Translations under genes and position numbers: made by a program | Assembly (NCBI GenBank): GCA_029213305.1 | Contig: JARGPA010000009.1 | Coordinates: 38,004-102,003 of the forward strand | Source of the DNA: Phycisphaerales bacterium | GTDB lineage: Bacteria; Planctomycetota; Phycisphaerae; Phycisphaerales; UBA1924 | Direction: 5' to 3' | DNA: 64,000 nt | The notes under the pieces: model-generated | The model's input: only the letters and a program-made list of their open reading frames with translations | Told to the model about the DNA's origin: nothing | Database searches by the model: none | Shown: positions 1 to 64,000 of the stretch, in pieces | How positions within the stretch are numbered: the stretch's first letter is position 1 | Layout of the letters: each line of letters starts with the position of its first letter

Positions 1-1750
1 CCCTTGGTGATTCGGCCGATATGTAAAACATACCCTCCGAACGATTGGGTATCCTCAACTTTGAAATGTGCGCCGGTTTTCATGCATTGGAGTTCGCCGA
101 CATCCGCGACTTGTCCACCCATCTCACTATAGAAGTTCGTTTTGTTGAGTAGAACTCCAACGCGGCGAGTGCCTGCGTTTGTTGAATCTGCATGATCATC
201 AAAGTTGTGTCCGTTCCAGATCGCTTTTACAGTGCCCTTTATATCTCGGCCAGCGAACTTCGCAGAGTCATCAGTTGGTTTTATATTGAGATGAGAAAGT
301 TGTGCTATTTGTTCAGCGCGAAGCTCAATCTTGTGTTCGCCTTCTTCCTTGCGTCCACCTTGACGAGATCTTTCCTTTGCTTCTTCCATCGCTTTATCAA
401 AGCCTGGTAGATCAACCTTGAGTCCTCGTTCTTGAGCCATCAAATCGGTAAGGTCGATCGGGAATCCATAAGTGTCATAGAGTTTGAATGCATCATCACC
501 TGAGATTGAATTGGAATCTGTCGCGAGTTCTTCGAACATCTTGATTCCCCGATCAAGTGTCTTTCCGAAGCTCGTTTCTTCATCCTCGATAATCCCAATC
601 ACGCGCTTTGGATCTTGTGCGAGTTCTGGGAACGCATCACTCATGAGCTCAATCACTGTCGGCGCTAGTTGAGCGAGGAAACCTTGAGGTGCATTGAGTT
701 TTTGTCGGCCGTACCGAACTGCTCTACGAAGAATTCGGCGCAGAACATATCCTCGTCCTTCGTTTGAAGGCATTCCCCCATCGGTGATCGCAAAGACAAG
801 TGTTCGAATGTGATCCCCGATGACACGATACGCTTCGTCTACACCGTCTGAATCCTCAGCACCAAGTTTACCTGTGTATCCTCGACACCCTGATAAGCGT
901 TGAAGAGTATCAAAGATCGGAGTGAACACATCCGTGTCGTAGTTGGAGTTTTGATCTTGGAGTACGGATACAACTCGTTCGAGACCCATCCCCGTATCGA
1001 CATGTTGCGCTGGGAGTTGGACGAGTTTGCCGCCTTCGAGTCGATCGAACTGGATGAATACCAAATTCCAAAGCTCGATCACTTCTGGATCATCTGCATT
1101 GACTAATGAAGATGCATCACGATTACCAACTCGATCGTAATGAAGTTCTGAACATGGTCCACAGGGTCCTGTATCTCCCATTTCCCAGAAGTTGTCTTTC
1201 ATATCGAAAGGCATAACCCGTTCGGGTGGGAGAAACTGTTCCCAGATTTTCTTTGCTTCGAGATCTGGTTCGAGTCCTGCTTTCTCGTCGCCTCCAAAGT
1301 AGGACGCGTAGAACCGATTCGGATCGAGCGCAAAGCAGCCGTTCTCACGAGGCCCAGTCATGAGTTCCCATGCCCATGCGATGGTTTCTGCTTTGAAGTA
1401 ATCGCCGAACGACCAGTTCCCGAGCATCTCGAAGAATGTATGGTGGTATGTGTCCTTCCCAACATCATCAAGATCGTTGTGCTTTCCACCTGCGCGGATA
1501 CATTTCTGCGAGTTGGTTGCTCTTGTGAGTCCTTGCAGCGGGGAGTTGGGATCGAGGGTACCTTGGAAGATTGGTTTGTATTGATTCATCCCCGCATTTG
1601 CGAAGGTATCGCGCAAGGAAGGATCATTCGTAGGACAAGTCGTTGATGATGGTACGAATGTGTGTGCTCGATCCTTGAAGAACTGGATAAAAGCGCTCCG
1701 GACGGAGCTAGCTGAGGTGAAATCGGATGTTGATTGAGCAGCCTGCGACA
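1..1750 (-). CDS. alaS: Alanine--tRNA ligase, N-terminal part (gene runs off the left edge of the window)
   Basis: Absent from the ORF track because no stop codon lies in the window. My translation of the reverse strand from the ATG at 1750 reads [11 protein letters not shown]...[13 protein letters not shown]...[40 protein letters not shown], which are the class II AlaRS catalytic-core motifs. Confidence 0.9.
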
Positions 1751-1973
1751 TGCGGATGTTCCATTTCTGTTCAGTGTCGAGCAAGCTCTAACCTATAGAG
1801 CATTGCATTCGTGGGTCAATAGTAGGGGCATTGAGTAGGTATTGTGCCGATCAAACAGGTCCCAAAAGCATACAAAATACATCAGTTTGGTGGCGATGAT
1901 CGCGTTCTCGGGGTCTGTTGAAGGGTCGAATCGGCCATTTGTAGATATGTTCCAGAGACGAGGAGTCCCAAAT

Positions 1974-2861
1974 ATGCGATTTACATCTCCCGCAGGGGTG
2001 ATCTGTGCGTTGAGTATGCTCACGGCGCCAGCTCTATCAGGTGTCATCCGGCATGATGTCGATGACGCGCTCTATCGCGAACTTGGGGAACAATCTCAGT
2101 TTGGCGCTGTCGGTGCAACGAGTATCTTCTTTACCAACGGCCAATCTACCAACTGCTCAGGAACTCTCGTTTCTGACCAATGGATACTCACAGCTGCTCA
2201 TTGTGTCGATCGTGATGTGACAACGGGGATCTTCACCGCAGGATCCGCATTCGGATTCGTTGAAGAGATAGTCATCCATCCAGATTGGGAACGGAATAAT
2301 TTCCTTGGAGGTGGAGATCTGGCGCTACTCAAACTCAGCGCGCCAATCACAACAATCAATCCAGCAACAATCTATACGGGCGATCAAGAACTCGGGTCAC
2401 TCGCAACTCTGGTTGGGTACGGACAAACTGGTACGGGAGAAACTGGAGCAATCTTCGGAACTCACGGTACTCTGCGCGGCGGGAACAATGTCATTGATGA
2501 ACTCGGAACAGCGCGCGGATGGGATGAACGGATCTTGTTAACAGATTTCGATAGTCCGATTGATCCAAATGAGTCAAACTACGGGGACAGCAACCCCGTT
2601 GCTCTTGAATATTCGATCGGTCCTGGAGACTCGGGTGGAGCAATGTTCATCGAAACCGTCATGGGATGGAGACTCGCAGGAGTTACATCGTTTATCAACT
2701 CTACCGATGGTTCTCCGAACGGTGATTACGGCGACAGCAACGGATTTACTCGTGTTTCAGACTACGCAGGATGGATCAACTCGATCATTCCTTCCCCTGG
2801 TACTATTCCAATGCTCGCAGGGGGAATGCTGATTGCTACGCGTCGCCGTCGCAATGCTTAG
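1974..2861 (+). CDS. Secreted trypsin-like (S1) serine protease with PEP-CTERM-type C-terminal sorting tail
   Basis: ORF 1842..2861. Catalytic triad contexts are LTAAHCV (His), GGDLALLKL (Asp) and GPGDSGGAMF (Ser). Start moved to ATG 1974 because AGGAG lies 8 nt upstream and MRFTSPAGVICALSMLTAPALSG reads as a signal peptide. The C-terminus IPSPGTIPMLAGGMLIATRRRR is a Pro motif, a hydrophobic helix and an Arg cluster. Confidence 0.85.
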   Translation: MRFTSPAGVICALSMLTAPALSGVIRHDVDDALYRELGEQSQFGAVGATSIFFTNGQSTNCSGTLVSDQWILTAAHCVDRDVTTGIFTAGSAFGFVEEIVIHPDWERNNFLGGGDLALLKLSAPITTINPATIYTGDQELGSLATLVGYGQTGTGETGAIFGTHGTLRGGNNVIDELGTARGWDERILLTDFDSPIDPNESNYGDSNPVALEYSIGPGDSGGAMFIETVMGWRLAGVTSFINSTDGSPNGDYGDSNGFTRVSDYAGWINSIIPSPGTIPMLAGGMLIATRRRRNA

Positions 2862-2869
2862 TCGATTGC

Positions 2870-4240
2870 TTATTGACATCCTGCAGAGAATGCGGCGAGA
2901 AACGAAGAGATGTCAAAGAAGTTAAAGCGCTCATCACAGTTGAAATCGCCTGCACGATTTGAGTCCATGAACTCTGAGAGAAAGAGTGAGACATCAAAGA
3001 AGTTTAGTTCTGCATCATCATTGGTATCTGCTCTACATGAGTTGAGATCAAAGAGATGTACTGCGCCCGCGTTTGCTCCATGATCATCATTTTGAATCGC
3101 ACTCACAGCGATGAACTGTTCATTCATCGAAATATCAAATCCAAATAGATCATCTCCTGTTCGTTCGCAGGTCATGAGCTTGTTGATTTGTTGTCCAGTA
3201 AGAGCATCAAACTTGTAGACAGCGCCGGATTGCTCGCCGTTAGTTGCGTTAAAGATTGCGCCAACTGTGACAACGTCTTGATGGATTCCTACAGAATATC
3301 CAAAGAAATTGTCTCGTTCTCCATCGAGTGGAAGGAGTTTAGCAGTTTGTTTTTTAGTATTCATGTCGAATAGATACGCTGATCCTGAGCTGCGTCCGAG
3401 ATCATCATTTCGATGAGCTCCTGCAACGATGAGATTGTTATGGATATCTACTCGGAACCCAAGTCGATCTTCAGTGTTCCCATCTTCTGCGATGAACTTG
3501 AAAAGCTCTTGTCTCGTGTTTGTATCAAACACATAGACGGCGCCTGCTGCTTGCCCGTTCTCGTTTGTATTTCCCTCAGCGCCGATCACTGTATAGTCAT
3601 CGTTGATCGCAATTGATGAACCAAAGAAACTGTACTCAGATCCATCGGATGGTAAGAGTTTTTGGATAAACGATCCTGATGTTGCGTCGAATAGAAAAAC
3701 TGAACCTGACCATGTCCCGTTTTCAGTGTCAAGTTGCGCACCAACAGCGACGACCCCGTCATGGATTGTAATTGTTTGTCCAAAGTCGATGAAATCCGAG
3801 TTCGGAGGCGGTGTTAGTTTCGTAATCTGTTGGCCGGTAATTGCGTCAAACACATAAGCAGAACCAGAGTTGAATCCGCTCTCGTCTTCGTATCGAGCGC
3901 CTACAGCAACCAATCCATTATCAATATCAACTGCGAATCCAAACCAATCTTCAGGAGCTCCGTCATCTGGGAGTAACTTGTTGACTAGAAGATTTGTCGA
4001 TGTTGAATAGACATACACGGTTCCAGAGTAGGAGCCGTTTGAAGTATCCCTATGTGCGCCTATCGCAATATAATCACCATCAAGTGCAATCGCACTCCCA
4101 AAGTTGATCTCTGTGGTCTCATCATTCGCATAAATGGAAGAGTCTTCGAAAAGAGTTTGCCCAATCGACGGAGTAGTAAAAACACCTACACTCATGATTA
4201 GGAACATTATCCATTGATACAGGACAGGCTTAACAAACAT
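2870..4240 (-). CDS. Secreted seven-bladed FG-GAP-like beta-propeller protein with C-terminal dockerin/EF-hand-like module ending in GC
   Basis: 456-aa ORF with an N-terminal hydrophobic signal (IMFLIMSVGVFTTPSIG). Seven repeats follow the pattern FG.s..i.....vavGA.......G..sGavYvFd. The C-terminus carries two Asp-rich loops (DTNDDAELNFFDVSLFL, GDFNCDERFNFFDISSFLAAFSAGCQ). Confidence 0.8.
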   Translation of the reverse strand: MFVKPVLYQWIMFLIMSVGVFTTPSIGQTLFEDSSIYANDETTEINFGSAIALDGDYIAIGAHRDTSNGSYSGTVYVYSTSTNLLVNKLLPDDGAPEDWFGFAVDIDNGLVAVGARYEDESGFNSGSAYVFDAITGQQITKLTPPPNSDFIDFGQTITIHDGVVAVGAQLDTENGTWSGSVFLFDATSGSFIQKLLPSDGSEYSFFGSSIAINDDYTVIGAEGNTNENGQAAGAVYVFDTNTRQELFKFIAEDGNTEDRLGFRVDIHNNLIVAGAHRNDDLGRSSGSAYLFDMNTKKQTAKLLPLDGERDNFFGYSVGIHQDVVTVGAIFNATNGEQSGAVYKFDALTGQQINKLMTCERTGDDLFGFDISMNEQFIAVSAIQNDDHGANAGAVHLFDLNSCRADTNDDAELNFFDVSLFLSEFMDSNRAGDFNCDERFNFFDISSFLAAFSAGCQ

Positions 4241-4384
4241 GGGGCACCCTCAATAACACAACATTATAATAAATCTGGGCCTCGATCATAGATGATACCA
4301 ATCTATCAAACAAGACAATTTCAGCACAGATCAACAGGTTGGATTTCGGACCAACGCCCGATACTCTGCATACGCTTAAAGAGC

Positions 4385-5560
4385 ATGGCTAAACGCACGA
4401 CCAAAAAGAAAACGACAAAGAAGACGACTCGAAAACGAGTTGTTGAAGATTCTGGACCCGCGATCAGGCTCTATGACGAGCCGATTGGTATGGGGAAAGT
4501 CCTCGGACAACATCGCGCGATGGAAATCCTCGGACAATCAATGCAGTCCCAACGAGTACATCATGCATGGATATTCCACGGTCCTAAGGGTGTAGGCAAG
4601 TTCACAGCCGCCGTCGCATGGGCCGCAACAATCTTAGATCCAAGCTCAGCGCCCAACCTCAACGGGGACATAGAACCCGATCCTGAGAGTCAGGTCCAAG
4701 GGTTGTTACGTGCAGGAACTCACCCAGATCTACATGTGATCAAGAAAGAGCTCGCGAAGTATCACGAAGAAAAGAAGGTCCGTGACGCGAAACTGCAAAC
4801 AATTCCAAAGGCAGTCGTCGAAGAACATCTGATTGTTCCTGCGACGCTTGCACCAACGATCAAGTCTGATTCAATCGCGGGGAAAGTGTTCATCATCGAC
4901 GAAGCAGAACTTCTCGATCGGAGCCCCAACAAAGCGCCTGTTCAAAATGCGATCCTCAAAACACTCGAAGAACCAGCGCCAGGCACAGTGATTATTCTCG
5001 TCACATCTAGCGAAGATCGATTGCTTCCCACAATCCGGAGTCGATGTCAGCGAGTATCGTTTACCCCTCTTGATGATGACGCGATGCGTGAATGGATGCG
5101 CACACAATCACTTGATCTCCCACCAGAGGAGCATCATTGGTTGATGCAATATGCATCTGGGTCACCAGGGAGATTGCTCGCGGCGATCGAAGCGGGGTTA
5201 TACCAATGGCACATCCGAATAGAACCCATGTGTAGAGATGCAGATCGTGGAGTTCATCCCATATCACTCGGAAGCACAATGGGTGAGCTTGTTGACGAAT
5301 GGGCTGGCAAATGGGTAAAGATCGGTGATAAACTCGGGGAGAACCGATCTAAGGAAGCCGCGAATCGAATGAGCGCAGAGCAGATGTTCGCACTGATCGC
5401 ACAACGAGCAAGAAAAGGATTACATGATCCCTCAACTGCACATCGATCATTGCACACGATAGATTGCGTAACGCGAGCTAAGACTGAGCTTGATACAAAT
5501 GTTCAAGTGAAGTTTGTGATGGAGCACCTAGCAGCTGGTCTCAGTGAAAAGCTGAACTAG
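4385..5560 (+). CDS. holB: DNA polymerase III delta-prime subunit (AAA+ clamp-loader)
   Basis: ORF 4292..5560. Motifs are HHAWIFHGPKGVGKFT (Walker A-like), VFIIDEAELL, NAILKTLEEP and TIRSRCQRVSF (sensor/SRC). The start is probably the ATG at 4385 (MAKRTTKKK), but this is uncertain. Confidence 0.8.
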   Translation: MAKRTTKKKTTKKTTRKRVVEDSGPAIRLYDEPIGMGKVLGQHRAMEILGQSMQSQRVHHAWIFHGPKGVGKFTAAVAWAATILDPSSAPNLNGDIEPDPESQVQGLLRAGTHPDLHVIKKELAKYHEEKKVRDAKLQTIPKAVVEEHLIVPATLAPTIKSDSIAGKVFIIDEAELLDRSPNKAPVQNAILKTLEEPAPGTVIILVTSSEDRLLPTIRSRCQRVSFTPLDDDAMREWMRTQSLDLPPEEHHWLMQYASGSPGRLLAAIEAGLYQWHIRIEPMCRDADRGVHPISLGSTMGELVDEWAGKWVKIGDKLGENRSKEAANRMSAEQMFALIAQRARKGLHDPSTAHRSLHTIDCVTRAKTELDTNVQVKFVMEHLAAGLSEKLN

Positions 5561-5584
5561 AACAACGATCGCAACATGAGCATT

Positions 5585-6046
5585 TTACGCTTGGAAACTG
5601 ATCGGTTGACGAGTAGGCATTGCAGCGGGGGCCGGGATCGTTGATCCGATGACGCCGCTTTCTCGCTCTTTGGTGACTTGCTCCATTGTGAGAACCCAAG
5701 TCTCACGATCATATTGAATCAAGCTAATCACTTCATCAAGTTTCGGGATGTCCTTATCAATGCTTGCTTTGACCAGTTCGCCGTAGAGAAAGGTGTATAG
5801 CTCTCGCATCGATTGCGCGATTTGCGGTGCGGGCTCAGTCTTAATCGTGTTGAGCAACTCAAGAACAATATCTCGGCACTGAGTGAATCCAGAGTATGTC
5901 ATTTCTGGGTCGTTGTTCAATAAACCAGTCTTTGCTTGATTTGCGAACTTGAGCGACCCATCAAGGAGCATCAATCGAAGCTCCTCTGGAGATGCAGTCA
6001 TGACCTTGGTTCTGAGATACGCGTTTGCTGAGTTTGTGTCATTCAT
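5585..6046 (-). CDS. fliS: Flagellar export chaperone FliS
   Basis: 153 aa, immediately downstream of fliD on the same strand. The N-terminus AYLRTKVMTASPEELRLMLLDGSLKF and the helical-bundle size are typical of FliS. Confidence 0.85.
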   Translation of the reverse strand: MNDTNSANAYLRTKVMTASPEELRLMLLDGSLKFANQAKTGLLNNDPEMTYSGFTQCRDIVLELLNTIKTEPAPQIAQSMRELYTFLYGELVKASIDKDIPKLDEVISLIQYDRETWVLTMEQVTKERESGVIGSTIPAPAAMPTRQPISFQA

Positions 6047-6089
6047 CGGGGGTTATATCGGCCCTTCTTTTCGTCGACTTCAGTATGAG

Positions 6090-8996
6090 TTAACCTAAAG
6101 CTGCGAGTTGTGATAACGATGAGCCCTGAGATTGGAAAGCACCGATTGCCTGCTCCATTGCGAGGAACTGACGCTGGAGAATTGCTCGTTTGTTGTCGAG
6201 CCCTTTTTGGATTGATTCAATCCGATCCTCTTGTAACTTAATCTGTGAATCAATCGAGTTGGATCGAGTCTGAAGCACGCCTCCAATGCTTGTAACATAA
6301 CTGTCAGCAAACTCTTCGAGTTGTCCGAGCACACTGAGCTCGGAAAAAGTTGGTTCGTCGATCGTATTCGGGTCATCATCATCGTTCGATTCGAGTGTTT
6401 GTTGAGTGAATAGGTTCTCGACTGCTTCTGGATCCTCTGCGTACGCTTCTCGGAACTTGTCGGTGTCGAACTTGAGTTCACCACCAGATCCCACGGTTAT
6501 ACCAACTTCAACAAGCGAGTTAAACGTATCGGTAAAACCATCGTTCTTTGCGTTGATCGTGTTGAACATTGAGTTTCGAAGATTGAGGAGGGTACCATCG
6601 CCGAGCAGGGTGCCTTTGGTTTCAGTTTCTTCGTCGTATCGAGTCTGGAAGTCAATCCCATCGATGACTGAGTTGAATGCACTGACAAACTCGGAGATCT
6701 TTGCTTCAATCTCACTGTTGTCTGTACTTACAGAGACTTCGACAGTTTCATCTGATCGAGAGAGCAAGTCGATGGTGACACCCTGAATTACGCCGTCAAG
6801 TTGATTGACAGAACTGGTCATCAAAACTGCGCTCGCAGGATCACTCGATCCAAAGAACACGCGGGCGTCATTGCCTTCATCAAGCACATCAGTGCCTAGA
6901 TCAAAGGTGCCAGAGTCGATCAGGAATCGGCCGTCGCGCCCAGTCTGCTCGCTTGTGAGATTGAGACGGAATGGTGAAGTGCCGATTCCAGTGTTGAGGA
7001 CTGAAGCGCTCACTCCAACATTTGCAGAGTTAATCGCATTGCGAATGTCACTGAGTGTGGCATCGGGTTCGAACTCGATTGTCTTTTCGAAAGATCCGTC
7101 GAGGAAGTTGTCGCCGTCAACACCGGTTGATGTTCCTTCGATTCCTAGTCGTGTCGCGACGGAACCACTTGTATTCGAGATTGTGATTAGCTGGATACCA
7201 TTTATTCCAGTCGCATCTTCTTCAATGACAATACCATCGCCTTGATCGTTAATTCGAGCGTTGATCTCGAGTGCTTCGGGTTGTCCACTCGCATTGTTAA
7301 TCTTCTTGAGAACATCACCAATTGTAGTATCACTGCTTGTAATACTAACCGTCGCACGGTTCCCCTTCGAGTCGACGATCTCGAACTCTCCGGTACCGAT
7401 CCCCTCGCCGTTGTTTAGTTCGCTCAAAAGACTTGCTTCACCGATGTAGGCGAGTTGAAGATTTGATCCTGATGAGATCCCGTCGTCGAATGATCCCGAT
7501 ACTCCAAGCGCAGCTGCAGCGTCTAAACCACCCGTGCCTGAGATACTGAATGTTGATCCACCATCGGTTGTATCTTGTATTTGGATACCTGTCCCATTTG
7601 AGTTTACCGATGCAATCACTTTTCCGTTGTTGTTCGCATTCGTGTTGATGGAGTTGATAATGTCATTGATATCAACCAAGCTTGGGTCATCAAGCCCGTC
7701 GATGGTGAAACTCGATCCGTCTTGTGTTGTAATCGCAAGGTTTCCATCAGTCGCGTCAAGCCCGAGCCCGCTGCCACCATTCAGACTTGAGACAAGCTTG
7801 GTGTTAAGACCTGCAAGGATTCGCGATCCGTTTGCTGTCCCTCCGGTATAACTCCCACTGAGTCCAAGGTCATCTGCTGTGGTGATGACGCCGCTCGCGT
7901 TACTAAAGTTGGAAATATCAAAGTTGCGGCCGCTTGAATCAACGATATCAATCGAACCGTTTGTTGTATTTATCGACGCATTAAACTCAGAGAACCCTGC
8001 TTCTTCAAGTTGTGTGTTGATCCGATCAATGACTCCACTCACACTTGAAACAGCGCCTTCGACAACTCCGATGACAGGGTTGTCATCATCGTCGAGGATT
8101 GGGTCTCCTTCATCGTCTGTGAGCTCGCCTTCGATTTCACCGATTCGGATTCCGACAACGATATCATCTGCGCCGCCGATACCGTCACCGTTTACATCAA
8201 TGGTGATGTTAAAATCTTCGACACCTTGTCCAGAAGCAACACGAGTTGCAACGCCGCGTCCGTCATTGAGTGATTGAAGGGATGTGTTCCCATTGATGCT
8301 ATAAACACTTGTACCTGTCTGATCTGCTTCCACCCCTGAATAAGATTCAAGCCCAAACGATTCAAGGATATTTGCGCCTGCAGCTTGAGACAGAGAAGTG
8401 ACCCCGGTAATTACGAAATGATCGTTCTCAACTCGTGCTGTAACACCTGAGACAGTTGAGATAGCGTCGAGCACTTCTTGAACAGTCCCAGCTCTTGAGA
8501 GATCAACTTCAGTTCCGTTGACTGTAATCTTTCCTCTTGTTACTCCATCTCCATTATTGAGATCAGCAAGCGCTGTGTCAGAATCAAGACGAGCATCTTC
8601 TGACTCGAAAGTAAGTGAATCGAGTCCAACACTTGACGTGTCTAGATCTGCGAATCCCCGTGTCAACAACTGTTGAGTTGATACGAGTCGGTCAACAATG
8701 AAGTTGTAACTCCCTGGAACGGCGCTTGAGTTAGCGGTTGCAGAAAGAACAGAATCATTGTTCGATGAAACACTTCTTGAAGAGAAGATGTTGTTCACCC
8801 GGAACGCCGCAGCGGCGGTTTTAAAGTTGTTTAATCGGGAGTTGATGTCCAGGAAGGAAGCCTGCTGGGATTTCAGCTGGATGACACGCTGCTGGGCAAG
8901 AATCTGAGGCCGTGACTGAGACGCGATCAACTGATCGATCAGTGATGCAGAATCAATACCTGAAAATAATCCGACGCCGGTTGTAATACCGCCCAT
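6090..8996 (-). CDS. fliD: Flagellar filament cap protein FliD (hook-associated protein 2), unusually long
   Basis: ORF 6090..9095. Start placed at ATG 8996 because AAGGAG lies about 7 nt upstream and MGGITTGVGLFSGIDSASLIDQLIASQSRPQ is the canonical FliD N-terminus. The C-terminus LQRQFLAMEQAIGAFQSQGSSLSQL is the canonical FliD C-terminal helix. Confidence 0.9.
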   Translation of the reverse strand: MGGITTGVGLFSGIDSASLIDQLIASQSRPQILAQQRVIQLKSQQASFLDINSRLNNFKTAAAAFRVNNIFSSRSVSSNNDSVLSATANSSAVPGSYNFIVDRLVSTQQLLTRGFADLDTSSVGLDSLTFESEDARLDSDTALADLNNGDGVTRGKITVNGTEVDLSRAGTVQEVLDAISTVSGVTARVENDHFVITGVTSLSQAAGANILESFGLESYSGVEADQTGTSVYSINGNTSLQSLNDGRGVATRVASGQGVEDFNITIDVNGDGIGGADDIVVGIRIGEIEGELTDDEGDPILDDDDNPVIGVVEGAVSSVSGVIDRINTQLEEAGFSEFNASINTTNGSIDIVDSSGRNFDISNFSNASGVITTADDLGLSGSYTGGTANGSRILAGLNTKLVSSLNGGSGLGLDATDGNLAITTQDGSSFTIDGLDDPSLVDINDIINSINTNANNNGKVIASVNSNGTGIQIQDTTDGGSTFSISGTGGLDAAAALGVSGSFDDGISSGSNLQLAYIGEASLLSELNNGEGIGTGEFEIVDSKGNRATVSITSSDTTIGDVLKKINNASGQPEALEINARINDQGDGIVIEEDATGINGIQLITISNTSGSVATRLGIEGTSTGVDGDNFLDGSFEKTIEFEPDATLSDIRNAINSANVGVSASVLNTGIGTSPFRLNLTSEQTGRDGRFLIDSGTFDLGTDVLDEGNDARVFFGSSDPASAVLMTSSVNQLDGVIQGVTIDLLSRSDETVEVSVSTDNSEIEAKISEFVSAFNSVIDGIDFQTRYDEETETKGTLLGDGTLLNLRNSMFNTINAKNDGFTDTFNSLVEVGITVGSGGELKFDTDKFREAYAEDPEAVENLFTQQTLESNDDDDPNTIDEPTFSELSVLGQLEEFADSYVTSIGGVLQTRSNSIDSQIKLQEDRIESIQKGLDNKRAILQRQFLAMEQAIGAFQSQGSSLSQLAALG

Positions 8997-9055
8997 AGCT
9001 CTACTCCTTAGGAACCGTTCATGACCTTTCATGAATCGAAGTTCACTCATCGTCC

Positions 9056-9082
9056 TTATCGGGTATAAAGATGGCGTATCTA
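9056..9082 (-). promoter_or_regulatory. Candidate sigma28 (FliA)-type promoter for fliD-fliS
   Basis: The reverse strand reads TAGA-N15-CCCGATAA, against the enterobacterial consensus TAAA-N15-GCCGATAA. It lies about 60 nt upstream of the fliD ATG. Confidence 0.4.
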
Positions 9083-9294
9083 GACCCAGATGCACCTAAA
9101 AGGTGATGAATGGGGAGGTTGTGAGATCGAGAGTATCCAACTGCGCAACGAGAGGATAGGAGTGGGGATAAACGCGCAAATATTGCATTGATATTGATTA
9201 GGCAATCAAAATGAGGGGGTACACTCGCATGTTGGTGTATAACCAAGAATTCACCAAATAAACCATGGATCCAAGCCGATCATCCTAATGATTC

Positions 9295-10008
9295 ATGCGT
9301 ACTGATATCATCAAGCTCCATCTGAACATCGAAAAAATCACTATGACCAAGAACGATCAAATGAGCAACTCCAACGCACCAACACCGATCCGGATGTTGA
9401 CACTCTTCGTGTCGATACTCGTCGCGATCACAGCCGTCCCTTGGTTGTGGATGTCAATGACTCAGTTTCGTGCTTTCGCATGGGGAGTATTCGGATTTGA
9501 GTTTTGCGTGATTCTCGGTGCCATCATGACGATGCTCGTTGCTTTGAAGAAGATCCGTGTTGGGAATTTATTCTCACTCGCGATCGCTTGTTTAGCAGGA
9601 ACGATTCTCGTGTCGATGGTCTTCGGGACCCATGTCGAAGCACGGACCTTAATCGGGGATGATCCAAAGCTCCAGCCTTGGGTAAATCGAACACTCATGT
9701 TCCGGATTGGAGTTGTAGGCCTCCTGAGTTTGCTCGCAACATTTGATGTGTATCGACGCAATCGAAACTCATGGGGTTTGATGTTTCGATCTGTGTTCTT
9801 TCTTGCTCCTGTACTCGTTGCGTTGGGATGGGTTGCGAAGATGGGAATGCCCACGATCAATGATGCATCGGGTGAACTGAGTCCTACTCGAATGATCATC
9901 GCGTTAGTCTCAGGATTAGCAATCGGTATCTTCTTCTCATTGGGCGGCCATTACCTGATTCGTTCATTCGAAGTTTCGTTCCCAGAGGCCGAAAAAAGCG
10001 AAGATTAA
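9295..10008 (+). CDS. Hypothetical polytopic membrane protein
   Basis: 237-aa ORF with about six hydrophobic segments and no recognisable motif. Alternative starts exist at 9343 and 9361. Confidence 0.55.
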   Translation: MRTDIIKLHLNIEKITMTKNDQMSNSNAPTPIRMLTLFVSILVAITAVPWLWMSMTQFRAFAWGVFGFEFCVILGAIMTMLVALKKIRVGNLFSLAIACLAGTILVSMVFGTHVEARTLIGDDPKLQPWVNRTLMFRIGVVGLLSLLATFDVYRRNRNSWGLMFRSVFFLAPVLVALGWVAKMGMPTINDASGELSPTRMIIALVSGLAIGIFFSLGGHYLIRSFEVSFPEAEKSED

Positions 10009-10077
10009 GCAAGATTATCGACGATTCTGCCTCAGAATTGGCTCTGATTGAAACTCATTGATTCGATTTGCCAATGA

Positions 10078-10779
10078 TTGAGTGTGAGTGATTTTATACT
10101 ACTAGCCATCGCGTTGTTCTTCGCAGCCATCATTGGTGCGGGGATTGTGTTCTTCCTTGTTTCATCGCTCAAGCGTGGACGCAAAGGAGGCGGGGTCGAC
10201 AAAATCACGCTTCGCATGCTTACTGAAAGAGTCCGCTCTGTTGGGAAACTCGTTGGACTCGAAGTCCATGCGAAGGAAATTGCAACTGCAACGAGTGGAT
10301 GGAACTGGTTGCCTCCAATTCTGTTGAGCCAAGCAAAGGTCGCGATGATCTTCCAGTTTGAAAAACAGTACGCTGTCGAATTGGGCGCAATCAATGAATC
10401 CGATGTCGTTGATCTCGGTAACGGCCGTTTCCGTGTGACATTACCACCGATTGTTGGATCGCTTCGTTTAATGGATGTCGAACCGTACGATATTCAACAA
10501 GGTCGAGTCCTTGGACTTGTAGATGTGATCAATATGAACGCAGAGCGTCAATCGCAGTTGATGAGAACTGCACAAACACAAGCTGCAGAGTTGTTTGAGA
10601 AAAACGACGATCGATACGAGAAACAAGCACGCGATGCAGTTGAGCGCCAGTTGCATTCAATCGCGAAACTATTTGACGGTTCACTCGACATCCGTTGGCA
10701 TGAACAAGCCGTTCGCGAACAACCAAGAATCATCATGGATGAAGCACTCAAAACTGGTCCTGCTTTTGCTGGGAACTGA
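10078..10779 (+). CDS. Hypothetical N-terminally membrane-anchored protein (possibly DUF4230-like)
   Basis: 233-aa ORF with a TTG start (GTG at 10084 is also possible). It has a single N-terminal TM (FILLAIALFFAAIIGAGIVFFLV) followed by a soluble domain. The family assignment is only a recollection of overall architecture. Confidence 0.5.
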   Translation: MSVSDFILLAIALFFAAIIGAGIVFFLVSSLKRGRKGGGVDKITLRMLTERVRSVGKLVGLEVHAKEIATATSGWNWLPPILLSQAKVAMIFQFEKQYAVELGAINESDVVDLGNGRFRVTLPPIVGSLRLMDVEPYDIQQGRVLGLVDVINMNAERQSQLMRTAQTQAAELFEKNDDRYEKQARDAVERQLHSIAKLFDGSLDIRWHEQAVREQPRIIMDEALKTGPAFAGN

Positions 10780-10799
10780 GCTTATTGTGAAGTTTAGAG

Positions 10800-11648
10800 T
10801 TAGACCGCGCTTGGGTGCCAGATTGTTTTGAACTCAACGAACGGGTCAATCCAGTTTGGACCTTCGCATGATTCGTCATCGTTGAAATCAACATCCTCGC
10901 GGATCGTCACTCTCTTGAGATTATCCGCAGATCCAAGTCGAAGTGTTGTTCGATGATCATCGCTGATCCCCGCTGCATGAATTCCGATGAGATCGCGATG
11001 TGATCCGAAGTGCTCAACAAGCTCGTCTCGTTGGCCACTCAACATATTGACAATCCCCCCAGGGAGATCACTCGTTGCGATCGCTTCGCTCAGGATCATC
11101 GCGGGGACAGGGTTGGTTTCACTTGCGAGAACTACACATGCATTGCCCATCGCGATCACAGGAGCGATTAATGAAATCAGTCCGAGCAAAGAGGGTTCAT
11201 CTGGTGAGATGACACCAACAGTACCCATTGCAAACGGGATCGTAAAGTTGTGATAGGGGCCTGCAACTGGGTTAGTGCCGCCCATTATTTGTGCGTATTT
11301 ATCAGTCCATCCTGCGAAATGGATCACGCGATCAATCGCAGCGTTGACTTCGTGTTCGCCGTTCTCTCCGATCGCGTGAGCAAGCTCAAGTCTTTTTCCT
11401 TCCATCATTTCTGCGAGTCGATAGAGGACTTGCCCTCGAAGAAATGCTGTTGCATTCGCCCAACTTGGTTGCGCCTTATTTGCAGATTCGACTGCGTTTC
11501 GGAGATCCTTGCGAGATGCTCGACATACATGCGCGACGAGGTTCTGAGACGAATCATGAACTTCAATAGTCCTTCCCGATTCGGTCCTCGGAAACTTGCC
11601 CCCGATTGCGAGCTTGTATGTTTTGATGATTGGTAGTCGTTCAGTCAT
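10800..11648 (-). CDS. Aldehyde dehydrogenase-family paralog lacking the catalytic domain (internally shortened, 282 aa)
   Basis: The N-terminus (YKLAIGGKF...RASRKDLRNAVESANKAQPSW) and the cofactor-domain strand GNACVVLASE match the ALDH fold. After NLKRVTIRE the protein jumps to an ALDH-like C-terminal end (FVEFKTIWH). No catalytic Cys/Glu region is present. Confidence 0.65.
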   Translation of the reverse strand: MTERLPIIKTYKLAIGGKFPRTESGRTIEVHDSSQNLVAHVCRASRKDLRNAVESANKAQPSWANATAFLRGQVLYRLAEMMEGKRLELAHAIGENGEHEVNAAIDRVIHFAGWTDKYAQIMGGTNPVAGPYHNFTIPFAMGTVGVISPDEPSLLGLISLIAPVIAMGNACVVLASETNPVPAMILSEAIATSDLPGGIVNMLSGQRDELVEHFGSHRDLIGIHAAGISDDHRTTLRLGSADNLKRVTIREDVDFNDDESCEGPNWIDPFVEFKTIWHPSAV

Positions 11649-11700
11649 TGCTGCTCTCGTTTCGTTACATTCAATGTTGATTCATGTTCAAGAACCTGAA

Positions 11701-12201
11701 TCAGAGCATGTATTCCATCTCTATTTCATGCCTGATCGTGATACCGTCGAATCCAACATTTGGAATCTCAGACTTGAGTTTTCTCGCTTCATTGACCGCG
11801 TTTCGATACAACGCGATCATGTCGAATCCACGTCGTTGATAGAATCTCATTGCGGGAGTGTTGTCGTTGGTTGTTATCAACCACAATCGTTTGCACTCTG
11901 CTTGGCGAGCTTTATCTCTGATTGCATCTAGTAGGCATGACCCGATCCCGCCGTGACCTGCCATTGAGTTGTGAGTGACAATTTCGCATTCGCTATCAAC
12001 GATGTTGTATGTTAATAGACCAACTTCAGAACCGTCGCGTACAGCTACAACCCCTGGTAATGTATCTGCTTGAAACTTGTTGCCTCGTGTGACCTGGACT
12101 GTTGAACCCCAGTATTGGACGAGAACTCGTTGAACCCAAATTTTGTCTTCTGGTTTTAAGTCCCGGATATCGAATGAATGAGTATTTTCTAAATTCATCA
12201 T
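11701..12201 (-). CDS. GNAT-family N-acetyltransferase
   Basis: 166 aa. The acetyl-CoA binding region is GHGGIGSCLLDAIRDKARQAECKRLWLITTNDNTPAMRFYQRRGF. Confidence 0.8.
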   Translation of the reverse strand: MMNLENTHSFDIRDLKPEDKIWVQRVLVQYWGSTVQVTRGNKFQADTLPGVVAVRDGSEVGLLTYNIVDSECEIVTHNSMAGHGGIGSCLLDAIRDKARQAECKRLWLITTNDNTPAMRFYQRRGFDMIALYRNAVNEARKLKSEIPNVGFDGITIRHEIEMEYML

Positions 12202-12224
12202 GGTGTCTCCAATCTGAGTTTGAT

Positions 12225-13760
12225 TTACTTGCAGTACGCCATCAAGCCGTGGCGTCCACCCTCGCGTCCAAACCCGGATTCCTTGTATCCACCGAATGGG
12301 CTCGAAGGATCAAACTTGTTGTATGAGTTGAGCCAGACAATACCTGCGTCGAGTTTCTTCGCGACATCAAAGATCTTTGAACCCTTATCAGTCCAGACAC
12401 CTGCGGCTAAGCCGTACGGCGTGTTGTTTGCTCGACTGATTGCTTCTGAAGGAGTGCGAAAGCTCATCACTGCAAGGACTGGGCCGAAGATTTCTTCACG
12501 AGCAATCGTGTGACTCGGCTGAACCCCGGTATAGAAACAAGGCTTGCACCAATATCCCTTCTCAGGGAGTTCCGATTGACACACATCGTGCTGAATAGCG
12601 CCTTCGTCGTTACCAACACCGATGTATTTCCGGATTGTTTCGAGTTGCTCTTTGGAGTTGATCGCGCCGATATCTGTGTTTTTGTCCATCGGGTCGCCGA
12701 CGCGGAGGGTTGACATTCGATCATGGAGTTTCTCAACTACACGATCAATGATTGATTCCTGAACAAACAATCTTGATCCTGCGCAACAGACATGTCCTTG
12801 GTTAAAGTAGATCCCCTCGATGATTCCTTCGATTGCTTGATCGAGTGAAGCATCTTCGAAGATGATGTTGGCGCTCTTGCCGCCAAGTTCGAGAGTGACT
12901 TTTTTATTCGTTGGCGCGATACTGCGAGCGATTGCCTTCCCAACTCCAGTAGATCCAGTAAACGCGATCTTGTCGACATCACGATGTTCGACGATCGCCT
13001 TCCCTGTTTCCCCAGCGCCTGTGATGATGTTCACAACACCTTTGGGTAATCCAACTTCTTGACAGATCTGTGCAAATCTGAGTGCAGTGAGTGATGTTGT
13101 TTCTGCAGGTTTGAGGACAACTGTGTTCCCACATGCAAGCGCAGGAGCAATCTTCCACGCCATCATGAGCAATGGGAAGTTCCAAGGAATGATCTGGCCG
13201 CACACCCCGATCGGTTGTGGGGTTCGTCCTGGGAGTAGGTAATTGAGTTTGTCGGCCCATCCTGCGTGGTAGAAGAAATGCGCAGCCGCGAGAGGAATAT
13301 CTGCGTCTCGTGATTCTTTGATCGGTTTTCCGCCGTCGAGGGTTTCGAGCACCGCGAGTTCTCTGGCGCGTTCTTGCATTCTTCGAGCAATGCGAAAGAG
13401 GTATTTTCCTCGGTCTTTCCCACTCAGACCTGCCCATCCTGGGAGAGCGTCACGAGCTGATTGAACTGCTCTATCGACATCCATCACGGATGCTTCTGCG
13501 ATCATCGAAAGGGTGTCTTCAGTCGCAGGGTTGATGGAAGCGAACCGATTCCCGTTTTCGGGTTCGACGAACTCACCTCCGATAAATAATCCGTATGCGT
13601 CAGCAATTTCTGGGCGCACGGATTCAGGAGCAGGGGCATATTCAAATATCCCGCCTCCAACAGCGGCTCTGAGATCAAGCCGCGAAGCTGCGTTGCTATT
13701 TTGAACGTTACTCTCGGACCCATTAGTGGACTGATTCTTCGATTTACTCACGGTACTCAT
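12225..13760 (-). CDS. NAD(P)+-dependent aldehyde dehydrogenase (full length)
   Basis: 511 aa. Motifs are [19 protein letters not shown], the catalytic Glu context [12 protein letters not shown] and the catalytic Cys context [17 protein letters not shown]. Confidence 0.9.
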
Positions 13761-13780
13761 ACCCTATTCTAACAGCAGAT

Positions 13781-14476
13781 ATGCCTCATAGCCGTCCTAA
13801 CCCGAGTCCTGTTCTGAATTCTTTACTGATTCATCGAAAGTCACGCTCCAAAATGGCCGCTTTGAGTTCAATGAGCAACTCGCAAAACGATAATTCAGAG
13901 CAGAAACAAGGGTACCACACTCGGAACGAGTCTCGACTCGGGATTGACAATCTGCATTGTTGTAAAGGCCGAGTTGCAGATATCACCGGTTCTGGGATGC
14001 GAATGATCGTCGCGCCATCAGATCTACCAGAGATTGGAGATGTCCAGTCGTACACCTTCAGCGATTCAACTGATGTACTCACTATTTCAGGGACAGTGAA
14101 GTGGGTTCGTAAACCCACCGCGTTCACTCGTAGAGGGGAAGTCGGAATCGAGTTCACAAAGCTCGAACCAGAAATCCGAGATTCAATCATCCGTCTCGCT
14201 GTTCAAGGGAAGATCAACGATTCAATCAAATCTGACATCCACGTTATCTATCCAAATCTATACGCTGCACTCGAGATTAATCATCATGCTTCCCATGATG
14301 AAATACAAGCTGCATATCGCAAGCACGCAAAGCAATGGCACCCAGATGTCAGCAAAGCGATGAACGCAACTCAGCGATTTGAAGAAATTCAACAAGCATA
14401 CTCAGTGCTTGGTGATGAAACCAAACGTGCACAATACGATGCTCGTTTCTTCACTAAAGATCAGCAAGCTGCCTGA
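13781..14476 (+). CDS. PilZ-like domain fused to a C-terminal DnaJ J-domain
   Basis: RNESR (RxxxR) is followed by VADITGSGMRM (D-x-S/T-x-x-G), matching the PilZ c-di-GMP signature. The C-terminus LYAALEINHHASHDEIQAAYRKHAKQWHPDV...FEEIQQAYSVLGDETKRAQYD is a J-domain with an HPD motif. The start may instead be ATG 13853. Confidence 0.7.
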   Translation: MPHSRPNPSPVLNSLLIHRKSRSKMAALSSMSNSQNDNSEQKQGYHTRNESRLGIDNLHCCKGRVADITGSGMRMIVAPSDLPEIGDVQSYTFSDSTDVLTISGTVKWVRKPTAFTRRGEVGIEFTKLEPEIRDSIIRLAVQGKINDSIKSDIHVIYPNLYAALEINHHASHDEIQAAYRKHAKQWHPDVSKAMNATQRFEEIQQAYSVLGDETKRAQYDARFFTKDQQAA

Positions 14477-14481
14477 TCAGT

Positions 14482-15222
14482 TTACTCAAGGCCGCACTCT
14501 GGACAAGTATCTAGATTCTCGATTGCATACCCGCATGAGATGCAGAGGTTGTTTGATCTACGATATCTAATTCTGAGAAACCTCGGCGAGCAGTACACAA
14601 ACAAACAGATCAACGAATAAAAGAGCGTGTTAAGGATAAATCCAGACCATGACGGTCGGATTGGCATTCGATAATTCTCTGTTGAAATCGGCCACCACTT
14701 GGGGGTTTCGAATCCTGCATGTGTTCCTGCACGCTCGATTATTTGTTTCGAGTAACGATCAAAGAATGCTCGGCCTCCCCCAGGTGTCCACCCAACTGAA
14801 TCCCAATATTGTCCTCTCATAGGAAAGCCGAAACGATATCTTGTGATGTATACGGCGGAAGGTATCGCGTTGAGATCTGTAGATGTCTGAGACGCTGTCG
14901 GAGCGGCTGTGCTCTCGTATTGATATTCAATTCGATCAACGCCAAAGTCTGGGATAAACGAGATGAGTATTGAATCTGTGGTCTTGCTGAACGGGGTGTA
15001 TTTATATGCTTCTGTAAATGAGGGTGAAAGATCCCCGAGATACTTTGGAGCTTGGTCTTCATTCAAACTGAGTTGGGTGACATCTTCATCGTCCCCGGAC
15101 CAACTGTTCGGATCTTGGATCGTTGCCAACAAATAAGTGATAACGACATTTATCGAAAGACCAATGAAGAGTGTCACAAGAAAACATCGCTTTGAAACGA
15201 GTTTGGTATTGTTATCACGCAT
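14482..15222 (-). CDS. Hypothetical membrane protein with C-terminal CxxC...CPECG zinc ribbon
   Basis: ORF 14482..15309. The longest form overlaps deoC by 95 nt, so the start was moved to ATG 15222 (MRDNNTKL). It has an N-terminal TM (FLVTLFIGLSINVVITYLLA), a second TM near the C-terminus, and ends CISCGYAIENLDTCPECG. Confidence 0.55.
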   Translation of the reverse strand: MRDNNTKLVSKRCFLVTLFIGLSINVVITYLLATIQDPNSWSGDDEDVTQLSLNEDQAPKYLGDLSPSFTEAYKYTPFSKTTDSILISFIPDFGVDRIEYQYESTAAPTASQTSTDLNAIPSAVYITRYRFGFPMRGQYWDSVGWTPGGGRAFFDRYSKQIIERAGTHAGFETPKWWPISTENYRMPIRPSWSGFILNTLFYSLICLFVYCSPRFLRIRYRRSNNLCISCGYAIENLDTCPECGLE

Positions 15223-16132
15223 CTGAGAAATCATACCCAGCGGCATATTCACCCGTCTTGAGCTTTTGCATGCTTCTGAGAACATCATTGAGCAAGGAGC
15301 TCGCTCCAAATCGGAACCAATCTGGTGAGAGCCAGCCCTCGCCGAGGGTTTCGTTTACCATGCAGAGGTAGTGCCATGACTGCTTTGCGGTGCGGATCCC
15401 GCCTGCGGGTTTCATGCCGATTTTCTTGCCCGTATCTTTGTATGCATCACGGATTGCTTCGAGCATGACAAGTGTGACAGGCATCGTCGCAGCGGGGGAC
15501 ACTTTCCCTGTTGAGGTTTTAATGAAATCCCCTTCACGGATACATGAAATCGCGATATCGCTCGCTTTACGGACATTGTCGTAAGTCACGAGTTCACCTG
15601 TTTCGAGGATCACTTTGAGATGTGCATTCCCGCATGCTTTGACTACTGCTCGTATTTCATCTGCAACAACATCGTAGTGTCCTGACAAGAATGCGCCGCG
15701 ATTGATTACCATATCAATCTCGTCAGCTCCGTCCTTCACTGCTTGTTCCACATCGCGTACACGGATATCCAATGGGTACTGTCCTGAAGGGAATCCTGTT
15801 GCAACAGACGCGACATTGACTCCGGTTCCGTCGAGTAGTTCTTTCGCGTAGGGCACCATCGAAGGGTACACGCACACCGCCGCAACATGTCCGAGTCGAT
15901 GTCCAAGGATCTCTTCATCCTTTTCCCAAGGTCGAACTGCTTTGCGGCACAAACTCCGGACTTTCTCAGGAGAGTCACTGCCTTCGAGTGTTGTGAGATC
16001 AATCATCGACGCAGCAAGTGTGAGCGCTGCGAGCTTTGATTCTTTCTTAATTGAGCGAGTCGTGAATGACGCCGCTCGACGATCAGTCATGATTGCATCA
16101 ACAGTTGGGGATGTAGGAATTGACGGCGTCAT
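15215..16132 (-). CDS. deoC: Deoxyribose-phosphate aldolase (long form)
   Basis: 305 aa. Motifs are MIDLTTLEGSDSPEKV, VCVYPSMV, GADEIDMVINRG and the Schiff-base lysine context DFIKTSTGK. Confidence 0.88.
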   Translation of the reverse strand: MTPSIPTSPTVDAIMTDRRAASFTTRSIKKESKLAALTLAASMIDLTTLEGSDSPEKVRSLCRKAVRPWEKDEEILGHRLGHVAAVCVYPSMVPYAKELLDGTGVNVASVATGFPSGQYPLDIRVRDVEQAVKDGADEIDMVINRGAFLSGHYDVVADEIRAVVKACGNAHLKVILETGELVTYDNVRKASDIAISCIREGDFIKTSTGKVSPAATMPVTLVMLEAIRDAYKDTGKKIGMKPAGGIRTAKQSWHYLCMVNETLGEGWLSPDWFRFGASSLLNDVLRSMQKLKTGEYAAGYDFSDA

Positions 16133-16164
16133 ACTGATTGCCTTTGTTGATCAGATCCGGAGTC

Positions 16165-16674
16165 TTACTCGGATTGTGCGTTTGGTTCAGTCTTACTATC
16201 TTCGATTGGGAGCCCGGTGCTTTCCCACTCGTTCCAACCACCTAGGAAAACCTTGACGCGTTTTTTTACGAACCCGTTGTAACCTGCTTCGATCATTCGC
16301 TTTGCCATCGCGTGTGTGTTCGCAGTACCTGGGTTCTCGCCGTAGATAATCAAGTTCTTGTATCGATCGAGTGCAGGATCAGTCCCAAATCGCAAATCGA
16401 TATCCGGAGTTCGCAAGTTGCGCGCTCCAGGAATGTGTCCCTCGTGGTATTGTTCAGGTTTTCGAGTGTCGATGAACAGTGCTGTATCATCTTCTCGTTG
16501 TTGTTTGTCGTAGAGTTCGACCGCTCTCGTCAGGTCGATATAAGAGATCTTTCGATCCGAGATATTCGACTTAGCACACCCAATCAGAGATGAGCATGCC
16601 AAAACTGCGAGTGCAGTCACTAGAAAAGGGGGGAATTGTTTGTTTCGGATCGTCATTTGCATCTTTTTTCCCAT
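16165..16674 (-). CDS. Rhodanese-homology-domain lipoprotein, apparently lacking the active-site Cys
   Basis: Lipobox LACSSLIGC. Rhodanese motifs are LFIDTRKPEQYHEGHIPGARNL. The active-site loop position reads IIYGENPGT, with Gly where the catalytic Cys is expected. Confidence 0.7.
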   Translation of the reverse strand: MGKKMQMTIRNKQFPPFLVTALAVLACSSLIGCAKSNISDRKISYIDLTRAVELYDKQQREDDTALFIDTRKPEQYHEGHIPGARNLRTPDIDLRFGTDPALDRYKNLIIYGENPGTANTHAMAKRMIEAGYNGFVKKRVKVFLGGWNEWESTGLPIEDSKTEPNAQSE

Positions 16675-16777
16675 GTATACACAATAAGCATGTAGGCTCG
16701 GGTGTTCTGCTTAGAACAGTACTGAAGGTAGCAGAATCCATGATTTGCATCGGTGACACGATAGATTTTGGATCAAA

Positions 16778-17623
16778 ATGGAGTATGCGTTGAAAAAGTG
16801 GCCAAAACAGCTCGGAAAGTTATCAAAGATTTCCGCGTTCGTCGCCGTGTTCTCGTTGGGAGTCGTTTCATCAATGGCTGATGCACAGGAGAGACACGTT
16901 GAAGTAGTCGCACAGACAGAGCACGAAGGGGTCTATCCTGGGGAATCTGGACTACTTGCAGTGACATTTAAAGTAGACAAGGATTGGCACATCTATTGGC
17001 CGGGCATCTCAGACTCAGGATACGGCGTCACACTCAATATTCAAACAACTGGTCCAATCACACTCGAAGAACCTGTCTGGCCTACCCCTACTCGTTATAT
17101 CCAACCCGGAGAGATTCTTGATCACATCTATGAAGATGGTGCGATGGTTCTCATTCCGTTCAAAGTAGATGAAGACGCGGCGACAGACGATGCAATCTTC
17201 TTCGATATCGAAACCGATTTTCTCGTTTGTAAAGATATCTGTCTCCCTGGACAAGCGTCAAGTTCGACAACGATCACGATTCTGGATTCGTCGAGTGAAA
17301 AGATCGCGTCTTCAGCGAGTAAAGAAATCCGTGAGTTGTATGAGCATCGCCCAATCCCGTTCGATCCCAAAGCAGAAGATGTTCGTCTCCAATGGGCATC
17401 TAACGGTGCCGCAATCATGTTCCGCGATGCAACAAAGTTCGAGTTCTTTCCATCAAAGGAATGTACCGAGCTTTCGAATCCGATCGAAGACGCATCGGTC
17501 AACGGGAATCGAATGGTAATCAAGTTTGCAGAAACAGAGAATAAAGTATTGTCAGGGCGAGTTCGCGTCTATCAACTAGGATCAACTGTTGAATACGACA
17601 TCAATGTCCGTCAACCAGAGTAA
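16778..17623 (+). CDS. Secreted DsbD N-terminal-domain-like thiol:disulfide interchange protein
   Basis: It has a signal peptide and the motifs WHIYWPGISDSGYGVTLNI and FLVCKDICLPG, which are characteristic of the DsbD/ScsB N-terminal domain family. Confidence 0.7.
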   Translation: MEYALKKWPKQLGKLSKISAFVAVFSLGVVSSMADAQERHVEVVAQTEHEGVYPGESGLLAVTFKVDKDWHIYWPGISDSGYGVTLNIQTTGPITLEEPVWPTPTRYIQPGEILDHIYEDGAMVLIPFKVDEDAATDDAIFFDIETDFLVCKDICLPGQASSSTTITILDSSSEKIASSASKEIRELYEHRPIPFDPKAEDVRLQWASNGAAIMFRDATKFEFFPSKECTELSNPIEDASVNGNRMVIKFAETENKVLSGRVRVYQLGSTVEYDINVRQPE

Positions 17624-17656
17624 TAAATATAATCATCAAGAGCATCCTCAACTAAT

Positions 17657-18328
17657 ATGGAGAAACACATGCAACTCAATGTACTCAAAAAATCATCGAA
17701 GATCTCATTCGTATCCACACTCGCAGCGATTGGTCTAGGAGCAACAATGCTCGGAGCGGGTCATCTCGAAAACAAAAAAGAGACAGTTATGAACGCTCAG
17801 GTTGGTGAACTCGCACCAGATTTCACGCTCACAGATATCGAAGGCGTTGAGCATACTCTTTCGGATTACACTGCTCAAGGGCAGATTGTGGTTCTCGAAT
17901 GGTTCTCTCCTATGTGCCCATTTGTAAAAAAACACTACCGAGATGACACGAAGACAATGATCAACATTCAGAACGATTTCGCTGGAGAAGATGTCGTTTG
18001 GTTGCGAGTGAACTCTGCTAAAGCAAGTCATCCATCCGCGAAGGTTGAAACAAACAAGAAGACAGCAGAACAGTGGGGTATCACAACTCCGATCCTCTTC
18101 GATGCAAAAGGGACTGTTGGAAAAGCATACGGCGCCAAACGCACTCCTGAAATGTACATTATCAACAGTGCAGGCGTCTTAGCATACCACGGTGCGATCG
18201 ATAATCGACCTGACGCTGCTGCTCCGGGTGAAGTGAACTATGTTCGCAATGCTTTGCTCCAGACCGTCGCAGACGAAGCAGTAAGCGAATCGAAAACCAA
18301 GGCTTATGGATGTTCGATTAAGTACTAA
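17657..18328 (+). CDS. Secreted thioredoxin-fold (redoxin/TlpA-like) protein
   Basis: It has a signal peptide and APDFTLTDIEGVEHTLSDY..VVLEWFSPMCPFVKKHY, a thioredoxin-fold active-site region. Only one Cys is visible in that motif. Confidence 0.7.
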   Translation: MEKHMQLNVLKKSSKISFVSTLAAIGLGATMLGAGHLENKKETVMNAQVGELAPDFTLTDIEGVEHTLSDYTAQGQIVVLEWFSPMCPFVKKHYRDDTKTMINIQNDFAGEDVVWLRVNSAKASHPSAKVETNKKTAEQWGITTPILFDAKGTVGKAYGAKRTPEMYIINSAGVLAYHGAIDNRPDAAAPGEVNYVRNALLQTVADEAVSESKTKAYGCSIKY

Positions 18329-18362
18329 GAGTTGGATTTGACATCTTAATTGCTCCTCAAGC

Positions 18363-18400
18363 AGCACGCCTGTGTGTCATCCCCAGGCGTGCTTCTTTTT
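18363..18400 (+). terminator. Rho-independent terminator after the thioredoxin-fold gene
   Basis: AGCACGCCTG and CAGGCGTGCT form a 10-bp stem around an 11-nt loop (gtgtgtcatcc), followed by TCTTTTT. Confidence 0.6.
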
Positions 18401-18477
18401 AATCAGGTCAGCCCCCGCCGACATTTAGCCGATAGACTCTTGAGCAAATCGACCTCGCCCATTTTTCGGAGCCCTTC

Positions 18478-20655
18478 ATGTTTGATCTCCCCGGTCCAAT
18501 CGGCACATTGGCCAACTTCCTCGTTATCGTTCTCGGATTCGGTTCAATCGTGTTTATTCACGAGCTGGGTCACTTTGTAGCCGCCAAATGGGCGGGGATC
18601 CGTGTGCTCGCATTCTCAATCGGATTCGGACAAATCGTAGGTTCGTATCGCAAAGGGGTTGGATTCCGTAGAGGTTCATCAGAGCCCGAATACCTTCAAC
18701 TCCTCAAAGACGCAAAAAGTGATAATGATTCAAAGCGTGAACGAGCGAAGTCCATCCTCGATGGGCAGATCAGTCCCACTGAATATCGATTGTCGTTGCT
18801 CCCACTCGGGGGCTATGTCAAAATGCTTGGGCAAGAAGATCTCAACCCAGGAGCAGTATCTGAAGAACCAGATTCCTATCAGAACTGTTCTGCGCCTAAA
18901 CGAATGGTTGTCATCAGTGCTGGCGTGATCATGAATATTATTATGGCCGCGATGCTCTTCATTCTCGTGTTCATGGTTGGGCTAAGAGTTATCCCTCCAC
19001 AAGTTGGATATGTTTCGCAGAACTCGCCGGCCCAGAACGCAACTCCGATGAATATGACAGACCTGTCCCCAGGTTTGGTAAGAGGTGATCAAATCCTCTC
19101 AATCAACGGAAACAAGATGTTTTCTTACGAAGCAATTCTTCCTGAAATTGCAATGTCTTCAAAGTCTCGCGCGACATCGGTTGTTGTACAAAGAGACGGC
19201 ATAGATCTACCAATCGAGTTCGAGGTTTATCCTGAGATTGCGAATCACACAGGTTTACTTGACATTGGAATCTATGCATCAGTAAGTACAACACTCAAAG
19301 ATCCGAAAGCTCAAAATGAACAAGATCTGATGAGTCGAATTTTGAGATCGTCAGGGTTAGGAGATATCTCTCAAGGAGATACAGTTCTGAGTGTGGATGG
19401 AGAAGACATTCGATCGCCGTTCGATCTTCTCGATGCAGCAGAAGGATCAAATGGGAATCCAATTGCAGTGGTCTATGAACATAATGGGGAAACACAGAAT
19501 ACTGTGTTTGAACCTGTCCCCGCGTTGCAACTCGACGCTGTTGAAATGGGTGATGGGCTTCAACAAATCCAGCATCTCCTTGGACTTCACGGCGTGATGA
19601 TGGTTGATCCATTCGCACGTCAAGAAGATACCAAACAAGGACTCCAACCCGGAGATATCTTTGCGAAAGTTGGATCTACAGATTTCCCATCAATCCCACA
19701 GGGGATCGAAATTATTAGAGCAAATAAGGGAAGATCATTGAATCTAGTCGTGCTTCGAAAAACCGAAGACGGACTATTCAGCCGAGTGAAGTTAGAAGTT
19801 GATGTCCTCAAAGACGGGACAGTTGGTTTTTATCCGACAACGACAACGAATGAGTACAACTTTGTAACAAATCCAGTTCCATTGATGATCCCGAATCCAG
19901 ATGATTCAGACAAGTACGATTCGATTGCTACTCCTGCATCCTCGATTGTGAGTTATCCTGGATCGCAGATTCTAAGAGTAGGAGATCAAGAAATTGAGTC
20001 ACTCCGCGAGGTTCAGTTTGCAATCTATACGTACACCGATGAGGCATTTTTGGAAGGCCAAGAAGAGTTTGTTGTCCCAATGCATATTCAACTTCCATTT
20101 CCTACCCAATCTGACGGCACGGTCCCGTCAACTATAAAAGAATGGACATTGTCAAGATCTGATGTGGAAACAATCCGCGAACTTGGATGGACACTCACAG
20201 GCTCTGTTGACATGGTCAACCTGTTCGAGTTTGCACAAGTTATTGATAAAGCGCCGAGCCCTGTCGCGGCGATTTCCAGAGGGATTAGTGAATCACGCAG
20301 AGTGATGTTACAAACTTACATCACCTTCTTGCGTCTCTTTGAAGGCTCAGTTCAAGTTAAACACCTTAAGGGCCCCGTTGGGATTGCTCATATCGGGACT
20401 CAAATCGCGTCACAAGGTTGGGTATGGGTATTGTTTTTTATGGCGCTGATATCAATCAATCTCGCAGTGATTAACTTTCTCCCATTACCAATCGTTGACG
20501 GCGGCCAGTTCCTGATGTTGCTTTATGAGTGGATTCGTGGAAAACCAGTACCGATTATTGTTCAGAATGTCGCGACCATGGCGGGGTTGTTAATGATCGG
20601 GACAATCTTCCTCTATGTCACTTTCAATGATATCAAAGCAATCTTTGGAGTCTGA
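18478..20655 (+). CDS. rseP: RIP site-2 metalloprotease RseP (M50) with expanded PDZ region
   Basis: 725 aa. The HELGHFVAAKWAGIRV (HExxH) motif lies in the first TM. The C-terminal region NLAVINFLPLPIVDGGQ is the M50 LDG-type motif. A long periplasmic insert sits between them. Confidence 0.88.
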   Translation: MFDLPGPIGTLANFLVIVLGFGSIVFIHELGHFVAAKWAGIRVLAFSIGFGQIVGSYRKGVGFRRGSSEPEYLQLLKDAKSDNDSKRERAKSILDGQISPTEYRLSLLPLGGYVKMLGQEDLNPGAVSEEPDSYQNCSAPKRMVVISAGVIMNIIMAAMLFILVFMVGLRVIPPQVGYVSQNSPAQNATPMNMTDLSPGLVRGDQILSINGNKMFSYEAILPEIAMSSKSRATSVVVQRDGIDLPIEFEVYPEIANHTGLLDIGIYASVSTTLKDPKAQNEQDLMSRILRSSGLGDISQGDTVLSVDGEDIRSPFDLLDAAEGSNGNPIAVVYEHNGETQNTVFEPVPALQLDAVEMGDGLQQIQHLLGLHGVMMVDPFARQEDTKQGLQPGDIFAKVGSTDFPSIPQGIEIIRANKGRSLNLVVLRKTEDGLFSRVKLEVDVLKDGTVGFYPTTTTNEYNFVTNPVPLMIPNPDDSDKYDSIATPASSIVSYPGSQILRVGDQEIESLREVQFAIYTYTDEAFLEGQEEFVVPMHIQLPFPTQSDGTVPSTIKEWTLSRSDVETIRELGWTLTGSVDMVNLFEFAQVIDKAPSPVAAISRGISESRRVMLQTYITFLRLFEGSVQVKHLKGPVGIAHIGTQIASQGWVWVLFFMALISINLAVINFLPLPIVDGGQFLMLLYEWIRGKPVPIIVQNVATMAGLLMIGTIFLYVTFNDIKAIFGV

Positions 20656-20658
20656 TCG

Positions 20659-21582
20659 ATGAATCCAATCATCGGGCTTCTTCAATTGCTTTCAGTTGGA
20701 CTGATTCTCTATCTGTTCATTCTGATCATCTATACGATGTGGGGGCTCACACATCCCCATCGTCAGACATACGCATCTGCGATGTCGAAGAAGCTACCCG
20801 GAGATCCAAGCGAACTCGACAATCCTCTTGAATACGAAGAAAGAGTCGTAACTGGTTCTCGCGGTAAAATCTACACTTGGATTATCAAGGGTAAAAAGAT
20901 TGACGGGCCGACAGTTGTAATGACGCATGGTTGGGGATCTAGTCGACTTGGAGGCCTCAAGAGATTATCCCCGATTGTCGATCTCGCAAACGAAGTTATT
21001 CTTTGGGATCTACCTGGTCACGGCGATTCCCAAGGGATTACCAATCTCGGTTCTTCGGAACATCACGACCTGAAGATGATCATCGAACAGTGCGTAGACG
21101 CGGATTCGAAAGGGGTCGTTCTTTATGGCTGGTCAATGGGCGCAGGCGTGTCACTCGCAGCTGCAACAGAAAACAAGGATGCATTCCCGATCATCGGTGT
21201 GATCTGTGAATCCCCTTATATCCTTCCTCAGACTCCAGCACTCAATGTTATTAAACTCCGAGGGGTCCCGTATCGTTTTAATGTGAAACCGGCGATTCAA
21301 CTGATAGGTATCTTGTTTGGAGTAGGCCGGAAATGGAACGGATTCCCAAGAGATGAAATATGCAAGCAAGTGAATCAACCTGTCCTAATCATCCACGGTG
21401 ATCAAGATCCAGTCTGCCCGATCTCTGATGGTCAACAGATTTCAGATTCGGCGCCAAACTCGAAGATGATCACGATTGAAGGCGGCGGGCACAACAATCT
21501 CTGGACGGATTCAGTGTTTGTTGAACAGATGAAAAAAACGATTGCTTCATTTCTCAAACAACTGGACTCAACATCAAACTAA
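20659..21582 (+). CDS. Alpha/beta-fold hydrolase, membrane anchored
   Basis: It has an N-terminal TM, an oxyanion region HGWGSS, a nucleophile elbow GWSMGAG and a C-terminal His context GGGHNN. Confidence 0.75.
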   Translation: MNPIIGLLQLLSVGLILYLFILIIYTMWGLTHPHRQTYASAMSKKLPGDPSELDNPLEYEERVVTGSRGKIYTWIIKGKKIDGPTVVMTHGWGSSRLGGLKRLSPIVDLANEVILWDLPGHGDSQGITNLGSSEHHDLKMIIEQCVDADSKGVVLYGWSMGAGVSLAAATENKDAFPIIGVICESPYILPQTPALNVIKLRGVPYRFNVKPAIQLIGILFGVGRKWNGFPRDEICKQVNQPVLIIHGDQDPVCPISDGQQISDSAPNSKMITIEGGGHNNLWTDSVFVEQMKKTIASFLKQLDSTSN

Positions 21583-22281
21583 TCATTCATTGTCAGTTAT
21601 GGCATATCGAATCGCTTGTTCAGCCATGATATCGCTTGCATTATAAATTGGTAGATCGCAAGTTTCTTCTGTCACGATGAGCGGGGCCTCAGAGCATCCC
21701 AAGATCACTCCTTCGCATCCTTTGTCTTTGAGTCGATTTATCGTGTCGAGGATCTCTATACGCGATTCTTCGCGAACAATACCGAACACAAGTTCATCAA
21801 AGATAATTCGATCAAGCATTTCGGAATCTTCGCTGCTCGGGCGAACGAGTTTGATTCCTTTTACTCCAAGATCAGTTTGGTATGCAGAACCCGAAGTGAC
21901 ATATTTGGTTCCGATCACGCCGATCGTTTTACGATTATCAGTTGCAATCCGTTCTGCAACTGCATTGGTCATTTTGAGCCAAGGAATCGTCGAGGACGCT
22001 TCTGCGAGTTGCACCGCATGTTGGACTGCATTGTCTGGAGTGAAGCAGAACTCCGCGCCAATTGCGGCGAGTCTCTGAGCAGAATCTCGCAATAGATTCG
22101 CAACTTGGCGCCAATCGTCTCTACGAACTGCATCAACATACTGAGCGAGAGGGATGTTATGGACACATACCGTGGGGTGCATGTGGGGCTCAAGCATGAC
22201 AGCAGCATGTCGGAACAGCTGTTGATAACACAACGACGCTCCTTCAGGACTTACCCCTACGATACCGATCTGCTTAGTCAT
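21583..22281 (-). CDS. Aspartate/glutamate racemase-family protein
   Basis: ORF 21583..22308, with the start taken at ATG 22281 (MTKQIGIVG). Motifs IGIVGVSPEGASLCY and VILGCSEAPLIV hold the two catalytic-Cys contexts of this family. Confidence 0.75.
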   Translation of the reverse strand: MTKQIGIVGVSPEGASLCYQQLFRHAAVMLEPHMHPTVCVHNIPLAQYVDAVRRDDWRQVANLLRDSAQRLAAIGAEFCFTPDNAVQHAVQLAEASSTIPWLKMTNAVAERIATDNRKTIGVIGTKYVTSGSAYQTDLGVKGIKLVRPSSEDSEMLDRIIFDELVFGIVREESRIEILDTINRLKDKGCEGVILGCSEAPLIVTEETCDLPIYNASDIMAEQAIRYAITDNE

Positions 22282-22446
22282 ACACGGACACCTTTCATGA
22301 GCCCACAAAGGAGAGCATACACCATCGTCGACGATACAAGCCTATTCGTCAAACGGGATTGAAAAGAAACTGTTCTCAAGAATGATTCTAGTTTGAGCTC
22401 AAAGCGTCTACACTTCATCGAGGAAATCACAGGAATTAGGATCATA

Positions 22447-22974
22447 ATGACGACCCAGAGCGACAATCCGTTTTTAACACTTAATCTGCCATTGAGATAT
22501 CGTCTCGATCCAAGCGAGATCGAGAAGGCGTATCTCGGTATACTCGCGAATGATCACCCGGATGCGGGTGGTGTTGGGATGGATTCTGCAAGTGTGAACG
22601 CTGCGAGATCTACCTTGCTCAATGCTGAAAAGAGAGCAAATACTCTATTGGAGTTGAGAAATGGTCCTTCAGCTTCACAACTCAAAGAGCTTCCTGATGG
22701 GTTCTTGATTGAGATGATGTCTCTCAGGCAAGAAATCGAAGAAGAACTCAATGAGAAGGATGAAGCATCGAGAGAGAAGTGGGAGAAATGGGCAAGCGAT
22801 CAACGGGCAGACTACTCTGATCAAATTGCAATGCTCTTTGACTCGCTTGATGATGATCCAAGTGCATCTGCACTGTCTCAAATCCGAATAAAGCTCAACG
22901 CATGGCGATATATTGAACGGCTTATTGAGCAACTCGACCCTGATTATGATCCCGCGAGCGCAGATTTCCGATAA
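22447..22974 (+). CDS. HscB-like J-type co-chaperone
   Basis: ORF 22393..22974, with the start taken at ATG 22447. NPFLTLNLPLRYRLDPSEIEKAYLGILANDHPD parallels the HscB N-terminus (FxLFGLPxRYxLD...HPD). FLIEMMSLRQEIEEEL and KLNAWRYIERL parallel the HscB C-domain. Confidence 0.6.
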   Translation: MTTQSDNPFLTLNLPLRYRLDPSEIEKAYLGILANDHPDAGGVGMDSASVNAARSTLLNAEKRANTLLELRNGPSASQLKELPDGFLIEMMSLRQEIEEELNEKDEASREKWEKWASDQRADYSDQIAMLFDSLDDDPSASALSQIRIKLNAWRYIERLIEQLDPDYDPASADFR

Positions 22975-23037
22975 ATGACTGAAGCATCATTATTCTCTCT
23001 TGTTGAGTGAGCTCAATGTTGCTGATGGAAGAGATGT

Positions 23038-24339
23038 ATGGACGCAACACAAACACCATTGATCATCGTGCTCGCGGTGTTGCTTGTCTGTTCTGCATTA
23101 GCTTCTGCGTCTGAGACGGCTCTCTTTGGAATCAGTCACGGCCAACGTGCGATGATCCGAAGAACAAACCCGCGTCTTTCTCGGATTATTGAGTCATTAC
23201 TTGCTCGGCCTCGAGAGTTGCTCATGCAAGTGTTGTTGCTCAATATGACTGTGAATGTTGCGTACTTCATCGTAACAAGCGTATTGACAATCCATGCAGA
23301 AACTGCGATTGCTCAAGTTGTCATTTCAGTTGGATCACTTGCGACGATTATTCTTGTCGGCGAAGTCTTCGCAAAGCTCTTTGCGTCGTCAATGACCGTT
23401 TTCTTTCTGCGTTTCGCAGCTCCGATTCATCTGTTGTTGCGAAGAGGATTGGTACCATTACTCAGATTTCTAGATTCATGGATCATTGCGCCGTTTGCCC
23501 GATTGCTTTCGCCTCAACATGAAACGCATAAATCACATCATGTGTCCCCTGAACAACTCGGAACTCTGATTGAGTTGAGCGCAAATGCAGGAGTGATCGA
23601 CTTAGGAGAACAAGAGATTCTGACTTCGATCGTAACGATGAGTCAAATCCGAGTTGAGCAAGTAATGACGCCTCGCGTTGATATGTCTTGGATCGGATTC
23701 GATTCAACGAACGAAGAGATCATCGAAAGATGTAGGGAAACAGGACATACTCGATTGTTAGTGTGCAAAGATGGGATTGATTCTGGAGTTGAGGGGATCA
23801 TTAACGCCCGGCGTGTGCTTGAAGGCCGAACAATCGAACAAGATTTATCCAAAGTGCTCTTTGTGCCTGAGCAAAGCAAGCTTGATTTGCTGATCGAGCA
23901 GTTCCGTAGAACAGCACAGAGTATTGCGGTCTGTGTCGATGAACACGGAGGCGTATCAGGTGTGGTCACAATCGCAGATGTTACGAAGGAACTGATCGAG
24001 GGCGTCGTCGATCCTGCTCAAGATGTCGCTAAGGATGTAGAACTGATCGGCGTTGGGAGATGGCTCGTACCAGGACGGATTTCGATTCGTGAATGGATGG
24101 AAATGTTCTCTGACAAAGATGCACTCGAACATGCGAAACGAGTCAATACACTCGGCGGCTTGATCATGGTGATGTTAGATCGTGTTCCTGAAGTTGGAGA
24201 TGAAGTCGTCGTCGGTGATCTAAAACTCAGTGTCGCACAAATGGAAGATCGATCCATTCAACGAGTTGTTGTTGAGATCATGAATCAAGATGCAGACGAT
24301 GGCCAGAGTTCATCTGCTCTTGAAGGAGGCGACAATTGA
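23038..24339 (+). CDS. CNNM/HlyC-CorC family transporter (DUF21 + CBS pair + CorC_HlyC domain)
   Basis: 433 aa. It has a four-TM DUF21 N-terminus (SASETALFGIS), a CBS-pair region (VEQVMTPRVDM...) and a C-terminal transporter-associated domain (LGGLIMVMLDRVPEVGDEV). Confidence 0.85.
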   Translation: MDATQTPLIIVLAVLLVCSALASASETALFGISHGQRAMIRRTNPRLSRIIESLLARPRELLMQVLLLNMTVNVAYFIVTSVLTIHAETAIAQVVISVGSLATIILVGEVFAKLFASSMTVFFLRFAAPIHLLLRRGLVPLLRFLDSWIIAPFARLLSPQHETHKSHHVSPEQLGTLIELSANAGVIDLGEQEILTSIVTMSQIRVEQVMTPRVDMSWIGFDSTNEEIIERCRETGHTRLLVCKDGIDSGVEGIINARRVLEGRTIEQDLSKVLFVPEQSKLDLLIEQFRRTAQSIAVCVDEHGGVSGVVTIADVTKELIEGVVDPAQDVAKDVELIGVGRWLVPGRISIREWMEMFSDKDALEHAKRVNTLGGLIMVMLDRVPEVGDEVVVGDLKLSVAQMEDRSIQRVVVEIMNQDADDGQSSSALEGGDN

Positions 24340-25331
24340 GCCTCTACGAACTCATATTTTGGTGGATGATTGTCCTCATCGGAATTGGCGGATCTGCATT
24401 TTGTTCAGGACTCGAAGTCGGTTTGTACTCGATAAATCGGGTTTTAGTGCGTGTACACGCTGCAGGTGGGGATAAGGAGCATAAAAGTAGATTGCTTGAA
24501 GAACAAATCGAACATTCTGCTCCGATGCTTACTTCATTGCTCGTATGGAACAACTTGTTCAACTATGCAGGTACCCTTGCAATCACAACACTCATCGCGA
24601 CGCTTGGGTTGAGTGATACGAAGATGATTCTGATACAGGTTGTTGTTTTGACACCGATCCTGTTGATATTTGCAGAATCAACTCCAAAGGAAGTGTTTAG
24701 ATCGAATGCGAATCTATTGATGGAACGATTTGCTCGTGTGCTTTGGTTCTTCCGGATGTCACTGACTTGGATCCCAATCGTTCCATTGATTTTGGGTCTT
24801 GCGAATGGCGCAGCAAAGCTTGTGGGAGTTGATTCATTTGGATCACTTACCAATGCTCGAGGGCGCATGGCCGAACTGCTCAAGTTCGGAGCAGGCGAAA
24901 TGAGTGAAACGCAAGTATCTCTGATTGATCGGGCGCTTGAGCTTGAAAATGCGATTGTACGATCTGAGATGATTCCGTTGAAGAGTGCCGCCGCGATTCG
25001 CGTGGGTTGGTCAATCGATAAAGCCAAGTCATTTGTAAAGAATCAACCGTTCACTCGGTATCCAGTATTGACAAATAAGGGAAAAGTGGTTGGAGTCTTG
25101 AGCGCGATTGAGTTATACATCGCAGACGATCTTGATTCCAAGCAGAATGTAGAGGATTTTATGGAGAATGTGATTCGACTTGATGCACGGTTATCAGTCA
25201 GTCACGCAATGGGTGAGTTAAGTCGAGCAGGGGCGCACCTCGGAGTCGTAGAGCTCAATCATCATGATATAGGGATAGTGACTCGCAAAGACCTTGTTGA
25301 GCCGCTCGTTGGGGAGCTCGAAGACTGGTAA
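24336..25331 (+). CDS. Second CNNM-type DUF21 + CBS protein (no CorC_HlyC domain)
   Basis: 331 aa. A TTG start overlaps the upstream stop (TTGA). It has a DUF21-like TM region and a CBS pair (VRSEMIPLKSA...IGIVTRKDLV). Confidence 0.75.
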   Translation: MSLYELIFWWMIVLIGIGGSAFCSGLEVGLYSINRVLVRVHAAGGDKEHKSRLLEEQIEHSAPMLTSLLVWNNLFNYAGTLAITTLIATLGLSDTKMILIQVVVLTPILLIFAESTPKEVFRSNANLLMERFARVLWFFRMSLTWIPIVPLILGLANGAAKLVGVDSFGSLTNARGRMAELLKFGAGEMSETQVSLIDRALELENAIVRSEMIPLKSAAAIRVGWSIDKAKSFVKNQPFTRYPVLTNKGKVVGVLSAIELYIADDLDSKQNVEDFMENVIRLDARLSVSHAMGELSRAGAHLGVVELNHHDIGIVTRKDLVEPLVGELEDW

Positions 25332-25438
25332 ACAGTCGTTATATCTATTGAGACTACTCAAACCGGTTCTGAATGATGGAATAATTTGATCAAAGCGATG
25401 ATTGATAAGATGTTCAACACTGTAGAAGGATCTTTCCT

Positions 25439-25882
25439 ATGAATTCAAAATCTGTATTCCCGGCGCTCATGATCATTGTTCTCCTAGCTCTGGTTGTCCC
25501 CAACATTTTGAACATGGTCCGAGGCCCCGCTGAAAAACCTAGTATGTTCGATAATGCGTACTCAATGACACAAGCAACTCAGATTTCAGATGAGACAGGC
25601 AAACCAATGCTTGTCTTAGTTACTGCAGATTGGTGCCCTCCTTGTCAGAGCTTGAAGAGATCAACTCTTGTTGATGCAACAGTTATAGATTGGGTTACTT
25701 CGAACACAGTTCCAGTTTACCTTGAAGCAGACGAGAACCCAGACGATATCCGTACCCTTCCAGTTCGTTCATATCCAACGACATTGTTGATTCAAGACGG
25801 TGAAATACTCACTTCGTTTGGACCGATGAATGCGACCAAGTATGTCGAAAAACTCAGTTCTGCTCTCGCACAATCTCGATGA
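25439..25882 (+). CDS. Membrane-anchored thioredoxin-family protein (CPPC)
   Basis: 147 aa with an N-terminal TM and the active site ADWCPPCQ. Confidence 0.8.
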   Translation: MNSKSVFPALMIIVLLALVVPNILNMVRGPAEKPSMFDNAYSMTQATQISDETGKPMLVLVTADWCPPCQSLKRSTLVDATVIDWVTSNTVPVYLEADENPDDIRTLPVRSYPTTLLIQDGEILTSFGPMNATKYVEKLSSALAQSR

Positions 25883-26050
25883 TGATCGAATCAAAGTATG
25901 AAGATAGGGATTATTAATGCCCTTTCTGCGTCTGGTCAATCAGATTGAGAGAGTCTTGGAGAACCCAATCGGTTCCCAAGCGGTATAGACTTATAGAATG
26001 ATCAAATCGCGTCCTCCCAAGGACGCTTGTTATGGATATGGAGTATCAAC

Positions 26051-27718
26051 ATGGCACAAAGTAACCTCGTTCCGCTCATCGGGATTCTCGGCGTCGCTGT
26101 CGTTGGATCAACTATCGCAGTCGCGATGACCGCGGCGCGTGCTCCATCTGACTCATATGCGTTTTTTGATCCATTGGTTGATGTTGAATCACTCATTGAT
26201 GGGTTGTACGTCGAAGAGCCTGATCTTGAAAAACTTCAACAAGGCGCAATCAACGGCATGATCGAGCAACTCGATGATCCGTATACCACTTTTGTTCCAA
26301 GAAGGGACACTGAGAAGTTCTCGAAAGATCTCACAGGTGAATATGTCGGGATTGGCGCTGAAGTACAAATTCTTGATGGTTGGCTGACCATCGCGTCGCC
26401 GCTTGATGGATCGCCGTCTTGGAAAGCAGGCGTTATGGCCGGAGATCGAGTGATCAAAATAGATGGTGAATCCACAGAAGGGAAATCCATCGACGATGCA
26501 ATCGATGTTCTGGTTGGACAACCAAACACCAAAGTGGTGATCACGGTTGAACGCGGAACGGAAACGCTCGATATTGAAATCATCCGAGATCACATCAAGG
26601 TTCAAGCAGTGAAAGGTTTCATGCGCATAGAAGGCGACGGGAACTGGGAACACATCATCGATCCTTCTCGTGAGATCGGTTATGTTCGATTGACTCAGTT
26701 TACTCCTGGTGCTTCTGCAGAAATCGCGGACGCAATTCGTGGCGTGAACAGAGATTCAGATGTCCCAATGGGAGGACTTATTCTGGATCTTCGGTTCAAC
26801 CCAGGAGGATTACTCGATGAAGCAGTCGCGATCGCAGACATGTTCATTGATGAAGGAACCATTGTCTCTACGAATGGTCGAGCATACGAAGAACGAGTTG
26901 AAAGAGCTCACTCAAATGGAACGCTGACTGATTTGCCTGTGGTTGTACTTATCAATGGCCAAAGCGCTTCAGCTTCTGAAGTCCTCTCAGGAGCGTTAGC
27001 AGATCATGACAGAGCAGTTGTCATCGGATCGCGTTCGTTTGGTAAAGGCTCAGTGCAGACTGTTCGGGCGCTCGAAAGCGGAGCAGGTGTACTGAAGATA
27101 ACTGAACAGTACTACTACCTCCCATCGGGACGACTTCTACATCGCAGAGAAGATTCGACAGTCTGGGGAGTTGACCCAACTCCTGGGTACTATGTGCCGC
27201 TTGATGACGATCAGGTGATTGAAATGCTCACTGCTCGTCGTCAACAAGAGATCATTCAACATGCTAACCCAGAAGACGCAGTCAACCTGAGTGATACTGA
27301 TCTTGTGCTTGAGTTATTGAGTGATCCACAACTCAGCGCAGCTGTCAAAGTGATGCAGCATCGTATAGATTCAGGAAAGTTTGAACCAGTCGGAATCGAA
27401 CCTAACACGCAAGATGATGTAGAACTCGCAGGGCTCAATGATCTTCGCGCACAACAAGATCGTCTTTTGCGAGAACTTTCTCGAATCTATAAAAGAGTCG
27501 AAGCAGTCGAGGGTGGGATTGATCCAGAAAGTGCGTTAGAAAACCCAAATGATTTCTGGGATGATGATGCAGACATTACAGGTGGACAACTCATCATCAG
27601 AGATAAAGATGGCAATATGATTACGACATTAACGATTACAGGGAATGATCTTGAGCGTTGGCTTGTCGATGCAGATGTCGAAAAAACACAATCCGGTTCC
27701 TCGGATTCAGATCAGTGA
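26051..27718 (+). CDS. Carboxy-terminal processing protease (S41) with PDZ domain
   Basis: ORF 26027..27718, with ATG 26051 preceded by GGAG. It has a PDZ region (GDRVIKIDGEST), LILDLRFNPGGLL, and the Ser context NGQSASASEVLSGAL followed by GSRSFGKGSVQ. Confidence 0.88.
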   Translation: MAQSNLVPLIGILGVAVVGSTIAVAMTAARAPSDSYAFFDPLVDVESLIDGLYVEEPDLEKLQQGAINGMIEQLDDPYTTFVPRRDTEKFSKDLTGEYVGIGAEVQILDGWLTIASPLDGSPSWKAGVMAGDRVIKIDGESTEGKSIDDAIDVLVGQPNTKVVITVERGTETLDIEIIRDHIKVQAVKGFMRIEGDGNWEHIIDPSREIGYVRLTQFTPGASAEIADAIRGVNRDSDVPMGGLILDLRFNPGGLLDEAVAIADMFIDEGTIVSTNGRAYEERVERAHSNGTLTDLPVVVLINGQSASASEVLSGALADHDRAVVIGSRSFGKGSVQTVRALESGAGVLKITEQYYYLPSGRLLHRREDSTVWGVDPTPGYYVPLDDDQVIEMLTARRQQEIIQHANPEDAVNLSDTDLVLELLSDPQLSAAVKVMQHRIDSGKFEPVGIEPNTQDDVELAGLNDLRAQQDRLLRELSRIYKRVEAVEGGIDPESALENPNDFWDDDADITGGQLIIRDKDGNMITTLTITGNDLERWLVDADVEKTQSGSSDSDQ

Positions 27719-28773
27719 TTGTCCTTGGAGTTGAGTCATCGTGTGACGAAACCGCAGCGTCTATCGTAGAAAACGGACGGGTCGTCCGTTCTTCGATTGT
27801 TGCAAGCCAGTATGAACTCCACGAAGAGTTTGGTGGTGTTGTCCCTGAGATTGCTTCGCGGGCACATGAACAACACATTTTGCCTGTCTTGAAGGACGCG
27901 ATAGATCAAGCAGGAATCAACCTCTCCCAAGTCGATGCGATCGCAGTGGGACATCGTCCAGGTTTGATCGGATCACTTCTCGTCGGATTAAGTGCAGCGA
28001 AGGCGTTATCTTGGTCCCTCGGAGTTCCAATGGTTGGAGTTGATCATGTCCATGCGCATTTGTATGCAGGGATTTTGGGACGAGAGTTGCCTGCATTTCC
28101 CGCACTCGGAGTTGTGATCTCCGGCGGACACACCTCGCTCTATCGGATGGATTCTGAAATGAATCTCACAAGACTCGGAGCAACAATCGATGATGCAATC
28201 GGAGAAGCATTCGATAAAGTCGGCGCGATCCTCGGACTCGGACATCCGGGTGGTCCTCGCATTGATGAACTTGCGCAAGATCCAGGAGCAAACGATCGAG
28301 CATTCGATTTTCCCGTATCTCGATTAAGTAAAGAATCACTCGATTTCAGTTATTCTGGAATCAAGACTTCTGTTCTCTATACTGCGAAAGGGCGCCCCGC
28401 GCCACCTGCGCTCAAGGGCAAGCCTCCAAGACCAAAGCAGGAAGTTCCTGAACTAACTTATGAACGAAAACGTGATATCGCTGCAAGTTTTCAGCGTGCA
28501 GCAGTGAAAGCATTAACAGTAAAAATCGGCCGAGCATTCGAACAGGAAGGTGATTTTAAAACCTTAATCGTTGGAGGCGGAGTGAGCGCTAATACTCTTG
28601 TGAGAAGTGAGATGACACGAATCGCATTAGAGAGTAATGTTGAGTTGATCATTCCTGAGATGGCGCATTGTGTAGATAATGCTGCGATGATTGCTGGACT
28701 GGGCACAAAGTTGCTCCAGTCGGGTCACACGGATGACTTCTCGCTCTCTGCGATACCAACAACTGCTTGTTAA
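27715..28773 (+). CDS. tsaD: tRNA N6-adenosine threonylcarbamoyltransferase TsaD
   Basis: ORF 27658..28773. A GTG at 27715 overlaps the upstream stop (GTGA), giving VIVLGVESSCDETAASIV, the canonical Kae1/TsaD N-terminus. HVHAHL and GGVSAN motifs are also present. Confidence 0.88.
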   Translation: MIVLGVESSCDETAASIVENGRVVRSSIVASQYELHEEFGGVVPEIASRAHEQHILPVLKDAIDQAGINLSQVDAIAVGHRPGLIGSLLVGLSAAKALSWSLGVPMVGVDHVHAHLYAGILGRELPAFPALGVVISGGHTSLYRMDSEMNLTRLGATIDDAIGEAFDKVGAILGLGHPGGPRIDELAQDPGANDRAFDFPVSRLSKESLDFSYSGIKTSVLYTAKGRPAPPALKGKPPRPKQEVPELTYERKRDIAASFQRAAVKALTVKIGRAFEQEGDFKTLIVGGGVSANTLVRSEMTRIALESNVELIIPEMAHCVDNAAMIAGLGTKLLQSGHTDDFSLSAIPTTAC

Positions 28774-28802
28774 TGAGATTCAACTGAGGAGTTGCGATTC
28801 GC

Positions 28803-29354
28803 GTGAGTATGGATTTTCTTGAACATCTCGATCGACCTGTCGAGCGTCCGATTCACCCGGCGGCGCTTTCGAAAGATGAGTTGCTCAAAGAGTGCACAAT
28901 TACACGAGGCCGAGCATCCGGTCCGGGTGGGCAACATCGCAATAAAGTCGAAACCCATATCACTGTGATTCATGACCCAAGCGGTATAGAAGCACAAGCA
29001 GGGGAACGAAGATTAGCAAAAGAGAATCAAAGCGTTGCGATCCGCCGGTTGCGCTTGAAACTTGCGATGGGGGTTCGTGTTGAAGTCCCCCCTGGGGATA
29101 TCCGATCGGAGTTATGGAGACGGAGATGTGTGAAGAATCGGATTGTGTGTAATCCAAAGCATGAGGACTATCCGAGCATGCTTGCAGAAGTGTTCGATCT
29201 CATCGATGATTCAGGATTCGATATCAAACCCGCAGCGATTCGACTCGAATGCTCGAGCACCCAGTTGCTTCGGTTTGTCGCAGATCATCCCCCGGCCTTT
29301 GAACAACTGAATCAATCACGCGAAGATCGAGGTTTGCGACGACTTAAGCCGTGA
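28803..29354 (+). CDS. Peptide-chain-release-factor-like GGQ-domain protein (ArfB/PrfH-like peptidyl-tRNA hydrolase domain) with a distinct C-terminal domain
   Basis: It carries RGRASGPGGQHRNKVETHITV, the class I RF GGQ motif. About 95 further residues do not resemble the short basic ArfB tail. The start is GTG 28803 or ATG 28809. Confidence 0.75.
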   Translation: MSMDFLEHLDRPVERPIHPAALSKDELLKECTITRGRASGPGGQHRNKVETHITVIHDPSGIEAQAGERRLAKENQSVAIRRLRLKLAMGVRVEVPPGDIRSELWRRRCVKNRIVCNPKHEDYPSMLAEVFDLIDDSGFDIKPAAIRLECSSTQLLRFVADHPPAFEQLNQSREDRGLRRLKP

Positions 29355-29386
29355 TTTGTTCGATCGAGCGGGTACACTACTGATCT

Positions 29387-30868
29387 ATGCCAGAACCGAC
29401 TGAACGTGATTCCATTAAAGTACAAGCCGAAAAAACAGTTTTGGCTGCTCTCCGATTGCCTGATTCGACATACGACCAGCGGGATTCATTTGGGGAGATG
29501 AGAGAACTCGCATATCAAGCGGGTGCGGTTGTCGTTGGTGAGATAGAGCAACGCAGAGATCGTCCAGAACCCGGAACTTATATGGGGAAGGGAAAAATCG
29601 AAGAACTCAAACAATTATGTGATGCGCTTGATGCAGTTACAATTATCTTCGATCATGATCTTTCTCCAAAGCAGATTGCCAAGATCGAGGAGATGACAGA
29701 ACGGAAAGTCCTCGATCGTTCAGAGCTGATTCTTGATATCTTTGCATCTCGCGCCGCGACGCATGAAGCAAAGCTTCAAGTAGAAATAGCCCAGCTCGAA
29801 TATACATATCCGCGTTTGCGAGCGATGTGGTCTCACCTTGAGCGCATCGTCGGTTCAGGTGGAATCGGAGGCGTTGGTACGCGTGGTCCAGGTGAGCAAC
29901 AACTCGAGATTGACCGTCGATTGGTGCAGCGCCGAAAAACAGTTCTCCAACGAGAGTTAGAAGATATTCAAGCTCGCAAACGAAGAGCGGTTGAAAAACG
30001 AAACACTGATTATTTTACAGTCGGACTCGTAGGGTATACCAATGCAGGAAAGAGCACTCTCTTCAACACCCTCACTGAAGGGGGCGCGTACGCAGACGAT
30101 CGGTTGTTTGCGACTTTGATGACTCGAACTCGCGAGTGGGATATGGGAGGCGGCCGAATCGCGATGCTCTCGGACACAGTTGGGTTCGTTCGGGATCTTC
30201 CTCACCACCTTGTTGCGTCGTTTCGCGCGACTCTCGAAGAAGCAACTCATGCAGACTTGTTATTGGTGATGCTCGATATTTCCGATCCGAGTGCTGATTT
30301 GCAGTACGAAACAGTACTCTCAACACTCGATGAGCTTTTTAAGGAAGTTGAACAGCGCGAAGAGAAAGAAGCAGAAAAAGCAAAGCGAGATGGGGCAGGA
30401 GATATCGAGCGATACAAACGACCTGAGTTGCTTTTGTTATTGAATAAAGCGGACATTGATACCGTTGATCAACAAGATATTCTCTACTGGCAATCTCGCT
30501 CAAGCGGAGCAATCCCAATCTGTTCACTTCAAGGTGACCCAGATTCGGAAATGCCTTTGGGTCAAGAAGAGTTGCTCGAACGTGTGAAAATGATTTCAGT
30601 TGGTCCAATCGAAGAACTTGATATCACAGTCCCAATGTCCGACTCAAAGACGATTCACACTATTGAGAATCGCGCAGAGGTCCTCGAACGAACATACGAG
30701 AATCAAGTCGTGATTCTGAGAACCAAAATCGGAAAGAATCAACTCGCGAAGTTACGATCTGCAGGCGCCAAGATGTGGGTCATGACGACCGAAGGCGAGC
30801 CATACTTTGTAGACGATGAAAAAACGGGATGGGTCTATGACCCATCCGCGATTGATATCGATTTCTAA
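29387..30868 (+). CDS. hflX: GTPase HflX
   Basis: 493 aa. The HflX N-domain (LSPKQIAKIEEMTERKVLDRSELILDIF, QVEIAQLEY) is followed by G1 GLVGYTNAGKSTLFN and G3 LSDTVGF. Confidence 0.9.
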   Translation: MPEPTERDSIKVQAEKTVLAALRLPDSTYDQRDSFGEMRELAYQAGAVVVGEIEQRRDRPEPGTYMGKGKIEELKQLCDALDAVTIIFDHDLSPKQIAKIEEMTERKVLDRSELILDIFASRAATHEAKLQVEIAQLEYTYPRLRAMWSHLERIVGSGGIGGVGTRGPGEQQLEIDRRLVQRRKTVLQRELEDIQARKRRAVEKRNTDYFTVGLVGYTNAGKSTLFNTLTEGGAYADDRLFATLMTRTREWDMGGGRIAMLSDTVGFVRDLPHHLVASFRATLEEATHADLLLVMLDISDPSADLQYETVLSTLDELFKEVEQREEKEAEKAKRDGAGDIERYKRPELLLLLNKADIDTVDQQDILYWQSRSSGAIPICSLQGDPDSEMPLGQEELLERVKMISVGPIEELDITVPMSDSKTIHTIENRAEVLERTYENQVVILRTKIGKNQLAKLRSAGAKMWVMTTEGEPYFVDDEKTGWVYDPSAIDIDF

Positions 30869-30884
30869 ATACACTACAAACTGA

Positions 30885-32231
30885 TTACGCTAATGGATTC
30901 AACCAGAGTCCAGTCGCTAGCTTTGGATAGAAGAATGTTGATTTCTGTGGCATCAACTCACCTGCACGAGAGATATCTCGGACTGCATCGAGTGGTGTAG
31001 GCCGCACAATGATTGCAACCTGTGGTTTTCCGCCGCCTGCGATTGAAGAACCTGTTTCTTCGCCTTTTCCGATCGCAAGAACTTCTTCAATAGAGTGGGG
31101 GAATGCCCAGTTGATCGGTTCGCCGTTGTTGAGCTCTGGTCGGCAAATCTCTTCAACGATCATGTGTTGGATAATCGCAACATCTAGATTTCGCCATGCT
31201 TGAGATTGATTTGGGAACTGCATCTCAAGTGGATCACTCACTGCAGGCCAAGCGCCAAAGCACAATCCAGTTGCGTAATCGTAGATTCCAAATGCATTTG
31301 TTTGCTCGCGTTCTGCGAGTGATTCGATTTGCGATTCGAACTTATGGGGATCATTGTCGATGGGTTCGACATTGAGTAATCCTTGAGCGACTTTGATGAA
31401 TTTTTCAACTTCGTATTCGGCCATCCCACCCAGGACCCGATGGGTTGGACCGATTGCTAGACCTGGATCAGACATAGAAACTAGAACAAACATTGTCCGT
31501 CGAGCAGGATGATCCTTCGCAACATCTCCTTGCGATTCGAGATCGGATAAATAGTTGAGAGCTGTGTTGTACCGATGATGTCCGTCTGCAACGAAGACGT
31601 CTTCGCCTTCGAGCGCGGATTGGTATCGAGCGATTGTTGGTTCGTCATCAATCGTCCAAATTTCTTGTTTTATACCATCACCCATATCTGCAATCATCTC
31701 GGGGTTTCTTGATGACATGACTTCGTGGATGAGCTTGACAGCTTCACCGTTTTCGTCTGGATGGAGTCCGAAAATTGGGGAAGATTGACATTGAAGCTCA
31801 TTCATGAGCGCTTTGCGATCTTCCTTTGGGCCGCCGAAGGTTTGCTCGTGAGCAAGAACGCCGCCGTGGTCTCGATTCCCGAAAGGGACAGTTTCGAGTG
31901 TTGCAACCATTCCGCATCTTTCGAAAGACTTTCCTTCAAACTCAAAGGTCTGGCGATACGCAAAGATTGCTGGAGTTTCGCGTTGCGAGAGAGTTCCGCT
32001 TTCTAGCATGCCGCGATATCTATCCCCAGCATTCTGGTAAGATTCTTTAGGACCGAGCTCTTTAGCTGGAACATGCGGGAGGTCAATTCCTACAACATTG
32101 TTGCTATCTGCCGCAAGCAATGCGTCCTTCGCCGAAAGATCAAGCACGTCATAAGGTGGTGCGATCATCTTTGAGATATCGCCTTGCCCTTGGTTGTATT
32201 GAACGGCACGAAATGGGTGAACTGCAGGCAT
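30885..32231 (-). CDS. DUF1015-family protein
   Basis: 448 aa. The N-terminus MPAVHPFRAVQYN, plus FVADGHHRY and the overall length, are typical of DUF1015. Confidence 0.7.
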   Translation of the reverse strand: MPAVHPFRAVQYNQGQGDISKMIAPPYDVLDLSAKDALLAADSNNVVGIDLPHVPAKELGPKESYQNAGDRYRGMLESGTLSQRETPAIFAYRQTFEFEGKSFERCGMVATLETVPFGNRDHGGVLAHEQTFGGPKEDRKALMNELQCQSSPIFGLHPDENGEAVKLIHEVMSSRNPEMIADMGDGIKQEIWTIDDEPTIARYQSALEGEDVFVADGHHRYNTALNYLSDLESQGDVAKDHPARRTMFVLVSMSDPGLAIGPTHRVLGGMAEYEVEKFIKVAQGLLNVEPIDNDPHKFESQIESLAEREQTNAFGIYDYATGLCFGAWPAVSDPLEMQFPNQSQAWRNLDVAIIQHMIVEEICRPELNNGEPINWAFPHSIEEVLAIGKGEETGSSIAGGGKPQVAIIVRPTPLDAVRDISRAGELMPQKSTFFYPKLATGLWLNPLA

Positions 32232-32283
32232 AGGCGCCCTTTCGAAAGCACGAGAATTGATCGTGATGAAATGAATTATCCCC

Positions 32284-32303
32284 GATCAGTCAACTGACTG
32301 ATC
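32284..32303. promoter_or_regulatory. Perfect 9-bp-arm palindrome in the divergent DUF1015/purQ intergenic region (candidate operator)
   Basis: GATCAGTCA-AC-TGACTGATC, read directly from the sequence. Confidence 0.3.
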
Positions 32304-32377
32304 ATCTCAACAATTATATGCCCCAACTCATGGTAAACCCCCAAAGCCAACATGAGAATCGTGTCCTACAGTACCGC

Positions 32378-33160
32378 ATGAGCAAGCCAACTGCCCTCGT
32401 GATCAGGACTGCCGGTACGAACTGTGATTTAGAGCTCTGTCGGGGGTTTGAACTCGCAGGTGCTCAGGTTGAACTGATTCATCTTGATCGCTTAATTGCT
32501 GATCCAGCACAAGTTGCGAGATTTGATCTCGTTGGATTCCCCGGCGGATTCTCCTACGGGGACGACATCGCATCTGGACGAATACTCGCGATGCATACCC
32601 GAGATCGCTTACTTCCTGAGTTGCTCAAGCTCGCCGATCGAGGCGTACCCATGATCGGAGTTTGCAACGGATTCCAAGTTATGGTGCAGATTGGGTTATT
32701 GCCTGGAAGGGTTCAACACGAGCAGAGCACTGCATTGTGCGAGAACGATCATGGCCGATTCATTGACCAATGGGTTGAAATGGTTCCGGATCAAGATTCA
32801 AACTGTATTTGGACACAGGGATTACTCGAAAATCAAAGCTCAGAACCAATCCTCTATCCAGTCGCACACGGTGAAGGCAGATTCGTTACAAAGGATCAAG
32901 CAACACTCGACGCACTTAATGCTGGGAATCAGGTTGCGATTCGATATGGGACAGACATCAATGGGTCAGTCGATCAGATTGCGGGAATCTGTGATCCGAG
33001 TGGCCGGATCTTTGGTCTCATGCCTCACCCTGAACGAGCGTTGGATTGGAATCGTCATCCATTTTGGACTCGACTCGATGAGAAAACAAAGAAATCGACG
33101 ACTCCAGGGTTGTCTATCTTCTTGAGTGCAGTTGACGCAGTTGCTCGTCAGAGTGTTTGA
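32378..33160 (+). CDS. purQ: Phosphoribosylformylglycinamidine synthase subunit PurQ (glutaminase)
   Basis: ORF 32318..33160, with the start taken at ATG 32378 (MSKPTALVIRTAGTNCD). The nucleophile context is GVCNGFQ and the His context is MPHPER. Confidence 0.88.
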   Translation: MSKPTALVIRTAGTNCDLELCRGFELAGAQVELIHLDRLIADPAQVARFDLVGFPGGFSYGDDIASGRILAMHTRDRLLPELLKLADRGVPMIGVCNGFQVMVQIGLLPGRVQHEQSTALCENDHGRFIDQWVEMVPDQDSNCIWTQGLLENQSSEPILYPVAHGEGRFVTKDQATLDALNAGNQVAIRYGTDINGSVDQIAGICDPSGRIFGLMPHPERALDWNRHPFWTRLDEKTKKSTTPGLSIFLSAVDAVARQSV

Positions 33161-33187
33161 TTGTTTGCAGATGCAAAGGGGAATGCG

Positions 33188-33685
33188 ATGAACGAAACCG
33201 CTGTCTATGCAGGGAGCTTTGATCCTCCAACCAATGGGCATGTGTGGATGATTGAACAAGGAGCAAGACTCTTTGATCGGTTAATTGTCGCGGCTGCTCG
33301 TAATCCTGAAAAGGGATATACCTACGAGCTTGATCAACGCATTGGATGGTTAGAGGAAATCTGCAAAGCTCATCCCAATGTTGAAGTTGCATCGCTTGAA
33401 AATGAGTTTCTTGCTCATTATGCAGAACGAACGGATGCTCGCTTTGTAATCCGTGGGATCCGCAATGAAGCAGACTATCAATACGAACGCGGCATGCGGT
33501 ATGTGAACTCTGATCTCAACGAGAATCTAGCAACCGTCTTCCTTATGCCTCCAAGAGAGTTGTGCGAGATATCTTCAAGCTTTGTCAAAGGCATGATCGG
33601 TCCTGACGGATGGGAACCCGTTGTAAAACGGTATGTTCCTACATGTGTGTTTGAAGATTTATGTCAAGAGCATTGTCATGAGTGA
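33188..33685 (+). CDS. coaD: Phosphopantetheine adenylyltransferase
   Basis: ORF 33161..33685, with the start taken at ATG 33188. AVYAGSFDPPTNGHVWMI is the T/HxGH nucleotidyltransferase motif, and RGIRNEADYQYE is also present. Confidence 0.9.
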   Translation: MNETAVYAGSFDPPTNGHVWMIEQGARLFDRLIVAAARNPEKGYTYELDQRIGWLEEICKAHPNVEVASLENEFLAHYAERTDARFVIRGIRNEADYQYERGMRYVNSDLNENLATVFLMPPRELCEISSSFVKGMIGPDGWEPVVKRYVPTCVFEDLCQEHCHE

Positions 33686-34118
33686 GTATCATCCAGATCA
33701 GAGTTCGACGCCGATTGATGAGAAGATCATTGCAATGCGCGTAGTTGCAATGCCCGGGGACACCAATCCCTACGGCACAATCTTCGGTGGAATTATCCTG
33801 AGCTATATTGACCAAGCCGGCTTTGTAGAAGCTCGCCGACATGGTGATCTCGATTGGGTAACCGCGGCGATTGAAAAAGTTGAGTTTCATGCTCCAGTAC
33901 ATGTTGGAGATATCGTGACTCTCATTACTGATACCACACGATTAGGGCGCACGAGTATTGATGTACGCGTTGAAGTTGAAGCAGAACGATTCAAATCTCA
34001 TCGCGTTGTGCATGTGACCAGTGCAAGACTCACCATGGTTGGAATGCGCGATGGGAAACCGTTCCCGTTCCGTGAATGTCCATGCAAAGACGAGAGTGAA
34101 TACGGTATTGACGAATGA
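33678..34118 (+). CDS. Hotdog-fold acyl-CoA thioesterase (YciA-like)
   Basis: ORF 33633..34118, with ATG 33678 overlapping the coaD end. The family motif is MPGDTNPYGTIFGGIILSYIDQAG. Confidence 0.8.
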   Translation: MSEYHPDQSSTPIDEKIIAMRVVAMPGDTNPYGTIFGGIILSYIDQAGFVEARRHGDLDWVTAAIEKVEFHAPVHVGDIVTLITDTTRLGRTSIDVRVEVEAERFKSHRVVHVTSARLTMVGMRDGKPFPFRECPCKDESEYGIDE

Positions 34119-34738
34119 GCTTTGATGAACTTGATAAATTTCATTCGCCTACGAGACTCGCAGTGTTGCTCTCAGGGTCTGGAACAACCCTCGACAACTT
34201 GCTGCGTCATATTGACTCAGGTAATCTTGACGCAGATGTACCAGTTGTCATTGCATCGAAAGAGTGTCTAGGCGCTCAAAAAGCTCGAGATGCTGGGATT
34301 CCAACAGTCGTTCATACAGGGCAACTCGATTCTCAAATGCTCGATCAGATCTGTGCTCAGTACGATGTTGATCTTGTGATCCTTGCAGGATATCTCAAGC
34401 TCGTACCTATTAGCCCTCGTGTGCAAAACCGTGTCATTAATATTCATCCAGCATTACTCCCAGACTTTGGTGGAAAAGGAATGCACGGCATGAATGTTCA
34501 TCGAGCAGTTGTCGAATCCGCAAAGCTGGGGAAGATTGATCGATCAGGATGCACGGTGCACTTCGCAGATGAGCATTACGACACAGGATCAACGATAATT
34601 CAGCTCGATTGCCCTATCCATGAGACGGATACTCCAGATGAACTTGCAAAGCGTGTTTTTGAGCTTGAATGTCAAGCTTATCCCCAAGCGATCAAATTAT
34701 TGATTGATCGCAACGCGAGAGCTCACTCAGCCGAATAA
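34115..34738 (+). CDS. purN: Phosphoribosylglycinamide formyltransferase
   Basis: Motifs are RLAVLLSGSGTTLDNLL, VILAGYLKLV, INIHPALLPDFGGKGMHG and HFADEHYDTGSTI. The start overlaps the upstream stop (ATGA). Confidence 0.9.
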   Translation: MSFDELDKFHSPTRLAVLLSGSGTTLDNLLRHIDSGNLDADVPVVIASKECLGAQKARDAGIPTVVHTGQLDSQMLDQICAQYDVDLVILAGYLKLVPISPRVQNRVINIHPALLPDFGGKGMHGMNVHRAVVESAKLGKIDRSGCTVHFADEHYDTGSTIIQLDCPIHETDTPDELAKRVFELECQAYPQAIKLLIDRNARAHSAE

Positions 34739-34744
34739 CAATCT

Positions 34745-36202
34745 ATGAACCAGTTGCTCCGATTGATTACGATCTCAATATTCTTTTGTGTTTCCAATGC
34801 ATTCGGATCACATGCTCCAAATCCAAGTGAGCTTGAGTCGAAAGGGATCGCCGCGATGGTTGCAGGCGATTTTACTCAAGCGGAGTTAGACTTCCGAGAG
34901 TTGATTAAAATCACACCTAGCTCGTTCGTGGGTTATTACAATCTTGCATCTGCACTCTCAATGCAAGGGGACTCAGACGGATCGGTCGATGCAATGTCGA
35001 ATGCAATCACTCTCGGGTTTAGTGATATTAATCAAATCAGACGAGATCCAGATCTAGTAGTTCTCCGTGATTCTGTTTTTTTTGCGGATCTCGACTCGAA
35101 CTGGCAAGCATTGCTCGAAGCTCGCAGAGAGAGTGATCTCAAAGTTGTTCAGCCGCTAATTCGCAAATCGAGAGAAGTGAGAACTCTTGAGAGTCTAAAA
35201 ATAGAGTTACTCTCTGCTCACGATGAGATCGCGACTGATCAAGCAATCGAAGAAATCCAATTGCTCGCAACTTGGGCAAACACAAACTTGTTTTCTGAGA
35301 TTCAAACAACTGAATCTATCGAAGATTCACCATGGATTATGGTTGTGCTCCCCGATCGAGCTGGTTTCGCTCAATGGGCAATCACGGTATTCGGCCCTAG
35401 TGTTCGGAGCAATATCGGGTCAGTTGGAGGCGCATACGAACACCAAAAACGACGATTAGTCGCTCAAGATTTAGGTGCAACTCTCAGACATGAGTTCATT
35501 CATGTGTTGCATTGGAGAGATATGAATCGACTCGGGCAATCACATGCGCCGTGGATCCAAGAGGGACTCGCATCGCTTGTTGAGGATTATGATCTGAGTG
35601 GGGATGATGTCGTACCAGTTGCATCATGGCGCACAAACATTGTGAAACGCATGAGCGATGTTCATCGGATGCCCAAGATTGAAAAACTTGCATCGATCGA
35701 GATGAACGCATTTACTGCAAAAAGACCTCTTGCTCAGTATGCTCAAGCTCGAACAATCATGCTCTATCTGCTGGATGAGCAAAAACTCGGTGAGTTCTAT
35801 TCGATCTATACACAAGGGTACGATGTTGATCCAATTGGGATCAGTGCACTCGAGCAAACACTCGGGAAAGAGATCGATGAGATAGAAATGGATTTTAGAC
35901 TCTGGGTGGATGCACTTGATCGAGTCCCCGAAACTGGGAGTGATCTCTCTGCGACTCTTGGGATTGAGATTGAAAACGGGAACGGCGATGGAGTAGTTGT
36001 CAAAGCACTCCCAGGCAATGCTCGGACTCGCACAGGTCTTCGTTTGGGATCTGTGATTACCGCGATTAATGGTCAGCCTACCCGTGATCTGTTCGAGTTG
36101 ATCCGGATTCTTGGAAAATACAAGCCTGGGCAGATCGTGACATTGCACCATCGCAGGGGCAAAGTGCACACAACGACCAAAGCAAAGCTACTAAAAAGTT
36201 AA
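34745..36202 (+). CDS. Secreted TPR + HExxH-motif domain + C-terminal PDZ protein (putative metallopeptidase)
   Basis: It has a signal peptide, an N-terminal TPR-like region (YYNLASALSMQGDSDGSVDAMSNAI), HEFIHVLH, and a C-terminal PDZ (GDGVVVKALPGNARTRTGLRLGSVITAINGQP). Confidence 0.6.
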   Translation: MNQLLRLITISIFFCVSNAFGSHAPNPSELESKGIAAMVAGDFTQAELDFRELIKITPSSFVGYYNLASALSMQGDSDGSVDAMSNAITLGFSDINQIRRDPDLVVLRDSVFFADLDSNWQALLEARRESDLKVVQPLIRKSREVRTLESLKIELLSAHDEIATDQAIEEIQLLATWANTNLFSEIQTTESIEDSPWIMVVLPDRAGFAQWAITVFGPSVRSNIGSVGGAYEHQKRRLVAQDLGATLRHEFIHVLHWRDMNRLGQSHAPWIQEGLASLVEDYDLSGDDVVPVASWRTNIVKRMSDVHRMPKIEKLASIEMNAFTAKRPLAQYAQARTIMLYLLDEQKLGEFYSIYTQGYDVDPIGISALEQTLGKEIDEIEMDFRLWVDALDRVPETGSDLSATLGIEIENGNGDGVVVKALPGNARTRTGLRLGSVITAINGQPTRDLFELIRILGKYKPGQIVTLHHRRGKVHTTTKAKLLKS

Positions 36203-36235
36203 AATATTCGATTTCTCTGATGCTTAGGTTGCAAC

Positions 36236-36272
36236 CGCCATCCATACTATGTGGTACATAGTATGGATGGCG
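36236..36272. promoter_or_regulatory. 17-bp-arm perfect palindrome 26 nt upstream of the PadR gene (candidate PadR operator, possibly also a terminator for the upstream gene)
   Basis: CGCCATCCATACTATGT-GGT-ACATAGTATGGATGGCG. It contains the ATGT/ACAT half-sites typical of PadR operators, though closer together than the classical 8-nt spacing. Confidence 0.5.
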
Positions 36273-36297
36273 TAGCTTGTACCCCAGGAGATAATCG

Positions 36298-36639
36298 ATG
36301 AAACTTGAACGCGAACTCATGCGTGGCGCCGGCCCAACAGCGGTGTTGAAACTACTCTCGACCCGAGAAATGTACGGCTACGAACTTGTTGAAGCGCTTT
36401 CTCAAAAAACAGATGGTGTACTCGCAATGGGACAATCGACCCTGTATCCAATGCTCTACAACCTAGAAGCAAAGGATCTAATCGAAGCAGATTGGAGATC
36501 CGCGGATAACGGGAGAGATCGGAAGTACTACTCGCTCACTGGGAAGGGTAAGAAAAAACTCAAATCCGACATGGAGTCTTGGGAAAAACTGAGCAAGGCA
36601 ATGGTTTCGTTGGGTGTTCTCAAAGGAGCACTCGCATGA
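36298..36639 (+). CDS. PadR-family transcriptional regulator
   Basis: 113 aa. The winged-helix region is MYGYELVEAL...GQSTLYPMLYNLEAKDLIEADW...RKYYSLTGKGKKKL. Confidence 0.88.
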   Translation: MKLERELMRGAGPTAVLKLLSTREMYGYELVEALSQKTDGVLAMGQSTLYPMLYNLEAKDLIEADWRSADNGRDRKYYSLTGKGKKKLKSDMESWEKLSKAMVSLGVLKGALA

Positions 36640-38645
36640 ACGATTCATCAAAGTTAAATCCATGGCAATGGGCAATCACCCATTCTCCAATTCTACACAC
36701 ACTCAGATGGATGCGATACAAGTGTCTAAAAATTGGGAGTCCGAACCAACAAGCAAAGAGCATTGTGCTTCGTGCAGAGTTACCCATTGATATTGAAAAC
36801 CTGATTGTTACGACAACGACTAAATCCAAGCTTTGGAGTGTTGAACGGGTTGAGATCGCAAGAGAACTCATCGCACACGCTCAAGATGCGATCGAAGCAG
36901 GGCGTACAAGCGAAGAAATTTCAGAACAGTTTGGGGATCCAAAGCGAGTTGCAAAGCTCATGCGTCGTTCGATGAAGCGCAAACGTCCTTTGTATTGGAG
37001 AACATATCGCAATACAAAGCGCGTCATTCTGGGTTCACTTGCAATCATGCTCCTGTTTTACGGTTCACTCGCATTCCGTTTCTACACAGGGAAACCAAAG
37101 GTTCGGAGTAACTATATTGCAGATTTAAACGCACTCAATGAGGGATACTCTGAAGATCAAAAATCTTGGAAGGTGCTCATGGATGTTGGACTTCAATGGG
37201 GGCAGCAGTTGTGGGTATTCGAGAATGCACTCCGAGAGCAAGGGGATGATTCAGGTTTGCTTAGGTCTGAATCTATTAGTCAGTTCTTTCAACGAATTGA
37301 TGAGTCACACCCTGAGTATGATGGGTTTGTGCAGCTTATAAACGGATTCGAAATTGAACTTACTCGACTAAGAGAAGCTGCAACGAGAGAGGTGATTGGG
37401 TTGCCTGTTGGATTTGAATCTACGGAAGTAGAGTGGGAAGGACGAAGTTGGACAACAGGGATCATTCCTGCGACCAATGAAGACTACAAATCCAACTCAA
37501 TGATAGGTGTCTTGCTCCCTCATCTGGGTAATGTACGAAGACTTGGGCAACTCCTGGTTTTTGATTCTCATATTGCTCTTATTGAAGATGATGTAGATCG
37601 ATATGTTCAAGATTTACTCGCCGCGATGGGGCTCGTCCGACAAGTGAAACAAGAGCCTTACTTAATTTCTAAGCTCGTTGGTATCGCGATTCACAAACTG
37701 ATTATCAATGAACTCCACTCAACTCTAAAGAACAATCCAGGATTACTCAACAATGATCAAATCGTCAAACTTGCTCATCTCAATGCAGAAGTGGGGGCGC
37801 AAGAAGGATTCGGAATGGGTACAGAGCGAATTTCATTTTATGATCTTGTCCAAAGGATGTACACAGATGATGGAAATGGAAACGGGCATCTGACCTCTGA
37901 AGGGATTAATTGGTTGAGTCAATATTCAGAGCCAGATCGAGTTGGTCGAAACTCATCGGTAATTGAAATATTGATGAATGAAGAGTCAGTCATTCAGCTT
38001 ATTCGTCCAATCTCGATCGTTCGATCCATGGATCGAAAAAGCGAGTTGCGCTTATACAACAATCATCTCAATTCAGTTGAGCGAGTCGTTGATGATGGTC
38101 CGGAATATTTCGGGTCAATCATAGATCTAGAAGCATCGAGCTCATTTTATAGTTATGATTCAGATCCAACCTTCTTCTCATTAGCTAAAGTCATGATGCC
38201 CGCACTGGGGAATAGCCTCAACAGGTATTACACGCACAAACAAGAGTGCATCGGGCTCGGGACAATGTTGGCAATTGAGTCGTTCCGATTAAAAGAATCT
38301 CGACTCCCTGAGCGACTTGATGATCTTGTTCCAGGGTATCTCCCAAGACTCCCAACGGATTACATGGATCCAGGACAGTCCTTGAAATACAACATCTCAA
38401 CAGATGGGTATGTTCTCTACAGCATCGGGAGTGACGGCGATGATGATGGTGGGAAACTGGATGAAGATTCAATGTCAGGAAACAAGATCACGAGTATCGA
38501 TGTATTCTCGCTTCGGTTTCAATCAACTATTGATCCTAAATCAGGACTCGCACAGTTTGGAAACCAAGGCCAACCAATCCTCGCAGAACCGGTTGGTCCA
38601 GATGGCGATTGGATACTCTTTGATTCTCGACACATGTCAGAGTAA
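36636..38645 (+). CDS. PadR-coupled single-pass membrane protein with a large extracytoplasmic domain
   Basis: ORF 36579..38645, with ATG 36636 overlapping the PadR stop (ATGA). The cytoplasmic helical region with EEISEQFGDPKRVAKLMRRS resembles the PadR-associated 'permease prefix'/HAAS-type domain. It has one TM (VILGSLAIMLLFYGSLAF). The C-terminus YVLYSIGSDGDDDGG resembles the pseudopilin GspG tail. Confidence 0.6.
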   Translation: MNDSSKLNPWQWAITHSPILHTLRWMRYKCLKIGSPNQQAKSIVLRAELPIDIENLIVTTTTKSKLWSVERVEIARELIAHAQDAIEAGRTSEEISEQFGDPKRVAKLMRRSMKRKRPLYWRTYRNTKRVILGSLAIMLLFYGSLAFRFYTGKPKVRSNYIADLNALNEGYSEDQKSWKVLMDVGLQWGQQLWVFENALREQGDDSGLLRSESISQFFQRIDESHPEYDGFVQLINGFEIELTRLREAATREVIGLPVGFESTEVEWEGRSWTTGIIPATNEDYKSNSMIGVLLPHLGNVRRLGQLLVFDSHIALIEDDVDRYVQDLLAAMGLVRQVKQEPYLISKLVGIAIHKLIINELHSTLKNNPGLLNNDQIVKLAHLNAEVGAQEGFGMGTERISFYDLVQRMYTDDGNGNGHLTSEGINWLSQYSEPDRVGRNSSVIEILMNEESVIQLIRPISIVRSMDRKSELRLYNNHLNSVERVVDDGPEYFGSIIDLEASSSFYSYDSDPTFFSLAKVMMPALGNSLNRYYTHKQECIGLGTMLAIESFRLKESRLPERLDDLVPGYLPRLPTDYMDPGQSLKYNISTDGYVLYSIGSDGDDDGGKLDEDSMSGNKITSIDVFSLRFQSTIDPKSGLAQFGNQGQPILAEPVGPDGDWILFDSRHMSE

Positions 38646-38678
38646 ACACAAGTCGATTAATCGGACTATCCTCATTAT

Positions 38679-39224
38679 ATGAATGATGCTACAGGGTTCG
38701 ATTTCCGTCAATACCATGCAGAGCACAAGATCGCAATGATCGTGGCGTGTTCCGAGAACAGAGTGATTGGTGCTCAAGGTGACCTCCCTTGGCATTTGCC
38801 TGGTGATCTCAAGCATTTCATGAGATCGACACGAGGGTGCAGCGTCATCATGGGACGAAAAACCTTCGAAACGCTCGATAAACCATTGCCCAATCGTCTT
38901 AATATCATTTTATCAAGGACTATGAGCGATGATCGTACTGATGGTGTTCGTGTCGCTCAGAGTTTGGATGTAGCAATAGAGATCGCAGAGTCTTCTGGGC
39001 TCGAGATGCCTATCTGGATCGCCGGCGGGGGACATATATATAGGATGGCGCTCGAACAGACGGATTTGGTGGTTCGGACACTCGTTCATGCTCAAGTGGA
39101 AGGGGATACTGAGTTCCCGTTGCTTGATAGTGATGTGTGGGAGATTGATAGATCGGTACATTGCGATGCAGATGAGAAGCATCCGCACTCATTCACAATT
39201 GAGTGGTGGACCCGTCAAAGTTGA
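38679..39224 (+). CDS. folA: Dihydrofolate reductase
   Basis: IAMIVACSENRVIGAQGDLPWHLPGDLKHFMRSTRGCSVIMGRKTFETL and WIAGGGHIYR. Confidence 0.9.
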   Translation: MNDATGFDFRQYHAEHKIAMIVACSENRVIGAQGDLPWHLPGDLKHFMRSTRGCSVIMGRKTFETLDKPLPNRLNIILSRTMSDDRTDGVRVAQSLDVAIEIAESSGLEMPIWIAGGGHIYRMALEQTDLVVRTLVHAQVEGDTEFPLLDSDVWEIDRSVHCDADEKHPHSFTIEWWTRQS

Positions 39225-39422
39225 AATTGTCAGGCCTGATAAAAAAAGTTATCCAGATTCATTTGCATTCTAAAAATCGTTGATTTCCGCATGTTGATGT
39301 CCAATTGGCTTTAGATGCGAAATTTCGCGGATTTGATTGCGTGAAAAACGGAGTTGGTTTTTGTCAGGGCCTTCGAATTGTTCAGGTTTCAAAAAAAAGC
39401 CCCTCAGATGAAGCAATTATGC

Positions 39423-39451
39423 TTGCAAGACGAATCCGGAATGGTTAACAT
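39423..39451 (+). promoter_or_regulatory. Candidate sigma70-type promoter for the first PEP-CTERM paralog
   Basis: TTGCAA-N17-TAACAT, about 90 nt upstream of ATG 39538. This is a pattern match only. Confidence 0.3.
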
Positions 39452-39537
39452 CGTCACGGGTCAGGAACGTTTTATCGTTCTTACGAAGGTATCTGGGTAC
39501 TTTTCCCAGAACCAAATATCACTGAGGAGAAAGAGAA

Positions 39538-40149
39538 ATGAAGACTACACTTGGACTTATCGCAGTTGCAGGTCTCGCTTCGGCAGCAGCAGCTGGTGGC
39601 GCAAGCCTTAGCATCGTTGCTTCAGCAGCTACAGTTGACACAACTGGCGCTTCAGCAACAGTAACTCTCGCTGTTTACGGCGACGCAGTTGGTACAGCAA
39701 TCGCTGGTGGCGAGTTCGCACTCACCGCTTCAGGCGGAGCTGGCCTTGTTTCAGACATGACCGGTGCTGCTGCAGCATGGGGTGCACTCGGCGGCCAAGA
39801 TAACGGCCACGCTGGTGACGGCAACTACAACGGATTGATCTTCGGTCAGTTGATCTTCCCTCCATTCATCAACCCAGCTGCAGAGTCAATGCTCGGCAAC
39901 GGTCCTGTCCTCTTGGGCAACATCACCGTTACCATCGCTGCTGACACTTCAGGTGTGATCGACTGGTCAACCGCTGCTGGTGCTGGCGACTTCATCCTTG
40001 AAGTATTCACTGATGACGGAGCTGCTGGTGTATTCGAGCAACTCACAGACGTTGCTCACGGATCAGCTTCACTCAACGTAGTACCTGCACCATCCGCTAT
40101 GGCTCTTCTCGGCCTCGGTGGACTCGTTGCTGGTCGTCGTCGCCGCTAA
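39538..40149 (+). CDS. PEP-CTERM-tailed secreted protein, paralog 1 (uncharacterised Ala/Gly/Thr-rich domain)
   Basis: RBS GAGGAGA. It has a signal peptide MKTTLGLIAVAGLASAAAAG, the core block GQLIFPPFINPAAESMLGNGPVLLG, and the tail VVPAPSAMALLGLGGLVAGRRRR. Codon choice is strongly C-ending. Confidence 0.85.
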   Translation: MKTTLGLIAVAGLASAAAAGGASLSIVASAATVDTTGASATVTLAVYGDAVGTAIAGGEFALTASGGAGLVSDMTGAAAAWGALGGQDNGHAGDGNYNGLIFGQLIFPPFINPAAESMLGNGPVLLGNITVTIAADTSGVIDWSTAAGAGDFILEVFTDDGAAGVFEQLTDVAHGSASLNVVPAPSAMALLGLGGLVAGRRRR

Positions 40150-40211
40150 TCGCTGCGTGACAACCGATTCAGTCGATAATCTTCGGATTTGACACTGTAC
40201 TGAATCAATAT

Positions 40212-40250
40212 CCCCCGATCGGGTTTTCCCGATCGGGGGTTCTTTTTTTT
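40212..40250 (+). terminator. Rho-independent terminator of paralog 1
   Basis: CCCCCGATCGGG-TTTT-CCCGATCGGGGG forms a 12-bp stem, followed by TTCTTTTTTTT. Confidence 0.85.
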
Positions 40251-40523
40251 GATATATGGGAATTACAGATTCGGTATGGAAATAAAGATTATCGGCGATA
40301 ATTGGGATGAATACGTCAAATCAGCTTGAAAACAGCGATTCGTGATGTGTGGATTCTAAAAAACGCCCACAATTCGGCAAAAATGAGATCTGAATTTGGT
40401 AATCGACTGGCACCAACCCCGAAGTTGGATTACTTTTCGGTCAGGTCACGAACGAGTTGTTCGTTCCAACAGGTCAACGGTTAAAAAATAGAATCCATAA
40501 ACAAATTTGAGGAGAACTTCCAA

Positions 40524-41132
40524 ATGAAGAACGCAATCGCACTTATCGCAGTAGCTGGTATCGCAACAGTCGCATCAGCAGGTGGCGCAAACCTAAGCAT
40601 CGTCGCTTCGGCTTCAACCATCGACTCAACAGTTTCAACTTCATTCACACTCGCAGTATACGGCGACGCAACCGGAACAGCTATGGCTGGTGGTGAGTTC
40701 GCTCTTACAGCTTCAGGTGGTGCAGGCATCGTTACTGACATGGTCGGTGCAGCAGCAGCATGGGGTGCTCTTGGACAAGAAGATCTCGGCCACGGCGGAG
40801 ACGGCAACTACAACGGCCTCATCTTCGGTCAGTTGATCTTCCCTCCATTCATTAACCCTGCTGCAGACTCAATGCTCGGCAACGGTCCAGTTCTCTTGGG
40901 TAACATCACTGTTACTATCGCTGCTGATTCAGCTGGCGTAATCGACTGGTCAACCGCAGCTGGTGCTGGTGACTTCATCCTTGAAGTATTCACCGACGAC
41001 GGAGCTGCAGGTGTATTCGAGCAGCTCACAGCTGTAGGTCACGGATCAGCACGTGTAAACGTTGTTCCTGCTCCATCAGCAATGGCAATGCTCGGCCTCG
41101 GTGGTCTCGTTGCAGGTCGTCGTCGCCGCTAA
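40524..41132 (+). CDS. PEP-CTERM-tailed secreted protein, paralog 2
   Basis: RBS GAGGAGA. It is collinear with and highly similar to paralog 1, with the core GQLIFPPFINPAADSMLGNGPVLLG and the tail VVPAPSAMAMLGLGGLVAGRRRR. Confidence 0.85.
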   Translation: MKNAIALIAVAGIATVASAGGANLSIVASASTIDSTVSTSFTLAVYGDATGTAMAGGEFALTASGGAGIVTDMVGAAAAWGALGQEDLGHGGDGNYNGLIFGQLIFPPFINPAADSMLGNGPVLLGNITVTIAADSAGVIDWSTAAGAGDFILEVFTDDGAAGVFEQLTAVGHGSARVNVVPAPSAMAMLGLGGLVAGRRRR

Positions 41133-41185
41133 TCGCTGCGAAACGCCGACACAGTTGATATTCAACTGAATACGCAATCTTAAGT

Positions 41186-41220
41186 CCCCCGATCAGTTCG
41201 CTGATCGGGGGTTCTTTAAT
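41186..41220 (+). terminator. Rho-independent terminator of paralog 2
   Basis: CCCCCGATCAG-TTCG-CTGATCGGGGG forms an 11-bp stem, followed by TTCTTTAATTT. Confidence 0.75.
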
Positions 41221-41364
41221 TTGCGATACAACCTTTATAACTACAAGATTCCATCTTGTGTCACATTAGATATTAGAATAACTTATGTATAAGAGATTAT
41301 GTGATCTCATTTGGATTCGGTACGACCACGATTTTTAGTTCCGTAGATATGTGAGGAGAAAGAG

Positions 41365-41985
41365 ATGAAAATTGCATTAGGAATGATTGCACTCGCAGGT
41401 CTTGCAAATATCGCAAGCGCACAGTCCGCATCGTTGAGCATTGTGAGTCCAGTTGCAACAATCGATACATCTGGAGGCTCAGTAAGCATTTCTCTGGAGA
41501 TCTTTGCGGATGTTGACTTTGGAACAGCAATCGCAGGAGGCGAGTTCGCACTTGATGGCACTGCTCCTGTCAATTCAGTCGCAAGTATGATTGGAGCTTC
41601 AGCAGCATGGGGAGAACTCGGATTCCAGGATAACGGGTATGCTGGAGACGCTGATTACAATGGGATGATCTTTGGACAGTTGATCTTCCCTCCATTCATT
41701 AATCCAGCTGTAGAGTCAATGCTCGGTAACGGCCCAGTCTTGCTTGGAACGGTAACAGTCGTAATCAATTCTCACACTTTTGGTGTCTGGGACTGGAATA
41801 CCGCTGCAGGATCAGGTGATTTCATGCTTGAGATTTATACTGATGACGGTGGCGCTGGAGTCTTTACCCAGTTGACTGCTGATGATATATCAATGGGTAG
41901 TGCTTCATTGAGTGTTGTTCCTAACCCATCTTCACTCGTGATTATTGGCGTTGGAGGTCTGATCGGTACTCGCCGTCGCCGCTAA
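41365..41985 (+). CDS. PEP-CTERM-tailed secreted protein, paralog 3
   Basis: RBS GAGGAGA. It has the signal peptide MKIALGMIALAGLANIASA, the core GQLIFPPFINPAVESMLGNGPVLLG, and the tail VVPNPSSLVIIGVGGLIGTRRRR. Confidence 0.85.
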   Translation: MKIALGMIALAGLANIASAQSASLSIVSPVATIDTSGGSVSISLEIFADVDFGTAIAGGEFALDGTAPVNSVASMIGASAAWGELGFQDNGYAGDADYNGMIFGQLIFPPFINPAVESMLGNGPVLLGTVTVVINSHTFGVWDWNTAAGSGDFMLEIYTDDGGAGVFTQLTADDISMGSASLSVVPNPSSLVIIGVGGLIGTRRRR

Positions 41986-42036
41986 TCGCTGCGAAACGCC
42001 GACACAGTTGATATCCAACTGAATACGCAATCTTAA

Positions 42037-42070
42037 GCCCCTCGATCAGTTCGCTGTTCGGGGGGCTTTA
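42037..42070 (+). terminator. Degenerate copy of the paralog-2 terminator, downstream of paralog 3
   Basis: GCCCCTCGATCAG-TTCG-CTGTTCGGGGGGC has two stem mismatches relative to a perfect hairpin, and its T tract is weak. Confidence 0.45.
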
Positions 42071-42216
42071 ATTTGCGATACAGCCTTTAAAACAACAAGA
42101 TTTCATCTTGTGTCACATTAGATATTAGAATAACTTATATATAAGAGATTATGTGATCTCATTTGGATTCGGCACGACCACGATTTTTAGTGCCGTAGAA
42201 ATGTGAGGAGAAAGAG

Positions 42217-42837
42217 ATGAAAATTGCATTAGGAATGATTGCACTCGCAGGTCTTGCAAATATCGCAAGCGCACAGTCCGCATCGTTGAGCATTGTGAGT
42301 CCAGTTGCAACAATCGATACATCTGGAGGCTCAGTAAGCATTTCTCTGGAGATCTTTGCGGATGTTGACTTTGGAACAGCAATCGCAGGAGGCGAGTTCG
42401 CACTTGATGGCACTGCTCCTGTCAATTCAGTCGCAAGTATGATTGGAGCTTCAGCAGCATGGGGAGAACTCGGATTCCAGGATAACGGGTATGCTGGAGA
42501 CGCTGATTACAATGGGATGATCTTTGGACAGTTGATCTTCCCTCCATTCATTAATCCAGCTGTAGAGTCAATGCTCGGTAACGGCCCAGTCTTGCTTGGA
42601 ACGGTAACAGTCGTAATCAATTCTCACACTTTTGGTGTCTGGGACTGGAATACCGCTGCAGGATCAGGTGATTTCATGCTTGAGATTTATACTGATGACG
42701 GTGGCGCTGGAGTCTTTACCCAGTTGACTGCTGATGATATATCAATGGGTAGTGTTTCAGTATTTATGATACCTGCGCCTTCATCTATCGCACTTATTGG
42801 ACTCGGTGGATTGATTGGTACTCGTCGTCGTCGCTGA
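42217..42837 (+). CDS. PEP-CTERM-tailed secreted protein, paralog 4 (identical to paralog 3 except for the tail)
   Basis: The first 179 residues are identical to paralog 3. The tail is VSVFMIPAPSSIALIGLGGLIGTRRRR. Confidence 0.85.
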   Translation: MKIALGMIALAGLANIASAQSASLSIVSPVATIDTSGGSVSISLEIFADVDFGTAIAGGEFALDGTAPVNSVASMIGASAAWGELGFQDNGYAGDADYNGMIFGQLIFPPFINPAVESMLGNGPVLLGTVTVVINSHTFGVWDWNTAAGSGDFMLEIYTDDGGAGVFTQLTADDISMGSVSVFMIPAPSSIALIGLGGLIGTRRRR

Positions 42838-42870
42838 GAACATTCGTCCGTAAACTGAGTTAAAAAATAG

Positions 42871-42904
42871 ATACCCCATAGCAGTCTGCTGTGGGGTATT
42901 TTGT
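42871..42904 (+). terminator. Rho-independent terminator of paralog 4
   Basis: ATACCCCATAGCAG-TC-TGCTGTGGGGTAT forms a stem with one G-U pair, followed by TTTTG. Confidence 0.7.
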
Positions 42905-42997
42905 GTAACCCACTAAAGAGTGGGTCTCGTAAAGACATGAATGTGGTACTCTTGTTGTGAGTACTGATCATCCATCGAAAAGAGTCGAAGGGAAGTA

Positions 42998-43606
42998 TTG
43001 ATGAACCGGACAGTTTGCATCTTCGCATTTGCAGGTCTCGTAACCCAAGCGTCAGCGCAGAATTATATTCTTCGAATCGAAGGCGGCCCGCAACAAGTAA
43101 ATACCAGCTCAGGATCTGTCTCAATCACCCTCGATGTGATCGGAGATGCAGAAGAAGGTCTTGGGACTCACATGCTTTGGGGGAGCTTTGCTCTCGAATC
43201 AATCGGTTCAGCGGTTATCGAAGATATCAGTTGGACCCATGCAGATTGGTCAGAGTTTAATATCGATGGTGGATACGACGGCCTAGGCGCTTACAACCGT
43301 ATCGAGTTCGGGCAATGGGAGGGATCAGGGTTCATTCCACGATCTGGTTCCGAACTTGGACAGTTGATCGGACAGTTCCAAATCACACTCGCACAGAGTG
43401 ATATTGCATCTGGGATGCTCGATTTTAGATTGTTACAATCAAGCTCATATGCTTTGAGCACTATTGATATCGATACAGGCGCATCGTATTACTCTACTCC
43501 TGAAGACTTAGTTCTGGAAGGGTTTTCGACGGTTGTAGTTCCTGCACCTTCAAGTGCGATGATCGTTCTGAGCGCTAGTCTTCTCTCGATTCGTCGAAGA
43601 CGATAG
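42998..43606 (+). CDS. PEP-CTERM-tailed secreted protein, divergent paralog 5
   Basis: It has the same length and outline as the other paralogs: signal peptide MMNRTVCIFAFAGLVTQASA, SGSVSITLDVIGDA, FGQWEGSGFIP, and the tail VVVPAPSSAMIVLSASLLSIRRRR. Sequence identity to paralogs 1-4 is low. Confidence 0.75.
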   Translation: MMNRTVCIFAFAGLVTQASAQNYILRIEGGPQQVNTSSGSVSITLDVIGDAEEGLGTHMLWGSFALESIGSAVIEDISWTHADWSEFNIDGGYDGLGAYNRIEFGQWEGSGFIPRSGSELGQLIGQFQITLAQSDIASGMLDFRLLQSSSYALSTIDIDTGASYYSTPEDLVLEGFSTVVVPAPSSAMIVLSASLLSIRRRR

Positions 43607-43608
43607 TC

Positions 43609-44148
43609 TCAGGGTGATTCCTCTGAATCGTCTGATTTTTCGGCTTCGAGGATCATGAAAGACAGAACGACAGCGCCATCTGCATATAGATCGAGTTGTG
43701 TTCGTTCTGGATGATATGCATCAACTTGTTGGAGAAGCTGGATGTATCGAGCTTCCTGTTGCATGACCCCTTGGGGTTCGGCGCAGTACATCCGGGTTGT
43801 TAAGATATCACTGAACTTGAGTCCTGCATCAGCTTTGCGGATGTAGTTCCCAGTGTATCGATTGCATCCTGCATTGCCATCGAGCCAGGTGTGTTCTTTA
43901 AGTTGGAGTTGGATGTTTGTTCCCGCGATTGGTGCGTGGCCTTCGATGAGGAACAGGTGCCATTCTTGTCCAGTGATCCATGCCCAATCTTGTTCTGCTT
44001 GTTGGATCGCGTTGACCATTGGGCGCGTATCGGTTCTTGGTTCAAGTTCTTTGTTCTTGTCTGCGCATCCTTGGATATTGAGCAATGTAAAACTAATGCA
44101 ACTGAAGATAAGAGTCTTCAAAAGAAAGCTTCTTAGTGATGTTGACAT
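43609..44148 (-). CDS. META-domain (HslJ-like) lipoprotein
   Basis: It has the lipobox-like LNIQGC, then WHLFLIEG...NAGCNRYTGNY...LKFSDILTTRMYCAEPQGVMQQEARYIQLLQQVDAY, the META-domain pattern. Confidence 0.75.
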   Translation of the reverse strand: MSTSLRSFLLKTLIFSCISFTLLNIQGCADKNKELEPRTDTRPMVNAIQQAEQDWAWITGQEWHLFLIEGHAPIAGTNIQLQLKEHTWLDGNAGCNRYTGNYIRKADAGLKFSDILTTRMYCAEPQGVMQQEARYIQLLQQVDAYHPERTQLDLYADGAVVLSFMILEAEKSDDSEESP

Positions 44149-44235
44149 GATTTGCTCTCCTGCAGTTCTTACGTCTCGATTTGCAGTTTAGTTCTTCAAG
44201 TGAATCGTCTCCACTTCTAGATTCTTACCATGAAT

Positions 44236-44742
44236 CTAACTGCTGAGCGATTGGTCAGGGATTCCTCCTAATGCGCCCATTGATACATCGTAGAGTTCAT
44301 GCATCTGAGCTTGAGCGAATTTTTGACCAATCAATGATGCCCAGTATATCAGAACTGCAAGGATAATGAAGAGCGGAATGAGCTTGGCAGCTGCAGGAGG
44401 TTTATTCATCATCCATTGAGCAACTCCAAACATTGCAGCAAAGAAACTTAATGTTGCAAGAGATATATATGTGAACATGAAACCTGTCCAAACACTGGGG
44501 TTGGGGCTGAATCGGCCTTTAATTGCTGATCCTGTCTCGAGTTGATGGACTTCGATGTTGAGCCAAGGAGACCAGAAATGTCTCGATTCTGGGGGGATCA
44601 CAAGCATGAGATGGTTACCAGCGATTCGTCCTGAGATTGGAAAGTCTGCATCATCTAGCAATGTGCTGAGTTTATGAATTGCTTCTTGGTCTTCCAGGGG
44701 AAACTCAATTCGAAAAGTTGGTCTCATCGGGGGAATCTGCAT
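44236..44742 (-). CDS. Hypothetical membrane protein
   Basis: 168-aa ORF with a soluble N-terminal half and two C-terminal TM helices. No motif was recognised. Confidence 0.5.
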   Translation of the reverse strand: MQIPPMRPTFRIEFPLEDQEAIHKLSTLLDDADFPISGRIAGNHLMLVIPPESRHFWSPWLNIEVHQLETGSAIKGRFSPNPSVWTGFMFTYISLATLSFFAAMFGVAQWMMNKPPAAAKLIPLFIILAVLIYWASLIGQKFAQAQMHELYDVSMGALGGIPDQSLSS

Positions 44743-44895
44743 TGGTTGCTCTTTACTGAATTTGCCTGAAGAGGATTGTGTGAGATCAGTAATGAGCGTA
44801 CCAGATTTGCTATATAAGCGATGTCTATATCCTCAATCTTTATGTGCAAAAAATGGAAAACCATGCACTCGATAAAGTGTGGGATATGATCTCGC

Positions 44896-45444
44896 ATGAA
44901 AACAGACAACGCGGTATCAAAGCTCGCTCAACTGATTTACGATGTCCCGGATTTTCCCAAGCCCGGAGTTGTCTATAAGGATTTCACTCCGATGCTCGCG
45001 GATCCTTCGGCGCTTGCTCTTGCGGTTGAGTTGATGGCGAATCCATATCGTGGAAAGGGTATCGATCTGGTTGTCGGGGCCGAGAGTAGAGGGTTTATCT
45101 TTGGGATTGCGATCGCTCAAGCACTCTCAGCGGGGTTTGTACCGGTTCGGAAGCCTGGAAAACTACCTCGCGAAGTGCACGGCGTTGAATATGATCTAGA
45201 GTACGGATCCGATCGACTTGAGCTTCATGAAGATGCGTTGTGCAAGGGTAATCGAGTCTTGCTTGTCGATGATCTCCTTGCAACTGGGGGGACGATGAGA
45301 GCAAGTTGCCAACTCGTAGAACGGACAGGTGCAGAGATCTACGGGATCACAGTACTGATAGAGCTTGATTTCCTCAATGGACGGAAACTTCTCGATGGGT
45401 ATGGAGACCTTCACTCTGTACTTCGGTATGAGGCTAACGACTAA
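44896..45444 (+). CDS. apt: Adenine phosphoribosyltransferase
   Basis: DFPKPGVVYKDFTPML, GAESRGFIFG and the PRPP-binding loop VLLVDDLLATGGT. Confidence 0.9.
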   Translation: MKTDNAVSKLAQLIYDVPDFPKPGVVYKDFTPMLADPSALALAVELMANPYRGKGIDLVVGAESRGFIFGIAIAQALSAGFVPVRKPGKLPREVHGVEYDLEYGSDRLELHEDALCKGNRVLLVDDLLATGGTMRASCQLVERTGAEIYGITVLIELDFLNGRKLLDGYGDLHSVLRYEAND

Positions 45445-45581
45445 AACGGTCTCAGATTCCGGGTGGAATCGGGTCTTGGAACATGCGAGTTTATGCGGGT
45501 TCGGAGCTATCATTCATTCCCGTCAACTCCAAGAGTTTTCGGGCAAGTATGATGCCCATTGAATTCTTGTAGGAACGAGCA

Positions 45582-48533
45582 ATGACCAGCACCCCAACCC
45601 AAGGCCGACACGCAATGGCAAACTCAGTTTCGTCGTATTCACCGATTACTCCGAGTGATATCGAAGCGCATTCACTGTTCCCAACTCGTCACATCGGTCC
45701 TCGCGATAGTGATGGTGCAGAAATGCTGCGATCAATCGGACTCGATTCGATGGATGAGTTGATCAATCAGGTTGTCCCCGCGGATATCCGACTAAATGGC
45801 GAGCTCGATCTTCCTGCAGCACGCACAGAATACAACCTATGGCACGATCTCAGAAAGATCGCAGAGAAGAACAAACTGTTCAGATCATGTATCGGTATGG
45901 GGTACACTGGGACGATCACCCCGGCTGTAATCCTAAGAAATGTGTTAGAGAATCCTCAGTGGTACACGCAATACACGCCGTATCAACCCGAGACAGCGCA
46001 AGGACGACTTGAAGCATTACTCAACTTCCAGACCATGATCTCTGATCTAACGGGATTGCCTCTCGCGAGCTCATCATTGCTTGACGAAGGGACTGCGGCG
46101 GCTGAAGCAGTCGCGATGGTTGTTTCGATTGGGCGCAACAAACGAGCAAAGTTTTTCGTTGCAGAGGATTGTCATCCACAAACAATTGCCGTCGTAAGAA
46201 CACGAGCAGAAGCGATGGGTGTTGAGATTGTTGTTGCAGCTGCAGAATCGTTTGATCTCGCGGATAATCAAGCCGCGGGTGTGTTGTTACAGTACCCAAC
46301 AAGTGATGGGCGCATCGAGAACTACGAACAGTTGACCAAAGATGCACATGAAAATGGAATGATGGTCGTCGCGGCTGTCGATTTGCTTTCATTGACTCTT
46401 CTCAAAGCACCTGGGGTTTGGGGCGCAGATATTTGTGTTGGAAACGCTCAGAGGTTTGGAGTTCCAATGGGATTCGGCGGCCCTCACGCGGGATTCATGT
46501 CCACGAGTGAAGCTCATGTCCGTAAAATGCCAGGTCGATTAGTCGGGGTATCTCGCGATGTAAACGGGAATCCTGCACTCCGTCTCGCGATCCAGACACG
46601 CGAACAACATATCAAACGAGACAGAGCAACAAGTAACATCTGTACTGCTCAGGTACTGCTTGCGATCATGTCGTCCATGTACGGCGTGTATCACGGACCT
46701 GATGGGCTCACAAACATCGCAAAGCGTGTTCATGCTCAAACGCAAACCTTGCGAGTTGGGTTGATGGATCTTGGACATGAAATTTCAAGCGAGCAAGTGT
46801 TTGATACACTCCGTGTTCGAGTGAATGGAGATACTGATGCAGTGCTTGGTGCTGCTCGAGCTCGAAGGATAAACCTGAGGGACTTCAACGATGGAACTCT
46901 TGGAATCACCCTTGATGAAACTGCGGACCATGGATTGTTGCATGATCTACTCGAATCATTCGGTGGTAGCAACGAAGAAGATCTCAACGAACTCGCTCAA
47001 CGGGCAACACTCGATATTGACGAGTGTTCAAGGCGCACTACGCCTTTCATGACGCATGAAGTGTTTAATAGTCATCGATCTGAAACTGAAATGCTCAGGT
47101 ACATCACTGAGCTACAATCACGAGAGCTCTCACTTGCACATTCGATGATCCCACTTGGGTCATGCACAATGAAACTGAACGCGACAAGCGAGATGCTCCC
47201 GGTTACTTGGCCTGAGTTTGCTCATATGCATCCATTTGCACCACGGGAACAGTGGGAAGGGTACGCGGTGCTCTTCGATCAACTCGAATCATGGCTCGCA
47301 GAGATTACAGGTTTCGCAGCAGTCTCGTTGATGCCCAACGCAGGAAGCCAAGGCGAGTTTACCGGGTTGCTCACAATCAAAGCATATCACGATCACAACG
47401 GAGAAGGACAACGAAACATCTGTCTGATTCCTGAGAGCGCCCATGGGACAAACCCCGCGTCTGCGATCGTTGCAGGACTCAAGGTTGTTGCAGTAAAAGT
47501 GAACGAAGCTGGCGCTATCGAAATTGAGGATCTCAGAGCGAAAGCTGATAAGCACAAAGATAACCTCGCAGCTGCGATGATTACATACCCATCAACCTGT
47601 GGCGTGTTCGATGACAACATTCGCGAGATGATTGACACAGTTCACGAGTTCGGTGGATTGGTATATCTCGATGGCGCGAACATGAACGCACAAGTCGGGA
47701 TCTGTCGTCCTGGTGATTACGACGCAGATGTGTGTCATCTCAACTTGCACAAAACATTCTGTATCCCACACGGCGGTGGAGGCCCAGGAGTAGGTCCAAT
47801 CGGTGTGAACGATAAGCTCGCTCCGTTCTTGCCTGGACACCCCGTCCGTAACCCTGCAAGCGCAGGTGGGAACGCTGTTGGGCCTGTAAGTTCAGCACCT
47901 GAAGGGAGTGCGAGCATACTTCCAATCTCTTGGACTTATATCGCGCTGATGGGGCCCGATGGGCTCACGAAAGCATCGCAATATGCGATCCTCAATGCGA
48001 ACTATATGGTAGAGCGATTGAAGGATCATTACCCTGTCCTATTCAGAGGATCAAAGGGCCGGGTAGCGCATGAATTTGTGATTGATTGTCGTCAGTTTAA
48101 AAAGAGCGCAGCGATCGAGATCGACGATATTGCAAAGCGATTAATCGACTTTGGATTCCACGCACCAACGATGAGTTGGCCTGTCCCAGGCACATTGATG
48201 ATTGAACCGACGGAATCAGAATCCAAAGCAGAACTTGATCGTTTCTGTGATGCGTTGATCACAATCCGATCTGAAATTGCACAGATTGAAAACGGTGAGT
48301 ATCCACAAGACGACAATCCGCTCAAAGGTGCGCCTCATTCAATCGCAGCAGTGGGGGCTGACGAATGGACACACCCATATTCACGCGATGTTGCAGCTTA
48401 TCCCGCGGAGCATCTGCGAAGAGCAAAGTTCTGGTCACCAGTCGGACGGGTTGATAATCCGTTTGGGGATCGAAACTTGATTTGCTCATGTCCAACTGTT
48501 GGAGAGCTTTGCGAAACGGATCTCGATCAGTAA
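45582..48533 (+). CDS. gcvP: Glycine dehydrogenase (decarboxylating), single-chain P-protein of the glycine cleavage system
   Basis: 983 aa. Motifs are [51 protein letters not shown] and the PLP-lysine context [18 protein letters not shown]. Confidence 0.93.
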
Positions 48534-48595
48534 GTTTCATGAGTTTTAGGCGTAATCATTTTGAACGCAATGTGCTGTGATTTGAGTCGAGCTCA

Positions 48596-49165
48596 TTATT
48601 GTATTGTATTCACAAATGTACCTCGTTCACGATCCTTGATCGGTCCAGGGAACGAGAGTGCCTTTGTGTGCGCGACGACATAAACACCTGGGTCCAAAAT
48701 CGTCGCAGCGAAGATCGATTCATTTAAGTTCTGGAGCGCATCTGATCGTTTCATCTCGAATGGTCTCATCGCACCTGTCAAGATAACGGGAACAGTGAGC
48801 TGATTATCTGGAGATGCGTTCTCGACGAGGGATTTGTGAAGCCAATCTCCAGTTTCACACAAAGTGTCTGTGCCGTGAAGGATAACCACTCCTCGACATC
48901 CGTTGGGATCGGCCAAGGGGTCATCAGTCACGGGTCCGATTACGAGTTTTACAGCATCGAGAATCCGGGCCCGATCCGCATCTGTCAGATCAAGTGAATC
49001 TTTCTGCATAAGTTGGAGTGTGTTGACTTGGGTGTCCTCAAGTCTGAGGAGTCTGAGCATTTCCTGCACGATAGATGCCCTGTTCGAGAGGGTTCCTGCG
49101 TGTTCATCGTAGGTTTTCTCGATGGTTCCACCAGTTGAAATCAGCGTGATCTGTCGCATAGGCAT
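48596..49165 (-). CDS. Short (N-domain-only) L-asparaginase-family protein
   Basis: ORF 48596..49348. The start was taken at ATG 49165 because GAGGAG lies 6 nt upstream. ITLISTGGTIEK holds the catalytic Thr motif, and HGTDTL and VPVILTGAMRP are also present. At about 189 aa it lacks the C-terminal domain. Confidence 0.75.
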   Translation of the reverse strand: MPMRQITLISTGGTIEKTYDEHAGTLSNRASIVQEMLRLLRLEDTQVNTLQLMQKDSLDLTDADRARILDAVKLVIGPVTDDPLADPNGCRGVVILHGTDTLCETGDWLHKSLVENASPDNQLTVPVILTGAMRPFEMKRSDALQNLNESIFAATILDPGVYVVAHTKALSFPGPIKDRERGTFVNTIQ

Positions 49166-49231
49166 AAGATGCTCCTCGATTCTTGTCGATATCGTAGTCG
49201 ACGATCGAGTGATGGTCAGGAGGATTCGTTT

Positions 49232-50731
49232 ATGCCGATGCTGAGTCTCAAAGAAGCATATGATAATGCGAAGAGCCTCTATGACAAGGGTTATTATCGG
49301 GCCGCCGTCAATGCGGCGAAGGTCCTCTACAAACAAAAACCTCACCATCCGCCCGTAGTTGCTTTATATGTTGGATCGCTCCTGCGTGTTCAGAGGTTCA
49401 AAGAAGGAATTTTGATTGCGAAACGATCATTAAGACACATTACTTTCAAAGAACATCGGATCGCGATCATCAATCAGCTCAGTGAAGGACTCACCCAAGC
49501 AGGGCAACTCGATGACGCAATCGAGATGATCAGATTAGAGTTTGAAAAGCAACCCAATCATCCATCACTTATCGCAGCGTACACCCATCTTCTCGTGATG
49601 AACAATCAACGAGATGTTGCGGTAGAGTTCATTGACTCCTTGCGAGAGCAAGGAATCGAGGGGTTGGTGATCGCTGCTGTCTTCGGCCGAGCAGTCTTAA
49701 GAACGGATCGAAGAGATGAAGCAATCGAATGGATCACCAGACTCCTAGAAGAAAACGAAGACGCAGACCCAAACCAGAAACAACAAGCGCTCAACTCGCT
49801 GGGGCATCTTCTCGATCGCGCAAAGCGATACGATGAAGCAATGGTTGCATTCAAAGAGTCCAACAAACAAATCGATCCTGGTTTTATCAAGCGTCGACAC
49901 CAAGTTGTTGTTGATTCAATACATCAGAACTGGACACTAGAGCAGATGCAAAGTGTTCAGAGGCCTGATCCACAAGGGATCCGTCCAATATTTATTGTTG
50001 GGATGCCTCGCTCAGGAACGACTCTCACTGAGCAGATCATTGATGCACATCCAAAGGGGTTCGGTGCAGGCGAACTCGGTTTCATGTCCGAGTTGTTTAT
50101 TAGTATTGCTCACAACGAGTTGAACCCATACGAGACGCATCCAAGAGATTACACTACAGAGCAAATCGCAGAGGTTGCTCGAGCCTATCGAGAAGAGACG
50201 GCCGCGATGGTCGCGGATGAATCAGTGGAAGTTATAGTCGATAAAGCGCCAATGAACTTTCATTATTTGGGATTGATCGCACTTGCGTTCCCAGACGCAA
50301 AGATTATTCATTGTCAACGCGATCCACGCGACAACTGTCTTTCTTGTTTCTTCCAGTTGCTCAATCCTGGACATGGATATAGTTTCGATCTTGCCGCGTC
50401 TGGTATTTACTACAGACAGTATCGCCAGATTATGGAGCATTACACTCCACTGATTGCTCAAGAACCATTCAATATGACAATCTTCGAAAACGATTACGAG
50501 GGGATGGTTGCGGATCAGGAGAAACGGACTCGCGAGATTTTAGATTTCATTGGTTTAGAATTTGATCCTGCGTGTCTTGAGTTCCATTCCACAGGCCGAA
50601 TCGCAAACACACTCAGTAATGAGCAGGTTCGTCAACCGATCTACAAATCATCCACCAAGCGATACGAACGATATTCAAAGCATTTGGTCCCTTTAGTCGA
50701 TGCATTGGGTGATGTGCTCGATGATGAATGA
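49232..50731 (+). CDS. TPR-repeat sulfotransferase, paralog 1
   Basis: ORF 49169..50731, with ATG 49232 preceded by AGGAGG. It has an N-terminal TPR half, the 5'-PSB-type loop IFIVGMPRSGTTLTEQII, the 3'-PB-type HCQRDPRDNCLSCFFQ, and the C-terminal QVRQPIYKSSTKRYERY. Confidence 0.8.
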   Translation: MPMLSLKEAYDNAKSLYDKGYYRAAVNAAKVLYKQKPHHPPVVALYVGSLLRVQRFKEGILIAKRSLRHITFKEHRIAIINQLSEGLTQAGQLDDAIEMIRLEFEKQPNHPSLIAAYTHLLVMNNQRDVAVEFIDSLREQGIEGLVIAAVFGRAVLRTDRRDEAIEWITRLLEENEDADPNQKQQALNSLGHLLDRAKRYDEAMVAFKESNKQIDPGFIKRRHQVVVDSIHQNWTLEQMQSVQRPDPQGIRPIFIVGMPRSGTTLTEQIIDAHPKGFGAGELGFMSELFISIAHNELNPYETHPRDYTTEQIAEVARAYREETAAMVADESVEVIVDKAPMNFHYLGLIALAFPDAKIIHCQRDPRDNCLSCFFQLLNPGHGYSFDLAASGIYYRQYRQIMEHYTPLIAQEPFNMTIFENDYEGMVADQEKRTREILDFIGLEFDPACLEFHSTGRIANTLSNEQVRQPIYKSSTKRYERYSKHLVPLVDALGDVLDDE

Positions 50732-50805
50732 TTGATCACGAAATTGAGCACCAAAACGCATATACTGCGAAACGAATAATAATTGCCCATATCCGGGAGT
50801 GAACG

Positions 50806-52332
50806 ATGCAACAACCAGCACAACAGAATCAACCTACGCCTCAACAAGTCTTTGAAGAAGCTTATCGACTTCTCCGTATCGGTGATGTGTACGAAGCTGC
50901 GAAACGAGCAGGTAAGTTGCGAATGCACTTCCCGCAGGATGTTCCAGTGCTCACACTCCACGGGATTGTTCTCGCGCAGATGGGTGTTCATCCTCAAGCG
51001 CTCAGTGATCTGATCTTGGCAGCGAAACTCACAGAAGAAGCACTCAAAAACGAAACGGACGAAAATCCGAATCGTCCGCGCATTGTGGATCAGTTGATTC
51101 GACTCAGTGTTCATATTTGTCGTTCTTCAGTTGCAATCAATGAGTTTGATGCTGCTACTGAAGCAATCGAGAACGCACTGGGTTGGGATCCAGATCGTGG
51201 AGATGCAGTTGCAGCGAAAGCAGAACTCTTCGCAAAGCAAGATCGTGAATCTGAAGCTTTAGAGCTCATCACGAATGCACAAAATGAGATGCTCGAATCA
51301 ATGCCGCTAGCTTTGAGCAAGGGGAAAATCCTTCTCGGTTCAGAGAATACGTCAGATGATGCGTTGAGAGCATCATTGAAAGAACTCAGCACAGAAGCCG
51401 AAGTTTCAGGTTTAGGAGCACTCGATCTGAGCGATCTTCTTCGTGTCATCGGGATGATCCATGATCGACTCGGAGAGTTCGATGAGTCATTTAACTCCTT
51501 CCGCAGAGCTGCGAAACTCCGTCGGGGATCGTATGACCCTCGATCACATACGATGATGACGACAAAGATTTGTGCAGAATGGAACGAAAACAGTCTCACC
51601 AAGTTGATCAAACCCCAAGCGTCGGGTGAACGCTTTGTTCTCTTGCTCGGCGCACCTCAATCTGGAGTTGATGAACTCTCAGAGATGCTCTGCCAGTTCG
51701 ATGGCGCCAAGGTTGTCGGCCCACTCGAAACTCTTTCGATGATCGGTGTCAAACATCTTGGAGCTCGTCAAGGCGTGCTTCGACCAGTACCGTTCGAGCC
51801 ATCGAAGTTCCGTGGCGCTCAAATTAAAGAAGCTGGTGATGCATACAACGACCAAGTTTCGCCGTTACTTGACGACTCGGTTCTTCGAGCTGTTGATACA
51901 CATCCGCACAATATTCCCCTCGCAGGCGCTGCGGCAACAATCCTTCCAGGAATCAACATTGTCATCTGTCGAAGAGACCCGATGGAGTCAATCTTGTCTA
52001 CTTATTGTGATTCGATGATTGGGAACCATCCATACGCAGGGGATCTCGTAAACCTTTCAGGGTTTGTAACGGATTGCAATCGGATGCTCGATCATTGGGC
52101 ATCATTCCTTGGGAACGAATCAATCGGTGCAAATATCGTGGAAGTCGATTATAAAGATCTTGCGAAAGATCCGAAGAAGATTGCCGCAAAGGTTGCCCGT
52201 GAGATCGGACTCGATGCAAGAGCAACTTCAGTGAATCGTGTTCCTGATTTTGATACAGGACCAAGCACACATCCTGAGAAATATGCTTCGTATACAAAAT
52301 CGGTTGAAGAGTTTGTTAACCCAGTGTCATAA
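50806..52332 (+). CDS. TPR-repeat sulfotransferase-like protein, paralog 2 (degenerate PAPS-binding loop)
   Basis: RBS GGGAG. The architecture is the same, but the loop reads FVLLLGAPQSGVDELSEML, the second motif reads CRRDPMESILSTY, and the conserved C-terminal QVRxPIYxSS block is absent. Confidence 0.65.
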   Translation: MQQPAQQNQPTPQQVFEEAYRLLRIGDVYEAAKRAGKLRMHFPQDVPVLTLHGIVLAQMGVHPQALSDLILAAKLTEEALKNETDENPNRPRIVDQLIRLSVHICRSSVAINEFDAATEAIENALGWDPDRGDAVAAKAELFAKQDRESEALELITNAQNEMLESMPLALSKGKILLGSENTSDDALRASLKELSTEAEVSGLGALDLSDLLRVIGMIHDRLGEFDESFNSFRRAAKLRRGSYDPRSHTMMTTKICAEWNENSLTKLIKPQASGERFVLLLGAPQSGVDELSEMLCQFDGAKVVGPLETLSMIGVKHLGARQGVLRPVPFEPSKFRGAQIKEAGDAYNDQVSPLLDDSVLRAVDTHPHNIPLAGAAATILPGINIVICRRDPMESILSTYCDSMIGNHPYAGDLVNLSGFVTDCNRMLDHWASFLGNESIGANIVEVDYKDLAKDPKKIAAKVAREIGLDARATSVNRVPDFDTGPSTHPEKYASYTKSVEEFVNPVS

Positions 52333-52365
52333 CGAGCATTGTTTTTCTGACATCATGCAAATGAA

Positions 52366-53016
52366 TCAGCCACCCTTGCAACCGCAGGAAGCTTTTCCAC
52401 ACCCCTGGTCTGAGCAAGGCTCAGGTTCAGGCATTGGTCCTACAAGCTTTTCGATTTTCGCATTAAGATACCACGCGTGATGCTCAAGGTGCCAGCAATG
52501 GTAGTTCGCAATCGTCCTTGCGCTCATAGGACCATTCGTTGGATGGAGTCCTTCTCGATTCCATTGTTCATCATCGAGTTGCATGAGCAGCGCAACAAGC
52601 CAGGCTCGGCTGGTATGAATCATCGCGAGATCTCCGCCCATTGGGGGGAGCAAGTTTGAGCCTTCAGTACAGCCGTAGATCCCGCCGTCGATGAACGCAT
52701 GTTCATCCCAGAGATGAATTGTTGGACGATCTTCTGCGATGATCTTGCGGATGCGATGTGCAAGCACTACTTCTGCGTCTGCGAGATGTCCGATGAGTAC
52801 TCTGATCGGCCATGTTCCTACGTTCGCATCGTCGAGCCAAGCTTGCGATACTTGATCGTTATCGAGCTCAACAACCCGCGGATCAAAACACTCAAGGCCA
52901 AGATGCATCCTCGAACAGAGCGTTGCGTGATCGAGGTCACGGATTTTACGCATCGAAGGCTTCGGGCAGATCTGGTCTAACTTTGATTCAGTTGCTTGCA
53001 TTGGTTGATTACTCAT
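52366..53016 (-). CDS. DinB-superfamily protein with Cys-rich C-terminal tail
   Basis: ORF 52366..53037 has a TTG start, and ATG 53016 is more likely. HLADAEVVLAHRIR and HLEHHAWYL are DinB-like His metal-site helices. The tail is CSDQGCGKASCGCKGG. Confidence 0.6.
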   Translation of the reverse strand: MSNQPMQATESKLDQICPKPSMRKIRDLDHATLCSRMHLGLECFDPRVVELDNDQVSQAWLDDANVGTWPIRVLIGHLADAEVVLAHRIRKIIAEDRPTIHLWDEHAFIDGGIYGCTEGSNLLPPMGGDLAMIHTSRAWLVALLMQLDDEQWNREGLHPTNGPMSARTIANYHCWHLEHHAWYLNAKIEKLVGPMPEPEPCSDQGCGKASCGCKGG

Positions 53017-53052
53017 AGTCAACAATAGCTCGCACAATGAGAACTTGCTCGA

Positions 53053-53649
53053 TTATGGTACAAACCATCGTAAGCGATAGTTGTTCCCCTCGAATACTGT
53101 ATCAATACCGATCCAATAGAGGGATTCGTTACGAATCCTCGATATTTTAAGTCGAAAAGTGTTTTTACCTACCGTTTCAAGATACAACCCCGGGGTGTAC
53201 TCACCCATTGGCATGAAGTAGAAGAGGCGCCCAATATCCCGGTAGTGCTTGAGCAACTCATCGAAGGCTAACCCCGGATCAAGTCCTCGTTCGTAAAACT
53301 CGTCCTTCGTTCGTTGAGAGAGCACTTGTTCAACAAAGAGTTCTCGTTCACCATTTTGAAGTGTTGTGATGATTTGAGCCATCAACTGTCGGATAGATTT
53401 TGCGTACAGAGTCACGCTTCCATCTTCGTCAACAACTCGGATACCTTCGTCTGGAGTACGCAAGAAATCTGGGAGAGGTCGAGCAGCTTTCTTCTCAGGG
53501 ATATTCGATTCTGCACCTTCGATTCCGGAAAGAATACTAGAACGTGAAACGACTCGTTCATAAGTGCACGCAGACATGCAAAAACTAAAACCCAATACAA
53601 TAAAGGCAATCAAAAGGCGAGTTGATGTTCGCGTACAAATCAGGTTCAT
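53053..53649 (-). CDS. Hypothetical lipoprotein
   Basis: 198 aa with a signal peptide whose Cys context is FSFCMSAC. Its start overlaps the nadB stop (ATGA), implying co-transcription. Confidence 0.55.
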   Translation of the reverse strand: MNLICTRTSTRLLIAFIVLGFSFCMSACTYERVVSRSSILSGIEGAESNIPEKKAARPLPDFLRTPDEGIRVVDEDGSVTLYAKSIRQLMAQIITTLQNGERELFVEQVLSQRTKDEFYERGLDPGLAFDELLKHYRDIGRLFYFMPMGEYTPGLYLETVGKNTFRLKISRIRNESLYWIGIDTVFEGNNYRLRWFVP

Positions 53650-55382
53650 AGCCGTAAGTTCGATACGCCGGAATCTTGGTCCGGTTCTGATTGATCTGCG
53701 AGAGACTCAGAATCTTCACCCTTGGCAAGAGAATGAGCATATCGAGGAGAATCTAAATCACGAGTCCAAATTGTATGACGATGTTGTTCATCTCGAGTTG
53801 ATGTGTTCGATTGATCGATCGGAGACCCGATGATGCAATGAGCTCCGATTGATTGGGTTCGATGGAGTGCAGATCGAGCAATCAACGCCCCTGCAGTGAG
53901 CATGTTCTGGACCTCCCATCCATCGGGAGTTTCAAAGACTTTATCAAGTGTATAGCGCCCCCAAAGATCGAACATCGTGCATGCATCGTCGAGTTTGGTC
54001 ATTGTGCGTTCAATCCCAGCATTAAACCACATTGTTGATCGAAGAGAAGATCGAACATCCTCAAGATCAAGCTCAGCGTGATTCGATCGTTCAATTGTTG
54101 AGATGATCGGGCTCGGGGTAATCTGTTGGGAATCGACTCGATTAGCTGCTTCTTCTCCTGCGATTGCACCCATTACGAGCCCTTCAAGCAGCGAGTTAGA
54201 TGCAAGTCGATTCGCGCCGTGAAGTCCTGTGCAAGAGACTTCTCCAACTGCGAGTAAGTTTGGAAGATTTGTCCGAGTCCGGAGATCAGTTCGAACCCCT
54301 CCGATTGTGTAATGAGCAGCGGGATGAACCGGGATGAGATCCTTTGCAGGATCGAGTCCAAATGAGTTTAATGTTGAATGAATTCCCGGGAACCGCTCTG
54401 GGAAGTGTTCGATATGTCGACAATCGAGCCAGACATGTTTGCCGCCTTGGATCGCGAGTTGTTTTACGATTGCATTAGCAACAACATCACGAGGAGCGAG
54501 CTCTGCGAGCTTGTGTATATCAGGCATGAATCGATGCCCGGCGTGATCTAATAAAAAAGCTCCTTCGCCGCGGACTGCTTCTGAGATGAGTGCACGCGTT
54601 GCACCAGGAATATAGAGTGTTGTAGGATGGAACTGGATGAACTCCATGTCCGCGAGTTCTGCGCCTGCGCGATACGCCATTGCGATCCCGTCAGCTGTTG
54701 CTACGCGTGGATTGCTCGTCTCACGATAGACTTGGCCCGCACCACCCATTGCGAGGATCGTAGTTCGAGCCCAAACAACTTGTAACCCGTATTTAGGGTG
54801 CCATGTCATTGCGCCGAGTATGGGCGAGTTTGGTGTGTTTGATTGTGTGAGTAGATCGATGACATAACAATGATCAAACAAACGGATGTTGTCTTGTTGC
54901 TTTGCTTTATCTATGAGTGTGCGTTGGAGTTCAATTCCAGTTGCATCTCCATCAGAATGAAAAACGCGTGAGGCGTGATGTCCACCTTCTCGGCCTGCAA
55001 GTAGATTTCCCTCATCGTCGCGATCGAACTGCATTCCCCAATCGATAATTTCACGAATACATGCGGGACCTTGACGACAAACAAGATCCACGGCTTCACG
55101 ATCGCAGAGGCCTGCGCCCGCGGTCATGGTGTCTTCGATGTGAGCTTCGATTGTGTCGTTGTCCTTGAGAACTCCTGCGATTCCACCTTGTGCCCATGAG
55201 GTGTTGGTCTGATCCAACGATTCCTTTGCACAAACGATGACTTGTCCGTTCTTTGAAGCGCCGATCGCGCTCCGAAGTCCTGCAACTCCCGATCCAAGCA
55301 CAAGCGTGTCACAGAAAATTTGCGGCAAAAGCCCCGTACGGAACGGGATCAAGTATCGACGAGTATCAAAGATTGTGTTCAA
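53646..55382 (-). CDS. nadB: L-aspartate oxidase
   Basis: 578 aa. It has the FAD dinucleotide fold DTLVLGSGVAGLRSA, then SWAQGGIAGV, FHPT and RLASNSLLEG. The acidic C-terminal extension has no obvious counterpart in the NadB proteins I know. Confidence 0.9.
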   Translation of the reverse strand: MNTIFDTRRYLIPFRTGLLPQIFCDTLVLGSGVAGLRSAIGASKNGQVIVCAKESLDQTNTSWAQGGIAGVLKDNDTIEAHIEDTMTAGAGLCDREAVDLVCRQGPACIREIIDWGMQFDRDDEGNLLAGREGGHHASRVFHSDGDATGIELQRTLIDKAKQQDNIRLFDHCYVIDLLTQSNTPNSPILGAMTWHPKYGLQVVWARTTILAMGGAGQVYRETSNPRVATADGIAMAYRAGAELADMEFIQFHPTTLYIPGATRALISEAVRGEGAFLLDHAGHRFMPDIHKLAELAPRDVVANAIVKQLAIQGGKHVWLDCRHIEHFPERFPGIHSTLNSFGLDPAKDLIPVHPAAHYTIGGVRTDLRTRTNLPNLLAVGEVSCTGLHGANRLASNSLLEGLVMGAIAGEEAANRVDSQQITPSPIISTIERSNHAELDLEDVRSSLRSTMWFNAGIERTMTKLDDACTMFDLWGRYTLDKVFETPDGWEVQNMLTAGALIARSALHRTQSIGAHCIIGSPIDQSNTSTRDEQHRHTIWTRDLDSPRYAHSLAKGEDSESLADQSEPDQDSGVSNLRL

Positions 55383-55410
55383 GCATGGCTCCAGCTCTTG
55401 ACGACGATTC

Positions 55411-55434
55411 CAACAAGGTCGACAACAAGGTCGA
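55411..55434. promoter_or_regulatory. Perfect 12-bp tandem direct repeat in the nadB / sulfotransferase-3 divergent intergenic region
   Basis: CAACAAGGTCGA occurs twice in tandem, 29-52 nt upstream of the nadB start. Its function is unknown. Confidence 0.25.
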
Positions 55435-55601
55435 GTATTCTATGCGTTCCCAATGGGTGGGAATTCTGTATGCTCATCGGTCTAAGATACGAACTCAAGC
55501 GGTGTTTAGATCGTCAAGAATCCCCAAGGTAGGCGACTTGTGCAAGTCAAATACTGGGTAAATGGCCTTGATTGATTGATCGATCGGAGTGATCAGAGCG
55601 T

Positions 55602-57032
55602 ATGGCGAAGAATCCACGAAAAGCAGCAGAACTATTCCTTAAAGGAACTGAAGCAATTAAAGCAGAGAGTTTTAGCGTCGCAAAAACGATGCTGACGAAA
55701 GCACACGAGCTCGATCGAGATAATCCTGATATCATGCTCCGGCTTGGACAAGTCCTCATTGCATCCGGATTTGCGAGAGAATCTGTTGAGATCATGAAGA
55801 AGTGCGTAAAACGCAAACCGAACTATCCAGACTCAATGATATTGCTCTCCCAAGGATTCATGGAGATAGGACAGATCGATGAAATGCATCGCATTCTCGA
55901 TAAAGCACTCGCATGGGATCCGACGCATGGCGTATGTATCCACGCAAAAGTCACAGGGTATATCAACTCAGGTGAGCTAGAACTCGCAGAGGAAGTCGTT
56001 AAAAAAACCTACGAGATTCAAAATCCGCATCCATTGATCTACATGTGTAGAGGAAAGCTCTATCGAGCTCAGAAAGACTATTCAAAGGGTGTCGAAGAGA
56101 TAAGTAAGATCTTTGAACATCCAGATGCACGAGATCGACACAAGCGATCTGCACGATTCGAGATGGGGCATCTCCATGACGCGATGGGAGAATATGACAC
56201 TGCGTTTGAACATTTCAAAATCGGGAACAGCGGTCACATCCAAGGACGATTGCTCCACGCTCCAACGATGATTTCGATGTGGTCGCCTGAAATGCTTTCA
56301 AATATTCCACAGTCAGAGAACGATTCTCATAGGCCGGTATTCGTTGTTGGTATGCCTCGATCAGGGACAACCCTGACAGAGCAAATTCTCGCTGCTCACC
56401 CAAAGGTTGCAGGGATCGGAGAGTGTTCTTTGACCGCACATATGTTGCGACGTCGGACTCCGACTTCTTTGACTTCGAATGACATTGAATCCTACGCAAA
56501 GGAGTATCTTGATTATCTTGATGAGCGAGTAGACGGGGATGTTGAACGAACAATCGATAAGCATATTGGTGCAGAACGAACATTGGGTTTAATTAGTAGA
56601 ATGTTCCCTAATGCAAAGGTTATCCATTGTTTACGTAGTCCAGTCGATTCTTGCTTGAGTTCATATTTTCAGAACTTCGGAGTCAATGTTCCATATTCAA
56701 GGGATTTGGTATCACTCGGGAAGCAGTATGTCGCTCATCGTCAAGTAATGGATCATTGGTACGAGGTGCTTGATCTAGAGATACTGCAAAGTCCGTATGA
56801 GCAACTTGTCGACGATTCAGAGAACCGATCAAGGTTATTGGTCGATCACATCGGGCTCGAGTTCGATGAGCAATGCTTGCGTTTCCATGATTCGAAGAAA
56901 TATATCGGGACAGCGAGCAGTGTGCAGGTTCGCAAGCCGATCTACAAGTCGAGCCGCGAACGATGGCGAAACTATGAAAAACACATCGGACCTTTGATTG
57001 ATCAGTTGGGTGAATATGCTGATATTGACTAG
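55602..57032 (+). CDS. TPR-repeat sulfotransferase, paralog 3
   Basis: It has a TPR N-terminal half, VFVVGMPRSGTTLTEQIL, HCLRSPVDSCLSSYFQ and QVRKPIYKSSRERWRNY. Confidence 0.8.
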   Translation: MAKNPRKAAELFLKGTEAIKAESFSVAKTMLTKAHELDRDNPDIMLRLGQVLIASGFARESVEIMKKCVKRKPNYPDSMILLSQGFMEIGQIDEMHRILDKALAWDPTHGVCIHAKVTGYINSGELELAEEVVKKTYEIQNPHPLIYMCRGKLYRAQKDYSKGVEEISKIFEHPDARDRHKRSARFEMGHLHDAMGEYDTAFEHFKIGNSGHIQGRLLHAPTMISMWSPEMLSNIPQSENDSHRPVFVVGMPRSGTTLTEQILAAHPKVAGIGECSLTAHMLRRRTPTSLTSNDIESYAKEYLDYLDERVDGDVERTIDKHIGAERTLGLISRMFPNAKVIHCLRSPVDSCLSSYFQNFGVNVPYSRDLVSLGKQYVAHRQVMDHWYEVLDLEILQSPYEQLVDDSENRSRLLVDHIGLEFDEQCLRFHDSKKYIGTASSVQVRKPIYKSSRERWRNYEKHIGPLIDQLGEYADID

Positions 57033-57108
57033 TATGAGATATTCGAGATCAATCAAGGTTCCTAGATTATGATCCAGAATTGTGTAATCAGTTGGAGATA
57101 GAAAGCAT

Positions 57109-58566
57109 ATGACACAGTTTAACATTCCATCAGATTCAGGAAATCCATCTGTGATGACCGCCTATCAGAAGACGGTTAAGAACTGTCGTGATCTCATCGA
57201 AGCGGGGCAGTATGGACCCGCAGTGAATATGCTTTCAGGCGCGCTCAAGCAATCCCCGCGTGATTCGATTGTTTTGCGGATGCTCGGGCACTCGTTGATG
57301 ATGCTTGATGCACCCAAAGAAGCAATCCATTATCTCACCTTTGCGTCAAAGCTCGATCCAAAGAATCCAGATTTGTTATGCGATCTCGCGTCTGCACTCC
57401 GTCGAGTTGATGAACTCAGAAAAGCTCATCAGGCTGCCGACGACGCGCTCAAGATTGCAAAGAACTACCCAAGAGCGATCATGGTGAAAGCAAGACTCTT
57501 GCAATCGCATGGGCAATCCCAAAGAGCATATGAACTTGTAAAAGAATCTCTCAACGAACATTTCGACACAGGGTTGTTGGGCACCTACGGGCATCTCTGT
57601 AGAGAACTCAAGTTTCAATCTGAAGGGATCGACGCGATGCGCAAGGGGCTCGAAGTCCAAGGGCTCCCTCGACCCAACCGTCAGGATATTCTCTTTGTGC
57701 TTGGACATCTTCTCGACTCAATGGGCGAATACGATGAAGCATTTGATTGTTTCTCAAAAGGCAACGCGATGTCCAACGAAGGATCAGTTGTCGATGTTGA
57801 AAAATACCTTGAGCGTTGGAGTAAAGAACACTACGACTCAGTCCCTCAAGCAGACGTCGACGGGTCACGCGCGGTCTTCATCGTTGGGATGCCTCGTTCT
57901 GGTACAACGCTTACCGAGCAGATCATTGCTTCGCACCCGAGCGCGGGCGGTGTGGGTGAGAGCCAGTTGATCGATCGATTAACGAAACAGAATCCGCCGG
58001 AAGAATACGATCAAGCCTTTGTGAACGAGTGTGGAAAGAGTTATCTAGACATGCTTGTCGATCATTTTCCTCAACAAACAACGAAACGTGTTTGTGACAA
58101 GATGCCTGAGAATTATTATTTCCTAGGATTCATCAATCGCATTTTACCTGGATCCCACATCATCCATTGCAGAAGAAATCCGATTGATACTTGCTTATCG
58201 ATCTTCTTCCAACGCTTTGGCCCGCGTCTTGCATACGCTACAGATCTTGGGAACTGCGCCGATCAGTTCCTTGTGTATACACACATCATGAAGTACATCA
58301 CAGAAACCTTAGAGATCAAGGTTCATGATGCAGTGTACGAAGAAACAACCAAGAATCCTGAATCTTCCATTCGTGCGATGCTTGATCATATTGGGTTACC
58401 ATTTGATAACGCGAGTATGGAGTTCCATAAGAGCAAGAAATCAGTCCACACCGCAAGTGCAGCTCAGATCCGTCAACCGATGTACACAAGCTCGTCACAA
58501 CGCTGGAAAAACTATGAAAAATATCTAGGGCCGATCATCGAGAAACTGTCTCCTGTGCTCGATTAA
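57109..58566 (+). CDS. TPR-repeat sulfotransferase, paralog 4
   Basis: RBS GGAG. It has a TPR N-terminal half, VFIVGMPRSGTTLTEQII, HCRRNPIDTCLSIFFQ and QIRQPMYTSSSQRWKNY. Confidence 0.8.
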   Translation: MTQFNIPSDSGNPSVMTAYQKTVKNCRDLIEAGQYGPAVNMLSGALKQSPRDSIVLRMLGHSLMMLDAPKEAIHYLTFASKLDPKNPDLLCDLASALRRVDELRKAHQAADDALKIAKNYPRAIMVKARLLQSHGQSQRAYELVKESLNEHFDTGLLGTYGHLCRELKFQSEGIDAMRKGLEVQGLPRPNRQDILFVLGHLLDSMGEYDEAFDCFSKGNAMSNEGSVVDVEKYLERWSKEHYDSVPQADVDGSRAVFIVGMPRSGTTLTEQIIASHPSAGGVGESQLIDRLTKQNPPEEYDQAFVNECGKSYLDMLVDHFPQQTTKRVCDKMPENYYFLGFINRILPGSHIIHCRRNPIDTCLSIFFQRFGPRLAYATDLGNCADQFLVYTHIMKYITETLEIKVHDAVYEETTKNPESSIRAMLDHIGLPFDNASMEFHKSKKSVHTASAAQIRQPMYTSSSQRWKNYEKYLGPIIEKLSPVLD

Positions 58567-58593
58567 ACAGATTGATTTGATTCAATAAATCAA

Positions 58594-58626
58594 GAAAAAA
58601 CCCCACTGAAAGAGTGGGGTTTTTTA
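58594..58626. terminator. Bidirectional rho-independent terminator between convergent genes
   Basis: AAAAAACCCCACT-GAAAG-AGTGGGGTTTTTT, with A and T tracts on both sides. Confidence 0.8.
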
Positions 58627-58646
58627 TGGTTTGATATTGTTCGTCT

Positions 58647-59363
58647 TTACTCGTCTTCGTTGACAGGTACTTCTTGAACAGGAGTTGGTTCAATTGTTTC
58701 TTCAGTTGCAGCCTCAAGCTCAGGAGCATCTGCAGGATCAGCTTCTGTCACAGGTGCTTGCTCAGGGTAGTTCAACTTAAGTCGTACAAGCTCTGTAAGT
58801 TCGACCGCGTCTGGGGGTGTCATGAGTGGACGAGCAAGAATTTCTTGTGTGATCCCTGTGATCGTGTCTGTTTGGATGAGTTCTCCATCTGTCCGTGTTG
58901 CAAAGACGAATGTGAATCCCTCTTGTGATCCAATTTCATTAGACGCTGCATAGATTTCTTGGTAACTCTCCGCAATCTGTTGAGCGATCAAAGTCTGGTA
59001 TCCTTCATTGATCTGACGGGAAACAGTATCCAGTTGAGCATTCACACTTTGATATTGCTGATACACATTTGCTGCATTTGGATCAGTCTGTTGCATTGTT
59101 GAAAGCTGGGCTTGCAAAGATTCGAGTTGTCCATTGAGTTCTGTGATTGTTTCAGTTGCTTGAGCATTGAATGAATCACGATCTGCAAGACGATCTTCAG
59201 TAAGTAAAGCTTTGTCGACAAGGTAGAAAACATCGACGAATGCGATATCACCTGTTTCGACTGAGAAACCTTTGTTTGCTCCTGCAGGGGATACAAGCAA
59301 AGTCGCAACTATTGTCGTCAAGATCACAATCATCAGGGTTAACATCTTCGTACTGTGCTTCAT
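58647..59363 (-). CDS. Secreted coiled-coil protein, possibly an OmpH/Skp-like periplasmic chaperone
   Basis: ORF 58647..59450, with the start taken at ATG 59363 (MKHSTKMLTLMIVILTTIVATLLVSPAGA signal). It has a long Gln-rich helical region (ELNGQLESLQAQLSTMQQ...) and an acidic Pro/Glu-rich tail. Confidence 0.45.
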   Translation of the reverse strand: MKHSTKMLTLMIVILTTIVATLLVSPAGANKGFSVETGDIAFVDVFYLVDKALLTEDRLADRDSFNAQATETITELNGQLESLQAQLSTMQQTDPNAANVYQQYQSVNAQLDTVSRQINEGYQTLIAQQIAESYQEIYAASNEIGSQEGFTFVFATRTDGELIQTDTITGITQEILARPLMTPPDAVELTELVRLKLNYPEQAPVTEADPADAPELEAATEETIEPTPVQEVPVNEDE

Positions 59364-59503
59364 GTGGAAGTTCTCCGTTTCAATCATCTTCGTGGGATGT
59401 GCGTATAGTTTGGTCACAACTGTACGGCTGCGATCCCTGTTCGTGTTCATTCGGGGTACGAAAAATCAGCCAAACCACTATAGATGTCTGATTGGAGACT
59501 CTG

Positions 59504-60643
59504 ATGCGCGATCCAAGGCTCGACAAACTCGCAGATGTACTCGTGAAGTACTCAACCAAGGTCAAAAAGGGTGATCTAGTCTCTATTGGAGCAGATCCAG
59601 TCGCAATGCCTCTAGTAGAAGCAACCTTTGAAGCCGTCTTGAGAGCAGGAGGGCATCCATTCTGGCAACTCAGATCAAGCACACTCGCAGAAATCTATCT
59701 TGAGCATGCATCCGATGAACAACTCGACTATCTCAACCCGGTGGATATGTACGCAGTTGAGACAATTGATGTCAGTATTGGTTTATGGGCAGATGTAAAT
59801 ACAAAGGCGCTCTCGAGAATTGATCCAAAACGAGTTTCGCGGCAACGACTCGCAAATAAACCAAAGATGATTCGGACCCTTAATCGCGCCGCCGCGGGAG
59901 AGCATCGATGGTGCGGAACAATGTATCCCACGATTAGTTCTGCACAAGATGCTGAGATGTCACTCTCACAGTATGAGAAGTTCGTATTCGAAGCAGGGCT
60001 TTTACATCTTCCCGACCCTGTATCGGCCTGGGAAGAAATTCATCAGCGCCAACAACTGGTCTGTGATTATCTACAACAAAAAAATGAGCTTCATTTCAAA
60101 GCGCCCGCGCGAGATGGTCATGACGGCACGAATCTGCGAGTGAATGTAGACAATACGAAATCTATTTGGGTGAACTGTTCAGGAGGTGAAAACTTCCCAG
60201 ACGGTGAAGTCTTCTGCGGTCCACAAGGAGCTGATGGACATGTGAACTACACCTTCCCTGCAGTCTATGACGGCCGCGAAGTTGAAGGAGTTCGTCTCGA
60301 GTTCAAAGACAACCGTGTTGTTAATGCATCTGCAACGAAGAACGAAGAGTTCCTCTTCGCAATGCTCGATCAGGATAAGGGCGCACGAGAGATGGGTGAG
60401 ATCGCGATAGGGACAAACTACTCGATCAAAGAGTTCTCGAAGAACACGCTTTTCGATGAGAAGATCGGAGGCACTTTCCATGCTGCATGCGGGATGGGAT
60501 ATCCGGAATCTGGATCATTTAATGAATCTGGATTGCATTGGGATATGGTTTGTGATCTCAGGGAAGGCGGAACCATCCAAGCGGATGGCGAAATCTTCCA
60601 CAAGGACGGGAAGTTCCTCAAGGACGGTTGGCCGGGAGAATAG
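59504..60643 (+). CDS. M29-family aminopeptidase (AmpS/PepS-like)
   Basis: ORF 59492..60643 has a TTG start, and ATG 59504 gives MRDPRLDKLADVLVKYSTKVKKGDLV, a typical M29 N-terminus. NFPDGEVF and GGTFHAACG are also present. Confidence 0.75.
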   Translation: MRDPRLDKLADVLVKYSTKVKKGDLVSIGADPVAMPLVEATFEAVLRAGGHPFWQLRSSTLAEIYLEHASDEQLDYLNPVDMYAVETIDVSIGLWADVNTKALSRIDPKRVSRQRLANKPKMIRTLNRAAAGEHRWCGTMYPTISSAQDAEMSLSQYEKFVFEAGLLHLPDPVSAWEEIHQRQQLVCDYLQQKNELHFKAPARDGHDGTNLRVNVDNTKSIWVNCSGGENFPDGEVFCGPQGADGHVNYTFPAVYDGREVEGVRLEFKDNRVVNASATKNEEFLFAMLDQDKGAREMGEIAIGTNYSIKEFSKNTLFDEKIGGTFHAACGMGYPESGSFNESGLHWDMVCDLREGGTIQADGEIFHKDGKFLKDGWPGE

Positions 60644-60665
60644 TTCTGATTGATGGATAACTCAC

Positions 60666-61070
60666 TCAGAGTTTTCGTCGATCGCGCATTGCTCTTCGCG
60701 ATTCGATAGTGTCAACATTGACCCCGCACTCAGGGCAAATTGTTGGTTTTGGAAGCGAAGATACATCGTAATCACAGAAGTAACAACATCCAGATTCGTT
60801 GGTTGCACGAGGGTATTCTTCGAGAATCGCATTCCAGATAGGTTCAATGGATTCTTGTGCGATCTTGAGTTGGATCGGAGTAGGGGAGATCAGAAGGATT
60901 TGATAGGTTCCGCTTTTTTCGCCGGGAGTGAATACAGATTTTGCTCGCACTCCTCGAATCTCAAGGCCATAAATAATTTGGGCCGCGTCATATTGCTTGT
61001 TTGCAGCAGAAAACTCCAAATCCTCGTCTGTTCTTGCGTTTGAACCTGGTTTATCAGCTGGATTGAACAC
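60666..61070 (-). CDS. Hypothetical small protein with CxxC...CPECG zinc ribbon
   Basis: 134 aa carrying CCYFCDYDVSSLPKPTICPECG. Confidence 0.5.
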   Translation of the reverse strand: MFNPADKPGSNARTDEDLEFSAANKQYDAAQIIYGLEIRGVRAKSVFTPGEKSGTYQILLISPTPIQLKIAQESIEPIWNAILEEYPRATNESGCCYFCDYDVSSLPKPTICPECGVNVDTIESRRAMRDRRKL

Positions 61071-61110
61071 GAGTGAGGATAGCTTGATCAGATGCGTCTA
61101 TCCTCCTCTC

Positions 61111-62076
61111 GTGAGTGATGAAAATACTGAACTTGGACATATACCAGTACTCCCCAATGAGGTTGTCGAGCTGCTCGATCCTCAGAAAGGAGAGACTTTT
61201 GTTGATTGCACCGCGGGGCTGGGAGGCCACGCTGCGATGATCGCAGAGAAAATTGGCCCCAATGGGATCATTGTGCTCAATGATCTCGATCAAAGCAACT
61301 TGAATAGGGCGAAGTTGCGTGTTGCCAAGGCTTTATGTCCTGAAAATCCTGGATCGGCGCGTGTGCATGCGATATTAGGAAACTTCAGTGAGCTCCCAAG
61401 GAAACTCAAAGAGTTAGAACTGTCTGCAGACATGATTCTTGCAGATTTAGGATTTGCGTCGACCCAAGTTGATGATCCAGATCGAGGATTAAGTTTTCGA
61501 TTTTCTGGCCCATTAGATATGAGAATGGATCAATCGAGCCCGATCACGGCTGAAGAACTGGTAAATACGCTCCCAGAGCGTGAATTAGCAGACATCATCT
61601 GGCGATATGGAGAAGAAAAATCAGCTCGACGCATTGCATCAAAACTTGTTGCTGCGAGGGAAGTTGAGCCGATTACAACCACTGATCGGCTAGCTGAACT
61701 CGTTCGTTCTGTCAGCCGCGGACCTCGCGGTTCAATCAATCCAGCAACGAAGACTTTCCAAGCGTTGCGGATCGCAGTCAATGACGAGTTAGGCAGTCTT
61801 GAAGCCTTATTGCGAGTCATGGGTATCGCGCTTCGTAAAAAAGCTCAAGGGGAGGATTCATGGATTCAATCAAACGCGAGGATCGCGTTGATCTCGTTTC
61901 ACTCGCTCGAAGATCGTCCTGTCAAAAGGGCGTTTGGAGAATGGAAACAAACGGGATGGGCAGATCCGATCACAAAGGGCGTGATCACGGGCACTGAGTC
62001 CGAAATCTCGTCGAACCCGCGGGCCCGTTCAGCCAAACTGCGGGTATGTAGATCCGTTCGTGGAAACGCGTGCTGA
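61111..62076 (+). CDS. rsmH: 16S rRNA (cytosine1402-N4)-methyltransferase RsmH (MraW)
   Basis: ORF 60997..62076. The longest form overlaps the convergent-strand ORF, so the start is more likely GTG 61111 or TTG 61084. Motifs are HIPVLPNEVVELL, DCTAGLGGHA, DLGFASTQVDDPDRGLSF and FHSLEDR. Confidence 0.88.
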   Translation: MSDENTELGHIPVLPNEVVELLDPQKGETFVDCTAGLGGHAAMIAEKIGPNGIIVLNDLDQSNLNRAKLRVAKALCPENPGSARVHAILGNFSELPRKLKELELSADMILADLGFASTQVDDPDRGLSFRFSGPLDMRMDQSSPITAEELVNTLPERELADIIWRYGEEKSARRIASKLVAAREVEPITTTDRLAELVRSVSRGPRGSINPATKTFQALRIAVNDELGSLEALLRVMGIALRKKAQGEDSWIQSNARIALISFHSLEDRPVKRAFGEWKQTGWADPITKGVITGTESEISSNPRARSAKLRVCRSVRGNAC

Positions 62077-62145
62077 TAAGTTTAGATTCTGTAAATTGCC
62101 CGGGCTCAAGGATCGACGCACGGGTGGAATGAATATCTTATCTCA

Positions 62146-62994
62146 ATGAATCCTCTCACCCGCAAGGAAGCGATCGTGACTAGAGAAAGTAAACTCGCGC
62201 TCATCATCGGATTCGTACTCGTGCTCGTTGTCGGAGTTCTTGTCAGCGATCATTTCTCGCAGGCAAACTCAATGACTCTTGATATCCAAGAGTCACAACG
62301 ACTTGCAATTACCCAAGCGCCCATCACGAATCTTGGGATTCGATCTGTACCGAATGGAGAGAATCAACTCAATGCGGGTTCGATTGAATCGAACTCAAAC
62401 CAGAACTCTCCAGTTGTGATCCAGAATGGGAGATCAACTCAAGTAGGATCATCTGACGCGAACAACTCATTGATTGATCGTGCTTTTAATGAAGCGAAGC
62501 GCCGTATCCAGGATACTGACTTACCTCAAGCGGCTAAAATCAAAGACGCGACACTCCCAGATACGACCACTAACCGTGATGGGTCATCTATTGCCCCTCG
62601 TCGTCCGCTTGTTCAACCAAACACAAACTATCCAACATACAAAGTCGTCGCAGGCGATAGCTTGATCGCGATCGCACGCAAGCAACTTGGTAACTCCGAG
62701 CGTTGGAAAGAGATTCATGAACTCAACGCGGATCGAATTGGTCCCAACGCGATCCTCAAAGTTGGAATGACAATCAAACTACCTATTCATACTTCAAACT
62801 CGAATAGATCGATTCAGACGAATCGTCCTGTCGCAGCCGCTGAATTTTATGTGGTAAAACCCGGCGACACCCTTGGAGAAATCTCGATGAAACTCCTCGG
62901 AACTTCTAAGCGAGCAAGTGAGTTTGTATCACTCAACAACCTTGACAATGCGAACGATATTCGCGTAGGAATGAAGCTCAAAGTACCCAACTGA
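62146..62994 (+). CDS. Membrane-anchored protein with two LysM peptidoglycan-binding domains
   Basis: It has an N-terminal TM (LALIIGFVLVLVVGVLV) and two LysM units (YKVVAGDSLIAIARKQLG...GMTIKLP and YVVKPGDTLGEISMKLLG...GMKLKVP). Confidence 0.8.
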   Translation: MNPLTRKEAIVTRESKLALIIGFVLVLVVGVLVSDHFSQANSMTLDIQESQRLAITQAPITNLGIRSVPNGENQLNAGSIESNSNQNSPVVIQNGRSTQVGSSDANNSLIDRAFNEAKRRIQDTDLPQAAKIKDATLPDTTTNRDGSSIAPRRPLVQPNTNYPTYKVVAGDSLIAIARKQLGNSERWKEIHELNADRIGPNAILKVGMTIKLPIHTSNSNRSIQTNRPVAAAEFYVVKPGDTLGEISMKLLGTSKRASEFVSLNNLDNANDIRVGMKLKVPN

Positions 62995-63047
62995 TTCAGT
63001 GTGTCCAATAGGGATCGTCAGGATCAAAACGAGGACGGAGATCGATT

Positions 63048-63437
63048 GTGTTTGTGAAGTTGGTAGTTATGATCTTGGTCTTCGGCAGTAGCGGCGTCGG
63101 ATTATTATCCGTGCGTCAATCTAGATTACAAGCAGCTCATGAGATGGCTGAGGCACGATTGAGAGTTCGAATGCTCGAAGAACAAGCAGGTGAAATCAGG
63201 ACAAAGATCGCGGCAAAGTGTACTCCAGATCGAGTAATGGAACTAATCGATAATCCAGAGAACTACGAACCAGCAGCCTACCATCGCACCCAAATTATCA
63301 TCGAGAAAGGCAAGCAAAGTTCCTATGTTGATAATGAACCAGTGCAGCTTGAGCAGCTTCAGATCGATGGGAAAAAAGATGAGGATCAAGCATGGATCCT
63401 CAATGATGGCTCACGAGTGATCTTTGTAGATCGCTAA
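63048..63437 (+). CDS. FtsL-like bitopic division protein (position- and topology-based call)
   Basis: GTG start. It has an N-terminal TM (LVVMILVFGSSGVGLL) followed by a coiled coil (QAAHEMAEARLRVRMLEEQAGEIRTKI). It lies directly upstream of the PBP gene, as in dcw clusters. Confidence 0.4.
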   Translation: MFVKLVVMILVFGSSGVGLLSVRQSRLQAAHEMAEARLRVRMLEEQAGEIRTKIAAKCTPDRVMELIDNPENYEPAAYHRTQIIIEKGKQSSYVDNEPVQLEQLQIDGKKDEDQAWILNDGSRVIFVDR

Positions 63438-63476
63438 GAGTTGAGCAATATGGTGCTTTGACAGGACAAGACAACG

Positions 63477-64000
63477 ATGACCCCACACGAACGCGATGCT
63501 TTGATGTCCCCAACGAGTGAGCAAGATGCTCGACAATCGAGGGGGAATCTTGTATCACTTATACTCAGAGTTGGAACACTGCTTGGGTTAGCACTTGTAA
63601 TTGGGCGCGTAGTCCAACTGCAAGTCTCGCCATCGGATCAACTTGAAGGGTTTATTGCTGCACGACAAACTTCACAATCACTCAACTCTGTTCGTGGTGA
63701 TTTACTTGATCGAAGAGGTCGGGTACTTGCTACAACTCGCATCGGGTATCGTGTCATTATTGATCCTGTTGCGCTTGATAATGCAAGAAAGAACAATCCT
63801 ACTGCTGTAGATCAAGTCATTATTGGGCTCAGTCAAGTTCTTGATCTACCTGCAGAACAAGTTGCACAACGAGTGATTACGAAGTTAATCTCGAATGAAG
63901 AAATCAGAGCGTCTGCAAATTCATCAACTCGAAGTGAACAAGATCAATCTGTGAACGCAAGCCTCGCAACGATGGGAGTCTCGTCGCAACCAGTACAATC
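63477..64000 (+). CDS. ftsI: Class B penicillin-binding protein (FtsI/PBP2-like), N-terminal part (gene runs off the right edge of the window)
   Basis: Absent from the ORF track because it has no stop. My translation from ATG 63477 reads MTPHERDALMSPTSEQDARQSRGNLVSLILRVGTLLGLALVIGRVVQLQV...VRGDLLDRRGRVLATT, the TM plus dimerisation-domain start typical of FtsI. Confidence 0.7.
   Translation, partial: MTPHERDALMSPTSEQDARQSRGNLVSLILRVGTLLGLALVIGRVVQLQVSPSDQLEGFIAARQTSQSLNSVRGDLLDRRGRVLATTRIGYRVIIDPVALDNARKNNPTAVDQVIIGLSQVLDLPAEQVAQRVITKLISNEEIRASANSSTRSEQDQSVNASLATMGVSSQPVQ

Follow-up and report, generated by a model that had tools for sequence, protein, structure and literature searches.

A tandem array of five paralogous genes in a marine Phycisphaerales MAG is, on balance, best understood as encoding a family of small structural proteins of the cell surface, specific to its lineage and handled along the PEP-CTERM/exosortase route. 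Copies 1 and 2 are apparently built for very high expression, and the five genes therefore probably encode the main family of coat proteins on the cell surface, one that belongs to a known class but is itself uncharacterised. The precursor would be exported by Sec via its N-terminal signal peptide and held in the inner membrane by the C-terminal helix and the RRRR stop-transfer signal. An exosortase encoded elsewhere in the genome would then cut it at the [VI]-P-x-P-S motif, and the cleaved protein would move on to the surface of the cell or into its exopolysaccharide layer. The coat or matrix would be built by the major isoforms, copies 1 and 2. Copies 3 and 4, duplicated very recently, would be low-expression variants, as would copy 5, which diverged long ago, and the array may turn over by duplication, gene conversion and loss.

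Organization and conservation of the array

The window analyzed is the whole 64-kb stretch of DNA. An ORF check shows five tandem paralogs on the + strand, at 39538-40149, 40524-41132, 41365-41985, 42217-42837 and 42998-43606, exactly where the sequence-only reading had placed five consecutive same-strand genes. The array and its boundaries are as follows.

38679-39224, + strand: dihydrofolate reductase (DHFR) gene; PF00186 (DHFR_1), E 1.9e-48; conserved upstream array boundary
39538-40149, + strand: copy 1, putative major isoform, 203 aa; signal peptide, 162-aa acidic beta-sandwich (predicted), VPAPS tail
40524-41132, + strand: copy 2, putative major isoform, 202 aa; VPAPS tail
41365-41985, + strand: copy 3, putative minor isoform, 206 aa; VPNPS tail, fails TIGR02595
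42217-42837, + strand: copy 4, putative minor isoform, 206 aa; IPAPS tail, TIGR02595 17.3 bits
43001-43606, + strand: copy 5, 201 aa; VPAPS tail; ATG start 43001 (most likely), ORF opens at TTG 42998
44896-45444, + strand: apt-like phosphoribosyltransferase gene; PF00156; conserved downstream array boundary, synteny in relatives

The paralogs are 201-206 aa long and all have, in this order, a signal peptide, a mature domain of ~160 aa and a sorting-type tail. The range of 202-206 aa proposed earlier holds for copies 1-4, while copy 5 is slightly shorter owing to its most likely start. Identity to copy 1 is 84% for copy 2, 64% for copies 3 and 4 and 36% for copy 5, and a family HMM recovers the five copies with E 1e-92 to 1e-53, so that their paralogy is not due to chance. 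The alignment also bears out the near-invariant block of copies 1-4, GQLIFPPFINPA[AV][ED]SMLGNGPVLLG. The copy 1 protein is identical to MDF1809163.1. Copies 3 and 4 are 100% identical across 41383-41882 of copy 3, while the 3' end and downstream flank of copy 3 are like those of copy 2. Copy 5 scores 177 bits with the family HMM, compared to about 282-302 bits for copies 1-4, and groups with terminal copies from other arrays; judged by its sequence, it appears to represent an ancient divergent terminal subfamily.

The DHFR_1 and phosphoribosyltransferase matches agree with the housekeeping flanks (folA, apt) assigned to the array, with the correction that two minus-strand genes, 43609-44148 and 44236-44742, intervene before the apt-like gene. 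Homologous arrays had earlier been suggested as something to look for in related genomes. Five related Phycisphaerales genomes were looked up starting from family members, and each has an array of two to seven copies in the DHFR-to-apt slot. The gene directly 5' of the array is DHFR in L001, L002, L012 and L014, and the order DHFR, array, apt is kept though the relatives' proteins are only 44-56% identical. The family comprises about 96 clusters (50% identity) at E < 1e-10, and its named members are all from Phycisphaerales MAGs.

Expression signals and codon usage

The signals found around the copies are listed below.

39422-39451, + strand: sigma-70-like promoter candidate of copy 1; -35 (C)TTGCA 39422-39427, 17-nt spacer, -10 TAACAT 39446-39451
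39458-39537, + strand: putative 5' leader of copy 1; GGGTCAGGAA at the inferred +1; hairpins 39463-39482 and 39493-39509; Shine-Dalgarno GAGGAG 39524-39529
40212-40249, + strand: intrinsic terminator after copy 1; 12-bp stem with 10 GC pairs, T-run; -27.2 kcal/mol
40408-40523, + strand: promoter-like site and leader of copy 2; TGGCAC, 17 nt, TACTTT; GGTCAGGTCAC; hairpin 40449-40463; Shine-Dalgarno 40509-40514
41186-41221, + strand: terminator-like hairpin after copy 2; -22.7 kcal/mol
42037-42066, + strand: degenerate hairpin after copy 3, a version of the copy-2 terminator hairpin with mismatches; -24.1 kcal/mol
42870-42900, + strand: hairpin after copy 4, followed by ATTTTGTGT; -23.4 kcal/mol

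In an alignment of nine orthologous upstream regions, CTTGCA and the TTA of the -10 element are invariant upstream of the first copies, which have the invariant blocks CTTGCA, GGGTCAGGAA and TGAGGAGA. The stem of the copy-1-type leader varies by genome (GGAACG/CGTTC versus GGAAT/ATTCC, with a loop of 3 to 6 nt), and the leader in the window has a folding z-score of -2.4. The block upstream of copy 2 recurs before the second copies of L001 and L006; folding is not significant in the copy-2-class leaders. The strong Shine-Dalgarno site that the sequence-only reading gave to each gene is present in copies 1-4 (GAGGAG, 6-9 nt upstream), but copy 5 has a weaker GAAGGGAAG site in its place. All four hairpins described after copies 1-4 fold, including the degenerate one of copy 3. 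A terminator scan called only those after copies 1 and 2; it requires a loop of 3-8 nt and does not call the copy-4 hairpin. Behind copy 5 a terminator would not fit, since a convergent META-domain gene has its stop just 2 nt away from the stop of this copy. The earlier view that the copies are separate transcription units finds support in the conserved promoter-like site and leader that copies 1 and 2 each have, and in the hairpins after copies 1-4.

Codon bias sets the first two copies apart. Their effective codon numbers (Nc) are 34.9 and 34.2, compared to 44-55 for copies 3-5 and 46.6-57.3 for the other 48 genes in the window. Of the two-fold codons that end in a pyrimidine (NNY), the fraction with C in the last position (NNC) is 0.95 in copy 1 and 0.93 in copy 2 against a background of 0.46 +/- 0.09 (maximum 0.68), and neither copy uses GCG, GGG, ACG, CCG or CTG. 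The codon usage of copy 5 is at background level. Among related arrays whose start is on the contig, the strongest bias likewise falls on the first two copies in L001, L002, L003, L005 and L008 (NNC 0.72-0.95), and is weaker in those of L006 (0.75 and 0.60). Codon bias and expression signals thus point to very high expression of copies 1 and 2, and both would be expected among the cell's most abundant proteins, as each combines a promoter-like site, structured leader, strong ribosome-binding site and strong terminator with extreme codon bias.

Sorting tail and mature domain

The tails of copies 1-5 carry VPAPS, VPAPS, VPNPS, IPAPS and VPAPS, respectively, followed by a hydrophobic stretch and RRRR at the stop codon. 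They had been described as PEP-CTERM tails, and the profile HMMs agree in part. TIGR02595 (PEP_CTERM) gives 17.5, 17.0 and 17.3 bits for copies 1, 2 and 4 at a cut-off of 16, and NCBI already names these three 'PEP-CTERM sorting domain-containing protein'. Copies 3 and 5, however, match neither TIGR02595 nor any other sorting-signal model, all five copies fall just below the gathering score of Pfam PF07589, and the canonical Glu of P-E-P occurs in none of 134 family tails. The family form of the motif is P-[A/S/T/N]-P, the exact RRRR end is present in 107 of the 134 tails, and TIGR02595 matches 40 of 86 family members at E <= 0.01. Translated ORFs and profile searches revealed no exosortase gene within the window, as previously noted.

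The missing Glu, the scores below the PF07589 threshold, the two copies unmatched by sorting-signal models and the window without an exosortase would also fit tail-anchored periplasmic proteins, in which helix and RRRR form a permanent, uncleaved inner-membrane anchor and the likeness to PEP-CTERM is superficial. This is improbable, as a P-x-P-[SAG] motif just ahead of the helix would be superfluous for a plain anchor and yet hardly varies (P183 and P185 in 56 sequences), and three copies pass the TIGR02595 cut-off. An unrelated trypsin-like protease in the same window ends in a like tail (IPSPG...RRRR), which suggests that the organism puts this signal on other proteins too, and in Planctomycetes PEP-CTERM proteins are known to occur alongside an EpsH homolog (RB2461 of Rhodopirellula baltica; PMC1569441).

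PepA, the flocculation-associated PEP-CTERM protein of Zoogloea and Aquincola, has the same architecture: it is small and secreted, ends in a PEP-CTERM tail and has multiple paralogs. It increases bound exopolysaccharide and rescues flocculation (PMC9850573). Like PepA, the array products might bind to the exopolysaccharide that the cell itself makes and keep cells together in aggregates or attached to particles. The PepA model NF033554 (floc_PepA) matches 15 of 86 family members at E <= 0.01 (best E 3.5e-6) and gives copy 2 a sub-threshold 16.7 bits over residues 15-202, and four TPR-sulfotransferase paralogs in the window would fit production of a sulfated polymer. Such a role is nevertheless unlikely. 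The scores are far under the NF033554 cut-off of 80 bits, and transcription of pepA is RpoN-dependent, while no sigma-54 promoter was found upstream of any of the five copies. EPS, PrsK/PrsR/PrsT and exosortase genes are absent near the array in all genomes examined, the polyanionic domain and an acidic or sulfated polysaccharide would repel each other without cations to bridge them, and pelagic TARA and other marine assemblies account for many of the relatives.

The mature domain, reported as unrecognized, is so at the sequence level: it has no counterpart among Pfam and NCBIfam families, and a PDB sequence profile search gave no matches. Structurally it is not an orphan, as the AlphaFold model (pLDDT 97.8, pTM 0.92) is an all-beta sandwich with a cohesin-like fold. 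The mature domains are 15.6-17.2 kDa with a pI of ~4. Those of copies 1-4 contain no Lys and at most one Arg, that of copy 5 has four Arg, and the family means (92 members) are 0.16 Lys, 1.0 Arg and 16.5 Asp+Glu. The released product is predicted to be ~16 kDa, without Cys and with a net charge of about -15; this size is small for an S-layer subunit and counts against the coat reading.

For both models the top PDB fold matches are cohesin modules (1g1k, 6kgf, 5nrm, 6kge and 2zf9; E 1.7e-4 to 1e-3, TM 0.50-0.62, probability 1.00). A surface-anchored receptor for the 'GC-type dockerin' tails of the same bacteria's secreted enzymes can therefore be envisaged, a PEP-CTERM-anchored 'planctosome'-type assembly that would present enzymes, peptidases among them, at the cell surface. 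For Nemodlikiaceae, a family of freshwater planctomycetes, Andrei et al. (2019, PMC6461901) proposed 'planctosomes' built on cohesin-dockerin pairing, in which M14 peptidases bear dockerins. Consistent with this, an FG-GAP protein in the window (2870-4240, minus strand) has a two-repeat dockerin-like tail (NF041540 27.3 bits, cut-off 29), and an M14 carboxypeptidase 4 kb from the array of the TARA relative L012 scores 35.5 bits, above the cut-off. Such co-occurrence is seen in two genomes only, and several observations make the docking role doubtful. The cohesin model PF00963 matches none of the five copies and one of 86 family members (E 0.052), hhalign against CipA cohesins gives a probability of 0.2% (with a thin template), and the PDB sequence profile search was empty. 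The predicted resemblance appears to lie at the level of fold only (TM 0.5-0.6) and gives no functional assignment, as unrelated viral beta-sandwich modules match equally well (E about 2e-4) and the domain has 11-12 strands against nine in cohesins. Furthermore, copies 1 and 2 are predicted to be far more abundant than their likely enzyme partners, and the Nemodlikiaceae model places cohesin domains in large multidomain proteins rather than in a small family.

A strongly acidic domain could also bind cations, and a diffusible scavenging exoprotein like the cyanobacterial zinc-handling PEP-CTERM protein ZepA would have the same outline of signal peptide, small mature domain and PEP-CTERM tail; the PVC superphylum reportedly has homologs of ZepA (PMC10957091). 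This is very improbable, considering that each mature domain has only one or two His and no His-rich segment, that no NCBIfam or Pfam metal-binding family matches, and that metal-uptake and Fur/Zur genes are absent nearby in the window and the related loci examined.

Comparison with known systems

As a main surface-coat family, the array products would resemble the S-layer glycoprotein of Haloferax volcanii, a very abundant acidic surface protein with a C-terminal sorting signal, although for the array abundance is predicted. The PGF-CTERM signal of that glycoprotein is removed by the archaeosortase ArtA, of the exosortase/archaeosortase superfamily. Unlike the array proteins, the glycoprotein is archaeal and of far greater size, carries glycans and a lipid anchor, and depends on another signal and another enzyme subfamily.

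Cohesin modules (PF00963) share with the mature domain a beta-sandwich of similar size and are its best PDB fold matches, and two genomes carrying arrays encode GC-type dockerin-like tails, including that of an M14 carboxypeptidase, as in the proposed 'planctosome' system (PMC6461901). The family, however, lacks detectable sequence homology to cohesins and has extra strands at TM 0.5-0.6, any dockerin binding is conjectural, and scaffoldins are multi-module whereas the array protein is a single domain with a PEP-CTERM tail. PepA (NF033554; PMC9850573) is likewise small, secreted and PEP-CTERM-tailed and is regarded as an abundant component of the extracellular matrix; some array-family members give weak, near-full-length matches to its model. 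It differs in phylum and habitat, the window copies reach at most about 17 bits against its cut-off of 80, and the array lacks a sigma-54 promoter, prsT and an EPS gene neighbourhood.

A close parallel is the PEP-CTERM class itself (TIGR02595, PF07589; Haft et al. 2006, PMC1569441), with its signal peptide, tripartite tail of Pro motif, hydrophobic helix and basic end cluster, lineage-specific paralog expansion and mature regions without a recognized domain; three of the five copies pass TIGR02595. The family departs from this class in its P-[A/S/T/N]-P motif, with P-E-P in 0/134 tails, and in PF07589 scores below gathering; and, rather than lying near an exosortase, an EPS locus or PrsK/PrsR, the array sits in a housekeeping slot conserved throughout the clade.

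The array, its setting and its relatives

The array is real, and the sequence-only reading of it proved sound overall. All five array genes lie on the + strand at the positions at which that reading had placed them, in the following arrangement.

Left flank: DHFR gene (PF00186, E 1.9e-48)
39422-39537: promoter-like block and leader of copy 1
39538-40149, + strand: copy 1
40408-40523: promoter-like block and leader of copy 2
40524-41132, + strand: copy 2
41365-41985, + strand: copy 3
42217-42837, + strand: copy 4
42998-43606, + strand: copy 5
Between copy 5 and the phosphoribosyltransferase gene, - strand: a META-domain gene and a small membrane-protein gene
Right flank: phosphoribosyltransferase gene (apt)

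The encoded proteins have lengths of 203, 202, 206, 206 and 202 aa, copy 5 being counted from a TTG; its start is probably the ATG at 43001, one codon within the TTG-opened ORF. Whole-length alignment bears out the paralogy of the five: relative to copy 1, copies 2-5 are 84, 64, 64 and 36% identical, and the divergent copy 5 still scores 177 bits against an HMM of the family (the homologs of the array proteins). The near-invariant block noticed earlier (GQLIFPPFINPA[AV][ED]SMLGNGPVLLG) is common to copies 1-4; in copy 5, no more than scattered invariant residues persist. The flanks had been named as folA and apt, which holds for the DHFR and phosphoribosyltransferase genes, except that two minus-strand genes precede the latter. 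In the GenBank record of the source MAG (locus tags P1U42_*, contig of 122 kb), copy 1 is entered as ‘PEP-CTERM sorting domain-containing protein’ and copy 3 as ‘hypothetical protein’; three of the five array genes already carry the PEP-CTERM label there. Just 5' of the DHFR gene lies a gene (36579-38645, + strand) for a protein of 688 aa that carries a HAAS domain at its N-terminus, and at the homologous locus L001 a PadR regulator gene precedes the HAAS-protein gene. This pair is missing from the slot in more distant relatives and is therefore probably unconnected with the array.

A profile search of 1.84 billion representatives returned 40 clusters at E < 1e-30 and 96 at E < 1e-10, the weaker matches among those listed mostly covering the C-terminal part of the profile. 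All family members with a taxon name come from Phycisphaerales or Planctomycetota MAGs, and a scan of a genome collection with a narrower alignment gave seven loci in five MAGs. Homologous arrays exist in relatives: the genes stand in tandem at nearly all recovered loci, the exception being L004, where the contig ends just past a single copy. In the five places checked, all of them reached from family members, the array lies directly 3' of the DHFR gene and adjoins apt, a slot that is kept even in genomes with proteins 44-56% identical. Copy number per array ranges from two (L014) through four (L001, L012) and five (the window) to about seven (L002), including one that is frameshifted. This L002 member (11785-12416, in a relative of 2.93 Mb) consists of two overlapping ORFs (129 and 131 aa) and looks like a frameshifted pseudogene, which fits a birth-and-death turnover of the array. 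In a neighbor-joining tree the divergent last copies form old clades of their own, and among the core copies positional orthology between close genomes is mixed with lineage-specific duplication or conversion. Copies 3 and 4 of the window show 100% identity across 41383-41882 and differ only in the final ~30 codons; at its 3' end and in its terminator region, copy 3 resembles copy 2, with 82-98% of positions matching. The pattern in copies 2, 3 and 4 is one of recent unequal recombination.

Expression signals of the first two copies

The main new result of the analysis is the set of expression signals attached to the array. The effective number of codons is 34.9 in copy 1 and 34.2 in copy 2, compared to 46.6-57.3 in the 48 other genes of the window, about 44 in copies 3 and 4, and 55 in copy 5. 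The C-ending share of two-fold NNY codons reaches 95% and 93% in copies 1 and 2 (background 0.46 +/- 0.09, maximum 0.68), and the codons GCG, GGG, ACG, CCG and CTG do not occur in either. The bias is likewise strongest in the first two copies, with later ones near background, at the related loci L001, L002, L003, L005 and L008, and is weaker at L006.

The promoter-like block and leader that precede copies 1 and 2 have orthologous counterparts in L001, L002, L004, L005, L006, L008, L012 and L014, and the block is found 5' of codon-biased copies only. It comprises an invariant CTTGCA and, after a spacer of 17 nt, a TAnnAT-like hexamer; next come an invariant GGGTCAGGAA, which lies about 75-85 nt 5' of the ATG, and, at the ribosome-binding site, TGAGGAGA. 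In the window, transcription is predicted to start near 39458 and 40444. The inferred leader opens with GGGTCAGGAA and a short hairpin of variable loop length, the stem of which is GGAACG/CGTTC or GGAAT/ATTCC depending on the genome; a second hairpin follows, unrelated in sequence from genome to genome. The leader stems change in sequence between genomes and retain their pairing. Single-sequence folds gave z-scores of -1.5 to -2.7 for the first-copy leaders of the window, L001, L004, L005, L006 and L014, and values that are not significant for the first-copy leaders of L002 and L012 and for second-copy leaders, that of L014 among them. RNAalifold returned no consensus structure from an ungapped alignment of the leader hairpins, as loop lengths vary between leaders. 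The leader may represent an mRNA-stabilizing 5' stem-loop. Stable hairpins are also present 3' of copies 1-4; Rfam matches on these terminator hairpins (ctRNA_pGA1, 30.5 vs 45 bits; NsiR1, 29.1 vs 39) were judged to be chance stem-loop matches and rejected.

From the codon bias, promoter-like block, leader and hairpins taken together, separate transcription and a very high level of expression are predicted for copies 1 and 2. The earlier suggestion of separate transcription units gains support for these two copies from their own promoter-like blocks, and from the predicted hairpins after copies 1-4.

The intergenic regions also bear on a rather doubtful alternative, that the array encodes PepA-like, EPS-binding floc proteins. 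The floc_PepA model (NF033554) matches 15 of 86 family members at E <= 0.01 (best E 3.5e-6), but the best score in the window is 16.7 bits against a criterion of 80 bits, and an RpoN (sigma-54)-type promoter (TGGCAC-N5-TTGCW, at most two mismatches) is absent from all array intergenic regions. In the window as a whole this pattern occurs at chance level (34 matches vs 29.4 expected).

The C-terminal tail and its proposed processing

The assignment of the five tails to PEP-CTERM stood in part. Copies 1, 2 and 4 score 17.5, 17.0 and 17.3 bits with TIGR02595 (PEP_CTERM, NCBIfam), above its cut-off of 16 bits, whereas copy 3, with its VPNPS tail, and copy 5 give no match; with Pfam PF07589, the scores of copies 1-4 (15.0-19.7 bits) stay below the gathering score of 20.7, and copy 5 is unmatched. 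Read from the sequence, all five copies end in a hydrophobic stretch of 13-14 residues followed by RRRR and the stop codon, residues 187-199 being helical in a full-length AlphaFold model, and all begin with MK...A-x-A, by eye a putative signal peptide. Across 134 family members the tail motif is [VI]-P-x-P-[SAG] with both prolines retained, where x is Ala in 104, Ser in 14, Thr in 12, Asn in two, Gly and Val in one each, and Glu in none; the motifs of copies 1-5 are PAP, PAP, PNP, PAP and PAP. RRRR forms the exact C-terminal end in 107 of the 134 tails. As Pro-Glu-Pro is nearly invariant in PEP-CTERM (Haft et al., PMC1569441), the family tail is a Glu-less variant of this signal, which implies an exosortase of altered specificity. 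An exosortase gene had been reported missing from the window, and this was confirmed: the sole ORF with at least six predicted TM segments, at 9295-10008, gave no match to exosortase models. Nor was an exosortase found in the ~20-kb neighborhoods of five relatives. PEP-CTERM proteins and an EpsH homolog are known together in Planctomycetes (PMC1569441). That the array proteins stay uncleaved, as periplasmic proteins anchored by the tail, is considered quite unlikely.

Two other kinds of processing were rejected. Myxosortase-type signals require an invariant Cys, and Cys is absent from all five array proteins; TIGR03901 and TIGR03382 reach 14.9 (cut-off 20) and 14.1 (cut-off 15.85) bits, and the JGI label ‘MYXO-CTERM’ on relatives is supported neither by scores nor by Cys content. 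A gene for a CPBP/Rce1-like intramembrane protease lies two genes past apt in L002 (16895-17677, - strand) and L012 (14393-15271, - strand), a position that is probably coincidental. As an alternative processing enzyme it was rejected, being absent near the array in the window, L001 and L014, and the tails having no Cys.

An unrelated trypsin-like serine protease in the window (1842-2861, + strand; PF00089, E 2.3e-22) ends in IPSPG...RRRRNA, a Glu-less PxP tail like that of the array proteins. This suggests that the clade places the PxP tail on other secreted proteins, and the protease is likely, judging from its tail, to be a second client of the same sorting system.

The mature domain and the proposed function of the family

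Neither in the five window copies nor in 86 diverse relatives is the mature domain covered by a Pfam or NCBIfam family, the tail alone being matched, and a profile search of all PDB sequences with the family gave no match. AlphaFold, supplied with a 97-sequence alignment, returned a confident all-beta sandwich (pLDDT 97.8, pTM 0.92), to which the full-length model adds the C-terminal helix. With both models, Foldseek against the PDB places cohesin modules on top (1g1k, 6kgf, 5nrm, 6kge, 2zf9; E 1.7e-4 to 1e-3, TM 0.50-0.62, identity 14-17%). A domain that the sequence-only reading had left unrecognized thus remains without a characterized family by sequence, but its modeled structure resembles the cohesin beta-sandwich. 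As far as the models go, this likeness is at the level of the fold only: PF00963 (cohesin) matches none of the five window copies and one of 86 family members (E 0.052), hhalign against three CipA cohesins taken from the PDB gives a probability of 0.2%, on a narrow template, since a broader cohesin search drew in just 11 close CipA relatives, and unrelated beta-sandwich modules of viral proteins obtain E-values equal to those of the cohesins. The model has 11-12 strands, compared to nine in the cohesin jelly-roll. In composition, the mature domain of copies 1-4 contains no Lys and 0-1 Arg per 161-165 residues, with a pI of ~4; the family-wide means are 0.16 Lys, 1.0 Arg and 16.5 Asp+Glu.

The most economical reading, held to be somewhat better than an even bet, sees in the array the genes for the clade's major surface protein, sorted by an exosortase. 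Its precursors would be exported by Sec, retained by the C-terminal helix, cleaved at PxP and brought to the cell surface or into the EPS layer; the mature product, a polyanionic, Lys/Arg-free beta-sandwich of ~16 kDa, would build up as a coat or matrix, with the minor paralogs as a source of variation. Such a Lys/Arg-poor coat would withstand trypsin-like proteases, and the occurrence of a trypsin-like surface protease beside a Lys/Arg-free coat family is suggestive. A ZepA-like exoprotein with a scavenging role is, as an account of the same secreted product, very improbable.

The fold also allows a further reading, to which only a low probability is given: the PEP-CTERM-anchored beta-sandwich would be a highly diverged cohesin that serves marine Phycisphaerales as a surface receptor for the GC-type dockerin tails (modeled by NF041540) of secreted enzymes, with an M14 carboxypeptidase and an FG-GAP protein among the partners. 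Docking has some support of a circumstantial kind. In the window, the gene at 2870-4240 (- strand) encodes an FG-GAP repeat protein (PF14312, E 2.3e-85) whose C-terminal tail, with two EF-hand/dockerin-like repeats and a final GCQ, scores 27.3 bits with NF041540, slightly under the cut-off of 29. In L012 (TARA_SAMEA4397295 scaffold_1), an M14 zinc carboxypeptidase gene 4 kb 5' of the array (3527-5902, - strand) specifies a GC-type dockerin tail at 35.5 bits, above that cut-off. A proposal exists (PMC6461901) that freshwater planctomycetes of the family Nemodlikiaceae form a cohesin-dockerin ‘planctosome’ in which M14 peptidases bear dockerins. Against docking stands the absence of sequence homology to cohesin. 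A word-indexed search with the GC-dockerin tail gave two proteins, and a literature search found nothing joining ‘PEP-CTERM’ with ‘cohesin’. Docking by the array proteins, as suggested by the models, is a lead only. If true, it would mean enzyme display in a diderm (outer-membrane-bearing) bacterium, tethered via the exosortase pathway, would extend cohesin-dockerin display to exosortase-anchored proteins, and would allow the paralogs to differ in docking specificity.

Two further observations concern other genes of the window. A FliD-like flagellar cap protein (6090-9095, - strand) is unusually long at 1001 aa, and its FliD_N and FliD_C domains lie ~600 residues apart, the stretch between them matching no family. 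Four paralogs of about 480-520 aa (49169-50731, 50806-52332, 55602-57032 and 57109-58566, + strand) have near-identical or orthologous counterparts on other contigs in which TPR repeats are joined to sulfotransferase domains (PF00685/PF13469), and could act in polysaccharide or protein sulfation.

To our knowledge, PEP-CTERM proteins are many and a role is known for very few, and little is understood of the cell surface in planctomycetes. In the role proposed here, the array family provides a concrete candidate for the surface protein that dominates in a widespread clade of marine Phycisphaerales. If its abundance is confirmed, it would be useful as a metaproteome marker; phages and grazers would also be likely to recognize it, and such recognition would account for the turnover in copy number. 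The features beyond the routine are two copies predicted to be very highly expressed, the conserved slot with its copy-number turnover, the Glu-less motif, the composition free of basic residues and the cohesin-like fold.

Compared to known systems, cohesin (PF00963) gives the top PDB fold matches, which viral beta-sandwich modules equal in E-value; none of the window copies matches the cohesin profile in sequence, and the model carries extra strands. While floc_PepA has an RpoN-dependent promoter, none is present in the array intergenic regions. The dockerin-bearing M14 peptidases of the Nemodlikiaceae ‘planctosome’ are echoed by the M14 carboxypeptidase of L012. The family is an uncharacterized member of the known PEP-CTERM class and no new kind of system. 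Of the P-E-P that is nearly invariant in that class it keeps both Pro but never the Glu, and all five copies have a hydrophobic stretch with a basic C-terminal cluster and a putative N-terminal signal peptide, as PEP-CTERM proteins do.

Follow-up and report, generated by a model that had tools for sequence, protein, structure and literature searches.

The window, a stretch of 64,000 nucleotides from a marine Phycisphaerales bacterium, displays a five-gene array in which P3 and P4 are neighbouring genes predicted to encode small secreted surface proteins. The genes, tails, spacers and repeat blocks of the array lie on the forward strand. P1 (39538-40149; 203 aa) is an ORF combining a putative signal peptide, a cohesin-like body and a PEP-CTERM tail, and it is followed by P2 (40524-41132; 202 aa), whose final RRRR codons and stop bound the repeated unit on the left. 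Spacer A (41133-41364) comprises the P2 terminator and the P3 upstream region, while its paralogous copy, spacer B (41986-42216), lies between P3 (41365-41985) and P4 (42217-42837), both ORFs of 206 aa. The last 83 nt of P3 constitute tail 3 (ASLSVVPNPSSLVIIGVGGLIGTRRRR plus stop; 41903-41985), which contains the last β-strand, a VPNP motif, a TM helix and RRRR; the corresponding part of P4 is tail 4 (VSVFMIPAPSSIALIGLGGLIGTRRRR plus stop; 42755-42837). The fifth gene, P5 (42998-43606, probable ATG at 43001), is a divergent ORF with 36% amino acid identity to P3.

Predicted architecture and sorting signals

Each array product would begin with a Sec signal peptide, followed by a β-sandwich resembling cohesin and by a PEP-CTERM sorting tail. 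AlphaFold models the body (pLDDT 87.7) as a β-sandwich whose best Foldseek matches in the PDB are cohesins, with E-values of 1e-5 to 1e-4 and target TM-scores of 0.55-0.72. The Pfam cohesin domain is absent from the array proteins, in which the Pfam search gave only the PEP-CTERM motif, and the modelled cargo is a cohesin-like β-sandwich in the sense of fold likeness only. The N-terminus, MKIALGMIALAGLANIASA/QS, resembles a Sec signal by eye, and the model has a low-confidence helix at residues 4-13. At the other end, a helix is predicted at residues 188-205 in the structure model of a P3/P4-type protein, and the C-termini of P3 (VPNPSSLVIIGVGGLIGTRRRR followed by stop) and P4 (IPAPSSIALIGLGGLIGTRRRR followed by stop) both display the Pro-x-Pro, hydrophobic helix and basic cluster described by Haft et al. 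2006, the middle residue of Pro-x-Pro in P3/P4 being N or A rather than E.

Against the TIGR02595 cutoff of 16, P1, P2 and P4 score 17.5, 17.0 and 17.3, respectively, and P3 is unlisted at E<=1; with Pfam PF07589 (cutoff 20.7) P1 to P4 all fall under the threshold (P3 15.0, P4 17.4). The genome contains two PF09721 matches over cutoff, both exosortase genes (174 and 139 bits), one of which passes TIGR02602 (111.6 vs 105.55) and the other TIGR04178. A regex census of the genome recovers ~35 PEP-CTERM tails, such that exosortases and many PEP-CTERM proteins co-occur in one genome. Tail 3 is the only PNP variant among 35 tails of the genome. Tails 3 and 4 both follow the xPxPS...GLGG...RRRR pattern of ~30 other PEP-CTERM tails of the genome and, judged by their residues, read as ordinary PEP-CTERM signals of one class; an earlier note on this DNA, which had assigned different sorting signals to the two proteins, is not borne out on this point. 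If cleavage occurs at PxP, mature P3 and P4 would differ at 5 residues only.

Divergence along the P3/P4 repeat

The repeat has a period of 852 nt (41365 to 42217), and no other in the 2.93-Mb assembly reaches 150 nt with >=95% identity. In agreement with the earlier note, homology begins at ~41117 in P2 and ~41970 in P3, within the codons for RRRR. The 538-nt coding identity described in that note is exact and runs 16 nt further upstream, into the Shine-Dalgarno region: an ungapped comparison of 41349-41902 with 42201-42754 displays 0 differences in 554 nt. The first copy of this block (41349-41902), the putative donor, spans the Shine-Dalgarno region and P3 codons 1-179, with a body here termed alpha-type. 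The second copy (42201-42754), the putative recipient, marks the maximal extent of a converted tract in P4.

On both sides of the block the two copies diverge. Over 232 aligned columns, 41133-41364 and 41986-42216 are separated by 13 substitutions and 1 indel, so that the spacers are 94% identical and, as previously noted, less conserved than the coding body. The tails break away abruptly over the last 27 codons, again in agreement with the first reading of the locus: across codons 180-206 (41902-41982 vs 42754-42834) 28 of 80 sites differ, leaving 65% identity, with pS 0.62, dS ~1.3 and dN 0.27. This divergence is as high as that of any tail pair in the array, and the synonymous sites are saturated. 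The repeat is therefore not evenly diverged but contains an identical tract flanked by diverged sequence (0/554 vs 14/232 vs 28/80), as expected of gene conversion. Were the block as diverged as the spacers, an absence of differences would have a probability of 1e-14 for all 554 sites and of 6e-4 for the 129 synonymous sites taken by themselves, which excludes chance as the source of the body identity. Purifying selection was rejected as its cause because it cannot erase synonymous differences, of which 0/129 are found.

The spacers retain comparable predicted hairpins, of -22.7 kcal/mol in spacer A (41186-41211) and -23.6 kcal/mol in spacer B (~42035-42068). Where two substitutions in the terminator stem had been reported, the hairpin region carries 3 substitutions and the indel, which are compensated. 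Decay of the spacer B terminator is ruled out, its hairpin matching the spacer A hairpin in stability. A further terminator-like hairpin lies 3' of P4 on the forward strand (42870-42900; -21.6 kcal/mol, z -5.4) and is unrelated to the spacer A/B hairpin.

Related lineages and the origin of the P4 body

The same five-gene array (K1-K5) is found in L024, an independent 159-kb metagenome contig located by a codon-degenerate search for tail 3, and in L025 and L026, which are identical to L024; the three metagenome records, from samples 3300027834 and 3300002225, represent one lineage, ~88% identical to the window. At the ends of the array, P1 is 94.8% identical to K1 at the nucleotide level and P5 displays a dS of 1.07 to K5. 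In the centre, K3 carries an alpha body and tail 3, while K4 carries a body of a second type, beta, and its own tail; the K3 and K4 bodies are separated by a dS of 0.36. P3 matches its positional ortholog K3 both in the body (93.9% nucleotide identity) and in the tail (80/80 identical). Spacer B, with spacer-B-specific bases at 42015-42200, is orthologous to the K3-K4 spacer (93.9% identical, AAGCCCC and GGGGGGCTTT being common to both). Tail 4, by comparison, is 70% identical to the K4 tail (dS 1.13). The presence of the same gene pair, with different bodies, in a ~88%-identical lineage indicates that P3 and P4 are old paralogs.

The nearest relative of the window, L021, which derives from JGI 3300050571, shows 99.1-99.5% identity to it over P2 and spacer A, with 361/363 positions shared at the P2 3' end and 230/232 in the spacer. 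Between P2 and P5 it holds a single fused gene (M34) composed of an alpha 5' end, a beta-type centre (L021 positions 666-1031) and tail 4. The beta centre spans 41471-41798 in P3 coordinates, and the tail is ~98% identical to that of P4 (81/83 including the stop; 78/80 in the diagnostic-site comparison). The stretches exactly common to L021 and the window measure 84 nt on the 5' side and 104 nt on the 3' side. Syntenic five-gene arrays, each with two P3/P4-type genes, occur in G014 and L022 (GCA_041156805.1), the two genes of L022 being 76% identical to each other at the amino acid level. A tail-4-like tail in G023 differs in GC content and is ~62% identical at the nucleotide level to every tail. 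The exact P3 and P4 sequences have no match outside the genome of the window. Among genome contigs, the related-locus search confirmed no P3 relative, and codon-degenerate scans gave 0 matches for tail 3 and 0 for tail 4. The comparison across relatives suggested in the earlier note thus resolves three states of the locus in related populations: the unconverted pair of L024-L026, the converted pair of the window and the fused single gene of L021.

Sixty-one body sites separate K3 from K4, and both window copies are alpha at 50 of them. The minimal converted tract in P4, obtained by shifting the diagnostic sites 41471-41780 (P3 coordinates) by 852, extends over 42323-42632 on the forward strand, where the L021 gene and K4 of L024 are beta and the window is alpha. 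The body tree unites M34 with K4 (support 0.976), apart from P3, P4 and K3, while the tail tree unites P4 with M34, apart from K4 and the P3-K3 pair (support 0.946); body and tail trees are discordant. P4 accordingly displays the pattern of a recipient in both trees and diagnostic sites, its body grouping with the paralog and its unconverted part with the orthologs. The exchange appears non-reciprocal, as P3 keeps an alpha body and tail 3 like K3 and beta-type sequence is left nowhere in the assembly. In addition, the two copies have in common 18 substitutions private to the window genome, an observation in favour of an intragenomic donor; the window-private alpha sites in P4 lie at 42285-42563.

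Taken together, it is likely that the P4 body was recently overwritten by that of P3 through gene conversion between old paralogs. Ancestrally, the conserved array would have held P3 with an alpha body and tail 3 and P4 with a beta body and tail 4. A recent non-reciprocal homologous recombination, probably RecA-dependent and anchored in the 84 nt (5' end) and 104 nt (3' end) already shared, would have copied the alpha body of P3 onto the beta body of P4, replacing a tract of between 310 nt (42323-42632) and 554 nt (42201-42754). The sharp end of identity at codon 180 is explained by the tail, which at 35% divergence would offer no homology for further spread. Both the direction of the conversion and its mechanism, including RecA and a mismatch-repair barrier, are inferred from sequence patterns. 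The tails, by their relationships, are unconverted remnants of two older genes and were not swapped in, so the earlier proposal, in which a new duplicate received a different sorting tail, inverts the direction of events. The 94% identity of the spacers would date from the duplication itself or from homogenisation at an earlier time. Recombination between these repeats is also expected to give what related populations display, namely an unconverted pair in L024, L025 and L026 and, in L021, an 852-nt unequal-crossover deletion that probably fused the P3 5' end to the P4 body and tail.

The earlier note had offered conversion or, alternatively, a very recent duplication with later recombination in the tail; the former stands, while the latter is refuted by the existence of the pair, with different bodies, in the ~88% lineage and by the saturated synonymous sites of the two tails. 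A very recent tandem duplication of an L021-like single gene, one copy of which then acquired its tail and spacer from foreign DNA, would fit the one gene that the nearest relative holds between P2 and P5. It would also fit the lack of a tail donor elsewhere in the genome, blastn within the assembly giving for tail 3 and tail 4 at best 76-85% identity over partial lengths. Yet tail 3, spacer B and the downstream gene are co-positioned in L024, L025 and L026 at ~12% divergence, and this common arrangement indicates that the gene pair predates the lineage split. In L021, moreover, the transition from an alpha 5' end to a beta body bears the signature of a deletion between two genes that already existed rather than that of an ancestral single copy. 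After an unequal crossover tail 3 should duplicate tail 4, whereas their dS is 1.3, and independent duplications of the L024 type with convergent tail 3 are implausible given 80/80 identity, so that recent duplication appears highly improbable. A simple unequal crossover of P2 and P4 ends was likewise rejected as the origin of P3, since it falsely predicts a 5' part of tail 3 equal to tail 4.

Inter-lineage exchange at the locus is suggested by the patchy identity between the window and L025, 70-97% per 300 nt over 14.6 kb, as well as by a tail 3 that is identical across lineages. The alpha body of P4 could on these grounds derive from the DNA of another strain by homologous recombination. However, it equals the resident P3 at 554/554 positions, including the 18 substitutions found in no other sequence, and the most economical source is that gene, at a distance of 852 nt; an origin from another strain is very unlikely.

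Assembly error deserves more weight, although it too is unlikely. The true P4 may be beta, as in L024, the assembler having removed or bypassed its centre and taken the alpha edge a second time through a loop of body, tail 3, spacer B and body. The assembly consists of short-read scaffolds with 100-N gaps, the repeat is the only one of >=150 nt in 2.93 Mb, and the second alpha copy depends on a double passage of the assembler along a single body edge. The stretches of 84 nt and 104 nt common to the window and the L021 gene with its beta centre are the expected bounds of a graph bubble, and, as no contig under 4.4 kb was retained, a shorter one with a beta centre would be invisible. Moreover, no independent assembly displays the junction of an alpha body with tail 4. 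In contrast, an alternative path of 366 nt, with 85% identity and the same depth, would not normally be merged by the bubble-popping rules that SPAdes and MEGAHIT apply by default, assemblers usually collapse repeats rather than create them, and the assembly contains no beta fragment. The junction of tail 3, spacer B and body is found independently in L024, L025 and L026, so the tandem arrangement, at least, is real.

Under gene conversion, two independently transcribed genes would now supply almost one mature surface protein, presumably to the same exosortase, and the outcome, as inferred from the sequences, would be a change of dosage and not of targeting. The case is clean but ordinary concerted evolution and by itself raises no new biological question. 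It provides, nevertheless, a well-resolved natural example of how a tandem array of exosortase-sorted surface proteins evolves, and it cautions that identical paralogs in such arrays may not be recent duplicates.

Tail modularity and known systems

The view of the tail as a separate module, also put forward in the earlier note, has some merit, not through a current swap but through an older event. Tail 4 and the K4 tail display a dS of ~1.1 beside bodies with a dS of 0.22, and a tail was probably replaced at the codon-180 junction in one lineage. It is a more doubtful proposition that codons 180-206, comprising the last β-strand and the PEP-CTERM signal, form an independently exchanging cassette with a recurrent boundary at codon 180. 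This idea draws on the homogenisation of the bodies up to codon 180 in the window genome, on the one-lineage tail replacement at the same codon and on tail 3, the only VPNP tail of the genome, which is identical at the nucleotide level in lineages whose surrounding sequence differs by 6-12%. Were the tails kept distinct by selection, the same cargo might meet different fates, through two exosortases or as cleaved and membrane-retained forms. The locus points to the body/tail junction as a module boundary, and the fact that its two sides can differ in history matters for the annotation and phylogeny of PEP-CTERM proteins. PEP-CTERM regions have been described as more alike within than between species, as 'a modular domain' (Haft et al. 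2006, PMC1569441). The literature search found no work combining PEP-CTERM with gene conversion.

Like proteins of the PEP-CTERM/exosortase (EpsH, Xrt) system, the array proteins carry a putative N-terminal signal peptide and end in Pro-x-Pro, a hydrophobic helix of ~14-17 residues and RRRR. They depart from the type in their motif, which is VPAP, IPAP or VPNP and not PEP, and in the P3 tail, which is below both HMM cutoffs; the protein family is genus-restricted, and its PEP-CTERM processing is predicted from sequence. The modelled body shares its β-sandwich with cohesin modules, both the type I cohesins of cellulosomal scaffoldins and the cohesin-like module of Clostridium perfringens GH84C (PDB 4UMS, 5LXV and 2JH2), but sequence identity is just 12-14% with no Pfam cohesin match, and the resemblance is one of fold only.

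Gene conversion between bacterial paralogs is known from tufA/tufB of Salmonella and from the outer-membrane paralogs babA/babB and sabA/sabB of Helicobacter pylori. The P3/P4 pair resembles these systems in the non-reciprocal copying of an internal tract, in its conserved ends and in boundaries located where homology falls, and likewise in the coexistence of converted, unconverted and deletion or fusion variants in natural populations. In contrast to these systems, P3 and P4 are adjacent, with an 852-nt period and a promoter region and terminator for each gene, and the part left unconverted is a C-terminal sorting signal, not a region that binds ligands.

The tandem array and its relatives

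Five same-strand tandem genes of 201–206 codons each span positions 39538–43606, comprising the forward-strand ORFs P1 (39538–40149), P2 (40524–41132), P3 (41365–41985), P4 (42217–42837) and the divergent P5 (42998–43606). P1, P2 and P4 pass the NCBIfam PEP-CTERM model TIGR02595, while P3, which ends in a VPNP tail, stays under the cutoff with TIGR and Pfam alike, and P5 has no PEP-CTERM match to either. The genome (2.93 Mb, 38 scaffolds, 47% GC) encodes approximately 35 PEP-CTERM-like tails (PAP 16, PTP 10, PLP 4, PSP 4 and PNP 1), the sole PNP tail being that of P3, and two exosortases (C18:41724–42500, reverse strand, and C4:69351–70142, forward strand, of assembly G000). One exosortase resembles XrtA, passing TIGR02602, and the second is closest to XrtW and XrtD; the gene after this second exosortase corresponds to the C-terminal portion of the XrtD model. 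The four proteins displaying VPLP tails might be clients of the XrtW/XrtD-like enzyme. The AlphaFold model of P4 (42 homologs, pLDDT 87.7) is a β-sandwich that finds its best PDB matches among cohesin modules (~13% identity), with a final strand at 179–184 followed by a helix at 188–205. For the mature domain encoded by the P3/P4 body (41365–41901), a cohesin-like β-sandwich is predicted with high confidence; the domain has no Pfam family, and a GQLIFPPF-type segment (G104, Q105, P110) is invariant in the family alignment.

The family is limited to one genus; of 24 congeneric genomes, 23 carry it in tandem arrays. Syntenic arrays in G014 and GCA_041156805.1 share the flanks of the window (PadR, HAAS and DHFR upstream; META lipoprotein, APRT and GcvP downstream) and its gene count, with four similar genes and a divergent fifth. 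Genes three and four of GCA_041156805.1 are both of the P3/P4 type, with a mutual identity of 76% (amino acid) and 74% (nucleotide). A codon-degenerate search with the peptide of tail 3, the C-terminal 27 codons of P3, located the 159-kb JGI metagenome contig L024; the array sequence is the same in two further records, L025 and L026, and all three hold the full five genes. Over 14.6 kb this lineage and the window share 87.6% identity. Identity of 32535–47184 to L025 is patchy (70% to 97% per 300 nt), with the PadR–HAAS genes and P1–P3 at 92–97% and P5, the META gene and a membrane protein at 71–87%, which suggests inter-lineage recombination or very uneven constraint. The single contig of the congeneric genome G008 carries four equal-scoring family copies (2635, 9918, 3574522 and 3581805), arranged near both contig ends as two pairs 7283 nt apart within the pair, which could arise from a segmental duplication on a large scale, from a circular contig whose ends overlap, or from a combination of the two.

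Identity profile of P3 and P4

At an offset of 852 nt, 41349–41902 matches 42201–42754 over 554 nt without a difference, extending by 16 nt upstream the 538-nt coding identity described in the earlier note. The repeat starts at the RRRR codons of the preceding gene. The spacers upstream of P3 (spacer A, 41133–41364) and P4 (spacer B, 41986–42216) differ by 13 substitutions and one indel, and are thus less conserved than the body (94% against 100%), as had been proposed. The abrupt divergence previously described over the last 27 codons is equally evident, identity falling to 65% from 41903 onwards, and differences are therefore unevenly distributed across body, spacer and tail. Compared in frame, tail 3 and tail 4 (the corresponding codons of P4) show pS 0.62, dS ~1.3 and dN 0.27, a divergence equal to that of any tail pair in the array, and tail 4 resembles tail 1 (69%) more than it does tail 3. 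The hairpin region differs by three substitutions and the indel, not by the two terminator-stem substitutions described earlier, and in the spacer B hairpin these changes are compensated (−23.6 kcal/mol against −22.7 kcal/mol in spacer A). With spacer divergence as the yardstick, finding no difference at all has P = 1e-14 for the 554 sites together and P = 6e-4 for the 129 synonymous sites alone. Purifying selection was ruled out as the cause of body identity, since zero differences are improbable even at synonymous sites.

Body types and the origin of the P4 body

In L024 the positional ortholog of P3 (K3) has a body of the same type (alpha, 93.9% identical to the window), matches tail 3 at 80/80 positions and keeps the junction of tail 3 with spacer B. 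The ortholog of P4 (K4) has a different body, termed beta, and its own tail. The dS between the K3 and K4 bodies is 0.36, and the gene pair is therefore old. The K4 body shares 94% identity with the central part of the single gene lying between P2 and P5 in L021, a 1556-bp JGI metagenome contig closely matching the window in P2 (361/363), spacer A (230/232) and tail 4 (81/83). Relative to the window body, the first 68 nt of the L021 gene (within an identical run of 84 nt that begins at 41349) and the final 104 nt of its body are identical, and the central 366 nt are 84–85% identical, the gene being beta across 41471–41798. Both window copies are alpha at 50 of the 61 body sites that differ between K3 and K4. 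In the FastTree body tree P4 groups with P3 and K3, apart from a clade of K4 and the L021 gene (support 0.976), while in the tail tree the P4 tail groups with that of the L021 gene. All 18 body substitutions private to this genome are present in both copies, and no beta-type sequence was left across the whole assembly.

The simplest reading of these sequences is that, in this genome, the alpha body of P3 probably replaced the beta one of P4, through a tract of minimally 42323–42632 and maximally 42201–42754. Gene conversion, one of the alternatives raised in the earlier note, is thus supported by the trees, the diagnostic sites and the private substitutions. The assembly is short-read (100-N gaps), and it contains no repeat of 150 nt or longer apart from P3/P4. 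The independent records L024–L026 confirm that the genes lie in tandem and that tail 3 adjoins spacer B. An alpha body joined to tail 4 was found in this assembly alone among the records searched. Replacement of a true beta centre by the assembler is improbable. In gene conversion the 84-nt and 104-nt ends, which were shared beforehand since the L021 gene has both, would act as homologous anchors, and the sharp stop at codon 180 would mark the end of usable homology. The process may be RecA-dependent, with mismatch-driven rejection in the tail. Twelve of the 18 private substitutions, many of them amino-acid changing, are packed in 72 nt (41433–41504, 42285–42356); none of them occurs in K3, K4 or the L021 gene, and the cluster may represent either an import of this patch or a surface strand that is hypervariable.

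Tail history, locus states and function

The suggestion that a tail had been swapped onto a new duplicate is not borne out, the tails being the unconverted remains of two older genes. Tail 4 and the K4 tail show a dS of 1.13 beside 0.22 for the adjoining beta bodies, and the K4 tail shares 86% identity with tail 3; a tail was therefore probably replaced at the codon-180 junction in one lineage. A K3-to-K4 tail conversion in the L024 lineage is the most economical explanation, since no unknown donor has to be invoked. Weak evidence that tail 4 is old comes from a tail-4-like peptide in G023, a more distant genome in which nucleotide comparison does not discriminate. Tail 3 lies inside a 99-nt run (41884–41982) identical to L024, with a dS of 0.15 in the adjoining body (P ~0.005); the sequence around this run differs by 6–12% from L024. 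In K3 (L024 3038–3676, reverse strand; the same in L025 and L026) the stop codon TAA is changed to GAA, which adds six residues (ESLRNA) past RRRR, so that the protein no longer ends with the sorting signal.

The L021 gene (JGI 3300050571, Ga0491458_066111, 598–1218) is a natural deletion/fusion variant of the array, to which P3 contributes its 5′ end and the spacer before it, and P4 its beta body and tail 4. It carries spacer A and the alpha 5′ end to at least 41424, and is beta from 41471 at the latest, consistent with an 852-nt deletion by unequal crossover between P3 and P4 within 41424–41471. With L021 deleted, L024 unconverted and the window apparently converted, three populations thus display the three expected outcomes of tandem-repeat recombination at one locus, namely no change, conversion and deletion.

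Tail 3 and tail 4 are of the genome's common PEP-CTERM class, apart from the VPLP group, and differential targeting of the two proteins, though conceivable, is not supported. PEP-CTERM regions behave as modular domains and are more alike within species (Haft et al. 2006, PMC1569441). If, by analogy with sortase-type systems (Haft 2006), processing takes place at PxP, five residues (180–185) would distinguish the mature forms of P3 and P4. P3 and P4 each have their own upstream region and a stable downstream hairpin, and the pair would probably double the dose of a single cohesin-like surface protein. A literature search found no paper linking PEP-CTERM with gene conversion. The P3/P4 pair most probably represents concerted evolution by gene conversion between tandem PEP-CTERM surface-protein paralogs, a known process acting in a known system.

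Follow-up and report, generated by a model that had tools for sequence, protein, structure and literature searches.

A conserved gene pair encoding a TPR-sulfotransferase and its probable pseudoenzyme partner in Phycisphaerales

Apart from the RaxST-RaxX system of Xanthomonas, in which the cytoplasmic PAPS-dependent sulfotransferase RaxST sulfates a polypeptide, RaxX, on tyrosine before export, the O-sulfation of proteins is, to our knowledge, seen as a modification that eukaryotes make to their secreted proteins. The animal protein-tyrosine sulfotransferases (TPSTs) have no TPRs and sit in the Golgi membrane with type II topology, and the same superfamily includes CurM and the olefin synthase enzyme, which sulfate acyl-ACP intermediates, as well as Stf enzymes, which sulfate glycolipids. 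The TPSTs act on proteins and are dimers, the active site being completed by dimerization; TPST1/TPST2 heterodimers exist, and the catalytic residues of TPST2 are R78, E99, K158, and S285 (PMC5562738).

Bacterial proteins that combine TPRs with a sulfotransferase domain are already catalogued under the NCBI product name [quoted passage not shown], and literature searches yielded no study on any TPR-fused sulfotransferase. The family comprises 9,779 clusters at 50% identity with E<=1e-30 and, among the matches listed, a relative is encoded in 555 of 600 pattern-matched stretches of GTDB species genomes. Clustered paralogs are typical, with at least two family genes in 31 of the 80 surveyed loci, and 64 of the best 149 family representatives contain two to four complete TPR-sulfotransferase modules per polypeptide, in a list that is biased toward multi-domain proteins because summed scores favor these. 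The four proteins described here (ST1 to ST4) have homologs that carry the NCBI name, and are 33-49% identical to proteobacterial, Nitrospirota, and other members. Because the window (the entire 64-kb stretch of DNA analyzed here, from a marine Phycisphaerales bacterium) gives no direct substrate read-out, the locus is presented as a well-defined member of a catalogued family with an unusual variant, not as a new system.

Organization of the locus and paralogy of the four genes

The original prediction, made from the sequence of the window, comprised four genes for TPR-sulfotransferase fusions in two adjacent pairs, separated by an opposite-strand nadB-lipoprotein-DinB unit, together with a giant FliD and PEP-CTERM proteins. 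All these features are real (Table 1).

Table 1. Features of the window in and around the sulfotransferase locus
Feature	Position	Strand	Details
ST1, TPR + TPST-like sulfotransferase, intact catalytic set	49232-50731	+	499 aa; TPR ~1-240, sulfotransferase ~250-499
ST2, TPR + degenerate sulfotransferase fold	50806-52332	+	508 aa; 74 nt downstream of ST1
ST3, TPR + TPST-like sulfotransferase, intact catalytic set	55602-57032	+	476 aa
ST4, TPR + TPST-like sulfotransferase, intact catalytic set	57109-58566	+	485 aa; 76 nt downstream of ST3
Asparaginase-family gene, short, single-domain, divergent from ST1	48596-49159	-	~187 aa; PF00710
Divergent intergenic region between asparaginase-family gene and ST1	49160-49231	.	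72 nt; read from sequence
Unit of DinB_2 protein, 198-aa lipoprotein, and nadB between the ST pairs	52366-55382	-	Pfam + NCBIfam
Palindromic terminator-like hairpin after ST4, 13-bp stem	58595-58625	.	Shared with convergent OmpH-like gene
Five acidic secreted proteins of the PEP-CTERM type, in an array	39538-43606	+	PAPS...RRRR tails
Giant FliD, 1001 aa	6090-9095	-	FliD_N + FliD_C

The N-terminal halves of all four proteins match TPR families in Pfam, and the C-terminal halves match PF13469 (Sulfotransfer_3) with 134.5 (ST1), 47.8 (ST2), 119.3 (ST3), and 106.7 bits (ST4), the profile check that had been suggested; each score exceeds the gathering cut-off of 27 bits. The Sulfotransfer_3 domain begins at residues 252, 281, 245, and 256 of ST1 to ST4, respectively. 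In the AlphaFold2 models (for ST1, pLDDT 90.5 and pTM 0.88), the N-terminal halves of ST1 and ST2 are all-helical solenoids of 13-14 helices. Neither a signal peptide nor a transmembrane segment was detected in ST1 to ST4 (maximum 19-residue Kyte-Doolittle hydropathy of 0.8-1.9, hydrophilic N-termini) and, judging from their sequences, these are cytoplasmic proteins. A longer ST1 reading frame could start at 49169; the start at 49232 is favored because the consensus of 92 orthologs opens with MPMxSxKDAY.

Within the intervening unit, the nadB product scores 515.5 bits with TIGR00551 (cut-off 452.75) and the 198-aa protein has an N-terminus of the lipoprotein type; the unit is not evidently part of the sulfotransferase system. 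The asparaginase-family gene encodes the N-terminal domain only, with a TIGR00519 score of 56.7 bits, far under the cut-off. A divergent gene of this family is also found 5′ of ST1 at five related loci (L001, L003, L004, L005, and L006) whose other flanks are rearranged, and an ATAAG(A/C/G)T(T/G) element beside the asparaginase start is kept in six genomes. The gaps between ST1 and ST2 and between ST3 and ST4 contain no hairpin comparable to the one that follows ST4.

Sequence identity is 57-67% within each orthologous group and 19-33% between the groups, and in the phylogenetic tree that had been called for, ST1, ST2, ST3, and ST4 form four separate clades; by these sequence comparisons, the four orthologous groups are old and did not arise by recent duplication. 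The 2+2 layout around the nadB-lipoprotein-DinB unit recurs in related Phycisphaerales, namely in L001 and L004 (62-67% identity) and in L009/L011, all with an ST3 ortholog, and in genomes with 42-44% identity the ST1-ST2 pair is located elsewhere, without this unit. ST2 lies immediately 3′ of ST1 in each of the nine genomes compared. The two genes overlap by 4 nt in L006 (gene calls) and are 8 nt apart in L011 (our own ORF calls); ST3 and ST4 are separated by 3 nt in L001 (gene calls) and overlap by 4 nt in both L009 and L011 (our own ORF calls). The ST1-ST2 and ST3-ST4 genes are probably bicistronic pairs.

Relationship of the catalytic domain to TPSTs and the nature of the acceptor

Three motifs that had been noticed in three of the four proteins, GMPRSGTTLTEQI, RxPxDxCLS, and Q[VI]RxP[IM]YxSSxxR[WY]xxY, are present in ST1, ST3, and ST4 and are absent or degenerate in ST2. 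The same three proteins contain an intact 5′-phosphosulfate-binding (5′-PSB) loop, P-[RK]-S-G-T-T, and the R...S of the 3′-phosphate-binding (3′-PB) site, which ST2 does not.

When a catalytic-domain profile built from four phyla was searched against the PDB, the best matches were TPST1 (7.5e-21), TPST2 (2e-17), and tick TPST (8e-17), followed by the olefin-synthase sulfotransferase (2e-9), Stf9 (5e-9), CurM (9e-8), and cytosolic SULTs (2e-7 or weaker). In Foldseek, the ST1 catalytic domain likewise retrieves TPST1/2 as the best matches (TM-score to target ~0.6), with Stf1 and Stf9 also among the hits, and the whole chain matches SPY, OGT, and AspH. At the level of individual residues, R260, E281, and K338 in ST1 are the aligned counterparts of TPST2 R78, E99, and K158 and, along with R363, S371, and S462, are invariant across the 92 orthologs; the key-residue pattern of ST3 and ST4, RTTEKRSSR, is that of ST1. 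The counterpart of S285 would lie in the C-terminal block of ST1, a block that we take to map to this TPST2 residue; T-x-S-x-x-Q-V-R is invariant there, in a region where the HMMER alignment is unreliable. Based on sequence, the TPSTs are the closest relatives of the catalytic domain among characterized sulfotransferases. A counterpoint to a protein acceptor is that the ST1 positions aligned with TPST2 R101 and R105, which presumably bind the acidic substrate peptide, are not basic (Gly and Glu).

The earlier suggestion of protein or other macromolecular targets, made on the basis of the TPR modules, is strengthened by this proximity of the catalytic domain to TPSTs and by an architecture like that of SPY, OGT, and AspH. 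The acceptor class cannot be fixed from sequence, and the genomic context is of the housekeeping type (GcvP, nadB, DHFR, and rsmH). As had been anticipated, the ORFs of at least 150 aa in the window, three of which have no Pfam match, include no PAPS-synthesis (cysC/cysN/cysD) or glycosyltransferase domain. Across the 80 surveyed loci, no neighbor family recurs across phyla, and no conserved partner gene and no tie to a small-molecule pathway is seen. Signal peptides are not enriched among the immediate neighbors of family genes (15/102 vs. 80/528).

These observations bear on the alternative that the acceptor is a carbohydrate (exopolysaccharide, LPS, capsule, or a glycoprotein glycan), with the TPR arm as a scaffold that connects the enzyme to the biosynthetic machinery. 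Marine bacteria make sulfated polysaccharides, the PEP-CTERM array lies 5.6 kb from the ST genes, PEP-CTERM proteins are reportedly typically associated with EPS loci, and at one gammaproteobacterial locus the XrtA/PEP-CTERM regulators PrsT, PrsK, and PrsR are followed by two TPR-sulfotransferases. However, the scanned ORFs of the window contain no polysaccharide export or EPS genes either, no glycosyltransferase, polysaccharide export, or EPS gene is present among the Pfam-annotated gene calls of eight loci retrieved by exact protein look-up, the neighborhoods at the 80 surveyed loci have no family in common across phyla, and in the profile search the TPSTs lead all other solved sulfotransferases by more than 10 orders of magnitude. 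A carbohydrate acceptor is accordingly considered unlikely, and the sulfation of envelope polysaccharide that was initially envisaged finds no contextual support.

ST2 and the pairing of the sulfotransferases

What the original prediction did not bring out is that ST2 is a conserved but catalytically degenerate companion, not one more enzyme of the same kind, and that the paralogs are ancient and paired. The 5′-PSB loop of ST2 reads GAPQSGVDE, the Arg and Thr-Thr being gone; across 70 orthologs, the loop Arg position is occupied by H, M, K, Q, or G, and the Thr-Thr is lost. The catalytic Glu is replaced by Pro in 70/70 orthologs, the catalytic Lys by Thr in the ST2 of the window (T365, at least 90% conserved among ST2 orthologs), and the C-terminal block is lost in the orthologs (70 clusters). 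Of the 3′-PB residues, the Arg is kept (R390, invariant) and the Ser varies. The family HMM scores ST2 at 75-88 bits, against at least 180 bits for 113 of 114 other domain instances (the remaining one scores 39 bits), such that the ST2 lineage, which is confined to Phycisphaerales, is an extreme outlier of the family. In ST2, conservation is higher over the TPR half (0.71) than over the catalytic half (0.66), and the 5′-PSB region, where ST1 is best conserved, ranks among the least conserved stretches. All the same, none of the 70 ortholog clusters has a broken reading frame and, by sequence identity in the same genome pairs (61, 61, and 42% for ST2 vs. 62, 67, and 43% for ST1), ST2 diverges as slowly as ST1. 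ST2 is probably a conserved pseudoenzyme, an apparently dead copy of the enzyme, and the ST1-ST2 pair brings together such a paralog, purifying selection, and obligatory co-encoding with a putatively active one.

Degenerate modules are not unique to this lineage. Among the best 149 representatives of the wider family, they occur only in multi-module proteins (in 0/85 single-module proteins), and these proteins always contain an intact module as well. One such fused module is ST2-like, with the Glu-to-Pro replacement, the Lys lost (Ala, where ST2 has Thr), and the C-terminus lost.

It could be argued that ST2 is active, through a rewired site or with another donor or chemistry, and that the locus encodes four independent enzymes that are merely syntenic. 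The retention of GxPxSG, of the invariant R390, and of the nearly invariant E308 (two residues past the lost Glu) and H366, near the lost catalytic positions, is compatible with such a scenario, as is the uniformly open reading frame. The replacement of three TPST catalytic residues (loop Arg, Glu base, and Lys), the missing C-terminal block, the variability of the loop Arg position in a poorly conserved 5′-PSB region, and the confinement of degenerate modules in the wider family to proteins with an intact module all speak against it, and this scenario appears quite unlikely.

The reading that we prefer, and to which we assign an about even chance, is that the locus encodes, in two bicistronic pairs, cytoplasmic and TPR-guided sulfotransferases that use PAPS and act on proteins or peptides, with ST1-ST2 as an enzyme/pseudoenzyme pair. 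Each protein consists of a TPR solenoid (~6-7 repeats) followed by a PAPS-type sulfotransferase domain and, under this model, the TPR arm would recruit a protein or peptide acceptor by analogy with the TPR arms of OGT, SPY, and AspH. ST1, ST3, and ST4, which on sequence grounds are putative active enzymes, would then use PAPS as the donor to sulfate a hydroxyl of the recruited protein or peptide. ST2, as a pseudoenzyme, would form a heterodimer with ST1 on the plan of the TPST dimer and contribute binding or regulation, not chemistry; ST3 and ST4 may pair likewise. We infer heteromer formation from the adjacency and translational coupling of the genes in relatives and from the fused homologs found elsewhere.

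An acceptor that is a small molecule, a lipid, or a secondary metabolite, as for CurM, the olefin-synthase, and the mycobacterial Stf enzymes, is very unlikely: the single-sequence PDB search with the ST1 catalytic domain has the olefin-synthase sulfotransferase as its top match (4gox, 2.6e-7) and the fold search also retrieves Stf1 and Stf9, but the TPSTs are far better matches by family profile, no PKS, NRPS, lipid, or tailoring genes are found in the housekeeping surroundings, the orthologs at the 80 loci show no consistent linkage to a small-molecule pathway, and a ~240-aa TPR arm conserved throughout the family would not be expected of such an enzyme.

Surface glycoproteins had been proposed as acceptors at the outset. 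In six Phycisphaerales genomes, genes with a PAPS...RRRR-type tail are located ~6 kb or less from ST1-ST2, their mature parts having little or no similarity, and PEP-CTERM proximity is also seen at a few gammaproteobacterial loci, which is at most suggestive of a link between the ST enzymes and PEP-CTERM surface proteins. Conversely, no Tyr is conserved across the neighboring PEP-CTERM proteins and, as noted above, the neighbors show no excess of signal peptides, which leaves the PEP-CTERM proteins as a weak set of candidate substrates. That ST1-ST2 and ST3-ST4 heterodimers sulfate abundant surface proteins prior to export, with the neighboring acidic PEP-CTERM coat proteins as the obvious candidates, is a long shot.

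Implications and comparison with known systems

Members of this huge bacterial family (~9,800 clusters at 50% identity) join a putative protein-docking TPR arm to a TPST-like catalytic domain. The ST1-ST2 genes would represent a naturally split active/inactive pair, which predicts a heteromeric enzyme and provides a built-in biochemical control, and ST3-ST4, both with catalytic sets that appear intact by sequence, offer a second pair for comparison in the same genome. If the acceptors are proteins, a field of bacterial sulfoproteomics would open up; with glycans or lipids as acceptors, a function would still be gained for thousands of genes annotated by domain alone. Should the surface-protein reading be true, the family would amount to a widespread and previously undescribed system by which bacteria sulfate proteins of their cell surface.

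A RaxST/RaxX-type locus, with a precursor peptide, a peptidase-ABC exporter, and PAPS-synthesis genes, was found neither in the window nor at the syntenic loci, and none of the NCBIfam models for this system was matched; unlike ST1 to ST4, RaxST has no TPR arm. OGT, SPINDLY, and AspH follow the same plan as the ST proteins, with an N-terminal TPR superhelix preceding a C-terminal catalytic domain, and the analogy is one of working principle. The likeness is architectural only, given that the catalytic domains of OGT and SPINDLY (GT41 glycosyltransferases) and of AspH (a 2OG oxygenase) are unrelated to those of the ST proteins.

The nearest solved relatives, by profile and by fold, are TPST1, TPST2, and tick TPST (PDB 5WRI/5WRJ, 3AP1, and 8W5Z), with which ST1, ST3, and ST4 share the aligned and conserved PRSGTTL 5′-PSB loop, Glu base, Lys, and 3′-PB Arg and Ser. 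In contrast to the TPSTs, the ST proteins are predicted to be soluble and cytoplasmic, are fused to TPRs, and are only ~20-22% identical to them; because a type II membrane/lumenal topology is lacking, they are best described as TPST-like in their predicted chemistry, not as TPST orthologs. Another close system is the NCBI-named TPR-sulfotransferase family, with the same architecture, clear homology, and clustered paralogs, from many members of which the Phycisphaerales locus differs in that two modules are split into adjacent genes where those relatives fuse two to four into one polypeptide.

Four genes in two pairs and their family

The window holds two pairs of TPST-like, TPR-guided, putative cytoplasmic sulfotransferases, ST1-ST2 and ST3-ST4 (TPST is the animal protein-tyrosine sulfotransferase). 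The four ORFs of the original prediction are confirmed by ORF calls and Pfam matches, and their domain assignment held up under sulfotransferase profiles: all exceed the gathering score of Sulfotransfer_3 (27 bits), with 134.5, 47.8, 119.3 and 106.7 bits for ST1, ST2, ST3 and ST4, respectively. All four also match Sulfotransfer_1, their N-terminal halves match TPR families, and none has a signal peptide or transmembrane segment. The mechanical ORF of ST1 begins at 49169; the start at 49232 is favoured by the consensus of 92 orthologues, which opens with MPMxSxKDAY. The sequence motifs initially described as shared are present in ST1, ST3 and ST4; in ST2 they have degenerated or are lacking. 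Profile matches bear out the opposite-strand unit of nadB, lipoprotein and DinB genes between the pairs, with L-aspartate oxidase reaching 515.5 bits against a TIGR00551 cut-off of 452.75, and the predicted giant FliD and PEP-CTERM array (five acidic secreted proteins) are real. As had also been noted, PAPS-synthesis and glycosyltransferase domains are absent from the translated ORFs of at least 150 aa in the window (three of which have no Pfam match). The statements made here on domains, orthology and degeneracy of ST1-ST4 carry high confidence.

Coordinates of the sulfotransferase genes and other features of the window
Feature	Position	Strand	Product
fliS	5585-6046	-	
FliD	6090-9095	-	1001 aa
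Aldehyde dehydrogenase-like ORF	10800-11648	-	282 aa
Full-length aldehyde dehydrogenase	12225-13760	-	
PilZ-DnaJ protein	13781-14476	+	231 aa
PEP-CTERM array	39538-43606	+	five proteins
Asparaginase-family gene	48596-49159	-	~187 aa
Gap between asparaginase-family gene and ST1	49160-49231		
ST1	49232-50731	+	499 aa
ST2	50806-52332	+	508 aa
L-aspartate oxidase	between the two pairs	opposite	
Protein with lipoprotein-type N-terminus	between the two pairs	opposite	198 aa
DinB_2 protein	between the two pairs	opposite	
ST3	55602-57032	+	476 aa
ST4	57109-58566	+	485 aa

Several other genes of the window have unusual features. The long FliD, which is followed by fliS, carries FliD_N and FliD_C at its ends, with about 600 residues without assignment between them, and a PilZ domain is joined in one protein to a DnaJ (J) domain at the C-terminus, an uncommon pairing. 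The 282-aa ORF may be a truncated paralogue or gene fragment, since the aldehyde dehydrogenase model is matched over its first half only and the full-length aldehyde dehydrogenase is encoded two genes away.

The parent family of ST1-ST4 is very large and already catalogued, and is unstudied in the literature searched. An exhaustive HMMER query with ST3 matched 9,779 clusters (50% identity) at E<=1e-30, and a relative is encoded in at least 555 stretches (555 of the 600 pattern-matched stretches listed) when one genome is scanned for each GTDB species. Marine metagenomes and metagenome-assembled genomes named Phycisphaerales (Planctomycetota) are the source of the closest database proteins, several of which bear the NCBI name 'tetratricopeptide repeat-containing sulfotransferase family protein'. 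The best 80 loci among the matches listed belong mostly to Pseudomonadota and Planctomycetota, with a few from Desulfobacterota, Nitrospirota and Verrucomicrobiota. No relevant study of a TPR-fused sulfotransferase was found in the literature searched; the analysis of sulfotransferases linked to 2OG dioxygenases does not cover this architecture (Iyer et al., 2010; PMC2938197).

The duplications that gave rise to the four genes are old, given the low identity between the four orthologous groups (19-33%, compared with 57-67% inside each group across genomes) and their separate clades when 121 catalytic domains are placed in a maximum-likelihood tree. In this tree, ST1 forms a single Phycisphaerales clade that joins, with support of 92, a second such clade in which ST3 and ST4 are sister groups (SH-aLRT 99). 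The phylogeny proposed with the original prediction yields separate paralogue lineages, with an unreliable placement of ST2: its stem is 1.4 substitutions per site long, long-branch attraction was flagged by the tree tool, and the position does not identify a sister group. The full layout of two pairs around the nadB-lipoprotein-DinB unit recurs in loci L001 and L004 of other genomes (62-67% identity) and also in L009 and L011. In L003, L005 and L006 (42-44% identity), only a core trio is kept, namely a divergent short asparaginase-family gene followed by ST1 and ST2, and the remaining flanks are rearranged. This asparaginase-family protein consists of a single domain, the N-terminal one. Its gene is the only neighbour kept with ST1-ST2 in every genome examined, always divergent and with a gap of 60-85 nt, and its start codon is adjoined by an ATAAG(A/C/G)T(T/G) element conserved in six genomes.

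ST2 as a predicted pseudoenzyme partner

The sole unusual feature at the locus is ST2, a conserved and, judging from its residues, catalytically dead partner obligatorily encoded beside an active enzyme. Its orthologues fall into 72 clusters of exclusively Phycisphaerales type (33-85% identity), below which there is a cliff to E ~5e-9. Among 70 aligned orthologues, the loop Arg is replaced (by His in 34, Met in 15, Lys in 11, Gln in 3, and others), the Thr-Thr of the loop is lost, and the catalytic Glu is Pro in all 70, with a Glu two residues downstream in 69. In the ST2 of the window, Thr takes the place of the catalytic Lys (T365, at least 90% conserved among orthologues) and the C-terminal block is absent. 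Against the family HMM, members of the ST2 group reach 75-88 bits; of the 114 other domain instances sampled, 113 reach 180 bits or more and the remaining one 39.

Nevertheless, ST2 is not decaying: its identity across the same genome pairs (61, 61 and 42%) is similar to that of ST1 (62, 67 and 43%); its structure model is also confident (pLDDT 92.4). The conservation pattern of ST2 (0.71 in the TPR half, 0.66 in the catalytic half) is inverted relative to that of ST1 (0.59 and 0.74, respectively), and the window of the 5'-PSB, a PAPS-binding motif, is the most conserved in ST1 and among the least conserved in ST2. Such a pattern is the hallmark of a pseudoenzyme maintained for binding.

ST1 is directly followed by ST2 in 9/9 genomes examined. 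In the window, 74 nt separate ST1 from ST2 and 76 nt separate ST3 from ST4; neither pair has a convincing terminator between its members, and a hairpin with a 13-bp stem lies 3' of ST4. Boundaries in other genomes are tighter: ST1 and ST2 overlap by 4 nt in L006 (gene calls) and are 8 nt apart in L011 (our own ORF calls), and ST3 and ST4 are separated by 3 nt in L001 (gene calls) and overlap by 4 nt in L009 and L011 (our own ORF calls). The sequencing runs that contain the region are DNA metagenomes only.

Fusions are common in the family. Of its 149 best representatives, 64 are polypeptides with 2-4 complete TPR-sulfotransferase modules each, in a list biased towards fusions because the scores of multi-domain proteins add up. 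All three residues of the Arg-Glu-Lys triad are retained in 206 of the 219 modules of these representatives, including 85/85 single-module proteins, and degenerate modules occur only beside an intact module within the same protein. Module 2 of one such protein, P0262, shows the Glu-to-Pro change and the missing C-terminus of ST2 and has also lost the catalytic Lys (Ala there versus Thr in ST2); no specific kinship of this module to ST2 was found. P0201, P0202, P0205 and P0233 are giants of 1,650-2,820 aa with three or four complete modules per chain, and P0233 has four modules, one or more of which lack the catalytic Glu and Lys. The TPSTs are dimeric, their active site is completed by dimerisation, and TPST1/TPST2 heterodimers exist (PMC5562738). 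Taken together, the adjacency, tight boundaries, fusions, degenerate modules and TPST dimers make an enzyme/pseudoenzyme heteromer of ST1 and ST2 the most economical reading, and ST3-ST4 would perhaps be a second one; we put the chances of heteromer formation at about even.

Genomic neighbours and the PEP-CTERM proteins

Across phyla, the best 80 loci among the matches listed have no recurrent operon partner or neighbour family, only lineage-specific synteny. For instance, in Mesorhizobium and a few other alphaproteobacteria (L008, L020-L024, L040, L053), one neighbour family, Porin_2 in L008, adjoins a single TPR-sulfotransferase gene; it was seen in no other phylum. TPR-sulfotransferase genes often adjoin other TPR-fused proteins (L031 6834-10717, L036, L039, L056, L017), one with a class I methyltransferase domain and several with a C-terminal region without a Pfam match.

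The PEP-CTERM proteins are quite unlikely to be the substrates. In favour of a link, six Phycisphaerales genomes encode proteins of about 200 aa with the PAPSAMALLGLGG..RRRR tail of the array no more than approximately 6 kb from ST1-ST2, a proximity that persists despite rearrangements, and in L005 a PEP-CTERM-type gene has, on the same strand, the asparaginase-family gene on one side and a third TPR-sulfotransferase gene on the other. In this stretch of a distant genome of Phycisphaerales (L005 2197-7917), the third TPR-sulfotransferase gene, downstream of the other two, is flanked by a tryptophan-halogenase-like gene and an amidohydrolase. The gammaproteobacterial locus L007 (1-11899) encodes, in this order, PrsT, PrsK (719 bits, cut-off 300), PrsR (688 bits, cut-off 502.6), a peptidyl-prolyl isomerase, a 173-aa VPLPA-CTERM protein and two tandem TPR-sulfotransferases, and is the only one among the best 80 of the matches listed where an XrtA/PEP-CTERM regulatory cluster includes family members and where these adjoin PrsK/PrsR. 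Against tyrosine sulfation of the array, the Tyr of its DxxYNG motif is shared by close relatives alone and is lacking in the proteins of L003, L005 and L006 that have the tail, and no Tyr is conserved across the compared PEP-CTERM proteins. The tail is found nearby in only 11 of the best 80 loci among the matches listed, which rejects a general linkage; a linkage in Phycisphaerales and some gammaproteobacteria is suggestive.

Other candidates also failed. Exported proteins, scored by a crude test for signal-peptide-like N-termini, are not enriched beside family genes (15/102 immediate versus 80/528 more distant neighbours, p = 1), a sigma-54 promoter common to sulfotransferase and PEP-CTERM genes gave 34 matches against 29 expected, and the leader motif CGATCGxAGTGAT..CAG upstream of ST1 and ST3 is not kept in relatives. 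The initial interpretation of the four genes is partly supported: the sulfotransferase domains stand and no consistent linkage to a small-molecule pathway was found among the best 80 loci of the matches listed, but the link to exported and PEP-CTERM proteins does not generalise.

Relationship to the protein-tyrosine sulfotransferases

The T-x-S-x-x-Q-V-R-x-P motif forms an invariant C-terminal block that presumably corresponds to the TPST segment with S285. ST1 residues R260 (PRSG), E281 (GAGEL) and K338 (DKAP) align with R78, E99 and K158 of TPST2, and R363 and S371 align on the 3'-PB motif; these residues are invariant in 92 orthologues, and the pattern is common to ST3 and ST4. The catalytic residues of TPST2 are R78, E99, K158 and S285 (PMC5562738).

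ST1 is modelled with confidence by AlphaFold2 (pLDDT 90.5, pTM 0.88). In Foldseek searches against the PDB, its catalytic half retrieves TPST1, TPST2 and tick TPST (TM-score to target ~0.6), and the whole chain retrieves SPY, OGT and AspH, in which protein substrates are brought to the catalytic domain by the TPR arm. A protein or peptide acceptor for the TPR-sulfotransferases is accordingly somewhat favoured.

Single-sequence searches of the PDB give weak matches (olefin-synthase sulfotransferase, 2.6e-7; TPST2, 1e-5). A search with profile A4, built from ten catalytic domains of four phyla, is far more decisive for TPST likeness: TPST1 is matched at E 7.5e-21, TPST2 at 2e-17 and tick TPST at 7.7e-17, followed by the olefin-synthase sulfotransferase (2.3e-9), Stf9 (4.8e-9), CurM (8.8e-8) and the cytosolic SULTs (2e-7 or weaker). 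By this profile, the TPSTs are the closest solved sulfotransferases to the catalytic domain of the TPR-sulfotransferases.
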